Positions 1 through 64,000 of a stretch of 64,000 bases of DNA are shown piece by piece. How positions within the stretch are numbered: the first letter of the stretch is position 1; the number at the start of each line of letters is the position of its first letter. The position numbers were made by a program, and so were the translations under genes. The stretch comes from Octopus sinensis (Eukaryota). The stretch is from NCBI RefSeq assembly GCF_006345805.1, contig NC_043007.1, forward strand, positions 31,868,001 through 31,932,000, written 5' to 3'. Below the pieces are notes generated by a model. The model had not been told where the DNA came from and searched no databases. It saw nothing but the letters and a program-made list of their open reading frames with translations.

Positions 1-88
1 GGATCCTGCTTTGATGGAAACTCTCAAGAAATATGATACAGAAGGGAATTTCACAATCACCCCTGAAGACTTCATAGCAGCTGTTAAG
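1..88 (+). CDS. EF-hand gene exon (5'-truncated by window edge)
   Basis: Frame from nt 2: DPALMETLKKYDTEGNFTITPEDFIAAVK; donor GTAGGA at 89. Confidence 0.7.
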
Positions 89-3000
89 GTAGGAATAGCT
101 TTTTTTTAAGTATATTTTTGGGGAAATTCAATTCTATCATTTTCTAATTTTCTTCAATGATTTCCATCATAGGTATCTTGAAGAAGCATAAACCTCTTCC
201 ATGGTGGCATTTATTTGACACATCTTCAGGCACCTTTCAATGTGATATCTGGCAATCTAAGCAATCTCGACTATATAGAGCAGTAGTTGTCAGTATCTTT
301 CTGTACCAGGGTTGAGATCCCTGAACTTTTATACAGTTCTTCCGCCCTGAAAGACTATTGACTGCGATGTCACAGTTCATATGCTTTTTAACAGAAGGCC
401 GGTGACCACTTGACACAAGGGGGAATGGTTTTCCCCATCCCCAACTGGAGTCCACCAGATGAGTAACTGTACATAGTTTGGCCGGCGAGACGCTGCCGTT
501 GCCCGGGGTGTGGCCGCTGCTGTGCTCGGCAGCTACTAGGAGCCATATGTATGAGCTGAGGCTGATGTGGGGGACCAAGGTAGTCAGACCACCCGTGGAG
601 GGCAAGGCGTCTCTCTTCCTACAAAGGTGCACACAAATTATAACAGCTCAAATACATGACTGGCACACTATATCATTATCATCGTTTAACGTCCGCTTTC
701 CATGCTAGCATGGGTTGGACGATTTTGACTGAGGGCTGGTGAACCAGATGGCTGCACCAGGCTCCAATATTGATCTGGTAAAATTTGGAACTGAAAAATT
801 AAAGCCCCTTAGCTTATGAAAAAAATATTATTATTATTGACGAGCTGGCAGAATCGTTAGCATAATACTTAGTGGCATTTCGTCCATCTTCACATTCTGA
901 GTTCAAATTCTGCCCAGGTCGACTTTGCCTTTCATCCTTTCAGGGTCAATGAAATAAATACCAGTTATGCAGAGGGAAGGGAAGTGGTTGATATAATTGA
1001 CTTGTCCCTTCCCCACAAATTTCAAGCCTCATGTCTATAGTAAAAAGGATGATTATTATTAACCCATGCTAGCATGGAAAGCGGATGCTAAACGATGATG
1101 ATGATTAAGACTGCAAGCTGGCAGAATCGTTAGCACGCTGGATGAAATGCTTAGCAGTAGTTCACCTGTTGCTACATTCTGAGTTCAAATTCTACCGAAG
1201 TCGACTTTGCCTTTCATCTTTTGGGGTCAACAAAATAAGTACCAGTTATGCATTGGGGTTGACATAATCAACTATCCCCTCCCCCAAATTCAGGCCTTGT
1301 GCCCATAGTAGAAAGGATTATTATTAGTATTATTATAGTATTATCATTTCCCCAAAAACTGCAGCTTTTAATTTTGCTAGTACCACACCCAAGACACTAA
1401 TGTCTGTTAAGTCCTTCTAGGCCTTCTTTTAACGGTTGTTGGAACTTAAAGGGTAAAAGACAGCATGTTTCCTTTTTCTGCTGGAATATAGAGATGATAC
1501 TGCAAGTAAGACTCTTGAAACACTCAGGCAATCATACCTATCATAATCTTACCACACACACACATTTTTGGGGAGTATTTCAAAATAACTGAATTATCAT
1601 TAGTTCAATAATTCCCTTTACGAATTAAATGTTTGAAATTTAGGTCTATGTTTACAAACCCTATCCTGACAGAAAGCCTTCTTTTTTAATGTTTGTGGCA
1701 GGAATGTGCTCTTGAAATAGACACGAAGGATTTAATGCAAACTTTAAAAGCAATAGCAAAGAAAGGATCAGGTAAAATATATTTTGGGTAAGTAAACCTC
1801 TTTTATTCGTTCATGATGTCAGAGGAGAGAAATGGGTCTGCATGGATGATGGTTCTCTTGCATTAAATGAGGCTGCAAAGAGAGAGGTTTGGAGACGCCA
1901 CTATGAAAGGTTGCTCAATAGAGAAAATAAATGGGAGAAAGAGAGTCTGCCAGATATTGACCAGCTATCCGAATTGACAGTACCTTGGTAGATAGAGCAA
2001 TTAAGGATATGAAGACAGGGAGAGCCTCTGGCCCATCAGGAATCACCACAGAGATGCTCAAAATATCTGGCAGTGTCGGCTATAGCCTAGTCACCTGTAT
2101 AGTTAACCAGGTGATACATGACGGAGTCATACCCAATGACTGGTGTAGCAGCACCATAGTCAACTGCTACAAAGGTAAAGGTGATGCATTAGATATGAAT
2201 AATTACAGAAGTATCAAATTAGTGGATCAGGTAATGAAAATCATGGAGAGGGTCATAGCCCAACTAATTAGGGAGAGAGTCAGTTTAGGTGAGATGCAGT
2301 TTGGGTTCATGCCAGGGAAAAGCACCACTGATGCTATATTTCTGGTAAGACATCTGCAGGAGAACTACCTCGCCAAAGATAAACCTCTCTACCTGGCTTT
2401 CGTTGACATGGAGAAAGCCTTTGACAGGGTCCCCCGATCCCTTATCTGGTGGTCGATGAGGAGACTAGGGATAGATGAATGGTTAGTGAGAGCTGTGCAA
2501 GCCATGTACAGGGATGCTGTCAGTAAGGTGAGGGTTGGCAAAACTCTGTATTGATACCAAGGTTGTTTTGCTTACAAATGGGGTGGGGCAATCTGCTACT
2601 AAAAAGGTTGGGAAGTATTGAAAAGTGATAACTGATGAGTCTATTTAGCTATATACACACACATATACACAATAGGCTTCTTCTATTTCTGTCTAACAAT
2701 TTCACCCACAGTGTATTAATTAACCAGTGCTTAGAGAATCAAACATTAGCCGACAGCATTCGCGGAGTGGGATTGAACTGCTTTCTTAACCTTGTACACA
2801 GCCATGCCTGCACCCAATCTAATAAACAAAAGTTTACTCTTTTACTTGTTTCAGTCATTTGACTGTGGTCATGCTGGAGCACCGCCTTTAGTCAAGCAAA
2901 TCGACCCCAGGACTTATTCTTTGTAAGCCCAGTACTTATTCTATCGGTCTCATTTGCCGAATCGCTAAGTTACAGGGACGTAAACACACTAGCCTCGGTT

Positions 3001-3299
3001 GGCGGGGAACTATATAAAATCCACTCACAAGGCTTTGGTCGGCTCGAGGCTATAGTAGAAGATACTTGCCCAAAGTGCCACGCAGTGGGACTGAACCCAG
3101 AACTATGTGGTTGGTAAGCAAGCTACTTACCACACACCCACTCCTACGTGTATATAGTTTTTTTAGTTTATAAATTAGAATGGTTCTATCAGTTTATTTG
3201 AAACTTGAAATTAATGTCTAAATAAAAAAGTGTGAAATTTGAATATAACCTAATTTCTTGTTTTTCAGGGACCTGGCAACAGAGGCCCACAAGGACTAA
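1..3299 (+). CDS. EF-hand-pair protein, 3' end of a spliced gene; exons <1-88, 1702-1787, 3269-3299
   Basis: Spliced translation DPALMETLKKYDTEGNFTITPEDFIAAVK|ECALEIDTKDLMQTLKAIAKKGSGKIYF|GDLATEAHKD*. Two helix-loop-helix motifs with EF-hand-like loops (DTEGNFTITPED, AKKGSGKIYFGD). GT-AG sites and phases 0 and 2 are compatible. Confidence 0.7.
1702..1787 (+). CDS. EF-hand gene exon
   Basis: Acceptor ...GTGGCAG; ECALEIDTKDLMQTLKAIAKKGSGKIYF+GG; donor GTAAGT at 1788. Confidence 0.75.
1810..2553 (+). mobile_element. RTE-clade LINE reverse-transcriptase fragment
   Basis: ORF 1985-2554 with RT motifs (KGKGDALD-NNYR, QFGFMPGKSTTDAIF, FVDMEKAFDRV); near-identical peptide at 63723-63986 (-). Confidence 0.92.
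3269..3299 (+). CDS. EF-hand gene terminal coding exon
   Basis: Strong acceptor CCTAATTTCTTGTTTTTCAG; (G)DLATEAHKD then TAA 3297-3299. The frame stays open for 28 further codons to TAA 3384-3386. Confidence 0.65.
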
Positions 3300-5948
3300 A
3301 GAAAGGCTGAAATGGAGACTAGAGTAATGGAGATAGCACAGAAATTTCATCAGAAAATTGGAGTTCCAATCATAAAAACGAGTTAAATTGTGTTTTAATT
3401 CATTCACTAAGTTGTGAATTAATCCTTCCCATAAGTTAACTGAACAACGGAAAAATATATTTAAAAAAATCTTTTGTTTGGTTAACATTCACTTTTCCAT
3501 GCCAGCATGGTTTGGGTGGGAAGGAAATTTGGGACAGGATTTTTATGGCTGGATGTCCTTCCCAACTGTCTGTGAAGTCAACAAGGAATGCAAGCCTTAC
3601 TGTTTCACTCAAATGGTAACAAACAAAATATCAACTATCTCTCTCACACACACACACAGGTGAAGTATCACAAAGGGAACTAGGGGAATAGGATACAGAC
3701 ATTCAGAAAGAGATGGACAAAATGCAAACACACACACACACACACACACAAAAAAAAAAGTTGTGCACAGTGAATTAATTGTACATGGAAAAAAAGTAAA
3801 AGTTGACTAAGAAAGAAACAAGGCCTGTTTAAAGCATGAGTGACCCCTTCGACTACATGCTGTACAGAAATCAATACATGTTTGTGGTTTCCTGAAGTTT
3901 GGGTCCACTAAATTCATGCACAAGATATTGGTTGGCCCTGGGATGGGGTAGGAGATACTTGCCCAAGATGTCAAACAGTGAAACTGAACACTAAACTATA
4001 CGGTTGTAAATTTAAAAACATTTCTATGTCCTCAATTGGGTAACAATTCTAATTTTGTAAATAAAATCAATTTGGTAAGTTATCAAAATTGAACAAATGA
4101 AATGACTTTTTAAAATATATTTCCATGTATAATTAATTACTAGTTGTACTGTGATGTTAATTGCTATAAATTCTCTTCCAGGATCAGCCTTAAGACTGTG
4201 ATAAACAAGGGAGGGATAAGAAGTGGTGAGATCAGATTCTGAATGTGAAGATTCCTAGATAGATTTATAATTAAGCTTTACACAAAAGAGAAAGTACAAT
4301 GATCCCTTGATCTTTTAACAAGATCTCTAAGAATGGTAGGGGACAAAAATGGAGGAGTTAGAAACCACTATTCATATAGCTTCAGATAGGAGACCTGCTT
4401 GGAATGTTTGCAGCAGAGTAAACTCTGCTAGAAGTATGCGAGGAGGGCCAGGTGACTGATTAGATTTACTACCAACAAAAAACTGTCATAGAAGATATTG
4501 GCCCAGGGAGCTATACAGTGGATTCAAACCCAAACAATAATGAAATGAATGTTGTAACCACAAACTGAGAAACAGATCCAGCCAATTCGACCACCCAGTA
4601 CGGCAACCATCAAGGGCCATTGATATCTTACATTTTCAAAATTAAGCCAAGTGGATTGCAGCCAAATGAAATGAAGAACCTTGTCCAAGAACACAATGTA
4701 CCACCTTATGTGGGAATCAAACTCAGTCTTGTGATTGTAAGTCCAACAGCATGGGGGTGGGGAAGATGTTAAAATATTAATGATTTAGGGCATCAAAGGA
4801 GACAGAAGGGATTGGTGAAATCCTCTGGCTTGCTAACACTTCTCATTACTCTAATATGAGACATGATAATGCTGAGTCTTAGAATGATGGGATCTACTTT
4901 TCCACATTTGCAAGAGTCACACGGAGTTTACTGAGACAGATTCTCTACAGCCAGATGCCTTTCCTGTTGCCAACCCTTAAATGTTTCTGTATTATCATAT
5001 AGTAATAATAACCTGTGTCTAATGCTATAAATATCAATCCTATTCAATAAAATTGGTTCCCTTACCTTCAAATTTGTTGCCCTCTATCAACATACTTTAA
5101 CGTTTCATTATCCCATTTCTGTTGAAATGTGCTGCATTTGGTTCAGTTACTGCCTCCTCCTCCTCCTCTTCTGTTCATTCCTTACATGACCTCTACAACA
5201 GTATGTGACCTCTGTAGAGAGTGTATAATTTTCTTGCAGAATAGGCCATACTTATATAGAATTACATCGTTCTCTTTTACTCTTTGTCTCCTGATAGATT
5301 CTGAAAACTTAAAAGATTCCTTGATACCAACGAGAAGCATGAGAAAAAATAAATAAATATATAAATAAAATAAAAATGAACCCACCAAATATAATTTAAA
5401 TTTCTTCCCCTCGCTTCAAAGAAAAAAATAACTGGAATGGAGACATTAAATGTCTATTTTATATCAAAAATTAGTTTACATAAATATATCCAAACCAAGA
5501 AATAAAATCTTTGACAATGATAAAAAGATGGAGAATGTCTGGAGTGACGATGTTAGCCTCACAGAAACCAGAAACCATGATTGTTCGCAGCATCCTAAAC
5601 TGACAAAAGAAATGAGCAGAGAAACATTGCACCATTGGGAAACTTTAGGGTTTTCAGATCCAGTTTTAGTGCAGCCATGACGTTAAAAAGAAACTGGGTT
5701 TTTGCAGAAGGGGTATATTGTTGTTGTCCTAAGGAAGACTAAATAAATACTGCTATTTCGTTCTGGAATATTCCAATAGAAACATTTTTCCACAAAGATA
5801 GCAAAATTGAATAACAATATGAACACAGCCAGTACAAGCCATACATGCCAATCCAGTTTGGCAGAAGAGTGAAGAATGGTTTCTAAATTGATGATGAAGA
5901 AAACTGTCGGCAAACATTTAAATTCTTTTTTTCTTTTTTTGAGGACAA

Positions 5949-6007
5949 TCAAAACCTTTTCTGTTTTTGAAGAATGTTTAAAAATTTTCCTCGCGTCATT
6001 TCTCGTG
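5949..6007 (-). CDS. LIN52: LIN52 exon 6 (terminal coding part)
   Basis: Long polypyrimidine acceptor; AREMTRGKFLNILQKQKRF*. Confidence 0.96.
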
Positions 6008-9000
6008 CTGAAAAGACAAAAAAAAAGAGGAAAAATTGTAGTTCCCAAAGTAAATAAAATATACAAAATTTCAGTTTTGTCGGTTAAAATATGAAAAATT
6101 ATAACTCATTATTTGGATACCAGTGTCACGCAGATGGCACCCATGCCAGTGGCACATAAAAGCACCCATTACATTCTCAGAGTGGTTGGTGTTAGGAAGG
6201 GCATCCAGACACAGCTTTCTAGTGTGCCAGCCCAGTCAAACCATCAAACCCATGCCACCATGGACAATGGAAGTTAAATGATGATGATGATGGACCATAT
6301 TTATGAGTGATGGGGAATCAGGAGACTGTATTAGATGCTAGAATTGCAGATGCTGGAGCAATAATGCACAAGCAGCAGCTTTCGATTTCCAGAAGAGGAG
6401 AGATTGGTCAAAAAGCCAAACTCGTCATCTTCAACTGGGCTTCTCTGCCTCTCCTTAGCTGTGGTCATGAAAGATGGATAATGGCTAAAAGAGTAGAATC
6501 AAAGACACAAACAGTCAAAATGGGGTTCCTCCAAAGAATCTCTGAAGTAACATTATTTGAGAGGATGTGAGGCTCCAGAGATCAGGGAGTTTCTCCAAGT
6601 TAAGCTTCTACTTCTCTGCATTGAGAGGTCACAGTTCTGGTACTATGGACATCTGGTGGTTAGATGTCACCAGAAAGGATTGCAAGACAGATTCTTTAAC
6701 CCTTTCGTTACTGCATTTCTATTGATGCTCTGTGTTTCTCTCAATTATTTTAGATATAACAAAGAATTTAGTAAAATAACTTTGTTATCATTAAGCTAGT
6801 GTTAGGAACATGAATTGTGACTAAGGTTTGGTGGACGATTTTAATTCAAAACTTATGAAAACAAGACATTTGTACTCAGAGCCAGAGCTGGTTTTAGCCA
6901 GGTTGGTAACGAAAGGGTTAAGCTGAGTTGACCAGCAGGAGACCCAGCGTTTAGACCAAGAATGAGATGGTTGGGTAATACCCATAGTCTCAGTTATGCT
7001 TGGGAATACAGCTGGAAAGTATAATGACAGATAAGAAGCTACGGGAGAGGTACATGAGGATTCTACCTCCATGATCCTCCCAAGAATAGGTGGAAAAGAT
7101 GAATGGATGGATGAAGAAGATAAATGGATATTGCAAAATAATTTTACCACAAACAGCAAACTGGCTAAAACAATATATCTCTTACCTTCATCAAGTCCCA
7201 GTTTGAAGGCTAAATTTTGAAGTCCTCTCACTTTTTCCATCAGCTGAGGTGTAGTCAAGCTACCAAACTCTAACATGGGAAAAACAAAATGAATTTTACT
7301 AATAAAAGATTTTAAATTGGTTATTTTCCTTAGAAATAAGACAGAAGCACTTCAATAAAATTTACCAAATAAGATCATTATCCAGTGCAACCTAGGCCAG
7401 CATGGAACATGTGCATTAAATGGGGAGGATGCTCCTTCACAAATGTCAACTCTATGAAATGCATCAGTAGATAATATCACTAAATTCCCAACAAATAAAA
7501 GAAAGAAATAAAAGATGTTATCCAAGGGAAAGGCAAGGGCCGATACAGCTTTGCACCAGTGACGTTGCAACTCATTTCTATAGCTGAGTGAACTGGAGCA
7601 ATGTGAAATAGAGTGTCTTGCTCAAGAACACAACACGTAGCCCAGTCCAGGAATCGAACTCACAACCTCAGTCGTAAGTTCGACGCTCTAACCACTGAGC
7701 CATACACCTTCACAGAGGCAATGTTAAATAACCAAGACCTTTGGCAATATACCATGCTTGTGAAGACCAGTCAAACCAAGTGAAATTGTAGTTGGTGGCT
7801 AATGCTGGTGTCACGTAACTGGCACCCGTGCCGGTGGCATGTAAAAAGCATCCATTACACTCTTGGAGTGGTTGATGTTAAGAAGGGCACAGAGCCATAG
7901 AAACCATCCCAAGTCAGACTGGTGTAGTTCTTCAGCTTACCAGTTTCAATCAAACCGTCTAACCCATGCCAGCATGGAAAGTAGGCAGTAAATGACAAGG
8001 AAGGAAGGAAGAAAGTGATGCATACCTTGAAGAAGTTCTATGTCATCTTGATCGTCTATTTCTTTAGAGAAATTTGAAGCGGAGAAAGGCTGGAATATAA
8101 AATGAATCCATCAGTAAATAGAAGAGAAGAGGAATAAGCTTTCAGGTCATTGTGGTAATGATTGCTTTCCCTAACCATGTTGTCTTGGGCAAATATCTTC
8201 TGCTACGGCCCCTGGACAACCAAAATCTTGTGAGGGGATTTGGGAGACAAAAACTGAAAGAAGCCTATCTTCTGTATGTGTGTGTGTGTGTGTGTATATA
8301 TATATTACTCCTGTTTGTAACAAAAGGACTCCCTCTCAGGATGAAAGGGAGACTGTATGAAGCTTGTGTGCAAACGGCTAAACTCCATGGTAGTGAGAAA
8401 TGGGCTCTGAATGCAGAAGACATGCAAAGACTGGAGAGAAACAGGCCGACCTTCTCCCTGACTGGAATGCTGGTCCATTGCAGGGTGAACCCATTGACAG
8501 CTGAGTGGACTGGGGCAACGTGAAATGAAGTGCTTTGCTCAAGAACACAACACACTGCTCAGTCCAGGAACCAAACCTACATTGCTAGAAATAAGGTACC
8601 ACCTTGCACCCTCAGTCACTATTAGAGACAACTGAATTTTTCCTTTTGGTTTTATATTGCTTAAAGCTGCCTTTGTTATTTTATAATTTTCACATTAGCG
8701 CTTGGTTGAATCATCCACTGATTCATATCATAAATACTTACATACAGACAGTTGGTATTTGACCAAACCATCCAGCAATGAAGTAGTCACCACTGATGAG
8801 CTTTAATTTTAAGCAAGACTAGACTAGTATGGTGATCTCACTTGCTGTGGGGCAGGTGTCTCCCCTGTCAGTGCATAGACATGTGCTTCTTTGCAGTTCT
8901 AAAGGCTTTTAGCTCTTATTTCTAGCAATGTAGGTGTTACCTGCACCATCAGTCACAATTAGTGACTGCATATATATATATATATATATAGGTCAGGCTT

Positions 9001-11193
9001 CCACACAGTTTCCACCAACCAAATTCACTTACAAAACATTGGTTAACCCAGATCTTTGCAGTAGGTCTGAACCCAAAATCATGTCATTACAAAGTCAATC
9101 TACAGTTTGATACCGTTTGCCAAGTTTCACCTGTTTCCAAGAAAGATATTTCCCCCAACCCCTGGCCAGACGGTTACACAGAAAATTGGAAACAAATGAC
9201 ACCATTTGTGTGACACAGAAGTTTGTCAAAACAAGGAGGCACAAACACACATAAAGAACTTGGAAGGTTGGGCCCCCAACCAAGCCTTTTGAGATACCCT
9301 TAAAGCCAGGATCTTTTCAATACCCGTCACATATATCATGTAGTCTTGGATTCAATCTCACTGTGCAGCACCTAGGGGGCCGGCTGAAGCCTAGTGGATT
9401 TCATAGAAGGAAACTGAAAGAAACCTGGAGTGTTGAAATGTTCCTGGCTTTGAGTAAGAGAAAATACAAGAAGGACAGTTAATTATGATTTTATTCAACA
9501 TGTTACCCTCTCGGATACACACACTTATTGCAGTGATCCTTCATTTTTTCTAATCCCTGTAAAAGAACTCAGAAGGTTGGGCCTCCAACTAGGCCTTTCT
9601 CAACACACACATGAGAAGGTGCTGAAAAGTTCCTAGCTTTAAGAGTGTCGAGAAAGACCTGGTTAGAAGCCCAACTTTCCAAGTTCTTTTACAGGGCTTA
9701 GAAAAATTAAAGGACCGCTGTAATAAGTGTGTGTATCCGAGAGGGGAATATGATGAATAAAATCATAATTAACTGATCCTGCTTTATTTTTTTTTACTCA
9801 AAGCCAGGAACTTTTCAGCACCCCTTCAGCTTTCTTTTAGTTTCCTTCTATCAAATCCACTCATAGGGCTTAGGTTGGCCCAGGGTTATAGTGTAAGGCA
9901 TATGCTGAAAGTGCCATACAGCAGGACTGAACCTGAAACCAGATGGCTGAGAAACAAACTTCTTAGCCACACAGCCATGCAATACAATAATGGAACACTA
10001 AAATATGGAACCTATGTTATTTACTGACTCAAAGAGGCAACAGGAGAACAAAGTTTCAAAGGTTAAAACACAAGAGGTACTTACACTTTGGTTGGCAGCA
10101 AACTCTGATACACCTGGTACTAAGGATTATAATGTAAAAGAAAAATTTTAGGTACAACTCCATGAAAAACATTCCAAATTCCTAACATTAAGAATTAATC
10201 TTTTCTACTGGAAGCACAAAGCCTTGGATTTGGCTGGAAGGGGACTAGCCGATTTCACTGGTACTTAATTTATCGACCCCAAAAGGATAAAAGGCCAAGT
10301 TGATCTCGGCAGAATTTGAACTCAGAACGTAGCGGCGAGCGAAATTCCTGGAGTGGTAATAACTCTGCCAGCTCACCACCTTCCTAATATTAAAAATTAA
10401 TAAGACACCCCTAATTGTGCTGTCTTTAAACTTCTACCACTAAATATAATGCCACTGGTATTACTATTATACAAGGGAGCCTCCTCCATACATGTGATCA
10501 TTTGACATGCTATAAATAGCAGTCAAAGCTTCCTCAAATCATACTTTACTGTTTTAATAAAAAGTACACATTAGATAATGTAGCCCAGATATACTATGCC
10601 TGCAAAAAACCATTTTTTGCCTTGTGTGTGTGTGTGTAAGAACATTAATACTCATAAGCAGTTTATATTGTACAGCATTTCAATCTTGGAAGGACGAAAT
10701 GCAAAGCCAATCTCAGCAGGATTTGAACTCAAGATGTGAAGTACCACCATAACCAAACACCACAAGGTATTTCATCATTTGCTCTGACAATTCTCTGCCT
10801 TGAGGCTGACTTGGAGGTTAAACAACAACTGGCTCATTACAGACCAGTTGAGGATGTTTTTTTTATAACCCCCCCCCCCTAGGTTTACTCAATGTAGCAG
10901 ACAAATTTCCTTGCTGCACTCCTCCTCTCCCAACCCTCTTTAAAATACATATTTTAAGATAAAATTTTAAATGATAGAAATGATTTTATTCTCTTAATAG
11001 TGGATGTAGCAGGTAAAGGTAAAGGCGCAGGAGTGGCTGTGTGGTAAGTAGCTTGCTTACCAACCACATGGTTCCGGGTTCAGTTCCACTGCGTGGCACC
11101 TTGGGCAAGTGTCTTCTACTATAACCTCGGGCCAACCAAAGCCTTGTGAGTGGATTTGGTAGACGGAAACTGAAAGGAGCCGTCATATGTATG

Positions 11194-11226
<33 letters not shown>

Positions 11227-14200
11227 CTGTGCTTGTCCCCGCAACATCACTTGACAACTGATGTTGGTGTGTTCACATCCCGTCACTTAGTGGTTCAACA
11301 AAAGAGACCGATAGAATAAGTACTAGGCTTACAGAGAATAAGTCCTGGGGTCGATTTGCTTGACTAAAGGTGGTGCTCCAGCATGGCCACAGTCAAATGA
11401 CTGAAACAAGTAAAAGAGACTCCCTTCGGTCATGAATGACCATGGGATTGCACCTAGAAAGTTCTTTTCTGAGTTCAGGAAAGGTTGTTTATGGAAGACC
11501 AGCATTCGCCCATGCATATCATCCGCCCCTCTCCACACTACCAATGTTGTTGCATGGAAAGGCAAATGGCACTAGTGACATCGCAACTCATCTCTACAAC
11601 TGAGTGAAACAGAGTAACATGAAATAAAATGTCTTGCTCAACAATACAACACATAGCCTAGTCCAGGAATTGAACTCACTACTTCATGATTGTGAGCCCA
11701 ACGCTCTAACCACTGAGCCATGTGCCTTCACACTGGATGTAGCAAGACTGATGGTTAAACATCTTTAGCTAGCTACTACTGCAGTGCTGTAAGTGTGTTC
11801 AAGAAGAAGAGTTGAGTGAAGCTTCTGAACACAACAGGCAGGAACTGTTACACAGCTTTATCAACGAGGCAAAGCTTTCTCTGCATCACAAACTGGTTGT
11901 GATGACAGCAAATAATTCAGACTAGTCTCATGATTAATAACATATATGGGACAACAACAAAATATTTTACAGAACTAAGAGAACAACGTGTCTACATACT
12001 CTTAATAATAAAATCAATATGATATCTTAATCCCCAAATAATTAAAACATAAAATAAAATACTTTGTTTATAGACATACACAAACATACACATACTTACT
12101 TTGTTCAGGCCATAAGTCAGGAGATGATCTGTCCAATTTTTCATAACTCATCAATGTCTGCTCACAGTCTGTTAAGCAAAAATTGTTCACTTTCTAATAT
12201 CTACTATAATAATACTCTTGCGTTTTTCTCTGTCACAACATAGGAATGAGAAAAGAAGGGGTGATGGCAAACTAGTAGTGGGACAGTTTGACTGAGGACT
12301 GGCGAACCAGATGGCTGCACAAGGTTCCAATCTGATCTGGCAGAGTTTCTACAGCTGGATGCCCTTCCTATTGTCAACCACTCCGAGAGTGTAGTGGGTG
12401 CTTTTATGTGCCACCGGGACGAGGGCCAGTCACGCAGTACTGGCAACGGCCACGCTCACATGGGGTTTTTTATGTGCCACCTGCACAGGTGGCCAGTCCA
12501 GCAGCACTGGCAACGACCTCACTCAAATGTTTCTTTTTTATATGAGTGTGTGTGTGTGAATTAAGGATGAATACAAGTTTATACTATAGTTCCTATGCAG
12601 GTTGCACCATTAAGGTTGCTGTTTGGAGCCCTGCAACAAGTGTTCCAAGTGCATTTAGATGCTCAACCACAACGGATCATCAAGGAACACTTGATTGTAT
12701 TCAGTTGCAGATAAACGAGGAGTTTATCCTTATTACTCTTATAATTTGTTCTGTAGTTCATAACTAGTAATATTACTCAGTATAGAAGTTATTTAACAAC
12801 TACACAGAAAGCAGATTATGATAATCTATACGGAGTTATAACATAACAATAGCAGTTGTACACATAATTTCTACTATATATTACAGCTTCCTAAACACCA
12901 ACCATGTGTTTGTGTGTGTGTGTATGAGTGCTTACATTCTATGCTTTGCATGAAAAGGTACTGAGCTACAAACAGTGAAGTTTGATGTCAGTACTTGTCA
13001 GCAAATTATCTGCTAGCCCTGCATGTTTGAAGGTGAGTGGAAAATTAAAAAATCCTTTGCTTGAAAAACTAGTAACTGTTAGCAAAAAGAAGAGAAGTCG
13101 GCTATAAAACAATACCTCAAAGTTAGGTGCTCATCTAACCCATGCTAGCATGGAAAAACAGATGTATAACGAACAAATACACATATATCACAACTTGGAA
13201 TTTCAACAATAATACGAAGTCTGGCACGTAAAAGCACCCCTAACACTCTTGGAGTGGTTGGCATTAGGAAGGGCATCCAACCATAGAAACCATGCCAAAT
13301 CAGACTGGAGCCTGGTGTATCCCACTTAGCTTACCAGTCCTGGTCAAACTGTCCAACCCATGCCAGCATGGACAACAGATGCTAAATGATGATGATGATG
13401 CTGATGATAACAAATTGGAGCATTGTGAAATCATGTTGTTCTTTTTTCTCTTTTTTTTTTTCAAGGCTTTAGCAGCTTAAATAAACTGAGTTAATACCAC
13501 TGTAATCAATATAATTGAGTAATAATTGTGACTTGCTCTTTGTTGACAGCACTTGCCGTTAAAAGCTAAACAATAACATTTGAAATGTTCAGCAACAACT
13601 TAAAATCTCAGTGTAAGGTTCAACATCCAGAAGCCACATCATTAAATCCTTTAAATTAATTCCATTTTTTGAACCACAAAAAAAAAAATGTGTAAGTTAA
13701 GCCTTCTAGAGTTTTTGTCCAAATTAGAATACAATGCAGTACCTGCTCACTGGTACTAAAAAGCCAATGAAGCAATTATGAGGCCCCTTGATGTGCTAAA
13801 AATAATAGCCAAAATTTCCCAGTCTTTGAAAAGTTGAGCTCTTTGGATAATGTCATCTCAGATATAATAGGCTTGTAAAAATGGGGCAGTCACAGGTGGA
13901 ATGTCTCACCATAGCTCTGCTCAATCAATTATTACCTGTGTGAAACATGAATTTACATTCTAGAATCATTTACATAAACTGATTTAAAAAATTACAGATG
14001 AGACTTCTTAGAAAGGATGAGAATAGGAGAAACTGGACAAAGTTAGGTTTGTTAATATATTTACCTTTATACAAATACTGTTTTTTATGTCAATTTAAGA
14101 AATCAATATTACGTTTACTGTAATTAACCCTTTGTCTGTCGCTGTGCATCACCTTTGATTTTACAGGACATATTTCCCTGGTGTCCATTCGTTTTATGAT

Positions 14201-16375
14201 ACACATTCCTGGCGTTAGGAAGAGCATCCAGCTGTAGAAACTCTGCCAGATCAAGATTGGAGCCTGGTGCAGCCATCTGGTTCGCCAGTCCTCAGTCAAA
14301 ATCATCCAACCCATGCTAGCATGGAAAGCGGACGTTAAACGATGATGATGATGACATTCCCAATCTGTTTCACGTACAAGAGCAACTTGGGACTTATGAA
14401 AGGAAAGTTTTATATTGCTTAGAACGTATGAAACGATGGCTAACTCAAAGTCTAAAAACAAGTACAGACGTTTAAGGACAAACTTATGAAAATGTTTTGA
14501 ACAGGCAAAAGGTATAAAGACAGGATTCTTGTTAAAAGTGATGAAAATATTTTTACGTGCTTGAGAGAGAAGGACAAATGTTGGTGGCTGTTATTCGGTA
14601 ACATGGTTTCGAGAAAAATAAAAAGATATGTCACTTGGGTTAAGGAAGAACCATTAAAAGAGAAGCAACTGCTTTTAATAGAAAAGAAAATTAGTTCGAT
14701 CCTGTGTTGCAGCGGACGTGTCAGCAGAAAGGACAAGTTGATAACTGCGTCATTGGTATTAGAAACTATAGCTGACGTCTAAGGGAAAAGGTACTACTTG
14801 AGAACAGTGGTCCCGGTGCGCGCACTCGCGTAGTCACGCTATAGCTAGTTGTGACTAATCGATCTTACAACGACTACCTAGCAAAGTAAATAAAACACAA
14901 AAACACAAAGTAAGGATCGACTAGTCACGACTAGCTAGCGCGAGTGCGCGCACCGGGACCACTGTTCTGAAGTAGTACCAGGAAAAAAAAGTTTTACTTT
15001 GGATTTCTTTAAAACTAGGAATAAAAGCATGAAAAAAAAACCATACAAAATACCGAGTAAAGTTTATAAGAGTAGTTATAAGCAAACTTGTGTAATAAAA
15101 TCCAGGAGAAAATTAGACGAAACGGAGATTTTAAGACATGTTTACTAAAACTGAATCCGAAAGAGATTGGAGGAGGCGACCGTTTCCTGACCGAGAGAGG
15201 TCAAGTTTGTGTCCTGTGAAAGAAAAACATTGGGAATCCAAGCAGAACCGTTTTGCAAAACTGGCGCAATCCAAAACAGTTGAAGATATGTTCGGTGGAA
15301 AGATACAGCATCCGGTTATGAGGAATGGAAACACTGTAAACTATTACAGAGTGTCTCTTTAGCCACAGGTTCCAAGCTCTGGTCTTCCTTCTTAGTCGAA
15401 ATACCTATTTCTTTACTACCCACAAGGGGCTAAACACAGAGGGGACAAAGAAGGACAAACGAAGGGATTAAGTCGATTATATCGACCCCAGTGCATAACT
15501 GGTACTTATTTAATCGACCCTGAAAGGACGAAAGGCAAAGTCGACCTCGGCGGAATTCGAACCCAGAACGTAACGGCAGACGAAATACTTATTTCTTTAC
15601 TACCCACAAGGGGCTTAGACATAGAGGGGACAAACAAGGACAGACAAAGGGATTAAGTCGATTATATCGACCCCAGTGCGTAACTGGTACTTGTTTAATC
15701 GACCCCGAAAGGATAAAAGGCAAAAGTCGACCTCAGCGGAATTCGAACCCAGAACGTAGCGAGCGGTGGCTTTGCTTTTAATACAGGTGTATGTTATTAT
15801 AAGAGCCTCTACGTTCGACGATAACCTCTGACTAAATGGATAAACTGCTGAATAAAGACGGTCGGGTTTGAGGTCAACTTTAAATAATGCAACGAGGGAA
15901 AAACACACAAAAGGTGAAAAAATCGAATGAAAAATATTTTGCCAGAAAATGTCTCGGATCGAAGAAAGCTGAGCGAAGGAGTTTGTGAAATCTTCCGTTT
16001 TTATAAACAAATAAGACATTTATGGCTAAATATTTGGATGAAATATGTGTGGAAAGTATTAAAGAAGACAAGTAGGCTAAAGTTAATTAAATTAATTAAA
16101 AGATATTAATGAGGGAAGAAGGAAAAAGTCCCGAAGTGTTTCGTTAATTTCTTGTATTTTTCTAAGACAGCTGACAACTTCCATGCTGTGGAGAAAAGTC
16201 GGGTTTGGCCGCCGATTGGAAGGCGATAGGCGCGAATTAAGTGGTTTTCTAGTATTTTTGTCTGGATTGGATTATGGTAAAAAGGAGAAAATGATGAGTT
16301 ATTGAGTTGGAATCAGAAATAAGGTAAAATGTTACCAGCATCGAGATCCGAATTGCCCGCACTTGGTGACGCCAT
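5949..16375 (-). CDS. LIN52: LIN52, DREAM/MuvB core subunit, complete 6-exon CDS, 116 aa
   Basis: Exons 16336-16375, 12100-12168, 10085-10119, 8026-8089, 7186-7269, 5949-6007 total 351 nt. Protein: MASPSAGNSDLDADCEQTLMSYEKLDRSSPDLWPEQIPGVSEFAANQSPFSASNFSKEIDDQDDIELLQEFGSLTTPQLMEKVRGLQNLAFKLGLDEAREMTRGKFLNILQKQKRF. Recognised LIN52 motifs: SxEKLDRxSPDLWPEQ, LMEKVRGLQNLA, REMTRGKFLNIL. Confidence 0.97.
6307..7100 (+). mobile_element. RTE (Expander/Rex3-like) LINE 3' RT fragment, interrupted by a TTAA MITE
   Basis: LDARIADAGAIM...KAKLVIFN...GHERWIM...MGFLQRISEVTL; similarity resumes after 6921. Right boundary approximate. Confidence 0.7.
6700..6917 (+). mobile_element. piggyBac-like MITE D (TTAA TSD)
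   Basis: TTAA|CCCTTTCGTTAC...GTAACGAAAGGG|TTAA. Copies at 17775-17997, about 21025-21252, 24193-24413, about 29722-29940, 56965-57185. Confidence 0.88.
7186..7269 (-). CDS. LIN52: LIN52 exon 5
   Basis: EFGSLTTPQLMEKVRGLQNLAFKLGLDE; donor GTAAGA. Confidence 0.96.
8026..8089 (-). CDS. LIN52: LIN52 exon 4
   Basis: PFSASNFSKEIDDQDDIELLQ; acceptor TTCCAG, donor GTATGC; phase-compatible with neighbours. Confidence 0.9.
8312..8445 (+). mobile_element. RTE LINE RT fragment
   Basis: VTKGLPLRMKGRLYEACVQTAKLHGSEKWALNAEDMQRLERN. Confidence 0.8.
8773..8847 (+). ncRNA. Type I hammerhead ribozyme motif, degenerate (GAAA replaced by AAGA)
   Basis: GUCACCA-CUGAUGA-GCUU(UAAUUUU)AAGC-AAGA-CUAG A CUAG-UA-UGGUGAU. 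Stems I, II and III all pair; stem I extends via AAGU/ACUU and CAGC/GCUG. Confidence 0.75.
9612..9828 (+). mobile_element. Mariner-type MITE G with an adjacent inverted copy (9428-9603) and a fragment (9250-9330)
   Basis: TIRs GGTGCTGAAAAGTTCCT(A/G)GCTTT / AAAGCCAGGAACTTTTCAGCACC. Confidence 0.8.
10085..10119 (-). CDS. LIN52: LIN52 exon 3
   Basis: IPGVSEFAANQS; acceptor CCTTAG, donor GTAAGT. Confidence 0.93.
11024..11418 (+). mobile_element. Family B tRNA-derived SINE with internal (TA)n(TG)n, full length
   Basis: Head GGCGCAGGAGTGGCTGTGTGGTAAG..GGTTCAGTTCC (Pol III A/B-box-like); tail AAACAAGTAAAAGAG. Confidence 0.9.
11420..11732 (-). mobile_element. Family H tRNA-derived SINE
   Basis: tRNA-like head (GGCTCAGTGGTTAGAGCG..GAGTTCAATTCC) then TGTTGAGCAAGACA body. 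Related pieces at 7510-7715(-), 17620-17760(-), 42030-42290(+), 58040-58275(-). Confidence 0.75.
12100..12168 (-). CDS. LIN52: LIN52 exon 2
   Basis: DCEQTLMSYEKLDRSSPDLWPEQ; acceptor TTAACAG, donor GTAAGT. Confidence 0.95.
14790..14979. mobile_element. CpG-rich palindromic element (MITE-like), arms of about 70 bp
   Basis: GGTACTACTTGAGAACAGTGGTCCCGGTGCGCGCACTCGCG... is inverted at ...CGCGAGTGCGCGCACCGGGACCACTGTTCTGAAGTAGTACC. Confidence 0.75.
15405..15762 (-). mobile_element. Family C SINE dimer
   Basis: Two tandem units of about 190 bp. Other dimers at 19662-20050(-), 20575-20985(-), 58390-58782(+), 59985-60372(-). Monomers at 840-1050, 1107-1325, 10195-10385(-), 36860-37075(-), 42375-42585(-). 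Confidence 0.85.
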
Positions 16376-16430
16376 GTTGGCAGGAGGTGACACCTAGCGG
16401 CAGATAACTCCACCTACAACCAATGCAACT
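16200..16430 (-). promoter_or_regulatory. Putative LIN52 promoter and first-exon CpG-rich region
   Basis: Locally CpG-rich. YY1-like CCAACATGGCG overlaps the ATG (16370-16380); CTCF-like CCGCTAGGTGTCA (16388-16400, - strand); CCAAT at 16420-16424. Confidence 0.55.
16336..16375 (-). CDS. LIN52: LIN52 exon 1
   Basis: CAACATGGCG start context; MASPSAGNSDLDA+G; donor GTAACA. Confidence 0.85.
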
Positions 16431-18426
16431 GACTCAAACATTTATTATAAGAGAGGAGAGACAGGATGGAGAGAGATGAAATACTTGCCCAAGATGCTCT
16501 ACAGAAGATGAATTTAACCTCAACGATGTTGTTCGATCTACTAGAAATAGCAGCCAAATTTCCCTCAAGTCATACTTTATATAATGTATTCCTTGGTACA
16601 CTATGCTTGAAAATAAGACAGGATGTGTATAGTTGGGGAATTTTTTACTATTTATCTTGATCGGTGTTGACAGGCTTCTTTCAGTTTCCTTCTACCAAAT
16701 CTATTCACAAGGCTTTGGTTAGCCCAACCCTCAACAGATTGAGCCAATGAGGGAGTATCTTTCATAGTCGCCCAACTTGCAAGAAATAGCAGCAGAACTC
16801 CCTCAAATCATATCCATCATATCCTACTGTCTAAAACTAGAGAAGGACTCCCAATCTGCAGAAAAGACTGGATGGTCATGGCAAGAATGCCTAATCATAG
16901 GTCTGCTTGATCAACCACCATTTTTTAAAATATTGAATCAAAATTTTTTAAAACTTTTTATTTTAATTTTTCATAAATAAAAACTAAGATCTTCTCTTTC
17001 CTCTTTTACTTGTCTGTCATTAGACTGCAGCCATGCTGGAGCATTGCCTTGAAGAATTTTTAGTCAAATCAATCAATCCCAGGGCTTACTTTTTTTTTTA
17101 AGCCTGCTGCTTACTCTGTTGGTCTCTTTTGCTGAACCACTAAGTTACAGGGACATAAACACACCAACACAGTTTGTCAAGCGATGGAGGACAAAAGACA
17201 TATATGACAGGCTTCTTTCAGTTTCCTTCTACCAAATCTATTCACAAGGCTTTGGTCAGCCCAATGCTATAGAAGACACTTGCCCAAGGTGTCACACAAT
17301 GGGACTGAACCTAGAACCATGCGGTTGAGAAGCAAACTTCTTACCACACAGCCACGCCTGTACCGAGATAAATATTGTTTTTAACATTTCAAAACCATCC
17401 AATTTGGTAGCCAATATTTCGGTTCTTGTGTGAACAGCTGAAGTGGAATAGTATACCTAAGATGATAAAGTAAGTTGTGCTAAAAGGGTAAAATTAAATA
17501 TTAACTTCTGGACACTACTCTCTCAAGTATTAAGACTTGTGGGACCAGCTGCTCAGTTTCCATAACATAAATGACCACGATTACAACATTGCCCTTGAAC
17601 TGGTCGGAAGGATAGTCTGTCACAGGGTTACTCGTTGACAGCTGAGTGGACTGGGGCAATGTGAAATGAAATGTTTTGCTCAAGAACATAATGCTCGACC
17701 GTCCAGGAATCAAAACCAGGATCTTGAAATAATGAATGCAATACCCTAAACCACTAGTCTATATTTCTTTTGAACCCTTTTGTTACCAACCCAGCTGAAA
17801 CCGACTCTGGCTCTGAGTACAAATATCTTGTTTTCATAAGTTTTGAATTAAAATCTTCCACCAAACCTTAGTCACAATTTATGTTCCTAACACTAGCTGA
17901 ATGATAACCAAGTTATTTTACTAAATGTTTTGTTATATTTAAAACTAACTGAAAGAAACACACACAGCGTCTCAAAATAAATACAGTACCGAAAGGGTTA
18001 AAGTAAACAGCCTTTTATAAAATAACATTCAACTGAGAGTCCACTATGTTACTGTTTAGAACTGTATCCTTCTTAAACTAATCAAAGACATCCCAGTCGT
18101 GGCCATTCTGGGACTGTATATTCTAATGTAGCTTTATCTAAGAATGTACAGTGTTATCAGAGGGAGATTTGGTTATACATTCTATCAGGTAGCACAACTA
18201 TGCAAAGACTCTTAGTAGGTTTATAATAACCTATGACAATAGGTGCAAGTATGGCTGTGTGGTTAAAAAACTTGCTTAATAATCACATGGTTCTGGGTTC
18301 AGTCCTACTGCATGGCACCTTAGGCAAATGATTTCTAAAAGACCCTCAAATCAACCAATGCCTTGTGAGTGAAATTAGGTAGGCAGAAACTGTGTGGAAG
18401 CCCAGTGTGTTTGTGTGCACATAAAC

Positions 18427-18487
<61 letters not shown>

Positions 18488-21400
18488 GTGTGTGTCTGTG
18501 TCCCCACCACCATCACTTGATAACTGGTGTTGGTTTATTTACACCCCTGTAACTTAGTAGTTCAGCAAAAAAAAAAAGAGTCCAATAAAGTACCAAACTT
18601 AATAAGTACAATGATCGATTTGTTCAACTAAACCCTTCAAGGTGGTGCCCCAGCATGGCCACAGTTCAAAGACCAAAACAAGTAAAAGATAAAAACAACA
18701 TTGAAAATATGAAATAGAGACACAGAATACAAGAAGCATACCAGAATATCGAGAATTCTTCTGAATTTCAAAAAATGTACACATGGTAATGAAGAAATGA
18801 TATTAACTTTAAGCATTAATATATCCCAAATGTAAGAAACGATAATATTTATTCAAAATGTTTTAATAAGAAATGAAAGCATTATGTCAGATCAGTAACA
18901 TTATTTCACAGATATCATTTCACAAAACTTGGTCAACAGACAAATGGAAGAACAGACTCCAAAATATCAAAATATTTTATGTCAACATAAAAGGTATGCT
19001 AATACACAAAGTAGATCTAAATGTAATATTTTGAACTTTCATTATCATAAAATCAAAACAAATTATTACTGTACAATTAGAATGTGTTTTGTTTTTTTTT
19101 TTTAATTTTGTTTTAATTTCCACTAAGATTAACATGAGGCAAACACACACAATTTGCTTTGAATTCTTCTAAATATTAATTTTAGACCAGATGTTGGTTT
19201 CGAATTTTGGCACAAGGCCAGCAATTTCAGGAGAGGATGTTAGTCAATTACATCGACCCCAGCGCGTAACTGGTATTTATTTGAAATAAATTTGAAATCA
19301 GAAGGTAAAGATAGAAGAAATGCTATTAGGCATTTTGTCAGGTGTGCTAATGAGTCTGCCAGTTCACCATCTTAATTTCAGACAGATATTTTAGATCTAA
19401 CATGTCAAAGGAACCAATGAATGTACACAGCATTTCATCTAAGATGAAAAGAAAGTTCATATCTTCAATGCCAGCATTTGATCCTCAGTATTATATTTAC
19501 GATTCAAAAACAAGTGTTTTAACCAATAATTTAGGTGACATCAGTAACTTTCAGTTAATGCTGATAATAAACAATTATATATATATGTGTGTATATAAAA
19601 AGGGCATCCAGCTATAAAAACCATGTCAAAACAGACACAGAAGTCTGGCGCAATCTTCTCAAACCTATTTCTTTACTACCCACAAGGGGCTAAACATAGA
19701 GGGGACAAACAGATTAAGTCGATTATATCGACCCCAGTGCGTAACTGGTACTTATTTAATCGACCCAGAAAGGATGAAAGGCAGAGTCGACCTTGGCGGA
19801 ATTTGAACTCAGAACATAGCGGCAGACGAAATACCTATTTCTTTACTACCCACAAGGGGCTAAACACAGAGGGGGGACAAACAAGGACATAGGTATTAAG
19901 TCGATTACATCAACCCCAGTGCATAACTAGTACTTAATTTATCGACCCCGAAAGGATGAAAGGCAAAGTTGACCTCGGCGGAATTTGAACTCAGAACGCA
20001 ACAGCAGATGAAATACGGCTATGCATTTCACCTGGTGTGCTAATGCTTCTGCCAGCTCCTGTCAAACCATCCAACCCATGACAGCATGGAAGTTAGAAAT
20101 TAAACAATGACAATGATAGTATATAAGTGGACAAACAAAAGAAAAAGTGGCGTTCAACATGTTAGGTAGGAGTTACATATATTATTTAACAAGTCTGGTT
20201 CAGGTCCAAGGCTTGCAAAACAAACATAATTCATCAGATTCATAAAACTGGATCATATATATACATATATATATATACACATACATATATGATGAAGGCT
20301 CGTAGATTGAAACTTTGAAGTCATTGTCACACCTCTGCTTGTAAAAGTTTAATAAACATGTACTCGTTAAAAAATACTTAGTGATTTTGTTTAGTTTAAT
20401 GTTAAACTGTTTTCCTTGTGTATATAAAATCACATTAATAGCTCAAGATATAAAAAAGAAATAGATGAGGACGTCAGAATTAACTTATCATTGAGAAGTT
20501 TTCAATAAGAAATCTGTTGATAAAATCTTGTATATCAGTTATTAGACATTATTACTCATTATTTATTTTTTTATTGCCCACAAGGGGCTAAATATAGAGG
20601 GGACAAACAAGGACAGACATAGGTATTAAGTCGATTACATCGACCCCAGTGCGCAACTGGTACTTAATTTATCGACCCCGAAAGGATGAAAGGCAAAGTC
20701 GACCTCGGCGGAATTTGAACTCAGAACATAGCGGCAGACGAAATACCTATTTCTTTACTACTTACCCACAAGGGGCTAAACACAGAGAGGACAAACAAGG
20801 ACAGACATAGGTATTAAATCAATTACATCGACCCAAGTGTGTAACTGGTAAATAATTTATCAACCCTGAAAGGATGAAATGCAAAGTCGACCTCGGTGGA
20901 ATTTGAACTCAGAACGTAGCGACAGCCGAAATACCGCTAAGTATTTCGCCCAGCGTGCTAACGCTTCTGCCAGCTTGCCACCTTCAGTTCAACATTATTA
21001 ATCAGCCATTACACAATATTACTCATCCAATTTTTAAGCCTTTCGTACCAACCTGCTTGAGACTGCCCTTGGTCTTTTGGTATAACCTTCTTGTTTTTAA
21101 AGAGACTCAAATTAAAACACCTTCCATCAAAATTTATGTTTCAAACACCAGCTTAATAATGACAATCATTTCACTAAATTATTCAGTATTTTCGAAATTA
21201 AGTGAAAACAAAGACCATTGTATTTCAACAGAAGTATGGTGACAAAAGGGTTAAAGGAATAATCATGTTGTTTTACAACATACTGAAATAATTACTTGGT
21301 ATAAAGATCTCACAAAATTGTGCGACCACAGAAGAGATTCTTTTAAAAATTCACAAAACTGCTGTGATGTCATCCACATTGACAAAGTTTTAATTAGCTT

Positions 21401-24192
21401 CATGATTCACATGGTTAAATTAAAAGTAGTTTATAAACAATATTTTTGGAAATATTTCTGGCATTAGAACAGTGGCTCTCAACCATTTTTTCCCCGATGG
21501 ACCCTTTTGATCCCTATCTTACTTAGGTGGACCCTCATAACCATTTGATGTTTAAAAAATCCTTTTATATTTTTATAATTAGGAATTGTGCAAAAATTTT
21601 TTTTAATATTTTGTGTATTGTAGAATTATGTAACTTATCGCACGTAAATTTGAACAACAAAATCTTATGCGGACCCTATAAGGGTGATACAGACCCCAGC
21701 CGAAAAGCATTGCATTAGAACAAAGATATGAATTTGTAGGGTATGGTTAAAACTAAATAGACTCGTGTTTTAACAATACTAATTTTATCAACCATGTGGA
21801 AATAAAAGGCAAAGTCAAATCAAACCAAATGGGTTAACAACATAGAATATGATATTACGACAAAGGTATTTTGCTGAGCACTCTACCAAATTTACCATCT
21901 GTTACTCTGAAATTAATAAATGATAAAAATCTATTTACACACACACACCTTAACTAATTACTGCTGGTGGCACGTAAAAGCACCCATTACACTCTCAGAG
22001 TGGTTGGTGTTATGAAGGGCATCCAGCCATAGAAAACCATGCTAAATCAGACTGGGGTCTGGTGCAGCCTTCCAGTTTACCAGCCCTGGTCAAACTGTCC
22101 AACCCATGCCAGCATGGACAGTGCATGTTTAATGATGATGATGAATACTCGGCTCCTTTCCATGTGATTAGAAATGTTGCAGGAAAGAAACACAAAACTG
22201 ATTCTTCAAGCTAAACCATCCAGTGGAAAATCTAGAATTAGATCAGGAATGAGATGGTTGAATAAATATCTAGAATGTCATACTTGGGAATCTAATCAGA
22301 AAGTGAAATGACGGTTACTTCTGACAGGACCCTATGGAAGCGGGGCCTAGGGATTCTACCCCAAAAACCCTTCCAGGAATAGTGGGTGGAGATAATGAAT
22401 GGCTGGAATACTCAACTCACCAAAGGAAAATTCTTAAAAAGCTTCTTTTAAACAATTGTCAGCCAATTTTAACCCCAAATTAACAAACAGCCCCCGGTTA
22501 CCTCTCTAAGCCCAATATATGAATTGTACAGGGTAAATATGTAATTTTGTGGTCAAGAAGTTTGTGTTTCAACCACATGGTTTCAGGTTCAATTCCATTG
22601 CATGGTACCTTAGGCAAATGTCTTCTACTATGGCTTTAGGACAACCAAAGCCTTGTGAACGGATGTGGTAGACGGAAACTGAAAAAAGCCCATCGCATAT
22701 TTTTATGTGAGTGTGCACGTGTTTACACCCTCATAACTTAGCAACTCAACAAAAGAGACTGATAGAATAAGTAACAGACTTAAAAAAACATAAGGGTTGA
22801 TTCATTTGATTGAAAAATTCCTCAAGTTGGTGCTCCAGCATGGCTGCAGTCTAAAGACTGAAACAAGATAAAAAAAATATAAAACCAATGTTACATGATA
22901 TTCCACCAGCTTCGACTGGTAAATGGTTATGGACCCAAATAACATCAGTGGTATCCAATGGTATTTGAAGAAATGTATCTCCATAGTTGCATGCTTGGTT
23001 GCACAATAAATGTTAAAACTTTGTGGTTACTTTTCTAAGTAATATATGTTTCCAGCAAAAATTTTATATTTATGCCAAAAAAAATTTTTTTTTAATTAAA
23101 ATAAAATAAACAATTTTTTTTTTATTACAACAGAAATTCTTTATTATCAGTTTCATACAACCCATGCATGATATAAAATTATTCTTCAAAAACGACTTCC
23201 CTTTCACAAGTTGTGGTGACCACTGCAGAGGTATGGAGCGGCATTTTGACAGCTAGCAGCAGCCTGAAAAATCCAGCACTGGTAGCATAAATTCTTGTCA
23301 ACCACTTGCAATGGCAGAAGCCGAGTAAAGTCATGAATAAATGGTTATTTGTTCAACTATGAGAATACACATTATACAACAAATTCCTGATGTTTCATAT
23401 GATTATAAAATATAAAAAGGTGAACATAGGGATTAAGTGATATGATGTCAAAAATAAACATAATCACAGAATGGCCAACAAGAAAGCTTTTAGCAGTATT
23501 AACAAGAAAATTTATCTCTAATACTTTCAAGTAAAAATGTAAAAAAATAAAAACAACTTGCATAGGAGAAAATGGTCAAATGAAAACGAAATGAGGGAGG
23601 AAAAAATAATCAAGGAAAAACCTGAATATAAATGGTTTTAAACAATATTAGAAAGTTGGATAAATTTACAACAATGAGGCACAGTTGGAATGGAAAAAAA
23701 AATCACTTGACTATTGGTTAAAATAAGCATATTTTGAAAGTAAATGATTTTTTTTAGGATGGTGATGTCTTGAAGTAAATTTATGTAATGGTAGAAATGT
23801 ATCCAAGTTATGTCAAGGGATTATCCACAAAAGGAAACATTTTAAGGAATATTTTGGAGACAAGAAAAAAGAAATCAAAACGAGTTCTTTGAAAGTTATG
23901 AAGAATATATAACGATCTTCTGAATAAGACATTTGACCTAATAGTAATTTCCTTTTTTTTTAATAACACTGTCCAATACCTGGACAAAGAACAACAGAAA
24001 CCTCCCTCCCCATGAAAAATGGTACTAAAATTAAAACAGGGGAAAAACTATTCATTGGAGAAAGTTAAATAAACCGTATCCTTTTCTAAATCATTTATTA
24101 GAGTATCAAGATCAAATCTTTCATACGAGAATGAATGTCACCTGGGATGATATCAGTCCACAGATTCCATTGATTTTACAAACTGTCTTTAA

Positions 24193-24413
24193 CCCTTTCA
24201 TTACCAACCCGGCTGAAACCAGTTCTGGCTCTGAGTACAAATGTCTTGTTTTTCACAAGTTTTCAATTAAAATCTCCCACCAAACCTTAGTCACAATTTA
24301 TGTTCCTAACACCAGCTGAATGATAACTAAGTTATTTTACTAAATTCTTTGTTATATTTAAAGCAATTGAAAGAAACACAGAGCTTCTCAACAGAAATAC
24401 CGTAACAAAAGGG
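24193..24413 (-). mobile_element. MITE D copy in probable PARP1 3' UTR
   Basis: TTAA flanks and CCCTTT TIRs. Confidence 0.88.
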
Positions 24414-24651
24414 TTAACATAATTTTATTACTCTGATTATAATAGAGTACTTTTTTGATTAACTTTCAACTTAGCAATGAGTATCAGATTAATTTGGAAT
24501 GTGCTAAAAACAAAAATAAAGAGTTGAGAGGGATAACATTTAAAACAAAATCAACTGAAAGGAACTCATATTTTTTGTGTCTATAAATAGATGTAATGCT
24601 TCCAAAGAAGGGTCATTCAGAAGTTTATTAGAATAAAATGAAGAATCTTAA

Positions 24652-24884
24652 CCCTTCAGCATCTTAACTAGCCATATATTCTACCAGGGCCCACATATTC
24701 TACCTGTTTTATGTTTGAACTAGACAGATTCGGCCTTCCATGTGTCTCTTACAATTTCATTCTAAAAGTAAGCAATCACATCACTGAAATCTCAAAACCA
24801 TGAGATAATGTAGGATTAATTAAAAAAAAAAAAACCTGGATAAATAGGCATTAAATCTGACAGAGTAATCTTAATACTAAAGGG
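24652..24884 (+). mobile_element. piggyBac-like MITE E (TTAA TSD)
   Basis: TTAA|CCCTT(T)AGCA...TACTAAAGGG|TTAA. Copies at 35622-35842(-), about 37720-37928(-), about 41545-41748, about 45430-45640, about 51805-51982, 56750-56960. Confidence 0.85.
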
Positions 24885-25467
24885 TTAAAGATTAGCAGCA
24901 ATTAATCTAAAATCACAAAGGTGTTTAAAGTGGTGGGAAATATGAATTTGTTTCTGCCACATCCATGAGTTAATATTTATTATGACCAACAATATGAAAT
25001 AGAAGAATGAATCAGAAAGGCGAACATAAACTAAATAGTTACTTTGAAATTAGAAAATAGTTGACTATTTATTGAATAAACTTTCACTATCACTGTAGTT
25101 TTTAACAATAAGAGTAAATAAGTCACATGTTTGGAGAGGTGGGGAAAAAATTCAACAAATAGGAAAATACTAACTAAAAATCAGATAAAAAAATTTAGTA
25201 AAATCCTGTATAAAATAGTGTTTTATGTGGTATGTGAAACACAAATGAGATTTAACATAATAGTTGCCATCATGGAGTAAGAACAGATGAGAAAGCAGTC
25301 TATGGCAACAGTGCTAGACAGCCGTTTCATCAAAGGCAGAGAAAAGGGGGTTTTGCTTTTATTAGAAATCACAGATTAAAACAAAGTAGATAAAAAGGTG
25401 TCAGTTCTGTAGCTTTTATTCAGTCTCTCTCTCTCTCTCTTTCGGTTTCATCTCTGTAAAGGCACGT

Positions 25468-25540
25468 TCACCATTTGTAGTTAAACTTCAATCTAAGCAA
25501 ATATTTGATTTTCACTTGAGCAACATCGTACACGATATAT
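25468..25540 (-). CDS. PARP1: PARP1 terminal coding exon
   Basis: (E)[23 protein letters not shown]. Confidence 0.97.
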
Positions 25541-27854
25541 CTAGTGATGTGGTTAAGGTGAAATGGCGTAAAAATTGTTGAAATACAAAGTTATAACAGA
25601 AAGCAGAGATAAAAATACATACTGTATCTGATGGCATAAAAGACACACGGGTATTTTAGACACATCTTAATTCCAACGGCACATATTCAAGGGAAAACGG
25701 TTTTAGAGCATTAAAGCTTATGGGAGGCCCAACTTTGCATATGAGATCCAGGGTAGTTTTTGAAAAGAAAGTGTGTCTTAGATACCATCAAATAGTCATT
25801 TCAAAAAAATATCTATGCTTACATGTATATGTGTACTCTTACAGAATATACAATACATGTTACCCCATGAGTTAAAAACATGTATTATATACAACCAATT
25901 AAATACTTAAGACCCCATGTGCATTGTGTATGTGTGACAGAGAAAGAAGAGAGAGAAAATTATAAAAGTGATAAAGATTGTAAAGTGGCTGATGTTAGAA
26001 AGGGCACCCAGGCACAGAAAACATGCTGGAGCAGACAACAGAGCCCTAGCATAGCGCTCTGGCTTGCCAGCTCCTGCCAAACCGTCCAACCCATACCAGC
26101 ATGGAAAACAGATGTTGAATGATGAGGACGATGATGATGATGATGATAGGTTAACCAAAAGACAATATTATTTAAGAAAAACTTTGAGCAATTAGATGAA
26201 GGATACTCATTGTACAAAAGACTTGAGTTGTCGATATCCGAGGGAACGCCTTTGCCCATTGGGATTTCAACACCATCAAATGTCTGTCGACCGCTAGGAT
26301 CCGGAACTGTCCTACCACAGCCTGCAAAAGAAAGTGCAGAAACAATTGAGTGAGTGTGCAGACATGTGAGTGGGGTGAAAGTATAAGTACATGAATGAGT
26401 GAGCATTTGAGCTCCATTTAACCACACGTCTGCAATTTGTGTCTTAGCTATGTCTCTTTTTTCAGCAGCTGTTTCATAAATTGGTTAACATTCAAAGGCG
26501 TTGGAGAGCATAGAAATTATTGTTGTTGAGAAAAGGTTAACTGATATGGAGGACTGGAAGCCATCTGAATATTTGAAAAGAGTTACCTCTATCAGGACAA
26601 TTTGCTTCGGGTATCAAAATGTTGACATCACAACAGTTGCCCATTGCACTGTGAACACAGTAAAGACTGTAAAATGTAACATGGACAGCTGCAACAGAGA
26701 CTACAAGGCCATGAGCAACAGGTCTTTGGGTATGTCTCCAGTGAAGGTGATGTCATACCACCCAACATCTTTGAACAGGGTCTTAGGCTCAACTCAGAAG
26801 GATGTGTGAAGCTGCTCGAGACTGTAGTCAATCCCTGGCTGGGGAAGGTTGCTGCTGGAAGACCATATGTGGCAGCAGGATTTGGCTCCTTGTCATACCT
26901 CCAGAAAGAGTCAGAAGTGGTTGTCGGAGAATTTTTATGACTTCAACAGCTCCAATTTCAGGCCTCCAGATTCCTCTGGCCATAATCCCATGGATTACTA
27001 CATGTGAGTCACAATTGAGAAAGACACCAACAGCTCTGTCTGTAACATCAAAGCCGAGCTGGTGGCCAAGACCATCAAAGAACTTCCAAGGGACACAGTG
27101 AGGAACACATGCACCAGGTTCTGGAGTCATCTTGAGGTCGTGGTGGAAGCTGAGGTCAACTACTTGAGGAAGCTGTGTAATCTCCCAACTACAATTTAGT
27201 TGACATTTTTTTGAATCTTTAAAATGATTTTATTTTTCAGTGAGATATTGTATTTTCTTATCCTTTTTATGCAAACTGTAGGCAAATGTAGACACACCTT
27301 TCCCCAGAATGAGATAATTTGGCAGAGCTGAGTGGACAGTTCAGTCTGTTTTGGTACCAGAAGCAAACACATAAATGCTTACACATGCAGGGGAGAGTGG
27401 GGTGGGGGCGGGGCATTGCATTTATTAATTGAGCCCAATCAACATAAACACTTCCTCTCTTCTCACAGACAAACACAAAGAGGAAGGATGAAAAAGGGGG
27501 GAGGGGGGAAAAGAAGGAGAGAAACATTAAAATGCCTAATGACAAATAAGCCAGCATTGAAACAGCAATGCCAAAACATCTCAGACCCCCTTTTTCTAGG
27601 GAGCACATTGCAATGTAATAGTAATACATTTAATGATTCTACCAAACAAGTCAGTCATTTAAGAAATATTTTAATGAAACTTAGCAACACAGGCGTAGGA
27701 GTGGCTGTGTGGTAAGTAGCTTGCTTATGAACCACATGGTTCCGGGTTCAGTCCCACAGCGTGGTTCCTTAGGCAAGTGTCTTCTACTATAGCCTCAAGC
27801 CGACCAAAGCCTTGTGAGTGGATTTGGTAGGCGAAAACTGAAAGAAGCCCATCG

Positions 27855-27897
<43 letters not shown>

Positions 27898-30800
27898 CTG
27901 TGTTTGTCCCACCCAACATCGCATGACAACCGATGCTGGTGTGTTTACGTCCCCGTAACTTAGCGGTACGGCAAAATAGACTGATAGAATAAGTACTAGG
28001 CTTACAAAGAATAAGTTCTGGGGTCGATTTGCTTGACTAAAGGCGGTGCTCCAGCATGGCCACAGTCAAATGACTGAAACAAGTAAATAGTAAAAGAGCA
28101 ACATGTATCCATAGAAGTTGATTTGCTAAAGTGTGATATATAACAATAATTTATGTTTATTTTGGGTTTACAAAGATACTGTACTCAACAACAGAAGGAA
28201 AATGTGACAGGTGTGCTACAATAATTGTCCAGCAAAAATACTTGTGCAGAAAGTCTTACCTTTAGTGCTGTGTTTGCCCTTTGGCAAAGATGTTACATAA
28301 TTAGCAGATGTTAGCTCATACCTGCAGCAGAATTGGAAACAAATTTTTTTTTATTATTCAACAACAGACCATTGTTCTAAAATTTGTACAAATTGTTAAA
28401 GCAATTATTTTTATATCAACTCAGCAAAAAAAAAAAAAAACGTTTTGACTCAAGAGCCAGGCCATGTTTTGCAATACCTCTTGTCTAGAAATTTGTAATG
28501 CCATATGTACAGAAGCATCTCTAAAAGTATTCTAAGTAAATAAATAAAATGACACCCCAGTTTTCTTTTCTTCTACAAAGATACAAAAAGTAACTTTTCA
28601 ATTAATTCAATATGCAAGCACTAAATTTAAAAAAAAAGACATTTCAAGGTATAACACTGTATTACGTGTCTGTATTACCGAATTTGATGGCATAAAAGAT
28701 CACCAGCATCATCATTCAATGTTGTTTTCCATGCTGGCATGGGTTGGATGTTTTGACAGGAGCTGGAATGACCAAGATCCACATCAGATTCCGCTGTCTA
28801 TTTTGGCATAGTTTCTACAGTTGGATGCCCTTCCTAATGCCAACCACTTTACAGAGTATACTGGAAGCTTTTTACATGGCACCAGTACAAGGGCTTCTTA
28901 TGTGGTACTAGTACCAGTGCATATCAGAGGCACAATAATTTCAGCAGCACATATTCAAGAAAAAAAAAAGCTTTTAGTGCATTAAGGAATGTAATATAGG
29001 CCCAGCTTTCCATGTAGGATCTGGGGTGAATTTTTGAGACACTTTTCTGGTGTCTCAAAAGGTGTCTTTCATGCCATCAAATATATTACATTATCTAAAC
29101 ATTAACCAACATCTGACAATATTAAAAAGAAAAAAAAACTGGCTCTCCCTGGGTTCTGACAAGGGTCCCAGGAACAGCCTGCTCGTGAAATTTATGTGTA
29201 AGTGGCAGAGCACTCTACAAACACGCACACCCTTAATGCAGTTCTCAGGGAGACTTATAGTGACACAGAATGTGACAAGGCTGGCCCTTTGAAAAAAAAA
29301 AGTGTCTTGCTCAAGAACAAAATGGTCACTGGGTATCAAATTCACAATTTAAAGAAAAATCAAAAGTAAACCAAAGTAACCAAAAAATGATAATTTTATC
29401 AAGTTGATCCTAAACATCTTTTAAGAAATAAACAGCTTTGCCATTAATACAACAATCTTATTAGCATGATATAATTTTAAAATAATAATACAATGAAATG
29501 TAAAATATCTCTTACATGCTTCCTAGGGCAACATCACACAGAAGTATCAAACCCACTGGATCATTTTTGCTTGTGTGACAATAGTTTGCACTTTTGGATA
29601 CCATATCAGCAAAGTAAATGCCTTTACCAAACATATAACCAGTCTGAAAGAGAGAAACATCACCATTATTATTATTTAATGTCTGTTTTCCATGTTGGCA
29701 TGGATTGGAGAGTTTAACACTTTCGATACCAACCTAGCTGAAACCGCTCCTGGCCTTGTAATAAAAATGTCTTGTTTCCATAAGTTTTGAATTAAAAATC
29801 TTCCACCAAACCTTAGTCACAATTTATGTTCCTAACACTAGCTTAATGACAACTAAGTTATTTTACTAAATTCTTTGTTATATTTAAAATAATTGAAAGA
29901 AACACACAGCATCTCAGTAGAAATATGGTTAACAAAAGGGATAACAGGATCTAGCAAGCCCCGAGGCTGAGTCAGTTTCCAGTGTCAGCCTTGACATGGT
30001 TTCTGGGGTTGGATACCTCCCTAATGCCAACCACTTTACAGTGTGTGCTAGGTGCTTCTTTTTTTTTCATGCCAATGACGTTAGTGAGGTCACCAAAAAA
30101 GCTCCGTTCAACCAAGTGATGGTGGGGGAATATTTGAAAGAAGTGGGCATAGCTTTATGTCAGGTGTTGAGAATCTGAAGTATGACAGAGGAACAAGCAC
30201 AGGTAGAGGAGATACATGGCTACCCCACATTATACAAGAGTGGGTGGGAGTATCTGGGAAGGTAATGGTATTCAGCTCACTACCTGGAATTGAACTCGGA
30301 ATCTTGGGGTTAGTAGCCTGCGCTCTTAACTACTACTACCCCAAGATCCTGAGTTCAATTCCAGGCAGTGACCTGAATAATAATAACTAGCAGAGATATC
30401 CAGCCTTGCTCAGAATTAAAATGGCATAGATTTTTGTTTTACTTGTTTCAGTCATGTGACTGCAGCCATGCTGGAGCACTGTCGTTGGTCAAAGAAATCA
30501 ACCACAGGCCTATGTCTGTCTGGCAACAGGACTCTGCACCCTGCCACACAAGCAGGTGAACCCAGTCATGGCTGTCAGACAATTTCTAACATCTGGCCAC
30601 CTAACTCCCCAGATTACAACCCCTTTGATTATTATGTGTGGGGTGCAGATGAGCAAAAGACTAACAAAACTCCTTGTAACACCAAAGATGACCCAAAAGT
30701 AAGGATTATGACATCATTCACCATCTTAAACAAGGAAACCATCCAGAAGAGTTGCAGGAGATTCCGAAGTCATTTGGAGGCCATAGTTGAAGCCAATGGT

Positions 30801-33800
30801 AATTTTATTGAATAAATTTACTCTTTAGTATTTCAAGATATTTTTATGTAATTTTGGTAAATATATGTTAAAATGAGATGTCAGTGTTATTTTCATTTTT
30901 GCGTAATTTAGACAACAGTTTATTCACCACACCCTGGATACACACACACACAGACTCATTCCAGTCATGATATATACTGTTGCCTATATATTTTGCTATT
31001 TGCAGTTTTATATTTCCGATAGGGATTAAGCTATGAGATTTGTGAATTTGCAGATTGGTATTGTCTTCCAACAATCACCTGACATCATGGCAGTGGTCTA
31101 CTTACGTTAATAAACAAGTATTTATATTCACTCTATATTACAGACGAAATGTATTTAGGTAACTTACCACTGGTGCTTCTGGGGGTGCTACTCGCAGACC
31201 TTGTGACAAAATACCAGCAAAGTTGGTAACTCGAGAGCCATGCCAAAGCAGTTTATGATTTGCTAATTCTTCAAATGGACGGAAACGTTCCTTTTCTCCA
31301 AGTCGTTCAAGTCTGTATGCCTACAAAACAAGATGAATATTTCCCAATTGCTCGAATGTCAGTTAAATATTAGTTTGAAATTGTGGCACAAGGCCAGCAA
31401 TTTCATGGGAAGGGAGCGAGTCGATTGTATCGACATCCCACCCCAGAGCCTACTGGGTGCTCAACTGGTACTTATTTTATCAACCCCAAAAGAATGAAAG
31501 ACAAAGCTGACCTCCAGCAGCAGATATGTCACTAAGCATTTTCTCTGGCACAGTAACAATTCTGCCAGCTCGCTGGGGTCGTTCAGGTGCAGCAGCCATG
31601 CAGTGTATCTAGGGCAAAGAAAACTTGGTGGAGCCCGTCCCTCTCCAGGCTAAACTCATTTCTACAGCTGAGTAGATCGGAGCAAAGTGAAATGAAGTGG
31701 CTTGCTCAAATGACAAATACACACACCTATGTCCAAACTGTGGAGGCACATGGCCTGGTGTTTAGAGCAGTGGATTCACGGTTGAGGGATCGATCGAGGG
31801 TTCAAATCTCAGACCGGGTGATGTGTGTGTTTATGAGCGAAACACCTAAGCTCCATGCAGCTCCAGCAGAAGGTAATGGCGAACTTCTGCTGACTCTTTC
31901 CTCCTGCATTTAGCAGCTCACCTGGTCCAGGTGGGAAAACTATAAGCCAATGAAACCAGGAAACTGGCCCTTATGAGTCGGGCATGGCTCAAGAAGGAAC
32001 TACCAACATGTCCAAATTAAGTAACTTCCATAATTTGATAGCAAAAAATAATTAAAAACAGAAATTAACTTACGTCAACAACTTCCAGTCCGTACTGGTT
32101 GTGTGTAACTGCATGTGTGTTCTGCACATATTTAGTAATTAGATCAAATTCTTCGGAGGATCTTTCTATGTACTACAATAAACAAAATCAATCAACAATC
32201 AATTAACAAGAAGAATCAATAAATAGACAAATGTTTACTTGTATTCAAAGAAAGAAAATTTTTTTTTTACAAGATCCTTAACTATTTTCTTTGTTACCTT
32301 TTATCTTGTACTTGTTTCAATTATTGGAATATGGCCATGCTGAGGTGCTTTGCTAAATTGCTAAGTTATAGGGACATAAACAAACCAACACCAGTTGTCA
32401 AGAAGTTGGGGGAAAAGATCAAACACCAACATATATATATATAGGTATATGGCAGGCTCCTACAGTTTCCTATTTCTTTACTGCCCACAAGGGGCTAAAC
32501 AAGGACAGACAAATAGATTAAGTTGATTATATCAACCCCAGTGTGCAACTGGTACTTAATTTATCTGCTAAGCATTCCGCCCAGCATGCTAACGTTTCTG
32601 CCAGCTCGTTGCCTTCTACAGTTTCCATCAACCAAATTCACTTACAAGGCATTGGTTGGCCTGAAGTTATAGCAGAAGGCACTTGCCCAGGGTGCAGCAG
32701 ATGCAAATTCATTGTTAACAGAATGGAGTCCATCTTTAAAGTAACGTATGCACCAAGCAGCAAATTGCCAGAGCATGTAAAATTCAACAGAAGACCAACA
32801 CTTGTTAAAAAAAGGTTATCATCACATAGGCCATAATCAGAATTTTAGTATACAATCCCAATGGCATTACAGACAAATACAACTGATGGATACCTAGGTC
32901 TTTAAGGTCCCATAGAGATTTTTTAAATTGCTAAGATTTCACAACAAGAACGCTGATAAGAAAACGCTCCCAAAACCTTCAATGAAATTTCATTTAAATA
33001 TACAAATTCATAAAAATATTGGTGATCTAAACCGTTTTTATAGCTTTATTCTGTGTATAAATAAAAGCCATTTCAAATCAGTTAAAGGTTGTTCATTTTC
33101 TTTTTTCTAATAACTATTCTAGCTTGATATCTAAATATCTTTAGATTGTTTCACACCCATCTCCTTCAGTTGTGCTACAGAGATACAGCCAATGTAGTCC
33201 TATCCTTGCATATGCAATTAGGCATCTATATCATTAACCCATTAGTGCATAGTGTCTAGAAAAATAAACGAAGGAAAAATTACTATTACTTGTTTCATAC
33301 ATGTATATAGTTGGTTTGTTTGTACGCAGTGCCTGCTCACTCATAGAGCACTAGTTTAGAGGCAGACTATACCAAAAATAAGCTCAATAGGTAGTTTACT
33401 TAACAAGCAATAGTAATTTTTCCTGCATACATTTTTCTGGACATTGCGCATTAACAGGTTAAGCATGGCTTTTAGAAAACATCATTCAATTTATTCGCAT
33501 TCCACAAAAATTGACTGTTTTGTTATCTAGTGTATTTCATCATCATCATCGTTTAACGTCCGCTTTCCATGCTAGCATGGGTTGGACGATTTGACTGAGG
33601 GCTGGCGAACCAGATGGATGCACCAGGCTAGAGTTTCTACAGCTGGATGCCCTTCCTAACGTCAACTACTCCGAGAGTGTAGTGGGTGCTTTTATGTGCC
33701 ACCAGCATGAGGGACACTCAGGCAGTACTGACAATGGCCACGCTCAAATGGTGTTTTTTACGTGCCACCTGCACAGAAGCCAGTCAAGCGGCACTGGGAA

Positions 33801-36800
33801 CGACCTCGCTTGATATTTGATAGCGTGAAAGACATACAGGTGTATTAAATAAACCTCATTTCTCAGCACTGCATAGCAAGGAAAAGAAGATTTTAGTGCA
33901 GTGATTTCTCAACTGGGGTCCACATAACTTAAGGGGGTCCATATAAGATTTTGTTGTTAAAAATTTACGAGCAATAAATTGTTTATACTTCTATAATACA
34001 CAAAATGTTTTAACAATTTTTTAATTCCTAATAACATTTAATTATAAAAATATAGAATTTTCTAAACATCAACTGACTAGGAGGGTTCATCCGAGAAAAA
34101 AGTGGGATCAAAGGGGTCCATAGGTAAGAAAATGATTTTGAGAAGGACTGGTTTGTCCCCATTTACCTCAATATCCGTCTTGAGTTTCTGGTAATGAGCA
34201 TCAATTGCATCCATGCGATCGTTTCCATCATCCCCACCTTTCAGTAAATTGTAGGCAACTTCAATTTCCAACAAATTATCCAACATTTCGATTTTTTGCT
34301 GTGTAAAAAAAAAGACAAGAGGTAAATGCATTGATTTCATTTAAGACTCTCACGCTTTGGAAATTCTAGCTTACATAGTGGGTCACCCGTATACAAATAA
34401 TCCTCTGGACAACCAAATTGGATAGCAAACAGTTTTAGCGCTTTCTGTGGCCATGCTGGGGTACCACCTAGAAAAATTTCTAGTCAAATGAATCAGCTCC
34501 AATACTTAGCATTTTTTTTTAAAAACCTGGTACTTATTTTATCAGTCACTTTCGCTGAACTGCTAAGTTGCAGGGATGTAAACACAACAACACCACTTGT
34601 CAAGCAGTGATTGGGGACAAACACAGACACACACACACACAGTAACTGGGAACCTATTCACTTAGTAACCTCAAATTTGAACAACAAACCATCAGTAGAC
34701 TACACACACGTTAAGTAGCTGAGAGGAAAGCAGATACAAATGGGACAGCAATACATACATTTTATAGCAAACAGTTTTTCTGAAGGAATCTATATTCAGC
34801 TAACAAGCTGAAAGTTGAGTAACAGACTACAAATAGATTAAACACACACACACATGAGTGGCTGGGAGACCATGTATAGATGGTTCACTAATGTCTGTGT
34901 ACATATTTTATTTAACTTGCAGTTGCTCTTATTCTATAGAGTGAATAATATTCCTCTTATGTTTTGCTAAAATTATAAGCTTAGATCTACAGAAGAAAAC
35001 AAAAGGAAAGCATGTGTATGCATACACACACACACACACACACACACATATTTTTATGTATTGTGATCCCTGTGATGGTGGCACGTAAAAAGCACCATCC
35101 GAACATGGCCGATGCCAGCTTCTGTGCCGGTGGCATGTAAAAAGCACCAACCGATTGTAGCTGTTGCCAGCCTCCCCTGGCACCTGTGCTGGTGGCATGT
35201 AAAATGCACCATCCAAACATGGCCGATGCCAGCGCCGCTTTGACTGGTGTCCGTGACAGTGGCACGTAAAAAGCACCCACTACACTCTCGGAGTGGTTGG
35301 CATTAGGAAGGGCATCCAGCTGTAGAAACATTGCCAGATCAGACTGGAGCCTGGTGCAGCCTCCTGGCTTCCCAGACCCCAGTCAAACCGTCCAACCCAT
35401 GCTAGCATGGAAAATGGACGTTAAACAACAATGATGATGATGATGATGATGAATGGACAAATAAAGCCTCTTTTCGTGTCTGTGTGGAGTCTGAGTGTGA
35501 CCAGGACCAGATTCCCCATTTCTATGAACTTCAGTTACTCATGGAACGAACAATTTGGTTAAAGAAATAAGATTCCAGAATGGATCCTATTCCTATATAG
35601 AGATTCCACTCCATGTATTAACCCTTTAGTGTTCAGATTACTCTGTTAAACGTAATACTTTTTCACTCAAATTATTTTGAATTAATCATGCATTATCTTA
35701 TAGCTTTGAAGTTTCAATGATGTGAATGTTTATTTTTAGAATGTCAATGTAGGTTAGGTGTGAGAGGCTAGATATGGCCAGTTTGAATATAAAACATGTA
35801 GAATATATTGGGCCGGATTTGGCCGGTTTAATCACTAAAGGGTTAAATAAACATAGAAAAAAAATGTTCTGTAAAACAATATATAAAAGTGAGGCATAAA
35901 ATGCTTCAAATTGTTATTACCTTAATTATTTCAATTGTGTCCAATAGAGGGGGTTTGTTCAAACCAAAGTCATGAGGTATTAAAGTGTAAAAACGGTTGG
36001 AAGCATCCGAAAACAAGGATACGGAACTTTTCTTATCAACCAACTGAAAAATAAAAAGAATAGAATTAATTTTGTTTCATCACAGAACAGATGAAGAATA
36101 GAATGTGAAGAAAACATCTTTATCTTGGTGGCCGGTGGCATGTAAAAAGCACCATCCGATCGTGGCCGTTTGCCAGCCTCGCCTGGCACGTAAAAAGCAC
36201 CCACTACACTCATGGAGTGGTTGGCGTTAGGAAGGGCATCCAGCCACAGAAACATTGCCAGATCAGACTGGGCCTGGTGCAGCCTTCTGGCTTCCCAGAC
36301 CCCAGTTGCACCGTCCAACCCATGCCAGCATGGAAAGCAGACGCTAAATGATGATGATGATGATCGGAAAGTTTGACAGGAGCAGACAATTCAGAAAACT
36401 TCACAGGGTCCCAATGTCCGCTTTGATATGGTTTCTATGCCAACCACTTTACAGAGCATACTCGGAGCTTTTTAAGTGGCACTGGCACCAACAAGGTTGC
36501 TAAATAACTTGCAAGACCAGACCCCTCCACTGAAGCAAGTAGGACTATTGAAGGGGGTGACTCTGAGCCAGGACAACGGCATCAAATGTTTTTCCATCAC
36601 ATCTTCTATTTGAAAACTGTCCTCAAAAATAGTCTCCAAACCCATCAGGTAAGCTACATTAATTCAGAATGACTTTATCAATAGAACAGGTGATGATATT
36701 CTGTATTTCTCTTAATATAATCTAGTTTTAATATTAGCTCAAAATCCGAGAGGTTAAATTGTTAACCTTTTCATTCAGATGTATACACTATGTCCCCTGG

Positions 36801-39800
36801 GAGTAAAAGTTTACTCGGGGCAGTGGGTTATATAACACTGTAAAAATGACAGAAACTATTGGTTTCAAATTTTGGTACAAGGCCAGCAATTTCAGTGGAT
36901 GGGGTAAGTGGATTACATCAACCCCAGTATTCAACTGGTACTTATTTTATCAACCCTGAAAGGATAAAAGGCAAAGTTGACCTCAGCAGAATTTGAACTC
37001 AGAACATAAAGATGGACAAAATGCCGTTAAGCACTTTTCCCAGTGTGCTAACAAGTCTGCCAGCTTGCCGCCTTAATAACACAGAAAATATTTTAAAACT
37101 TTTATTTAGCATTTGATTTAAGCAATCCCATTAAAAAGATGCAGCACGGAATTTTCTCAGTGAAGAGGTCGCGGTCTCAAAGCGATGAAAATATTTTGAC
37201 AAATTAAATTTAAATGTTGAAGTGAATCTAACGGTTTTTGTGTGTTTTTAAATGGCTTATAAACACCTTCCACGCTGCAATTGCTTTCGTTCCACAGCAC
37301 ATGATCTCAAATCAGGTCACTTGCTATGCAAGTACATCTCCGTAATTTATTAATATCTATTAGAGAGAAAATAATTCAGTCTGACTCCTGCAATAATGGA
37401 AAAGTAGACATTCTACGAAGATGATGATGAAGAATATATCAAAAACATACAAACCTCTGTAAGTTCATTCAGTACTTTGTAAGCAGATTCTATTTGCTTT
37501 TTAGACAATTTCCCAAGAGGCATTTTTTTCAAATCAATCTAAAATAAATTTTAAAATCCAAGAATCAGTTACTTCAGAAAATGAATAACACTTTCTATAA
37601 AAAATATTCCAATATTTCTCTTTTCTTTCTAATTTCCTAAAGTTGCTGTTGATAATAATATTCTATTAGATTTGCAAGAATTGGAATTTCACTGATTTTA
37701 AGACAACCTTTTAGCATTCACATCAGTCTGTCAGAATAAAATGGCTTATTTATTCACAATGTTTTGAATTAATCAATCATGATCTTGTAGTTTCAAGATT
37801 TTTAAGAGGTGGTTGTATATTTTTAGAATGACAATGTAAGATGTGAGGCTAGATTAAGCTGGTAAGAACATAAAAACAGGTCAAATATTTTTGGACAGAT
37901 ATGACCAGGTGAAATGCTGAAGGGTTATAATATCTTTCGTGTGCCCAGGGAGATGGAAATATGGAGCGATTAAAGCTAAGCTTTCAGGAGGGGGAAAATA
38001 AAAAAACAACAGTTTGTAGATTTCCAAATAGAGAATTGTGTCTGAAGGAAATAAGTGGAAGGAAAAACAAATTCAGTTTTTAGATTACTGAGAAAGTTCT
38101 GCTTAGTTTTCCCCCTAATTCATTCTAGACATTGGTCAGCAAATCATTTCTCCAGTAATCCTGGTTTACAGCAGAATCTCCAGCATCTTCCCAAATTAGT
38201 TAACCTCCAGAAATAACGAATCAGAGTATGAAGAACGTTAAAGACATTCATACAAGCCTTACGTAAATCATGAAATCTAGTGAGAGAGAGATGATGGACA
38301 AAATTAACCTCAACTAGGAAAAGACTAAATAAATATTGAAGACATCTAAATTCCAAAGTGCTGATCTGTTTACAGTTTGACTACAATAAATGTTAAGAAC
38401 AATCTCTGCTGCTCAGTAAGAGTGTAAAAACTGCAACCTTCTGCTAAGCCATGTCATGCATGTGTGGCAGAATAGGCTCATCAAACCAGTTTGATCCCAA
38501 ACTCAAATTCAAAGCCTCCACATCAGAACATGGTTGGTGGAGAAATCAGACTGAGGCCTTCGTCCCGCAGTGGACTCAACACAGGTAATCCTATCCAATT
38601 GCAAGAACAATTCTATCATTATCTAACACTCCATACTTAGATGAAAATCTTCAACAGATTCTTTACTTACCTCAAACTCCATCATCGCCCTTTTCATGCT
38701 TTCAATATCAAAAATCATACAAATAAGATCTTGAATGGATTTGTGTAATGTGGAAGTGCTTTTGCTCAAGTCCAATTTCTTTATATTATCATCATCCTGA
38801 AAAGTAAACAACAAATAAACAATAAGTAAAACAATTCCTGGTATTAAACCAACTTATCACAAAGACACAATTTTCAAGGTGGTTGATGCCAGTACCACCT
38901 GACTGGCTCCCATACTGGTGGCATATAAACAGCACCATTCGAGCGTGGTTGATGCCAGTACTGCCAGACTGGCTCCCATGCCGGTGGCACGTAAAAAGCA
39001 TCATTCGAGTGTGGTTGATGCCAGTAACTGCCAGACTGGCTCCCATGCCGGTGGCACGTAAAAAGCACCATTCGAGTGTGGTTGATGCCAGTAACTGCCA
39101 GACTGGCTCCCATGCCGGTGGCACGTAAAAAGCACTATTCCGGCGTGGTCGATGCCAGTACCACCTGACTGGCTCCCATACCGGTGGCACGTAAAAAGCA
39201 CTATTCCAGCGTGGTCGATGCCAGTACCACCTGACTGGCTCCCATACCGGTGGCACGTAAAAAGCACTATTCCAGCGTGGTCAATGCCAGTACCACCTGA
39301 CTGGCTCCCATACCGGTGGCATGTAAAAAGCATTCAAGCGTGGTCGATGCTTGTACCACCCAACTGGTGGCACATAAAAAGCACCATTCGAGCGTGGTTG
39401 ATGCCAGTACCGCCTGACTGGTTCCCATACTGGTGGCACATAAACCGCACCATTCGAACGTGGTTAATGCCAGTACCACCTGACTGGCTCCTATACTAGC
39501 ATTGTCGATGCTAGTACCACCTGACTGGCATCAACCGTCAGTGGTGGTTAGGGCATTGTGCACACAATCACAAAATTATGGTTTCAATTCCAGGACCAGC
39601 TGATAATTCAGTTCATGTAGCCTCAGTCCACACACTTGCAAATGAGTGGTGTCTAATTCAAGAGGATTGTTGCGATCTTGGTCCATTTATACATCATGGG
39701 AACTGGGAAACCAGCCTTATGAGGTCCGTGAGGGGGTGGATTTGACAATGTGATGTGACGACGACAATGATAACAACGACGAAATTCTAATTGAAATATC

Positions 39801-42800
39801 AGCCAAGTTAATTAAATAGACAAAAAAAAAATGCAAATCAAACTTTAAAAACAAGAGAAAAAATATTTTACCTGTCCATAGTCTATATCTAGAGGATAAA
39901 ATTTATTGGGAAACTTCTGGAAATTATGCCTTTCCCACCAATGATTGTTGGTTTTCTTGAAATACAAGTCTTTAAATTCCTGGATGGCCGCAGCGCGGTA
40001 ACTAAATGATTCTTTTTTGTTATTCCCAATTGTTGTGCCAACACGGCCCCACGACCGAAAAACCCACCAACTGAAAAATAGCCAAAGAATACATTTTGTT
40101 AAGTAAAAATAATAACAGAAAGGAAGTTTTAGAGTCAGCTCCTACATAGCTGTGGATCTTAAGATCATGGTTTCAATTCCTAGACCAGGCAGTAGGTTGA
40201 ATTCTTGGACAAAACACTTCCTTTTACATTACTCAACAATCACTGACCCTTATTCATTCACATTGATTTGAATTAATCGTGTATTAGATAGAGACGCAAG
40301 TAAAATTAATAATAAAGAAACGAAAATAAAACTTTGGAAACAGCAACACCACCATAACTTATATGGAAACCATGAGCATGCTTTCAGGGGAGATAATCAG
40401 AGAAAGACTTGAAAGTCAACATAAGACTATAACACTTCATGTAAAGTAAATATAGCAAATAATCCAGAATCCTTGTCCAGTACCAGATCAATCCCCAAAT
40501 CTAATCAGTTCTTGCCAGTCACGAGGTCAAACATTCCTGAAAGTTTCATCTGAATCCATCCAGCAGTTCTTGAGATATCTTGTCCACGGACAAAAAAACA
40601 AACACAACTGAAAACAATACCTCTGCCTTTGCTAAGGTGGAAGTAATGTTTCATTTGACAGAGTAATCTTGCTAAAGGGTTAAAGATTGCGTAAAACCAG
40701 AAAGAACAGAATTTAATTTTTGGGGGTGGTAAAATGTAGCCAGCGCCGCCCGACTGGCCTCCGTGCCGGTGGCACGTAAAAAGCACCATCCGGCCGTGGC
40801 CGTTGCCAGCTTCGTCTGGTCCCCGTGCCGGTGGCACATAAAAAGCAGCATCCAATCGTCTGGCACGTAAAAAGCACCCACTACACTCACGGAGTGGTTG
40901 GCGTTAGGAAGGGCATCCAGCTGTAGAAACACTGCCAGATCAGACTGGGCCTGGTGCAGCCTTCTGGCTTCCCAGACCCCAGTTTGAACCGCCCAACCCA
41001 TGCCAGCATGGAAAGTGGACGTTAAATGATGATGATGATTATGATGATTTAACTTGTACAAACTTTATACAAAGTGATCACAAAATTTGATGATGTTTGA
41101 CCAAAAATTTGAATTCTTTTCACCTTTGAATTAAATAACACCTGAAATTCATTAATTAATAATTTCATTTAAATTAAAAATGATCTGACTTACCCGCTTT
41201 TTTTATCAGATTCCAAGGCTTGGAGTTTGTAGTAAGAATTAGTTCCAGAAGTAACATCCACTAAGCCTAGTACAGCGTTATAAATATCTCCACCATCTTC
41301 TATAACATGAGCAGTTTTTGCCAGTTCTGGTAAGAAAAACAAATTAAATGTAACAAATTACACCAAAATATTTAAATGAATAATTACTAAATTAACTAAT
41401 TATTTTTTTTAAAACCATCTCCTTTTAACTAATTAATTTTATAATCATTTCCTTATGCTGAAGCAAATAGAAACTGGGAACTTTCTTTGTGATTATTATT
41501 CCATGCTGGAATAAACTGGCGGGGGTTTTTTTTTTGGTTTGTTTTATCCATTAGCAAAATATTCCACGTTGTTTTATGTTGGAACCAGCCAGATCAGGCC
41601 TCTTACACCAACCCTCCAATGATATTCTACAAATAAATAGTTACTGCATCAACATCTCAAAGCTACAAGATAATGCATGATAAATTCAAAACAAAATGAA
41701 TAAATTAACATTACAGTTGATGGAGTAATCGGAATGCTAAAGGGTTGATGCTTAGATATGTTGTTCAATACTAAACAATCAAATGTGACAGTTCAATAAC
41801 CAATCAAATGCAACAGTTTAATAAACTAACCAATCAAATGTGACAGTTTAATAACTAACCAATCAAATGTGACAGTTTAATAACTAACCAATCAAATGCA
41901 CAGTTTAATAACTAAACAATCAAATGTGACAGTTTAATAACCAATCAAATGCGACAGTCTAATAATCAATCAAATAATGTGAGTTTAAATTGATCAAATG
42001 TGACAGTTTACTACTAACTGATCAAATGTGAGTGAAGGAACATGGCTAAGTGGTCAGGGTGTTGCACTCACGATCACTAGGCCATGGATTCAATTCCTAG
42101 ACCAGGAAGTGTGTTTTGCTCTTGGGCAAAACACTTCATTTCATGCTGCTCCAGCCCAATCAGCTTTAAATGAGTAACCCTGCAAAGGACTAGCATCCCA
42201 TCCAGTGGGAATGTTGAGATTCCAGTCATTTATATGAAATAAAAACTGGGTAACTGATCCTAAGAGCACTATGACTCGAGACAATTATGTCCAGGGACTG
42301 ATGCAAATGGATCAACTGTGACAATCTTCAGTTAGGTTAAAGAAATCACAAGTACTAATGAAGTGTATATCTGTTTCTTTATTACCCACAAGGGGCTAAA
42401 CATAGAGGGGACAAACGGATTAAGTCGATTACATCAATCCCAGTGCATAACTGGTACTTAATTTATCGACCCCGAAAGGATGAAAGGCAAAGTCGACCTC
42501 GGCGGAATTTGAACTCAAAACATAACGCCAGACAAAATACGGCTATGCATTTCGCCTGGCGTGCTAACATTTCTGCCAGCTCACCTAATGAAGCATATAC
42601 CTGATAGCCAAAATTAAGACAGTCTCACAGTGGCTTTGAGAATATCTTTCTAATAATATATTCAATATAAAATGAAAATCCAACAAAATTAACAGAAATG
42701 AAAATCTAGCCCCTTAGTCATACTAGCAGACATTTCTGTCTCCTGGAATTTACACCTGTCTTCTGTAATTAATTCATCTTGGAGAGAATAGTCTCCAAGA

Positions 42801-45800
42801 GATAGCAGCAATTTCTTATGTTCCTCACTTGAAACAAAAACTAAAAATTTCAGAAAAGAACTTCCATACTTGAGTCTGGATCAACAGCAGCTCCTCCTTT
42901 CACCATCATCTTCAACTTATCTGGGATGCTTTTCGTAAAATGTGTATCTACAGAGAAATAAAATAGCAGTTTTAATTAAAAAGTTTAAGTTATAAAATAG
43001 GAATGTGAAGTTTATGTTATGGTAGCTGAAAGAAATATAAACGACTTTATTTTATCTATTCTTTTTTTTTCTTCTTTGACTTGTTTCAGTCATTTGACTG
43101 CAGCCATGCTGGAGCACCACCTTTAAGGGTTTTAGTCGAAGAAATCAAACCTAGGACTTATTCTTTGGAATCCTAGTACTGATTCTTATTGGTAGCAATA
43201 GTGGAGGGACAAACACAGACATATACACATATGTGTGTGTGTGTGTATATATATATAGCACATGAAAAACAACATTTGAGCAGTCGTTATCAGTGCTGCT
43301 GGACTGGCTCCTGTGCAGGTAGCACGTAAAAAACACCTTTTGAGCATGGTCATTGCCAGAACCGCCTGACTGGCCCTTGTGCCGGTGGCATGTAAAAGCA
43401 CCCACTACACTCTTGGAGTGGTTGGCTTTAGGAAGGGCATTCAGCTGTAGAAACTTTGCCAGATCAAATTGGAGCCTGGTGCAGCCTTCTGGCTCACCAG
43501 TCCTCAGTCAAACAGCATGGAAAGCGGACATTAAACAACAATGATGACATACATGCATATATCAGGTTTCTTTCGGTTTCCATCTATGAAATCCACTCAC
43601 ATGGCTTTGGTCAGCTTGAGGATATAGTAGAAGACACTTGCCCAAGGTGCCCCGCAATGAGACTGAACCTAGAACCTTGTGGATGAGAAGCAAGCTTCTT
43701 ACCACACAACCACAAGAAAGATAAATTTGTTTCAGTCACTGTAATAATTACTTTTAATTAAATACTTATCATAAATGCCATTTCACCTATCAAAGAAAGC
43801 TATTAAATCTAATAAAATATTTGAAACCAAGCAGAATAATGCCTCCTTACATAAAAACAATGTATTCAACCCAACCTGACCCTTTTTAGGCTAAATTCTA
43901 CAAATTTAACCATTGAGCTCCTTACATAGTAAACTGACAGTTTTCAACTTGCTTCATATTATAAGTAAATAGATGAAACAAATAATCTAGTGCTCTTAGC
44001 TTAGATTTTCCATGGGGCTGGCCAGATTGGAGCAGTCTCGAGTATAACCAGCCGAAACTGCGAAGATGATCTGGAACTCAACTGAGGAAAGACAGGCTTG
44101 CAAATTTTCAGTATTAGTTTTTACCATTAGATGGGATTCTTACTTTCAAACAGAATGGTCAGGAAGCTTGCTTCTCTACCACACAACTATGCCTACATTG
44201 GCGGGTCTATAATGGCATCAAAGTCCCAAAGAGATTCAAACAAATATGAAACTCATATCAAATCAAAATTACCATTTCTAGGATTGCTAGCTCCACTTTT
44301 AGAAACGTATGGCACAATTATTCTTTTTTGTGGCTGTAAAAAATTTAAGACAATAAAGAAAGAAAAGATAAGTTGATATAGCAAAAAAAAGAATGGACAG
44401 AGTCAAAACTATTGAAAAGGTTGCAAGACGCAACGAAAATTTTAGGACAATAAAAATAAGAAAAACGTGGAAATTTTACCGGTGAGGGTGTTAAATATTA
44501 AGGCACAAAAAGAAAATGACTCTCCCCAGACACAATAGCAAAAAAAAAAGTTGATATAGAAAAGATAAGTTGATATAGCAAGAATTTTAAAGGATTATGT
44601 AGTTCTGTCAGATAATACTCATCAAAATATCTAAAGAAGATATAAAATTATAATTGAAACAACAGACAATCAAATTGAATAATTTATGCAAAATCTTCAA
44701 ATTAGAGAAAAATATTTATGAAATCTTACATCGTCTCCCCATGGAGCCAAATTGTGTTTCTGGATCATTAAAAGTACTCCTCCTTTCTTCACATCCTCAA
44801 GAAATGCTGTACTCACAACATGGACTCCAGCTTTTTTGGCAGCTTTTATTTGCTTATTTGGTTTAGTTATCGACTCTGTGAAAGGAGCAAAGAAAAAAAC
44901 ATGACTCAAATATGAAGACCAGATTACGTCACATAGCATGCAGTTAATATTTATGGAATATGAAAATTAAAACAAAAAGGATAAAGCATCTGTAGTGTGA
45001 CATGTTAGCACTATTTTGTTGTGGCAGCATAGCACAGCCATGCTTTGCTCATTTCATCCATTAACTGCTGTCTGCGGAAGGACACATGTGGCAACTTCCA
45101 GCAAAAAGTAAAACCTAGTCTTTTCAAGCATTTCGAGAGAGTTGCTGTTGACGTATTAACATGACTGTCACAAGCCGTCCAGTGATTATTAGCACATGTA
45201 ACAACATGTTGACATTTATTTTATACACCACACATCTTGCAACTCAAGGATTCACAACTCATTTAACCTTGGCAGCATGCTAACCAGAGAGGATATTATG
45301 CCTTAGTTAAGTTTGTCTAACTCACCTGGCCATCTCCCTACACCTGAAAGTACATATTCATTTTACACATTATTTTTTGTTCAAACATTCACATACATAC
45401 TGCCACTCATACAAGCGTGTCCTCTCCTTAAACCTTTAGCATTTAAACCGGCCATATCTGGCCAAAAGTATTCTGCCTGGTTTATGTTCAAATTGGCCAG
45501 ATCTGGTCTCTCACACCAACCCTACAATATCGTTTTAAAAATTAACAGCTACCTCATCAAAATCTCAAAGCTGCAAGATAATGCCTGATTAGTTCAAGGC
45601 AATGTGGATGAAAAAGGATTAATTTTGGCAGAATAATGCGAACTTCATACATTCGCCTTCTGATCTGATTTTCTTTCATCACTCATTCAATGAACCTTGC
45701 TACCAGTCACTACAATATAAACCTCACTGAATTTACTCAACATTGTCACAATGGTTGGGTGGAAGTTGCCACATGTATCCTTCCATAGACAACAGTAAAT

Positions 45801-48800
45801 GGATGAAATGTGCAAAGTAGGACTATTCCAAGAAAAGACTATCAACACAGCCACTTCAAAATTACAAATTACAAAGTAATTATTTGCCTCTTCTGAACAA
45901 TTTCAATTACAAGATCTTTCATGTGAGAAATATGAAAATTAATGACATAACGAAACAGCCTACCTTTATTGCTAATGCAAGCAGCTAAGTTCTTATCGAT
46001 TGTGGTCACAATTTGACCTCCCATATTACTTATGTTCTGAGTAATCTGTTCTTCTGAAAAATCTAGGTTTCCAACAATAGCAAACTTCAATCCTTTCAAT
46101 GGTTTCGATGGCCTGGCAACAGAAGATAAACAGAAAATTTTGATTTTTGTAGACATTAAAAAAAAATAATTTCATTTTTGTATATATTTAACATTCATTT
46201 TCAATTCTATTACAGATGTCTCTTTAATTTTGACATTTGCAGGAAGTATAAATGTTAGTTAGTTAATTATTTGGCTCAAAAAGTAAAAAGCAAGGCCATG
46301 TAGGGGGACATGGAGTTATGTACAGGGAGGGTGTTCATGCAAAGAGTTCAGGCCACTTGTGGTCAAGTGAGACTTTGAACCGAGCGGTCGTCGGCATCTT
46401 CACTATCTCGTCCGGCAGCATATTCCACGGATCCACAACCCAGACGGAGAAAGCCCTTCTCCTTCGATTGAGATGAAATCGTCGCAGATAGAGCTTTATA
46501 TATAAATGAAATTTTATAACTAGATTCCCTTTTTTGACACTACTCACACAACTTCGAACTGAGTCACTGTAACATCTTCATTGCAACATCCACTTCTTCA
46601 GGCTTTATATAGGTCAGTTAGATTTTCTACAGCCAGATATATTACCTTACTTGAAAACTGAAGGTTGGTGACAGGAAGTGGTTCAGTTCCTTTCGAGTGT
46701 TGGGCCTCATGGAGGCAACGACCAAGATCTTTGGCATATATGAAGACACCTCAAACTAAGTAGAATTGTTGTCATCCATACATAGAGGCTTGTCGTTTAC
46801 AGGTGCCGATGCCACATAAAATACACTTGTGCTGCTGCTGCTGCAAAAACACGTTCATACAAGTGGCAGGTAAAAAGCACCCAGTGCACTCTTAAGTGGT
46901 TGGCATTAGGGAGAGCATCCAGCTGTAGAAACCATGCCACAATAGGCAGTTGGAGTTTAGACAGCTCCTGTCAAACCATCCAACCCATGCCAGCATGGAA
47001 AACAAACGTTAAGCAGTGATGATGATGATGATGCTGTGTGCTTGTGTATGACGGATTTAAGCTTTAAGTTATAACTTTGAAATAGGTAAACAAAAGCCAG
47101 TCTATAATTTACTTTACAAAAAGACATATTTCACATTATTTTACGATTGCTAGAATTTTTTTTTCTGTTACATTTAGAGATGTTGGTTTTATAGATACAA
47201 AGAATTAAATTATAATTTTGTAAAACTGCAAACAAAAATACCCCCCCACACACACACTGCATATACTAAAGAAAGAAGATCAAACAAAAAAAAAAATATC
47301 CAGAGATACTTACAGTCCATCCAGGACATCCACGGAACTTACAGGACCTTCCTTTGAAGATGCAGTTTCAGCAGCAAACACACGATCTCGCTTCTTGTAT
47401 TTATATTTCTTCCTGAAAGAAATAGTTTTCTTTTAAAAAAAATCCAAATGTGAATTTACATTTCTAGGCAAAATCACAGCTGTATGGTTAAGATGCTCGT
47501 TTTGCAACCAAACGGTTTTAAGGTTCAGTCCCACTACATGGCACCTTAGGCAAGTATTTTCTACTAAAGACCCAGACCAACCAAATGCTTTGCAAGTGAA
47601 TTTAATTTGGTAGAGGGAAACTGCATATGTATGTGTGTGTATTCCCTGTCCATCTTTGTATCATCTCTCTGTCCGAATGCTTTATCGTCATCTGTTGTGT
47701 TCTTGTTCCATTTTTTTTATTTATATATATATATAGCAGCGTATGTACACTCTTGCCTACCTTATGTGAGTATGTGTGTGTGTGTGTATGATGTATATAT
47801 ATATACACCACAACACACACACACACACACAGGTGTCTCTGTGGTGACTTGTACTACTATAAATAGCAGCCAAATCTCTCTTAAAACACACCTTTTTATC
47901 AAAAGATGGAAGATTTACAGTATTTCAAAAGGAATAGAAAAAACTATGCAACGGGTATGCTACATCAGAGGCAACTTTGGGCTAAACAAAACACAGACAA
48001 ACACATACTTCACATTAAAAGATTACCTCTAAATAATACCAATAAAGTTGACAGTATCTCTTCAAAATTTCATTCCCTGGTATTTTAAACATTTTCTCAC
48101 TGAGCTCTGAGACATAAAAAATTAACCGAGTTGCCTCCCTTAGCTAAAGGCCTCAGAATTGTGCAACCCAACCTCATTTTTTAGTGGTGCATTTTTAATA
48201 GACCCCAAAAAGATGGAAGGCAAAGTCCACTTCAGCAGGATCCATACACAGAATTCAAAGCCAAAAGAAATGATGCTAAGCATTTTGTCTGGCACTATAA
48301 CAATTCTGCTTGCTCACTACTTTTTATACTAAATAATAATAATAATAATAATGAAAATGATGATGATGAAGATGAGGATTTCAAAGTTTGGCACGAGGCC
48401 AGGAATTTCGAGGAAGGAGGTAAGTTGATTGCATTGACCCCCCCAACGCTCAACTGGTATTTATTTTATCAACCCCAAAAGGATGAGAAGCAAAGTCAAC
48501 CATGGCAGTATTTGAACGCAAAAGGAGATGGCAATTTTGAGAAGGACTGAGGGAGCAATGGTGAGAGAAATGTGTAGGGTGAAGCTGTTTGATAAGAGGA
48601 GGACTGAGGACTTGAAGGGAATTCTGGGGTTGGAGGAATCGATGGAATGGTTGGCAAGGGCGGATGGAGTGAGGTGGTATGGGCGTGTGTGGAGGACAGA
48701 TGAAGAGCATGTTCTGAAGAGGGTGATTGTATTTGAGGTAAATGGAGGGCAAAAGCAAAGTAGAACGGAGAAAAGGTGGAGGCAGAGATTGGGAGGGTTG

Positions 48801-51800
48801 GTTTGAAAAAGGAGGACACCTAAAGTTGGGTGAGATGGTGTGAGGACGGTTGCTATGGCATTGAGGCAGATCTGGCCAACCCCATTAATGGGGACAAAAA
48901 CCCGGATTTAAAACACTTTATGATGATGATGATGATTGTAAAGACTAATGAAATGCCACTCAACATTTTGCCTGACATGCTAACGATTCAGACAGCTCAC
49001 CACCTTAATAATAATAATAATAATAATAATAATGAAAATGATGATGATGAAGATGAGGATTTCAAAGTTTGGCACGAGGCCAGGAATTTCGAGGAAGGAG
49101 GTAAGTTGATTGCATTGACCCCCCCAACGCTCAACTGGTATTTATTTTATCAACCCCAAAAGGATGAGAAGCAAAGTCAACCATGGCAGTATTTGAACGC
49201 AAAAGGAGATGGCAATTTTGAGAAGGACTGAGGGAGCAATGGTGAGAGAAATGTGTAGGGTGAAGCTGTTTGATAAGAGGAGGACTGAGGACTTGAAGGG
49301 AATTCTGGGGTTGGAGGAATCGATGGAATGGTTGGCAAGGGCGGATGGAGTGAGGTGGTATGGGCGTGTGTGGAGGACAGATGAAGAGCATGTTCTGAAG
49401 AGGGTGATTGTATTTGAGGTAAATGGAGGGCAAAAGCAAAGTAGAACGGAGAAAAGGTGGAGGCAGAGATTGGGAGGGTTGGTTTGAAAAAGGAGGACAC
49501 CTAAAGTTGGGTGAGATGGTGTGAGGACGGTTGCTATGGCATTGAGGCAGATCTGGCCAACCCCATTAATGGGGACAAAAACCCGGATTTAAAACACTTT
49601 ATGATGATGATGATGATTGTAAAGACTAATGAAATGCCACTCAACATTTTGCCTGACATGCTAACGATTCAGACAGCTCACCACCTTAATAATAATAATA
49701 ATAATAATAACAAGCTTATTGTATACAGTGCTCAGGTGCACTACAACACGCATTTAGAAAAGACTGCAAAAGTAGTTACTAATTCCAACTTAGTACACAA
49801 AGAAATACTTAGCTATGCTTCTTAGTACAATACTAGTCACATACTCGCATAATTACAAATTTGTTAAATAACTGATTGAGCATACAATTCTGGTCTAAAA
49901 TACTCCAGATATGACCAAAAAGAAAGCAAAAAGGAATTAATTATAAACAAAACAGAACATAACAAAAACCAACTTACAAGACATCTGCATCATGATACTC
50001 CGATGGAATCTTGAATGCTTTACGTTTAGGTGTGCGTGTGACATAGAAACATTTCGTCCAACTTGTTATGTTTCCTGTACACCGGTAACCATCACTCCTA
50101 AAAGGGAAAAACAAAAGAATAAGGCTTAGGTTTTTTTTTGAAAGTTTATTTTTTTATTTCTCTTTTATACTCAGTAAATCTGAGCAGATAAGGCCGCCTC
50201 CCTAAGGTTTGAATTAATGCAGATTAACAAGTAAATGGAGATCCTTTCTATATAATCTTATTACTATAATGTCAACTTCCCTGTGTCTACATGGAGGTAC
50301 ATGGCTTAGCAGTTAGGGTGCTGGACTCACAACCATAAGATCGGGGTTTCAATTTGATAGTTTAAAAGTTTCAAATTAAGTTTTTAAAGCATCTTACGAT
50401 CGTTTCACAGAAGTGCTGTCCCTATAATGGAATCCTATATTGATAAGCATTTATAGACAACTCTTCTGCTCTTCAAGGATATAAAATGTGAAATTTGTAT
50501 AATTTATCGAATGGTAGTTTTTTTAAAAGTATGAAGTAATATGGGAAAATGGTGTTTGTTTGAAATATAAGTTAAGAATTAAAAATTACTGCTTTTGATT
50601 TTAGTATGAGTCTTTAAATCGATATATGCTTCCTTGGTAAGTCTTCTGTAGTAATCCATAATAGTTATGTGTAAAATCCATTATATTGTCTTGTATTCCA
50701 AATAGAGTTCATAGACTTAGATAATATAGAATAATGGAATCCTATATTGATAAGCATTTATAAATAATTCTTCTGCTCTTCAGTAATATCAAATGTGAAA
50801 TTTGTATAATTTAACGAATGGTAGTTTTTTTTAAAACTATGAAATTAAATGGGGAAATGGTGTTTGAAATATAAATTAAAAAGAGATAACTGAATGATTG
50901 TCCACAAATTTCCTCAAGCTTATTGAAGTTAACAATGAAAATTTTTCCGCTTATTTTAACATTAGCCTCTTGTGAATTAATGTGGAAACTGCCAAGCTTT
51001 TTTAAAATCATCCATATGAAAATTTTACATGTACAGATAAAAAAATATACGTTGAAAAAAAAAAATTTTAAGTATTAAAACTGGAACCAGTTAATCATAC
51101 TTGAATGTAAGTTTTCCTTCGGGACACTCCGGGCATTTTGCGAGGGCACCAAACGCCATACAGTCAGAAACAGAATCTAATAACTGAAGAAGAAGGGTCA
51201 AATTAAGATACTTTATTTCAAAGTAAAACTTTAAAATGATTACAGTACAAAGCATAAATGCATCCATCATACAGCTATTTAAGTTTTACCATTAAATTAA
51301 CCCATTGCCACTCCAAAGCATTTTCATAAGTTTGTCCTAAATGTCAATGTTTGTCTTGAGACTTTTAGTTTTTGGTTGATACATTCTTAGTAATATACAG
51401 TCAAGGCCAAAAGTTTGGAACAGTTTTTTTTTAATTTAAAATCATTATGCCTAAGTACAATTCAATTGAAATATATATTTGGGCACTTAATATAAAATTT
51501 CTTATTTTCAGACCCATGTTCCAAACTTTTGGCCACAACTGTAAAGCTTTTCTTTCATAAGTTCCAAGTTACTCTGGTGGATGAACAAAGATTTGGAATG
51601 TGTAATATATATGATGCATGGACACCAGAGAGCCATATCCTTGTATATCATGGCAAAGGGTTAAACACCAGATGAAAGCATACTTTAAACAGTTATTCCA
51701 AGAGAAAATAAAAACATTAAGAAAATTATGACAAAGCTATATTAAATTTTAGGGCCCTAAATTATTACAAGATTATGTAATGCTTCACTGTCTTGAGAAA

Positions 51801-54800
51801 AGGATTTAAACCAGCATATCTGGCCCAAATCTTCTCAAACCTACTTCATAATGTCATTCTAAAAATAAAACAATCGCATCATCAAAATCTCAAAGCTACG
51901 AGATAATCCTGTGATTAATTCAAGACAATGTGAATGAATGAACATTACATTTGACAAAGTAATCTGAAAGCCAAAGAGTTAAAGGAAGGAACTGTAAATG
52001 TGAAAAGGAACACTCACCTTACTCTCACCTGAGGGTATTGCCTGTTCGTTTAACTCCAACAAAACTTTCAGAGCTTCAACAGAGATTTCTTTCTCTAATT
52101 TATCCCGGAAGCCCCACAATAGTTTGTTTTGTACCTTGATGAGAACATAAAAATCATTAGTGACTGCTTCAATTAAATATTGTTTATTTCAAATATACAA
52201 TCTAACCAACTGCAAACATATGGAGATTAGTGAAATAATTAACTTCAATAATTAACAAAGTTTAACCCACTGACATTAAATATTCTCTATCGTGTAATAA
52301 TAATCCCTTCTGCTGTAGGCACAAGACTTGAAATTTTGAGGGAGTCAATTACCAGGGAGCCCCAGTGCTCAACTGGTATTTATTTTATCAACTCCAGAAA
52401 GATGAAAGGCAAAGCCAACTTTGGTGGGATTTGAACTCAAAACTAATGATTCTGCCAGCTTGCTGCATAATATCTATCATGTAACAATGAATTTTCTGTT
52501 GCAGTTTCAATTTATATTTGAATATCCAAATAGACGCAGCCTAAGGCGGTTGATGTTGAAAGGGTTAAACGTGTTACTGGCTAGCACTTAATACATTGCA
52601 CTATTAACAAAACTACTGAATTTAATGGCAAAATTTTTTTTAAATAACCTTGGGTCTTATATGCATTAATGCATTAAAAACATCATCATTTAACGTTTAT
52701 TTTCCATGCTGGCATGGGTTGGATGACTTGACAGAAGATAACCAGCTGAAGGGCTGATTCAAGGCTCCATGTCTGTTTTGGCGTGGTTTCTATGGCTGGA
52801 GGCCTTTGCCTTGCTAGAAGTAGAGTGCATCTAATATGCCTGTGCATCTTTATGCCATCAAGTACAGTAATTAATAAATAGAACGCAACCAAAGGGTTTC
52901 TTCAGAAAAGGAGATACATCGTAAACATGACAGAAAACTAAAGTAATATAAACATGTAAGGCGGCGAGCTGGCAGAAACGTTAGCACGCCAGGTGTAATG
53001 CTTAGCAGTATTTCGTCTGTCTTTACGTTCTGAGTTCAAATTCCGCCAAGGTCAACTTTGCCTTTCATCCTTTCAGGGTCGATGTAATCGACTTAATTCG
53101 TTTGTCAGTCCTTGTTTGTCACCTCTATGTTTAGCCCTTTGTGGGTAGTAAAGAAATAGGTATTTCGTCTGTTTTTACGTTCTGAGTTCAAATACCACCA
53201 AGGTCAACTTTGCCTTCCATCCTTTCAGAGTCGATAAATTAAGTACCAGTTGCATACTGGGGTCGATCTAATCAACTGGTCCCCTCCCCCAAAATTTCGA
53301 GCCTTGTGCCTAGAGAAGGAAAGAACATAAATATATAATAATTCTAAGCAATAGAACAATTACGATGGACTTGAACGACAATTAACAAAAGACAAGACAT
53401 TCAGCAGAACAAACAAATGCAACCAACTTTCATTTGTTTCTCTTCTTCTGTTTCTTTTTTGGGTTTTTTGGCTTCTGCTTTAGATTTGTCATCTTCCTTT
53501 CTCTTCCGGCTACAAATTAAAATTATGGATGACTAATTAAATTATTTCAAATACTTATACTTGTCTGGCAAAATTTCTTTAAAAAATTTCATGATTTTTT
53601 TGTGGGTTTTTTTTTCTGTAATTAAAATTTTAACTGAATGTCAAAGCATCTAATGTATTTATTTTCACATTTCTGCAAACATGGATGGTAACAGCTTCAT
53701 GCAAGCATCAAAAACAATATGTAGACCAGTGCTTCTCAAACTATCTGATGTGGCGTACTGGCAGTTTTTTTTTTCCCAAAATGCCAGGGACTGGTAATAT
53801 TTCTTAGTAATATTATTTTATACTGGAAACAATATATATAATGGGCACACAAAAAGCACCATTTGAGTGTGATCGTTACCAGCGTCACCTTACTGGCACC
53901 TGAACAAAACATTCAAGTGAGGTCGTTGCCAGTGCCACTGGACTGACTCCTGTGCAGGTGGCACGTAAAAAACACCATCTGAGCGTGGCAGTTGCCAGTA
54001 CCGCCTGACTAGCCCTCGTGCCAGTGGCACATAAAAGCACCCATTACACTCTCAGAGTGGTTGGCACTAGGAAGGGCATCCAGCTGTAGTCCTCAGTCAA
54101 ATCGTCCAACCCATGCTAGCATGGGAAGCGGACGTTAAATGATGATGATGATGAATATAATAAAAGTTGACAATTTTTTTTAACTTGTATTTATTTTGTA
54201 AACAAATACAATATTTTGTAAGAATTTTATATTTCTTTCTTTTCTGGAAACTCACCACGTACTGGCAGCTGATGGCTCACGGACCGATGCCGGTCCGTGG
54301 ACCACCACTTTGAGTAGCACTGACGTAGACTATTCTCAGGAGCAGCTTAGGACAGGGAAAACAAAAACAGAACAGAAAACCAACAATGTCTGTGAAGAAC
54401 CTTACCTACTGGTGCTGCTCCCTTTGCCCAATTTCTCCACCAATTCCTTCTGATCTTCCTTTTTCAGAGTTTTGTAACCAACAATGCTGAAAATAAGAAG
54501 GGGACACATTAGAGTTTAGTCAAGAAAACACCTTTTATTATCTGTCATTGGACTGTGGCCATGCTACAGCACCACCTTGAAAGATTTAGTCAAACAAATT
54601 GACTTTAAAATTTTATTTCTAAGTCTGGTACTTGTCTTGGAATCTTTTGCCAAACTAAGTTATAGGAATGTAAACAAACCAACACCAGTTGTCAAACGGT
54701 GGTGTCCACTTTTCCAGGCTTGCATGGGCCAGACATATGACTAGGTTCTTTCAGTTTCCGTCTACCAAAATCCACTCAACAGACATGGGTAGGCCTGGGG

Positions 54801-57800
54801 CTAGAGTAAAAGACACCTGCCCAAGTCGCCACACAGTGGGACAGAACCAGAAACCATGCAGTTGGGAAGCAAACTTCTTACCACGCAACCATGCCTGCCT
54901 TGATGTCGATGTTAAAACAGATGGAAAGATGAATAGTTCTAAATATTCGTTAGATATTCAGAGTAACAAATCCACAAAAGTATGGAATCAGACACCATGG
55001 CTCCTCTTCTACATACTCCATCTTGTAACTCACACTGACAAGCCATTCCACTTAACATTACTGAGCTTTATTATTACCTCCACCTTAGCAAAGGCAGAGG
55101 TATTGTTTTCAGTCATGTTTGTTTGTTTGTTTGTTTGTCCGTGGACAAGATATCTCAAGAACCACTGGATGGATTCAGATGAAACTTTCAGGGATATTTG
55201 GTCTCATGACTGGTACAAACTGATTACATTTTGGGATCAATTGGGTACTGCACAAGGATTCTGGATTATTTTTCCAGTTTTTATTTAATTTTTGAGAGCA
55301 GTCGGGTTCATTTTTAGTATTCTCATTTATGAGAGCAGTTGAGTTTATTTCAGATATTTTCATTTTAAAAATCATCTCCAGCTAATCATTGAGAGGATGT
55401 TGGTGTTGCCTTGGTGGAGGTTTGCGCTGACTGCTCTTGTTGACTTTGATATAAGGTGGGAAGTTGGCAGAATTGTTAGCACATCAGACAAAACGCATGG
55501 AAGCATATCTTCCAGCTCTTTACATCTCGAGTTCAAATTCCACCAAAGTCAATTTTGCTTTTCATCCTCTTGGGGTTGATAAATTATCTCCCTCCTCAAA
55601 AATTCTAAGCCTATAGTAGAAAGGATTATTATCATTATTATTAAAGTGGCAAGCTGGCAGAATCATTAGCATGGCAAACAAAATGCCAAGCAGCAGGTCT
55701 TCCAGTTCTTTACATTCTGAGTTCAAATTCCTCTGAGGGCGACTTTGCCTTTCATTCTTTTGCAGGCAATAAAATAAACTCCAGCTGAACTCTATGACCG
55801 ATGTAGTCGTCTTACCCCCTCCTCTCAAATTTGCTCGCCTAATATCAAAATTTGAAACCATTAATGACTTTATGATTAATACTCACTCATCAACACTCTT
55901 GTCTGCAAATTCCAGTTCATCACGGTTTTTAACAAAACAGTCAACATGGTACCAGGTGTCTTGTGGGCCATACATCTTTGCCCTTTCACTCGTAAAATCT
56001 TTCTTTGATAAGCGTAAAGCATCCTACAAGAACCATAAATTAACGCAAAAGAGGATAATTCAATTTGTTTGCAACAGGTGACTGCAGAGATTTTAACTTA
56101 CAAAAGAAAAAGAAAAAAAAAACTTGAACACACAACTAAAAATATGAAACAGAGTCAATAAGAGAAAGCATTGATGTGGTCACATGACCTGCTAGAAATA
56201 GTAGCTATGGTTTCCTCAAACTACATTTTATTTTAAAAACCAAAAAGGAAGGAAGGACACATTAGCTAATATAGTTACAGATGCATTAGCTGAAAATAAA
56301 CTGGGATGGGCAGAGTTAGAGTGGCTTAAACCTTTATCATTTAAACTAGCCGTACCCAGTCCAAATATTCTACCAGTTTTATGTTGCAACTAACCAGAGC
56401 TAAGCTCTCACACCTGCTCTGAGATGTTATTCCATAATGGTGATGGATTAACAGAATCATAGCAGGGCTGGCCATGTGATTTGGATGCCGGGTAACTGGT
56501 GCACAAAGATGGCCCTCTTCAGTAAGATCAAGACTGAAAATAGGCCTCATGGAAAACTTTATCGCGATCATCTCAAGCAGTCTCTCATTTTAGGTGGTGT
56601 CCCTCTCAAACATTTAGAGCCCCTGGACGTTAATCGGAATGCATAGGGGGTCCGTGTGTGATGTTGAAGTAGAGTGCTTTGAAACCAAACGCAGCAGACT
56701 GCATGAAGAGAGGAGACGTGGTCATCAACCCTCTGTGGATGTTGTTAAACCCTTTAGCATTCAAACCGGCCAAAATATTTAACTTGTTTCATATTGAAAC
56801 TGACCAGATCTCGCCTCTCACCTCAGCCCTACAATGTCATTCTAAAACTAAAAAAATCACATCACTGAAATCTCTATACTACAAGATAATGCAGGATTAA
56901 TTCAAACCATTTTAAATAAACAAACATCACATTTGACAGAATAATCTGAACACTAAGGGGTTAACCCTTTCATTACTGTATTTATTTTGAGATGCTCTGT
57001 GTTTCTTTTAATTACTTTAAATACAACAAAGAATTTAGTAAACTAACTTAGTTATCATTAAGCTATTGTTAGGAACATAAATTGTGACTAAGGTTTGGTG
57101 GAAGATTTTAATTCAAAACTTATGAAAACAAGACGTTTGTACTACAGAGTCAGAGATGGTTTCTGCCGGGTTGGTAACGAAAGGGTTAAGGTCACTTTGA
57201 GTGCCCTCCTGCCAAAGGATTTGCCCATCTCATATCAGTCTTGTCAGCTACATCTGCTCCTACGAGAAACAATGTTCTGGAGGGGGAGGAAGAGCAATGT
57301 CATGGATCGATACAGCCATCCCTTTTGATGCAAGCAGTATTTGATTCTGCTGTTCAAAAATACCAAACATTTATCCCAAAGACTTTATTTTTTCAATGTA
57401 AACCAAATTATTTACTTTATCGATTTTCTCTTCACAGCCTCGACACTTGCTCCGGTTTGATTTTGCATACTCGGCTTTGAAATCACTAACAGCAGGTCCG
57501 GAGCCACCAGCCGCAGCACTTTTCTCGTTAATTCCACCACTCCCACCTGCAAGAAAGAGAAAGAAATTAGCAAGAAGACATTATTTTATACTTATAATCA
57601 ACATCTAGGCGTAGGAGTGGCTGTGTGGTAAGTAGCTTGCTTGCCAACCACATGGTTCCGGGTTCAGTCCCACTGCGTGGCACCTTGGGCAAGTGTCTTC
57701 TACTATAGCCTCGGGCCGACCAAAGCCTTGTGAGTGGATTTGGTAGACGGAGGCTGAAAGAAGCCCATCGTATATATGTATATATATATATATATATATA

Positions 57801-60429
57801 TTTGTGTGTGTTTGTGGGTTCCCACAACATTGCTTGACAACCAATGCTGATGTGTTTACATCCCCGTAACCTAGCAGTACGGCAAAAGAGACTGATAGAA
57901 TAAGTACTAGGCTTACAAAGAATAACTCCTGGGGTCGATTTGCTCGACTAAAGGCGGTGTTCCAGCATGGCCACAGTTAAAATGACTGAAGCAAGTAAAA
58001 AGAAAAAAAAAGATCTGGACTTTGCTACCCCGAAACCAAGGACTCAAAGGGCCAGTAACCCATCTAGCATGCCATATAGGTGACTACGGTCCCCACATTC
58101 CCAGCGAATGGGATGCTGGTCAATCATAGGGTTGGCCATTTACAGCTGAATGTACTGAAGCGATGGGAAATGAAATGTTTAGCTCAGCAACACACTGCAC
58201 TGCCCGGTTCAGAAACTGAAACCACAATCTTGTGACCACGAGTGCAACACCCTGACTACCAGGTCACACACCTTTTTTTTCTTATACTTTACCCTTCAAA
58301 AAACAAACACATGTCTGTGTTATTGAGTTAGATATTAACAAAATAGTATGAAATCATTAGGCATTCAATCTCATCATCATCATCATTTAAAGGCAGCAAG
58401 CTGGCAGAATCGTTAGCATGCCAGGCAAAATGCTTAGCAGTATTTCGTCTGTCGCTAAGTTCTGAGTTCAAATTCTGCTGAGGTCGACTTTGCCTTTCAC
58501 CCTTTCGGGGTCAATAAATTAAGTACCAGTTACGCACTGGGGTCGATATAATGGACAATCCATTTGTTTGTCCCCTCTGTGTTTAGCCCCTTGTTGGGTA
58601 GTAAAGAAATAGGTATTTCACCTGTCTTTATGTTCGGAGTTCAAATTCCACTGAGGTTGACTTTGCCTTTCATCCTTTCGGGGATTGATAAATTAAGTAC
58701 CAGATGTGTAATGGGGTCGATCTAATCGACTGCTCCTCCTCCCAAAAAATTTCAGGCCTTGTGCCCAGAGTTGAAAAGAATATCATCATCATTTAATGTC
58801 CTTTTCCATGCTGGCATGAATTGGATGGTCTGGCAGCTGCCCAGGCCTCATGTCTATTTTGCAATGGTTTCTACGGCTGGATGCCCTTCCTTATGCCAAC
58901 CACTTTACAGAGTGTACTGAGTGCTCTTACACAGCACCAACATGAGCACTATTTACGTGGCACCAGCACGAGTGCATTTCATGTGGCACATTTTTTCTAG
59001 GTTTTAATTTTTCTTATCTTCAACCACCTCTGATATCATTGCAGGGGAGGGATCCTTGTTACCTAAGAGAGTTAAGAACAGGGGACACATTATCCTATTG
59101 TTGCCCAAAGAAAGCAAACTGGAGCTCCGTTGTCAGAGGAATGGATATTTTAAATATAAATAAAATTTATCTCCTTTTACTGGGGATGAGAACAATAAGG
59201 GCCCAATAACAACAAAATGAGATGATAGGGTACAGCTGTTTGGATGCTGAAAATTTGGTATGGAAGATTGGACATTCAGTCTGTTTTGGCAACAGCACCT
59301 TTTGGCGCAGAAGACAGACAGACAGACACATACATGCAGAAATATACACTTACACATAAAAAAAAGTGAAAAAGAGAGGAGGAGAGAAACAGAGATTACA
59401 ATTTACTATTCGTACCTGCTATTTTGTCTTTGATATTCTTTTGGTCTTCCCAACGTAACGAGTCAAAGTTGTGTATTTCTTGATGGTTAGAAACACGGGA
59501 TCTCTTCCAGAAGCAGGCAAAATGGAACCAGTTTGGCACCTACAGAAACCAATATAAAGAACATTTGTTTCAAAACTAAAATTCAAATTGGAAACTTTAA
59601 TTCTTTTTTTTTTTTTTTCAAGTGAAAAATTACTTTGACCTTTTAGTATCAACCTGTCCTTCACTCTACTCTACTCTGCTCAACGTGTTGCTCAGTCCAG
59701 GAATTGAAACCACAATCTTATGATCATGAGTCTAAAACCTTAACAACTAAGCCACACACTTCTACTCAGCATATGTCATCATCGTTTAACATCTATTTTC
59801 CATGCACTGGAACCCAACTCCTAATCACAACCACGTGATACCAAAGTGAACAACTTAACCAGTCACCCACACATCCAAGCCTTCATAACTATATATATTT
59901 ATCTTTCTACTGAATTTGCAACGAATTATAAAAAAATTAAAATTCTGTTGAGGAAAACGAAGTTTTTTTCATGAAAATACATATTCTTTTCTACTCTAGG
60001 CACAAGGTCCAAAATTTTTAGGGATGAGCCAGTCGATTAGATTGACCCCAATATGTAACTGGTACTTAATTTTATCAACCCCAAAAGGATGAAAGGCAAA
60101 GTCAACCTCGGCGGAATTTGAACTCAGAACATAAAGACAGAAGAAATACCTATTTCTTTACTACCCACAAGGGGCTAAACACAGAGAGGACAAACGGATT
60201 AAGTCGATTATATCAACCCCAGTGCATAACTGGTACTTAATTTATCGATCCCCAAAAGGATGAAAGGCAAAGTCGACCTCAGTGGAATTTGAACTCAGAA
60301 CGTAAAGACAGACGAAATACCGCTAAACATTTTGCCTGGGATACTAATGTTTCTGCTAACTCGCCGCCTTATGAAAATACATATTGACAAATAAAAATAT
60401 TAACTTACCTTTCCATCAAATACAGGTGA
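25468..60429 (-). CDS. PARP1: Poly(ADP-ribose) polymerase 1; 26 exons in window (2856 nt, 951 aa), first exon upstream of 64000
   Basis: All exons join in frame across GT-AG introns. Domains in order: Zn1, Zn2, NLS, Zn3, BRCT, WGR, helical domain, ART domain with HGS, GIYFA and YNEY catalytic motifs; TGA at 25468-25470. Confidence 0.98.
25541..26206 (-). other. U12-type (minor spliceosome) GT-AG intron, last intron of PARP1
   Basis: 5' site GTATCCTTC; branch site CACCTTAAC about 12 nt before the AG; no polypyrimidine tract. Confidence 0.9.
25625..25794. mobile_element. MITE with TIR TTTGATGGCATAAAAGACAC (second copy 28682-29082, interrupted by family A)
   Basis: Inverted termini GATGGCATAAAAGACAC / GTGTCTT..AT(A/G)CCATCAAA and shared internal sequence in both copies. 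Confidence 0.7.
26207..26321 (-). CDS. PARP1: PARP1 penultimate exon
   Basis: [38 protein letters not shown]+GA (first two bases of the catalytic Glu codon). Confidence 0.96.
26464..27280 (+). mobile_element. Tc1/mariner DD37D (maT-like) transposase relic with internal deletion
   Basis: [25 protein letters not shown]...[14 protein letters not shown]; 37 residues counted between the two Asp; stops and frameshifts present. Confidence 0.85.
27692..28098 (+). mobile_element. Family B SINE, full length
   Basis: Near-identical to 11024-11418. Confidence 0.9.
28260..28321 (-). CDS. PARP1: PARP1 exon (ART domain)
   Basis: [21 protein letters not shown]. Confidence 0.95.
29516..29643 (-). CDS. PARP1: PARP1 exon (ART domain, PARP signature Tyr)
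   Basis: [42 protein letters not shown]. Confidence 0.97.
30271..30377. repeat. Inverted repeat (arms of about 46 bp) made from a tRNA-like SINE head
   Basis: TTCAGCTCACTACCTGGAATTGAACTCGGAATCTTGGGGT versus ACCCCAAGATCCTGAGTTCAATTCCAGGCAGTGACCTGAA. Confidence 0.85.
30540..30935 (+). mobile_element. DD37D mariner 3' relic
   Basis: [18 protein letters not shown]...[20 protein letters not shown]. Confidence 0.85.
31168..31320 (-). CDS. PARP1: PARP1 exon (ART domain, catalytic His)
   Basis: [51 protein letters not shown]. Confidence 0.97.
32074..32172 (-). CDS. PARP1: PARP1 exon (ART domain)
   Basis: [33 protein letters not shown]. Confidence 0.96.
33899..34150. mobile_element. hAT-like MITE
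   Basis: TIRs CAGTGATTTCTCAA / TTGAGAAGGACTG; related copy at about 21470-21700; TSD not conserved. Confidence 0.7.
34167..34298 (-). CDS. PARP1: PARP1 exon (helical domain end)
   Basis: [44 protein letters not shown]. Confidence 0.97.
35070..35452 (+). mobile_element. Family A: 5'-truncated RTE 3' UTR copy (representative)
   Basis: About 25 related copies, approximate coordinates: 673-780(-), 6125-6295, 7740-7995, 12270-12530(-), 13220-13400, 14205-14352, 21962-22143, 25990-26145, 28705-28915(-), 33538-33810(-), 36125-36362, 40740-41045, 43262-43548, 46740-47032, 52680-52860(-), 53850-54153, 58785-58990(-). Shared 3' end CCAACCCATGCTAGCATGGAAAGCGGACGTTAAAC(GAT)n. Confidence 0.9.
35921..36043 (-). 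CDS. PARP1: PARP1 exon (helical domain)
   Basis: [41 protein letters not shown]. Confidence 0.96.
37455..37538 (-). CDS. PARP1: PARP1 exon (helical domain)
   Basis: [28 protein letters not shown]. Confidence 0.96.
38671..38796 (-). CDS. PARP1: PARP1 exon (helical domain)
   Basis: [42 protein letters not shown]. Confidence 0.96.
38880..39536. repeat. Minisatellite, about 10 units of about 66 bp, derived from the RTE 3' UTR
   Basis: Unit approx GGTTGATGCCAGTACCACCTGACTGGCTCCCATACCGGTGGCACGTAAAAAGCACCATTCGAGCGT. Confidence 0.93.
39872..40070 (-). CDS. PARP1: PARP1 exon (WGR)
   Basis: [21 protein letters not shown]...[17 protein letters not shown]. Confidence 0.97.
41194..41326 (-). CDS. PARP1: PARP1 exon (WGR)
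   Basis: [44 protein letters not shown]. Confidence 0.96.
41771..42032. repeat. Minisatellite, about 10 units of about 29 bp
   Basis: Unit approx CTAACCAATCAAATGTGACAGTTTAATAA. Confidence 0.92.
42870..42947 (-). CDS. PARP1: PARP1 exon (linker/WGR start)
   Basis: [26 protein letters not shown]. Confidence 0.95.
44273..44333 (-). CDS. PARP1: PARP1 exon (automodification linker)
   Basis: [20 protein letters not shown]+G; 61 nt supplies the phase 0-to-1 change needed between flanking exons. Confidence 0.85.
44730..44875 (-). CDS. PARP1: PARP1 exon (BRCT)
   Basis: [49 protein letters not shown]. Confidence 0.95.
45043..45817. repeat. Inverted repeat pair, 58-bp arms (45043-45100 and 45760-45817)
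   Basis: CTTTGCTCATTTCATCCATTAACTGCTGTCTGCGGAAGGACACATGTGGCAACTTCCA versus the reverse complement of the right arm. Confidence 0.8.
45964..46112 (-). CDS. PARP1: PARP1 exon (BRCT)
   Basis: [50 protein letters not shown]. Confidence 0.95.
46305..46520 (-). mobile_element. CR1/L2-like LINE 3' fragment
   Basis: [41 protein letters not shown], resembling the CR1 RT C-terminus. Confidence 0.75.
47314..47412 (-). CDS. PARP1: PARP1 exon (Zn3-BRCT linker)
   Basis: [33 protein letters not shown]. Confidence 0.92.
48332..49708. repeat. Tandem duplication with 681-bp period, bounded by (AAT)n tracts
   Basis: 48353-49006 and 49034-49687 appear identical by eye, and the ORF track repeats at +681. (AAT)7, (AAT)9 and (AAT)7 lie at the three junctions. 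Confidence 0.95.
48524..48935 (+). mobile_element. RTE LINE 3' fragment inserted in a family C SINE (duplicated at 49205-49616)
   Basis: [20 protein letters not shown]...VRWYGRVWR; (ATG)n tail; the SINE resumes afterwards. Confidence 0.85.
49978..50097 (-). CDS. PARP1: PARP1 exon (Zn3)
   Basis: [40 protein letters not shown]. Confidence 0.96.
50424..50880. repeat. Diverged direct repeat of about 155 bp, offset 307
   Basis: ATAATGGAATCCTATATTGATAAGCATTTATA...GAAATATAA at 50424 and 50731. Confidence 0.85.
51101..51183 (-). CDS. PARP1: PARP1 exon (Zn3)
   Basis: [27 protein letters not shown]. Confidence 0.96.
51398..51541. mobile_element. Tc1-like MITE with TA TSD
   Basis: TA|CAGTCAAGGCCAAAAGTTTGGAACA...TGTTCCAAACTTTTGGCCACAACTG|TA. 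Confidence 0.85.
52018..52134 (-). CDS. PARP1: PARP1 exon (Zn3/PADR1)
   Basis: [39 protein letters not shown]. Confidence 0.95.
52958..53325 (+). mobile_element. Family C tRNA-headed SINE, dimeric form
   Basis: Head GGCGGCGAGCTGGCAGAA..GAGTTCAAATTCC. Core GACTTTGCCTTTCATCCTTTC..GTCGATAAATTAAGTACCAG (recalled as Nin/Deu-like) is present twice. Confidence 0.85.
53428..53509 (-). CDS. PARP1: PARP1 exon (bipartite NLS)
   Basis: [28 protein letters not shown]; weak donor GTTGGT but phase fits. Confidence 0.9.
53727..54322. mobile_element. hAT-like MITE with 8-bp TSD, containing a family A insertion
   Basis: TIRs CAGTGCTTCTCAAA / TTTGAGTAGCACTG; TSD ATGTAGAC / ACGTAGAC (7/8 match, CpG decay). 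Confidence 0.85.
54406..54486 (-). CDS. PARP1: PARP1 exon (Zn2 end)
   Basis: [27 protein letters not shown]. Confidence 0.93.
   Translation of the reverse strand, partial: HCWLQNSEKGRSEGIGGEIGQREQHQ
55887..56023 (-). CDS. PARP1: PARP1 exon (Zn2)
   Basis: [45 protein letters not shown]. Confidence 0.95.
56340..56620 (-). mobile_element. Degenerate RTE-X-like LINE 3' fragment
   Basis: Peptide ..[29 protein letters not shown] resembles the RT C-terminus of the 61620-61920 fragment. Confidence 0.5.
57416..57546 (-). CDS. PARP1: PARP1 exon (linker, Zn2 start)
   Basis: [44 protein letters not shown]. Confidence 0.96.
57608..58003 (+). mobile_element. Family B SINE, full length
   Basis: Near-identical to 11024-11418. 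Older or partial copies at about 2833-3148(-), 17000-17360(-), 18242-18690, 22530-22875, 43070-43715(-), 54535-54900(-), 60627-60860(-), 62200-62510(-). Confidence 0.9.
59416..59539 (-). CDS. PARP1: PARP1 exon (Zn1)
   Basis: [41 protein letters not shown]. Confidence 0.96.
60409..60429 (-). CDS. PARP1: PARP1 21-nt microexon (Zn1)
   Basis: CTTTTCAG|TCACCTGTATTTGATGGAAAG|GTAAGT = SPVFDGK. Confidence 0.92.
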
Positions 60430-60460
60430 CTGAAAAGAGAAAAAAAGTGATATTGTCAAA

Positions 60461-60625
60461 GACCTGAATAATAATAATAGTAATAACAACAACATTGAAA
60501 AATACCTTAGGAATGAGAACCCAGGTTCAAATTTCCCCAAGACACCTGATGAAGGCTGGAGGGTATATCAGCCGAAACGTTAACAACAAACAAGATGAGG
60601 ACAAATATCCGTCAAATGTAAAGAA
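60461..60625 (+). mobile_element. 5'-truncated SINE/PLE-like element carrying the minimal hammerhead
   Basis: Starts GACCTGAATAATAATAA, the same string that follows the tRNA-like head at 30330-30386; contains the hammerhead core. Confidence 0.5.
60541..60581 (+). ncRNA. Penelope-type minimal hammerhead ribozyme core
   Basis: GACAC-CUGAUGA-A-GGCUG(GAGGGUAUAU)CAGCC-GAAAC-GUU. Intact core, 5-bp stem II, palindromic AACGUU stem III. The 3' strand of stem I is absent in this copy. Confidence 0.7.
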
Positions 60626-61619
60626 TGCGACTCTTACTCTTTTACTTGTTTCAGTTATTTGACTGTGGCCATGCTGGAGCACCACCTTTAGTCAAACAGA
60701 TCAACACCAGGAGTTATTCTTTGTAAGCTTTAGTACTTATTCTATTGGTTTCTTTTGCCAAACTGCTAGGTTTCGGGGACGTAAACACACCAACATCAAT
60801 TGTCAAGCAATGGTAGGGGGACAAACACAGACACACAAATACATATATATATATATATATAGTTGAAAAGTATCGTTATATGTACAAATAAACCACAAAT
60901 AATTACAGAAAATTGGAGGAGAAAAAGATGTTGAATCAAAATTAGATTTAGTACAAAATAGAATTCAATACATATGTTTGTTTCAAAGGACAATACGAAT
61001 ATGTAAGAAAAAAATTATAACCATAGTAATTATAATTAAATTTATGCATTGTCATTTTCATCAATGTGAGGAATTTTTTTAAGGACATCAAATGGGCTTC
61101 TTTTAGTTTCCATCTAACAAATCTACTCACAAAGCGTTGGTTGGCCCAAGGCTATAGAAGACACTTGCCCAAGGTGCCACACAGTAGGACTGAACCCGGA
61201 ACCATGTGGTTGCGAAGCAAACTTCTTACAATTATATTTTTTTTTATTATTTCTAGTGCTCCAGGAAGTGAACAAGATTGAAAACTTCAGACATTGGCAC
61301 TAATCACCAACCATAGTATTAACTGGTTTAATTCCATATGGAAGACATATCCCTCTTCATAAACCCATTAGTCTGTTCATCATTGCAGAGTGTCTTACTT
61401 CAGAACACATTTCTATCCAATTTGCTCATTTTAACACTTGCTACCAACCAACCAACCAACCTGAGACTACCCAAGTTCTTTAATACAAACCTTGTGCTTT
61501 AACTCTTTTGATATCAACCCACCTGAAACTGTCCCTGGTCCTATGACATAGATTTCTTGTTTTAAAAGCATTTAAATTAAAATTTACCATCAAAATGTCA
61601 TGTTCATTTATATTCCAAA

Positions 61620-61920
61620 TCATCATCATCATTGTTCGACCGTGGTCGAGACAATGGAATTTACCATGCTACGCCAGACTTCATGGTCCATCATGGCATT
61701 ATGGAGATCCTATTGCTGGATGCCTGTATCCCTGGAGATTACATCAGGGTAGGAGAGTGTGCACCCTCTGGTATTGCGAGTAGATGGCTTCCAGAGGAGA
61801 AGAGGAGAAATTATCTCGTTTTCAGCCCTACAACAATGTCCAGCAAACTGGACTCTCCTACCTTTCACAAGAGATGACACAGGTTCCAAATACCAGTTTA
61901 TAAATGACAAATTTTCCATT
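61620..61920 (-). mobile_element. RTE-X-like LINE 3' fragment
   Basis: LVKGRRVQFAGHCCRAENEIISPLLLWKPSTRNTRGCTLSYPDVISRDTG; (GAT)n tail at about 61620. Confidence 0.8.
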
Positions 61921-62544
61921 ATTTTTTAGACTCACCGAAAGCAGTATATTTCAAGAGAAATATGGCAACAAAAAAGTTAAATTGTTCAGAGAAACAATCC
62001 ACACCACAGAGAATGAGATTCACTATTCAGAGTTAGATAAGAATTTGAACAATTTATTTTCATTTCCACTGATTATAGCTTTCACATTTTAAGAGCTCTG
62101 CCTGCCTTTTGAACTAACATTATATTGCAAATAGCCTGGCCTCGAGGTAATGTCACCTGATGTTCCTTTAAAGAAGAATGTTAATCATAACGTGTACTGG
62201 AACTTGGACTACAGCCATGCTGGAGCACCCAGAGCTTTGATTTGTTTAATGAAAAAACAAATCAACTTCGGTACATATATTTTAAGTCCCCTTTGTGAAA
62301 CTGCAATGCTAAGCGAATGTAAACAACCAAACACCAAATGTCAATGTGGTGGGAGTGGGGGACAAGCACAAAGGCTTACACACACACACACACATCCACG
62401 CAGTTTCTGTCAACCTAATTCACTCACAAGACATTGGTCGGCCCAGAACAATAGAAGATGCCCAAGGTGTTGCCCAGTGGGATTGAACCTGAAACCACAT
62501 GGTTGCAATTAATATTCGTCACAGTGGCACTCTAATGCCACATT

Positions 62545-64000
62545 CATCATCATCGTTGTGTTTAACTGAGGACTGGCAAGCCAGGAGGCTGCACCAGGCT
62601 CCAATCTGATTTGGCAGTTTCTACAGCTGGATGCCCTTCCTAATGCCCACCATTCCAAGAGTGTAGTGGGTGGTTTTTACGTGCCACCAGCATGGGAGCC
62701 AGTCGGGCGGCTCTGGCATCGACCATGCTCAAACAGTACCTTGTAAGTGCCACCAGTATGGGTGCCAGTCAGGCAGCGCTGACACTGGCCATGACTATGG
62801 TTTCACTTGGTTCGATAGGTCTTCACAAGCACAGCACATTGCCCGATGATTGAAGGGTATTTTTAAAGGGGCCAGTTATGTAACACTGGCATCGGCCACA
62901 GCTACGAGCTCACTTGGTTTGCCAGGTCTTCTCAGTCACTTGTCATAGCCTCTGTAAGGCCCAATGTTTGAAGGTCATGCTTCACCACCTCATCTCATAG
63001 GTTCCCTCCACTGTTAGGGTGTGACACTTCTTCACACAGCTGCCCTTATCCATATGTAACACATGAACATATCAGTGCCGTACACCACATCTGATGCTTC
63101 TTATGTCCAACTTTTCTCTCAGGGCACTTGCGCTCTGTCGTGTATGCACACTGACTTTACACATCCAGCGAGGCATACTAGCTTCATTTCTTTCAAGCCT
63201 ACACATGCCCTCAGCAGTCACAGGTCCATGTTTCACTGCCATGTAGCATGGCTGTTCACACACAGGCATCATACAGTCGACCATTCATTCTGAGTGAGAA
63301 ACCCTTTGTTACCAGCAGAGTTAGGAGCTCTCTGAACTTTGCCCAGGCTATTCTTATTCTAGCAACTACGATCTCAGAGCATCTACCCCCACTACTGACT
63401 TAGTCACCTCGGTAATGGAAGCTATCAACTACTTCTAGTTTTTCCTCCTGGCATGTGATGGAATTTGTTATCTGTACAACTTTGGCGTCTATTGCATGTG
63501 TGCATCTACCACACATAAAAGCTCTTCTAACTTAACCTTCCTTTGGTATTGTTGCAGCTCTTATGTGTCCATAGCTTACACCGGGTACAGCTTATGGAGT
63601 TTCTACCGACGCCTTTTCTACAGATCGAGCAGTGGTTTTTACTAGGATGACTCTAAAGTCCTACAACTCTAGACCTTGCTTCCACACCTGAAACTTCTCT
63701 AGTTCTGATAGTGACTCTGCTATTAGAGCAAGGTCATCAACATAGAGGAGCTCCTGGGGCAGTCTGGCTTGAATTCCTCTGTTATTGCCTGGAGGACTAT
63801 GATGAATAAGAGGGGGCTGAGGACCAATCCTTGGTGAACCCTTACTTCTACCTGGAATTCTTCACTATACTTGTTGCCAACCCTCACCTTTCTGACAGCA
63901 TCCCTGTACATGGCTTGTACAGCTCTCACCAACCACTCATTTATCCCTAGTTTCTGCATTAACCACCAGATAAGGGATCGGAGCACCCTGTCAAAGGCTT
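62545..64000 (-). mobile_element. RTE LINE, RT core through 3' UTR and (GAT)n tail; source of family A
   Basis: RT peptides at 63723-63986 and 63072-63284 continue into the family A 3' UTR (GGCACGTAAAAA..CACCCACTACACTC..GGAAGGGCATCCAGCTGTAGAAAC). Confidence 0.9.

What the first reader, a model, noticed from the sequence alone, without database searches (positions are those of the whole stretch)
25541..26206. Minor-spliceosome (U12) intron splits the catalytic Glu codon of PARP1
Seen: donor GA|GTATCCTTC, branch CCTTAAC at 25552-25558, no pyrimidine tract. The codon for the E988-equivalent is GA|A across this intron. The other 24 PARP1 introns in the window are U2-like. Established: these are the U12 consensus signals, and E988 is required for PAR chain elongation. 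As I recall, the human orthologous last intron is also minor-class (not verified here). Inference: U12 splicing efficiency gates production of active PARP1, and the intron has survived despite two TE insertions in its 666 bp.
Basis: partly seen in the sequence, partly recalled or inferred. Interest (0 to 1): 0.7.

Follow-up and report, generated by a model that had tools for sequence, protein, structure and literature searches.

The report
Conserved U12 intron in octopus PARP1
The last intron of the octopus PARP1 DNA-repair gene is a genuine minor-spliceosome (U12-type) intron, but it is the octopus copy of an intron already known in human and mouse PARP1 and conserved across animal phyla, so it is ordinary.

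Summary
The window is Octopus sinensis PARP1 on the minus strand. Its last intron (26206 to 25541, 666 nt, phase 2) splits the Glu968 codon (equivalent to rat and human E988) as GA|A. It begins GTATCCTT and has ACCTTAAC with the branch A 12 nt from the AG.

Of the 25 introns in the window, only this one has these signals, and the combination occurs once in 128 kb of two-strand sequence. The genome encodes U11, U12, U4atac and U6atac with intact recognition boxes. Two dispersed-repeat inserts in the intron are real.

The same intron (same codon, same phase, same donor octamer) is present in abalone, oyster, chiton, Lingula, an annelid, medaka and rat. It has been precisely lost in zebra mussel.

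The literature already lists PARP1 as a minor-intron gene whose last intron is the U12 one. Loss of Rnpc3 or Rnu11 in mouse raises its retention. Octopus minor introns have also been surveyed genome-wide.

The "gating" idea is the generic molecular-switch model and is untested in octopus. The split Glu codon has no special role, because a retained intron still reads GAG (Glu); what is lost is the 23-residue C-terminus. Verdict: real, well supported and already known.

The parts
25471..60432 (-). PARP1 coding region present in the window (aa 40-991; 26 coding exons, 25 complete introns). The exon for aa 1-39 lies upstream of the window.
   Evidence: Exact match to O. sinensis PARP1 P0121.
26207..26321 (-). 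Penultimate coding exon (115 nt), ending ...CTT TTG TAC AAT GA.
25541..26206 (-). U12-type GT-AG intron: 666 nt, phase 2, the last intron of PARP1.
26199..26206 (-). Minor-class 5' splice site GTATCCTT, with no mismatch to the consensus.
   Evidence: It has the strongest predicted pairing of all 25 donors to octopus U11 (-7.0 kcal/mol) and U6atac (-5.1), and weak pairing to U1 (-4.5).
25552..25559 (-). Branch-point sequence ACCTTAAC (1 mismatch to TCCTTAAC), with the branch A 12 nt from the 3' splice site.
   Evidence: The published optimum distance is 11-13 nt (PMC8199999).
25541..25542 (-). 3' splice site AG.
25471..25540 (-). Last coding exon: the third base of the Glu968 codon, then [23 protein letters not shown] and the TGA stop at 25473-25471.
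   Evidence: It aligns with the ordered C-terminus of human PARP1 catalytic-domain structures.
25979..26147 (.). Repeat A: one complete ~168-bp SINE-like dispersed element (intron positions ~60-228), with a trinucleotide tail (ATG)n at 26119-26147.
   Evidence: About 20 partial or full matches in the window; at least 40 scored genomic copies at 77-86% identity; the same ends in about a dozen copies; tandem repeat. ARAGORN finds no tRNA-like part.
25609..25794 (.). Repeat B: a fragment of a second dispersed repeat family (intron positions ~413-598). The ends are approximate.
   Evidence: At least 40 scored genomic copies at 72-84% identity, with ragged ends.
25960..25962 (-). First in-frame stop if the intron is retained. 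Read-through gives E-Y plus 80 unrelated residues in place of the native 23-residue C-terminus.

Best explanation
This is a genuine, ancient U12-type (minor-class) GT-AG intron. It is the octopus orthologue of the known minor intron that is the last intron of vertebrate PARP1.

Inferred mechanism, from the established pathway: the U11/U12 di-snRNP recognises GTATCCTT and ACCTTAAC together. U6atac then replaces U11 at the donor, and U4atac/U6atac.U5 complete the spliceosome for catalysis. Removal joins GA to A, restoring Glu968 and attaching the last 23 residues of the catalytic domain.

The intron was inherited from at least the protostome-deuterostome ancestor. Its place inside the catalytic Glu codon is a historical accident, not a device. 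Only the roughly 60 nt at each end carry function, which is why two repeat insertions in the middle were tolerated.

Correct minor splicing is needed for a full-length enzyme, as for any minor-intron gene. A specific regulatory gate is not shown.
For: - Signals: exact GTATCCTT donor and ACCTTAAC 12 nt from the AG, unique among the 25 introns and unique as a pair in the window.
- Donor pairing: best of the 25 donors to the genome's own U11 and U6atac, poor to U1.
- Machinery: U12 (126.6 bits), U11 (94.5), U6atac (96.9) and U4atac (83.8) genes are present in the same genome above Rfam cut-offs. They carry GUAAGGAA, AAAAGGG and AAGGAGAGA boxes.
- Orthology: same codon, phase 2 and identical donor octamer GTATCCTT, with a TCCTTAAC-like motif 11-16 nt from the 3' splice site, in Haliotis, Crassostrea, Liolophura, Lingula, Owenia, Oryzias and Rattus. 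Intron interiors are unalignable.
- Literature: the PARP1 last intron is a minor intron (PMC9459249). Its retention rises on Rnpc3 or Rnu11 loss in mouse (PMC6239176, PMC12332006, bioRxiv 10.1101/182816).
- Annotation: the spliced product equals the annotated O. sinensis protein. Transcript contigs from another cephalopod read straight across the junction.
- Repeats: the inserts spare intron positions 1-59 and 599-666.
Against: - No octopus RNA data were examined, so use of the minor spliceosome in this species is inferred from sequence and orthology.
- A formal classifier (intronIC) was not run.
- The branch site has an A where the consensus has T at its first position.
- My simple U12-branch-site duplex energy did not discriminate this intron from pyrimidine-rich U2 introns.
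- The pyrimidine content upstream of the acceptor is not lower than in the other introns.
Confidence: 0.93

Rival explanations
1. Regulatory gate. The intron is kept at this site by selection because slow or U6atac-limited minor splicing sets how much catalytically competent PARP1 is made, with retention acting as an off state.
For: - Minor introns are reported to be spliced more slowly and to act as U6atac-dependent switches in mammalian cells (PMC8199999, citing Younis 2013).
- Mouse Parp1 minor-intron retention rises when the minor spliceosome is impaired (PMC6239176, PMC12332006, bioRxiv 10.1101/182816).
- The intron has been kept across distant animal phyla.
- Retention would remove the conserved C-terminus.
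Against: - Dependence on the minor spliceosome is not the same as regulation.
- Zebra mussel lost the intron cleanly while keeping the neighbouring introns.
- Retained-intron frames are not conserved (3-82 codons).
- The Glu codon survives retention as GAG, so the codon split adds nothing.
- A pan-eukaryotic survey argues that neutral processes explain much of minor-intron evolution (PMC10639083).
- No octopus expression data exist here.
Confidence: 0.2
2. A U2-type intron that resembles U12 signals by chance and is spliced by the major spliceosome.
For: - The termini are GT-AG.
- The pyrimidine fraction near the acceptor (0.68) is ordinary for this gene.
- U1 pairing energy (-4.5) is no worse than for a few weak U2 donors in the same gene.
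Against: - The joint chance is about 1e-5 for 25 introns (counts).
- The donor has 3 mismatches to GTAAGT, including C at +5, the most of the 25 introns.
- The identical octamer and branch motif are conserved in eight species.
- The orthologue is experimentally minor-spliceosome dependent in mouse (PMC6239176).
Confidence: 0.02

Closest known systems
Human and mouse PARP1 last intron (U12-type, GT-AG)
   Same: - Same gene and same codon (LLYNE|Y, GA| split), in phase 2.
- Same GTATCCTT donor and a TCCTT(A/G)AC branch motif.
- It is the last intron of the gene.
- Rat locus; literature PMC9459249, PMC12332006, PMC6239176.
   Different: - The octopus intron is 666 nt, against 249 nt in rat.
- It carries two lineage-specific repeat inserts.
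- The branch A is 12 nt from the 3' splice site, against 16 nt in rat and medaka.
- The third codon base after splicing is A (GAA), against G in rat.
- There is no experimental splicing data for octopus.
U12-type (minor-class) introns in general, as catalogued by U12DB, MIDB, IAOD and intronIC
   Same: - Donor and branch consensus, a short branch-to-acceptor distance and no long pyrimidine run.
- A single minor intron among many major ones.
- A non-zero phase, in line with the reported bias of minor introns away from phase 0 (PMC10639083).
- Deep positional conservation.
   Different: Nothing qualitative. O. sinensis was already included in a genome-wide minor-intron survey (PMC10639083). Most mollusc orthologues of human minor introns are reported as minor-type (PMC11347168).
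Minor introns as 'molecular switches' (U6atac/p38MAPK model, Younis et al. 2013, as reviewed in PMC8199999)
   Same: A single minor intron could limit output of the whole mRNA. The octopus genome has U6atac genes.
   Different: - The model was established in mammalian cells.
- Nothing here tests U6atac turnover or stress-dependent splicing in octopus.
- Intron loss in zebra mussel shows that the arrangement is not obligatory.

Membership tests
U12-type (minor-class) spliceosomal intron | 5' splice site matching [A/G]TATCCTT directly at the exon-intron boundary. | tested here: met
   GTATCCTT has 0 mismatches. The other 24 introns have 2-5 mismatches.
U12-type (minor-class) spliceosomal intron | Branch-point sequence close to TCCTTAAC. 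| tested here: met
   ACCTTAAC has 1 mismatch, at the first position. It is complementary to GUAAGG of the octopus U12, with the branch A bulged (read by eye).
U12-type (minor-class) spliceosomal intron | Short branch-point to 3' splice site distance (10-20 nt, optimum 11-13; PMC8199999). | tested here: met
   12 nt here and 11-16 nt in seven orthologues.
U12-type (minor-class) spliceosomal intron | No polypyrimidine tract upstream of the acceptor. | tested here: inconclusive
   The longest pyrimidine run is 5 and CACATCACT lies between the branch site and the AG. But the pyrimidine fraction of 0.68 is within the range of the U2 introns, and several of those also have short runs.
U12-type (minor-class) spliceosomal intron | The host genome has the minor spliceosome (U11, U12, U4atac, U6atac). 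| tested here: met
   All four are found above Rfam gathering scores in G000, and their recognition boxes are intact.
U12-type (minor-class) spliceosomal intron | Donor pairs with U11 and U6atac rather than U1. | tested here: met
   Of the 25 donors it has the best duplex energy to U11 (-7.0) and U6atac (-5.1); to U1 it scores -4.5, against -5 to -12.7 for most of the others.
U12-type (minor-class) spliceosomal intron | Splicing depends on minor snRNPs. | not testable with these tools
   Shown for the mouse orthologue only (PMC6239176, PMC12332006, bioRxiv 10.1101/182816).
U12-type (minor-class) spliceosomal intron | Called U12 by a trained classifier (intronIC or the MIDB position weight matrices). 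| not tested
Orthologue of the vertebrate PARP1 minor intron | Same position and phase in an orthologous gene. | tested here: met
   Phase 2 in the codon aligned to E988, in rat, medaka and six protostomes including the octopus.

The most novel reading that the evidence does not exclude
Because this is the last intron, a retained-intron PARP1 mRNA would have no exon junction downstream of its stop codon. It might therefore escape junction-dependent decay and be translated. The product would keep the DNA-binding domains and the H-Y-E residues but have a scrambled C-terminus. Cells could then use minor-spliceosome activity (for example U6atac level under stress) to switch between active PARP1 and a DNA-binding, catalytically crippled, dominant-negative form. 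Selection for that switch would explain why the intron has stayed U12-type across distant animal phyla.
Probability: 0.05. Interest if true: 0.6.

Novelty: already known. Interest (0 to 1): 0.15.

Why it matters
The main value is as a clean positive control. A reader working from sequence alone correctly recognised a minor-class intron, and the tools confirm it at every level: signals, the genome's own snRNAs, orthology and the literature.

Biologically it adds little. It documents that the PARP1 minor intron dates back at least to the protostome-deuterostome ancestor, tolerates repeat insertions in its interior, and can be lost outright in one bivalve.

It does not open a new question. PARP1 is a textbook minor-intron gene, and octopus minor introns have already been catalogued genome-wide.

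Tried and rejected
- Duplex energy between the U12 box and the 3' region of each intron was not discriminating, because pyrimidine tracts pair with AAGGAAAA (one U2 intron scores -13.7 against -5.4 here). I rely on motif plus distance instead.
- The Ixodes gene model is truncated before the last exons, so it is uninformative.
- The Branchiostoma and Pecten proteins are not on record in the contig index.
- No supplementary tables are held for PMC11347168, so the per-species class of the PARP1 intron could not be read.
- Rfam finds nothing in the window itself. ARAGORN finds no tRNA-like part in repeat A, so 'SINE-like' rests on size, copy number, fixed ends and the simple-repeat tail only.
- The other GTATCCTT and ATATCCTT octamers in the window have no suitably placed branch site and acceptor within 10 kb. 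The one at 36022 lies inside a coding exon.
- The cephalopod transcript contigs show an uninterrupted junction, but they come from another, unidentified species whose gene structure I could not see. They are weak evidence.
It was replaced by database proteins for every conclusion.

Full report
**What is at the coordinates**

The feature lies on the minus strand.
- The upstream exon ends ...CTT TTG TAC AAT GA.
- The intron begins GTATCCTTCATC at 26206 and ends ...TTTCACCTTAACCACATCACTAG at 25541, 666 nt in all.
- The next exon begins ATATATCGTG.
- Joined, the two exons read ...LLYNE|[23 protein letters not shown] followed by a stop.

**Which gene and organism**

- A draft translation found a 991-aa PARP1 from Octopus vulgaris at 100% identity over the searched region.
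- The 90% cluster also holds the O. sinensis and O. bimaculoides proteins.
- An exact spliced mapping gives 26 coding exons and 25 complete introns in the window, covering aa 40-991. The exon for aa 1-39 lies upstream of the window.
- The model is identical to O. sinensis PARP1 (P0121) and differs from the O. vulgaris protein by one residue.
- The catalytic triad maps to H842, Y876 and E968, which align to rat H862, Y896 and E988.
- The last 200 residues align end to end with human PARP1 catalytic-domain structures at E = 4e-98, including LLYNEYIVYD and the residues encoded by the last exon.

**Is it a U12-type intron?**

I scored all 25 introns in the same way.
- Only this intron matches GTATCCTT without a mismatch; the others have 2-5 mismatches.
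- Only this intron combines that donor with a near-consensus branch site (ACCTTAAC) whose branch A is 12 nt from the acceptor. The published optimum is 11-13 nt (PMC8199999).
- In the two strands of the window, GTATCCTT occurs at 5 of 7152 GT sites and CCTTAAC 7 times. The pair in the right arrangement occurs once, at this junction.
- By my arithmetic that is about 1e-5 by chance for 25 introns.
- The remaining GTATCCTT and ATATCCTT octamers have no matching 3' signals, and one lies inside a coding exon.
- The 'no pyrimidine tract' point is weak. The longest pyrimidine run is 5, but overall pyrimidine content near the acceptor is ordinary for this gene.

**Does the genome have the machinery?**

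- U12 (126.6 bits), U11 (94.5), U6atac (96.9) and U4atac (83.8) are all found in the same assembly above Rfam gathering scores.
- Their sequences keep the known recognition elements: U12 ...AUGAGUAAGGAAAAU..., the U11 5' end UAAAAGGGUC, and U6atac ...AAAAAAGGAGAGA....
- I compared all 25 donors against these snRNAs and the genome's own U1. This donor has the strongest predicted duplex to U11 (-7.0 kcal/mol) and U6atac (-5.1), and a weak one to U1 (-4.5).
- The equivalent energy test for U12 and the branch site did not discriminate, because pyrimidine tracts pair with the purine-rich U12 box.

**Orthologues**

I fetched PARP1 loci from other animals and located the intron at the LLYNE|Y(F) codon.
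- Haliotis, Crassostrea, Liolophura, Lingula, Owenia, Oryzias and Rattus all have an intron in the same codon and in phase 2.
- All begin GA|GTATCCTT and have a TCCTTAAC-like motif. The branch A is 11 nt from the acceptor in these protostomes (12 nt in octopus) and 16 nt in the two vertebrates.
- Lengths range from 112 to 1124 nt, and the interiors share no detectable similarity.
- Dreissena has no intron there: TACAATGAGTTCATC is contiguous, while the upstream introns remain. That is a precise loss.
- The intron is therefore at least as old as the protostome-deuterostome ancestor, and it is dispensable in one lineage.

**What is already known**

- PMC9459249 states that PARP1 is a minor-intron gene whose last intron is the minor one, with a conserved TCCTTAAC.
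- PMC12332006 lists a mouse Parp1_U12_intron primer ending ...CTGTATAATGA, the same exon end as here.
- Retention of that intron rises on Rnpc3 loss (PMC6239176, PMC12332006) and on Rnu11 loss (bioRxiv 10.1101/182816).
- O. sinensis was one of the species in a pan-eukaryotic minor-intron survey, which notes relative enrichment in molluscs (PMC10639083).
- Most mollusc orthologues of human minor introns are reported as minor-type (PMC11347168).
- The finding is therefore an expected conserved instance.

**The repeat inserts**

- Intron positions ~60-228 (window 25979-26147) are one complete ~168-bp SINE-like unit.
  - It has about 20 partial or full matches in the window.
  - At least 40 genomic copies were scored at 77-86% identity.
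  - About a dozen copies share the same ends.
  - It carries an (ATG)n tail.
- Positions ~413-598 (window ~25609-25794) belong to a second dispersed family, with at least 40 scored copies at 72-84% identity and ragged ends.
- Both inserts spare the first 59 and last 68 nt of the intron, which is where the splice signals lie.

**The 'gating' interpretation**

- If the intron is retained, the frame reads GAG TAT, which is Glu-Tyr. This holds in all eight species, because the consensus GTATCC dictates it. The catalytic Glu is not what splicing supplies.
- What retention removes is the native 23-residue C-terminus. In octopus it is replaced by 81 unrelated residues up to a stop at 25962-25960.
- Read-through lengths in the other species range from 3 to 45 codons, with no conservation beyond E-Y-P. 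A selected retention isoform is therefore unlikely.
- Correct minor splicing is necessary for a full-length enzyme. That holds for any minor-intron gene.
- A regulated gate is the generic molecular-switch model (PMC8199999) and is untested here. The Dreissena loss and the neutral-evolution argument of PMC10639083 weigh against a special role.

**Verdict**

The classification as U12-type is well supported (0.93). The functional interpretation is only partly supported. The feature is already known in kind and by orthology, and interest is low.

Noticed in passing
L034 (Dreissena polymorpha PARP1), around locus positions 80401-80455: The orthologous U12 intron has been precisely lost in zebra mussel: the coding sequence TACAATGAGTTCATC is contiguous, while the upstream introns remain. 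Oyster and chiton keep the intron.
   Followed up: yes
G000 genome-wide, e.g. L009, L010, L011: U6atac gives 43 matches above the Rfam gathering score (39-97 bits) scattered over many chromosomes. U12 gives 4 (3 above the cut-off), U11 gives 5 and U4atac gives 2 (1 above the cut-off). This suggests many U6atac gene copies or retro-pseudogenes in octopus.
   Followed up: no
G000:C15, about 28.98-29.18 Mb: About 20 near-identical U1 snRNA genes (around 133 bits each) cluster within about 200 kb on both strands, forming a U1 gene array.
   Followed up: no
window 60409-60432 (-): There is a very short PARP1 coding exon of 21-24 nt encoding (Q)SPVFDGK of zinc finger 1, flanked by ...ctcttttCAG and GTAAGT. 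The exact acceptor is ambiguous between 60432 and 60429, because the upstream exon lies outside the window.
   Followed up: partly
window 1961-2554 (+): An open frame matches reverse transcriptase (Pfam RVT_1, E = 5.8e-13). It is probably a retroelement remnant downstream of PARP1.
   Followed up: partly
window 6821-7351 (-): An open frame contains a LIN52 match (Pfam PF10044, E = 1.8e-6). It is probably an exon of a neighbouring LIN52-like gene on the same strand as PARP1.
   Followed up: no
window, e.g. 35292-35452, 13253-13408, 40893-41048, 36216-36364, 21999-22144: The SINE-like repeat A of the U12 intron has about 20 full or partial matches across the 64-kb window, several of them inside other PARP1 introns.
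   Followed up: partly
window 25960-26208 (-): The retained-intron reading frame stays open for 81 codons and includes a His run (HHHHHRPHH) encoded by the CAT-repeat tail of repeat A. The long open frame looks accidental, since the orthologues have 3-47 codons.
   Followed up: yes
window 52134-52018 (-), aa 236: The window encodes Lys where the O. vulgaris protein (P0001) has Asn. The window matches O. sinensis (P0121) exactly, which identifies the source species.
   Followed up: yes
L043-L045 (Logan runs SRR25158150, SRR25158146, SRR25097171): Three 2.8-kb transcript-like contigs from an unidentified cephalopod encode a 763-aa PARP1 that is 76% identical to the octopus protein and lacks the N-terminal zinc fingers. 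The sequence is uninterrupted across the LLYNE|Y junction (GAG codon).
   Followed up: partly

What the first reader, a model, noticed from the sequence alone, without database searches (positions are those of the whole stretch)
60409..60429. 21-nt symmetric microexon encodes exactly the Zn1 DNA-sensing and activation loop of PARP1
Seen: a phase 0-0 exon, SPVFDGK, with strong splice sites. Established: it corresponds to human S41-K47, where F44 stacks on DNA break ends and D45 contacts WGR R591 for allosteric activation. As I recall, vertebrates encode this segment within exon 2 together with the following VPHW. Inference: in-frame skipping would give a full-length PARP1 uncoupled from DNA-break activation, a potential tissue-specific (for example neural) splicing switch.
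Basis: partly seen in the sequence, partly recalled or inferred. Interest (0 to 1): 0.7.

Follow-up and report, generated by a model that had tools for sequence, protein, structure and literature searches.

The report
Ancient constitutive PARP1 coding microexon
The 21-base exon is real and encodes the DNA-end-sensing loop of the octopus DNA-repair enzyme PARP1, but it is an ordinary, already annotated exon kept unchanged from corals to molluscs, and nothing found here suggests it is ever skipped.

Summary
Window 60429..60409 (minus strand) is a 21-nt, phase 0-0 exon, TCACCTGTATTTGATGGAAAG = SPVFDGK. It has a 16/17-pyrimidine tract plus CAG acceptor and a consensus AAG|GTAAGT donor. It is exon 2 of Octopus sinensis PARP1. 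Exon 1 lies outside the window, 8,755 nt upstream. Exon 3 starts at 59539.

The peptide aligns without gaps to human S41-K47, which holds the base-stacking residue F44 and the activation residue D45.

The exon is not an octopus peculiarity. The same 21-nt, phase 0-0 exon is present in abalone, oyster, a brachiopod, two annelids and a coral. It is fused to the next exon in a hemichordate, a teleost and a termite. It therefore most likely predates the cnidarian-bilaterian split.

The proposed splicing switch has no support:
- All octopus protein models include the exon, and the exact skipped isoform is absent from a 15-billion-protein collection.
- At least 16 cDNA-like bivalve assemblies include it.
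- The only two "skipped" proteins are genome-annotation models, and the Capitella one simply missed an intact microexon.
- Lineages that lost the intron made the segment constitutive.

Tissue-level junction counts could not be run, so rare skipping is not excluded.

Verdict: an ordinary constitutive microexon, of low interest.

The parts
60409..60429 (-). PARP1 coding exon 2: a 21-nt, phase 0-0 microexon encoding S41-P-V-F44-D45-G-K47, the Zn1 base-stacking/activation loop
   Evidence: Sequence. Exact spliced mapping of XP_029642816.1 (P0121) onto the identical O. sinensis locus. Unique pattern hit in the window. Gapless alignment to human PARP1.
60430..60452 (-). 3' splice site of intron 1: polypyrimidine tract (16 of 17 pyrimidines at -20..-4) ending in ttcag
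   Evidence: No TGC in the 60 nt upstream.
60401..60408 (-). 5' splice site of intron 2: AAG|gtaagtta, a full match to the MAG|GTRAGT consensus
59540..60408 (-). Intron 2 (869 nt). It carries an interspersed repeat at 59976-60371 that has up to 22 further copies in the window.
59416..59539 (-). PARP1 coding exon 3 (124 nt): V48-PNWFH53FAC56... up to the first base of the G89 codon. It holds the last two zinc ligands of Zn1.
60430..64000 (-). The 3' 3.6 kb of intron 1 (8,755 nt in all; exon 1 is beyond the window end). Contains interspersed repeats at 60631-60861 and 61092-61229, and a reverse-transcriptase-like ORF fragment, probably from a retroelement, at about 63400-63998.
57416..57546 (-). 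PARP1 coding exon 4 (131 nt): the Zn1-Zn2 linker and the start of Zn2 (…[22 protein letters not shown])
25468..59539 (-). The rest of the PARP1 coding region (Zn2, Zn3/PADR1, BRCT, WGR, regulatory and catalytic domains), down to the stop codon
   Evidence: tblastn of P0002/P0121 against the window and L001; Pfam domains listed

Best explanation
This is exon 2 of the Octopus sinensis PARP1 gene, a constitutively included 21-nt coding microexon.

Shown:
- It encodes the seven residues S41-K47 of zinc finger 1. These include the base-stacking residue F44 and D45, which the review read describes as essential for inter-domain activation; the same review says WGR R591 contacts Zn1.
- It is flanked by near-consensus splice sites.
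- It has kept the same length, phase and position since before the cnidarian-bilaterian split.
- A hemichordate, a teleost and a termite lack the downstream intron, so there the segment is part of a larger exon.

Inferred:
- The exon is recognised through its strong polypyrimidine tract/CAG acceptor and its AAG|GTAAGT donor, and is spliced into essentially all PARP1 mRNAs.
- The match between the exon borders and the functional loop is a by-product of two old phase-0 introns, not a regulatory device.
For: 1. Gene model. Exact spliced mapping of the RefSeq protein gives exon 1 (120 nt), the microexon (21 nt), exon 3 (124 nt) and exon 4 (131 nt), all with GT-AG introns.
2. Octopus annotations. 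All four N-terminally complete octopus protein models read contain SPVFDGK (two from O. bimaculoides, one each from O. sinensis and O. vulgaris). O. sinensis RefSeq lists the protein without an isoform tag. The exact skipped 984-aa isoform is not in the 15-billion-sequence collection.
3. Orthologous microexons with the same 21 nt and phase 0-0: Haliotis SPHFDGK, Crassostrea SPVFDGK, Lingula SPHFDGK, Owenia SAHFDGK, the coral Pocillopora SPHFDGK, and Capitella SHMFDGK, which is unannotated.
4. Splice sites. Every one of these has 14-16 pyrimidines out of 17 before a ttcag acceptor, and an AAG|GTA(A/G) donor.
5. Intron loss. The intron after K47 is absent in Ptychodera and the teleost Salarias and in Cryptotermes. 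Constitutive inclusion is evidently tolerated and sufficient.
6. Transcript-level data. Sixteen Logan contigs of about 3.1-3.9 kb encode the full protein of Magallana gigas (10), Mytilus and relatives (5) or Argopecten (1). They must be cDNA, since the Crassostrea gene spans 17.9 kb. All include the heptapeptide.
7. Conservation. Of 124 full-length-range PARP1 proteins, 115 match S..FDG. in the first 120 residues. Of the nine that do not, five carry substituted versions of the loop and two are N-terminally truncated models.
8. The remaining two of those nine skip it exactly (Capitella P0066, Batillaria P0022). Both are genome-annotation models. In Capitella an intact microexon sits in the annotated 'intron'.
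Against: No RNA-seq junction counts for octopus tissues could be obtained. The collections searched held no octopus transcript assemblies covering this region, so low-level or tissue-restricted skipping is not excluded. The exon is symmetric, so skipping would be in frame and would escape nonsense-mediated decay. It sits behind a long (8.8 kb) intron, and microexons are intrinsically prone to skipping. The Batillaria model lacking the heptapeptide could not be checked against its genome because the look-ups were exhausted.
Confidence: 0.82

Rival explanations
1. A regulated cassette microexon. In some tissue (for example neural) or state, exon 1 is spliced directly to exon 3. The product is a full-length PARP1 lacking the Zn1 base-stacking/activation loop. 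Such a protein would be poorly activated by DNA breaks and poorly retained at them.
For: Skipping is in frame. Loop deletions in mammalian PARP1 (p.43delM, p.43_45delMFD) give expressed, apparently full-length protein with impaired chromatin trapping, and D45A uncouples activation from DNA binding, so the product could be stable and functionally distinct. The exon has kept a length of exactly 21 nt for hundreds of millions of years.
Against: No skipped isoform appears in any octopus annotation or in the exact-sequence look-up. None appears among the at least 16 bivalve cDNA-like assemblies or among the other members of the 20 clusters read. The two skipped models are annotation products, and one is shown to be a missed microexon. 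The splice sites are near-consensus, and no UGC lies within 60 nt of the acceptor in octopus, abalone, Lingula or Owenia; by my own knowledge, UGC motifs are typical of SRRM4/eMIC-dependent neural microexons. At least three lineages fused the exon to its neighbour, removing any possibility of skipping.
Confidence: 0.1
2. The loop-less or Zn1-less state is produced by a different route. An alternative first exon inside intron 1 or 2 would be spliced to the exon-3 acceptor. This bypasses exon 1 and the microexon together and yields an N-terminally truncated PARP1 without a functional Zn1.
For: Such models exist in other molluscs, and each joins a short novel N-terminus exactly at the exon-3 boundary: Crassostrea virginica isoform X2 (MNPK|IPNWFH), Haliotis asinina isoform X2 (…LLFK|VPNWFH) and Patella caerulea KAK6179959 (MSHYFQ|VPNWFH).
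Against: No such model exists for the three Octopus species read. The only truncated O. vulgaris model starts later, in Zn2. These isoforms are computational predictions, and I could not inspect their transcript support. They do not concern the microexon as a cassette.
Confidence: 0.06
3. A chance ORF or pseudo-exon: the 21 nt are not really spliced into the mRNA.
For: None beyond the general difficulty of proving a 21-nt exon from DNA alone.
Against: Without these residues the conserved Zn1 loop would be missing from the protein. The same exon is found at the same place in six other species of four phyla. The pattern is unique in the window, with zero expected by chance. cDNA-like assemblies of bivalves contain the peptide.
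Confidence: 0.01

Closest known systems
Human/vertebrate PARP1 zinc finger 1 (zf-PARP, PF00645) base-stacking loop, residues S41-K47 (PDB 2n8a, 3od8/3oda, 4dqy, 4av1)
   Same: Gapless alignment with identical numbering. SPVFDGK against SPMFDGK, with F44, D45, G46 and K47 identical. The zinc ligands C21, C24, H53 and C56 are conserved in the octopus protein.
   Different: The gene structure differs. In the vertebrate sampled (a teleost) the seven codons are the start of a 163-nt exon 2, with no intron after K47. In octopus they form an exon of their own.
Orthologous PARP1 microexons of other lophotrochozoans and a coral (Haliotis, Crassostrea, Lingula, Owenia, Capitella, Pocillopora)
   Same: The same 21 nt length, phase 0-0, position (Q40|S41 ... 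K47|V/I48) and TTT GAT GGN AAG core. All have pyrimidine-rich acceptors and AAG|GTA(A/G) donors.
   Different: Only intron sizes differ (intron 1 is 8,755 nt in octopus against 163-1,722 nt elsewhere), along with residues 42-43 (PV, PH, AH, HM).
Neural, SRRM4/eMIC-dependent alternative microexons of bilaterians (Irimia et al. 2014, cited in PMC7042379; the rest from my own knowledge)
   Same: Size class (3-27/30 nt), symmetric length, and coding for a surface loop at a functional interface.
   Different: No evidence of an exclusion isoform. No UGC motif next to the acceptor in octopus. PARP1 is a housekeeping DNA-repair gene, and the exon was made obligatory in lineages that lost the intron.
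Engineered in-frame deletions of the same loop in mammalian PARP1 (p.43delM, p.43_45delMFD; Pettitt et al. 2018, PMC5945626)
   Same: They remove part of the same seven residues and show what a loop-less protein does: it is expressed, not trapped on chromatin, and confers PARP-inhibitor resistance.
   Different: These are laboratory or selected mutations, not splice products. They delete 1-3 residues, not all 7.

Membership tests
PARP1 Zn1 (zf-PARP) base-stacking / activation loop | Homologous position to human S41-K47 within a PARP-type zinc finger | tested here: met
   phmmer against PDB: gapless alignment of octopus residues 1-66 to human 1-66 (2n8a_A, E = 7.9e-41). Pfam PF00645 is listed on the gene product.
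PARP1 Zn1 (zf-PARP) base-stacking / activation loop | Conserved F44 (base stacking) and D45 (inter-domain contact), with zinc ligands C21, C24, H53 and C56 around them | tested here: met
   The octopus sequence ...STC21KAC24...SPVF44D45GKVPNWFH53FAC56. Residue roles are taken from PMC8150716. DNA binding and activation of the octopus protein were not assayed.
Coding microexon (30 nt or shorter) | A short exon bounded by canonical AG...GT splice sites, in frame with the flanking exons | tested here: met
   21 nt, cag|...|gtaagt, phase 0-0, established by exact spliced mapping
Coding microexon (30 nt or shorter) | Present in mature mRNA | tested here: inconclusive
   Present in the annotated proteins of three Octopus species and in cDNA-like assemblies of bivalve orthologues. 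No octopus RNA reads were available here.
Alternatively spliced (cassette) microexon / neural microexon programme | Both the inclusion and the exclusion isoform are observed | tested here: not met
   The exact skipped octopus isoform is absent from the collection. No exon1-exon3 product appears among the proteins or in the 20 clusters read, apart from two genome-annotation models. One of those is shown to be a missed microexon. Absence from protein databases is weak evidence.
Alternatively spliced (cassette) microexon / neural microexon programme | UGC-type intronic enhancer close to the 3' splice site (SRRM4/eMIC-dependent class; from my own knowledge) | tested here: not met
   No TGC in -60..-1 in octopus, Haliotis, Lingula or Owenia. 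Present at -29/-33 in Capitella, -32 in Pocillopora and -45 in Crassostrea.
Alternatively spliced (cassette) microexon / neural microexon programme | Tissue-dependent percent-spliced-in | not testable with these tools
   This needs RNA-seq junction counts from octopus tissues.
Ancient conserved intron-exon structure | The same intron positions and phases in distant phyla | tested here: met
   The Q40|S41 intron is present in all 10 species mapped. The K47|V48 intron is present in Mollusca (3), Brachiopoda, Annelida (2) and Cnidaria, and absent in Hemichordata, Teleostei and Isoptera.

The most novel reading that the evidence does not exclude
In octopus, and perhaps in lophotrochozoans and cnidarians generally, the 21-nt exon is skipped in particular cells or states. 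That would make a natural loop-less PARP1 that is not activated by, or trapped at, DNA breaks, acting as a built-in attenuator of PARP1 signalling. Deuterostomes and insects would then have given up this control when they lost the intron.
Probability: 0.07. Interest if true: 0.6.

Novelty: already known. Interest (0 to 1): 0.2.

Why it matters
As it stands, the finding matters little. The exon is part of the public gene models of three octopus species and behaves like a normal constitutive exon.

Two modest by-products are useful:
- This microexon is one of the oldest fixed features of the PARP1 gene. It is present in coral, annelids, a brachiopod and molluscs, and fused to its neighbour in a hemichordate, a teleost and a termite. 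It is therefore a clean marker of intron loss.
- Gene predictors drop it. The Capitella model, and probably the Batillaria model, encode a PARP1 without its DNA-sensing loop. This is an annotation error worth knowing about when PARP1 sequences are compared.

If regulated skipping were ever shown, it would be a natural on/off control of DNA-break sensing by PARP1. That would interest the DNA-repair and PARP-inhibitor fields.

Tried and rejected
- **Exon 1 in the window.** I searched 60430-64000 on the minus strand for it. It is not there. A 'GRASSCRNC' stretch at about 62600 resembled it, but a similar stretch at 58890 suggests it belongs to an interspersed repeat.
- **First spliced aligner.** It allowed 1-3-nt exons and gave nonsense chains. 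I rewrote it with a minimum exon of 12 nt and the fewest-exons criterion.
- **Octopus transcript fragments.** A search with the 132-aa N-terminus for short transcript-derived fragments, including skipped ones, found no octopus fragments. It found only exon-1-plus-intron read-throughs with N-termini close to the octopus one (P0185, P0187), which say nothing about splicing.
- **Failed look-ups.** The exact-sequence look-ups for Acropora (P0080) and Xenopus (P0112) failed. I used Pocillopora and the teleost instead.
- **Literature.** Searches for a PARP1 microexon or a Zn1 splice variant found nothing specific. The one plant paper holding both words mentions them separately.
- **Rfam.** A scan of 58500-64000 found no RNA family.
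- **AAG codon as evidence.** I considered using the invariant AAG codon for K47 as evidence of splicing constraint. I rejected this because the three species without the intron also use AAG.
- **Structure prediction.** Predicting the structure of a loop-less Zn1 was considered and not run. The published deletion mutants are better evidence, and the tool returns no coordinates from which loop-end distances could be measured.


Full report
**1. What is in the sequence**

On the minus strand the window reads ...cactttttttctcttttcag|TCA CCT GTA TTT GAT GGA AAG|gtaagtta... at 60429..60409, which is SPVFDGK. The acceptor has 16 pyrimidines in the 17 positions before CAG. The donor, AAG|GTAAGT, matches the full consensus. 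A degenerate pattern for 'AG + S-P-x-F-D-G-K + GT' occurs once in the 64-kb window and never in 100 shuffles.

Downstream on the same strand, 59539 opens the next coding exon (tag|[24 protein letters not shown]...), which ends at 59416 (CAG|gtacga). An exon at 57546-57416 follows, carrying the linker and the start of the second zinc finger.

**2. Which gene and organism**

A search with a crude concatenation of the exon-like ORFs found a 991-aa 'poly [ADP-ribose] polymerase 1' of Octopus at 99% identity. The cluster holds O. vulgaris, O. sinensis (XP_029642816.1) and O. bimaculoides proteins.

A 421-nt stretch around the microexon is identical to O. sinensis chromosome CM016869.1, and the window matches the O. 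sinensis protein where it differs from O. vulgaris (VQNK versus VQNN).

Exact spliced mapping of the RefSeq protein on that locus gives:
- exon 1: 120 nt of CDS, M1-Q40, donor CAG|gtgcgt
- intron 1: 8,755 nt
- the 21-nt microexon
- intron 2: 869 nt
- exon 3: 124 nt

Exon 1 therefore lies about 5.2 kb beyond the window end. The gene runs down to the stop codon at about 25468.

**3. The structural mapping is right**

The octopus N-terminus aligns without gaps to human PARP1 residues 1-66 (2n8a_A). SPVFDGK is therefore human S41-K47 (SPMFDGK), with F44, D45, G46 and K47 identical, and the zinc ligands sit at C21, C24, H53 and C56.

A structural review states three things (PMC8150716):
- F44 makes the base-stacking contact.
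- D45A abolishes inter-domain communication and PARylation without preventing DNA binding.
- WGR R591 contacts Zn1.

**4. The exon is old, not octopus-specific**

I fetched the genomic loci of PARP1 orthologues and mapped each protein onto its own DNA.

| Species | Group | Heptapeptide | State |
|---|---|---|---|
| Octopus sinensis | cephalopod mollusc | SPVFDGK | separate 21-nt exon |
| Haliotis rufescens | gastropod mollusc | SPHFDGK | separate 21-nt exon |
| Crassostrea virginica | bivalve mollusc | SPVFDGK | separate 21-nt exon |
| Lingula anatina | brachiopod | SPHFDGK | separate 21-nt exon |
| Owenia fusiformis | annelid | SAHFDGK | separate 21-nt exon |
| Capitella teleta | annelid | SHMFDGK | separate 21-nt exon, unannotated |
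| Pocillopora meandrina | coral | SPHFDGK | separate 21-nt exon |
| Ptychodera flava | hemichordate | SPHFDGK | fused to next exon |
| Salarias fasciatus | teleost | SPMFDGK | fused to next exon |
| Cryptotermes secundus | termite | SPVFDGK | fused to next exon |

In every species with the separate exon it is phase 0-0 and sits between Q40 and V/I48. Each has a ttcag acceptor behind a long pyrimidine tract and an AAG|GTA(A/G) donor. The Q40|S41 intron is present in all ten species.

The simplest reading is that both introns, and hence the microexon, existed in the cnidarian-bilaterian ancestor. Intron 2 was then lost at least twice. Pettitt et al. also place M43/F44 in exon two of mouse Parp1. 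The data reverse any suggestion that the octopus arrangement is special.

**5. Is it ever skipped?**

- **Octopus models.** All four N-terminally complete octopus protein models contain the heptapeptide. The O. sinensis RefSeq entry has no isoform label. The exact 984-aa skipped isoform is not among about 15 billion sequences.
- **Full-length PARP1s.** Of 124 proteins in the full-length size range, 115 match S..FDG. in the first 120 residues. Of the nine that do not, five carry substituted versions of the loop and two are N-terminally truncated models. Only two join ...MVQ/MIQ directly to VPNWFH.
- **The two exceptions.** They are Capitella teleta CAPTEDRAFT_223861 and Batillaria attramentaria BaRGS_00034057, both genome-annotation models. 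In Capitella the annotated 445-nt 'intron' contains ...ttctctctttcag|AGC CAC ATG TTT GAT GGC AAG|gtaagc, an intact microexon (SHMFDGK) that the predictor missed. Batillaria could not be checked.
- **Cluster members.** A 7-residue deletion would hide inside a 90% cluster, so I read the members of 20 clusters. None has the exon 1-exon 3 junction.
- **cDNA-like assemblies.** Sixteen Logan contigs of 3.1-3.9 kb encode the whole protein: 10 from the Magallana gigas cluster, 5 from Mytilus and relatives, and 1 from Argopecten. The oyster gene spans 17.9 kb, so these must be cDNA. All include the exon.
- **Octopus transcripts.** A search for short N-terminal fragments found no octopus transcript pieces at all. 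For octopus itself the evidence is therefore annotation only.

**6. Features expected of a regulated neural microexon**

By my own knowledge, SRRM4/eMIC-dependent microexons usually carry UGC motifs just upstream of the acceptor. There is no TGC within 60 nt in octopus, abalone, Lingula or Owenia. The splice sites are the strongest in this part of the gene; compare CAG|gtgcgt, CAG|gtacga and AAA|gtaaat for the neighbouring donors. Three lineages made inclusion obligatory by losing the intron. None of this proves constitutive splicing, but it all points that way.

**7. What a skipped form would do**

Skipping is in frame. CRISPR-selected in-frame deletions in the same loop of mouse and human PARP1 (p.43delM, p.43_45delMFD) give expressed, apparently full-length protein that is no longer trapped on chromatin and confers PARP-inhibitor resistance (PMC5945626). 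D45A uncouples activation from DNA binding. Whether removing all seven residues leaves Zn1 folded is unknown.

**8. Surroundings**

Interspersed repeats lie 37 nt downstream of the donor (59976-60371, up to 22 further copies in the window) and about 200 nt upstream of the acceptor (60631-60861), so the exon's immediate flanks are unique sequence. Intron 1 carries a reverse-transcriptase-like ORF fragment, probably from a retroelement, at about 63400-63998. No Rfam family is present in 58500-64000.

**9. Verdict**

The observation and the residue-level mapping are confirmed. The object is exon 2 of PARP1: an annotated, very ancient and, by all available evidence, constitutive microexon. The 'splicing switch' is an untested speculation that comparative and database evidence disfavours. 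I put it at about 0.1, and at about 0.07 for the broad version. Only RNA-seq junction counts from octopus tissues can settle it. Interest is low (0.2).

The small positive results are the dating of the microexon to the eumetazoan ancestor, its loss in a hemichordate, a teleost and a termite, and its omission from some automated gene models.

Noticed in passing
Related proteins P0238 (Crassostrea virginica isoform X2), P0241 (Haliotis asinina isoform X2) and P0246 (Patella caerulea): Three mollusc PARP1 models replace exon 1 and the microexon with a short alternative N-terminus joined exactly at the exon-3 acceptor (MNPK|IPNWFH...LLFK|VPNWFH, MSHYFQ|VPNWFH). These would be Zn1-less PARP1 made from an internal start. 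They may be real or predicted only.
   Followed up: partly
L009:983-1003 (Capitella teleta KB309695.1); protein P0066; also P0022 (Batillaria): The published Capitella PARP1 model lacks the DNA-sensing heptapeptide because the 21-nt microexon (SHMFDGK, followed by a 53-nt intron) was not annotated. The Batillaria model shows the same gap and was not checked.
   Followed up: partly
Protein P0001 (Bulinus truncatus, 1175 aa): This model carries a second partial PARP1 N-terminus appended after the catalytic domain, beginning exactly at VPNWFH, the exon-3 boundary. It looks like a tandem partial duplication or an assembly or annotation join.
   Followed up: no
window 48464-49588 (minus-strand ORFs 49588-49145 and 48907-48464): Two identical 148-aa ORF-bearing copies lie 681 nt apart, a perfect tandem duplication inside a PARP1 intron, in a stretch with strong GC and AT skew.
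   Followed up: no
window 63400-63998, minus strand: A reverse-transcriptase-like ORF fragment (…GLVLSPLLFIIVLQAITEEF…), followed by zinc-finger-like and further ORF pieces, probably from a retroelement, inside PARP1 intron 1. It was named from the look of the peptide; no domain search was run.
   Followed up: no
window 59976-60371, 60631-60861, 61092-61229: Short interspersed repeats with 10-22 further copies in the window bracket the microexon. Many copies translate to a recurring '...[10 protein letters not shown]...' motif.
   Followed up: partly
Proteins P0187 (ENA contig of 19.6 kb) and P0185 (Logan): These are exon-1-plus-intron read-through ORFs whose N-termini are very close to the octopus one ([24 protein letters not shown]...). 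They may be other cephalopods in metagenome or sequencing-run assemblies and could serve for a cephalopod-wide comparison.
   Followed up: no
Protein P0207 (ENA, 12 members) and P0182 (ENA contig of 98.6 kb): Both are unspliced ORF calls on eukaryotic contigs in metagenomes. P0207 is coral-like and reads exon 1, an in-frame intron, SPHFDGK, and then intron sequence, which independently shows the intron after K47. In P0182 exon 1 and SPNFDGK are contiguous but are followed by 'VS' (gtaagt), which suggests a lineage that lost intron 1 and kept intron 2.
   Followed up: no
window about 16375 and below, minus strand (L001:62930 onward): A LIN52-domain gene lies about 9 kb downstream of the PARP1 stop codon on the same strand.
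   Followed up: no
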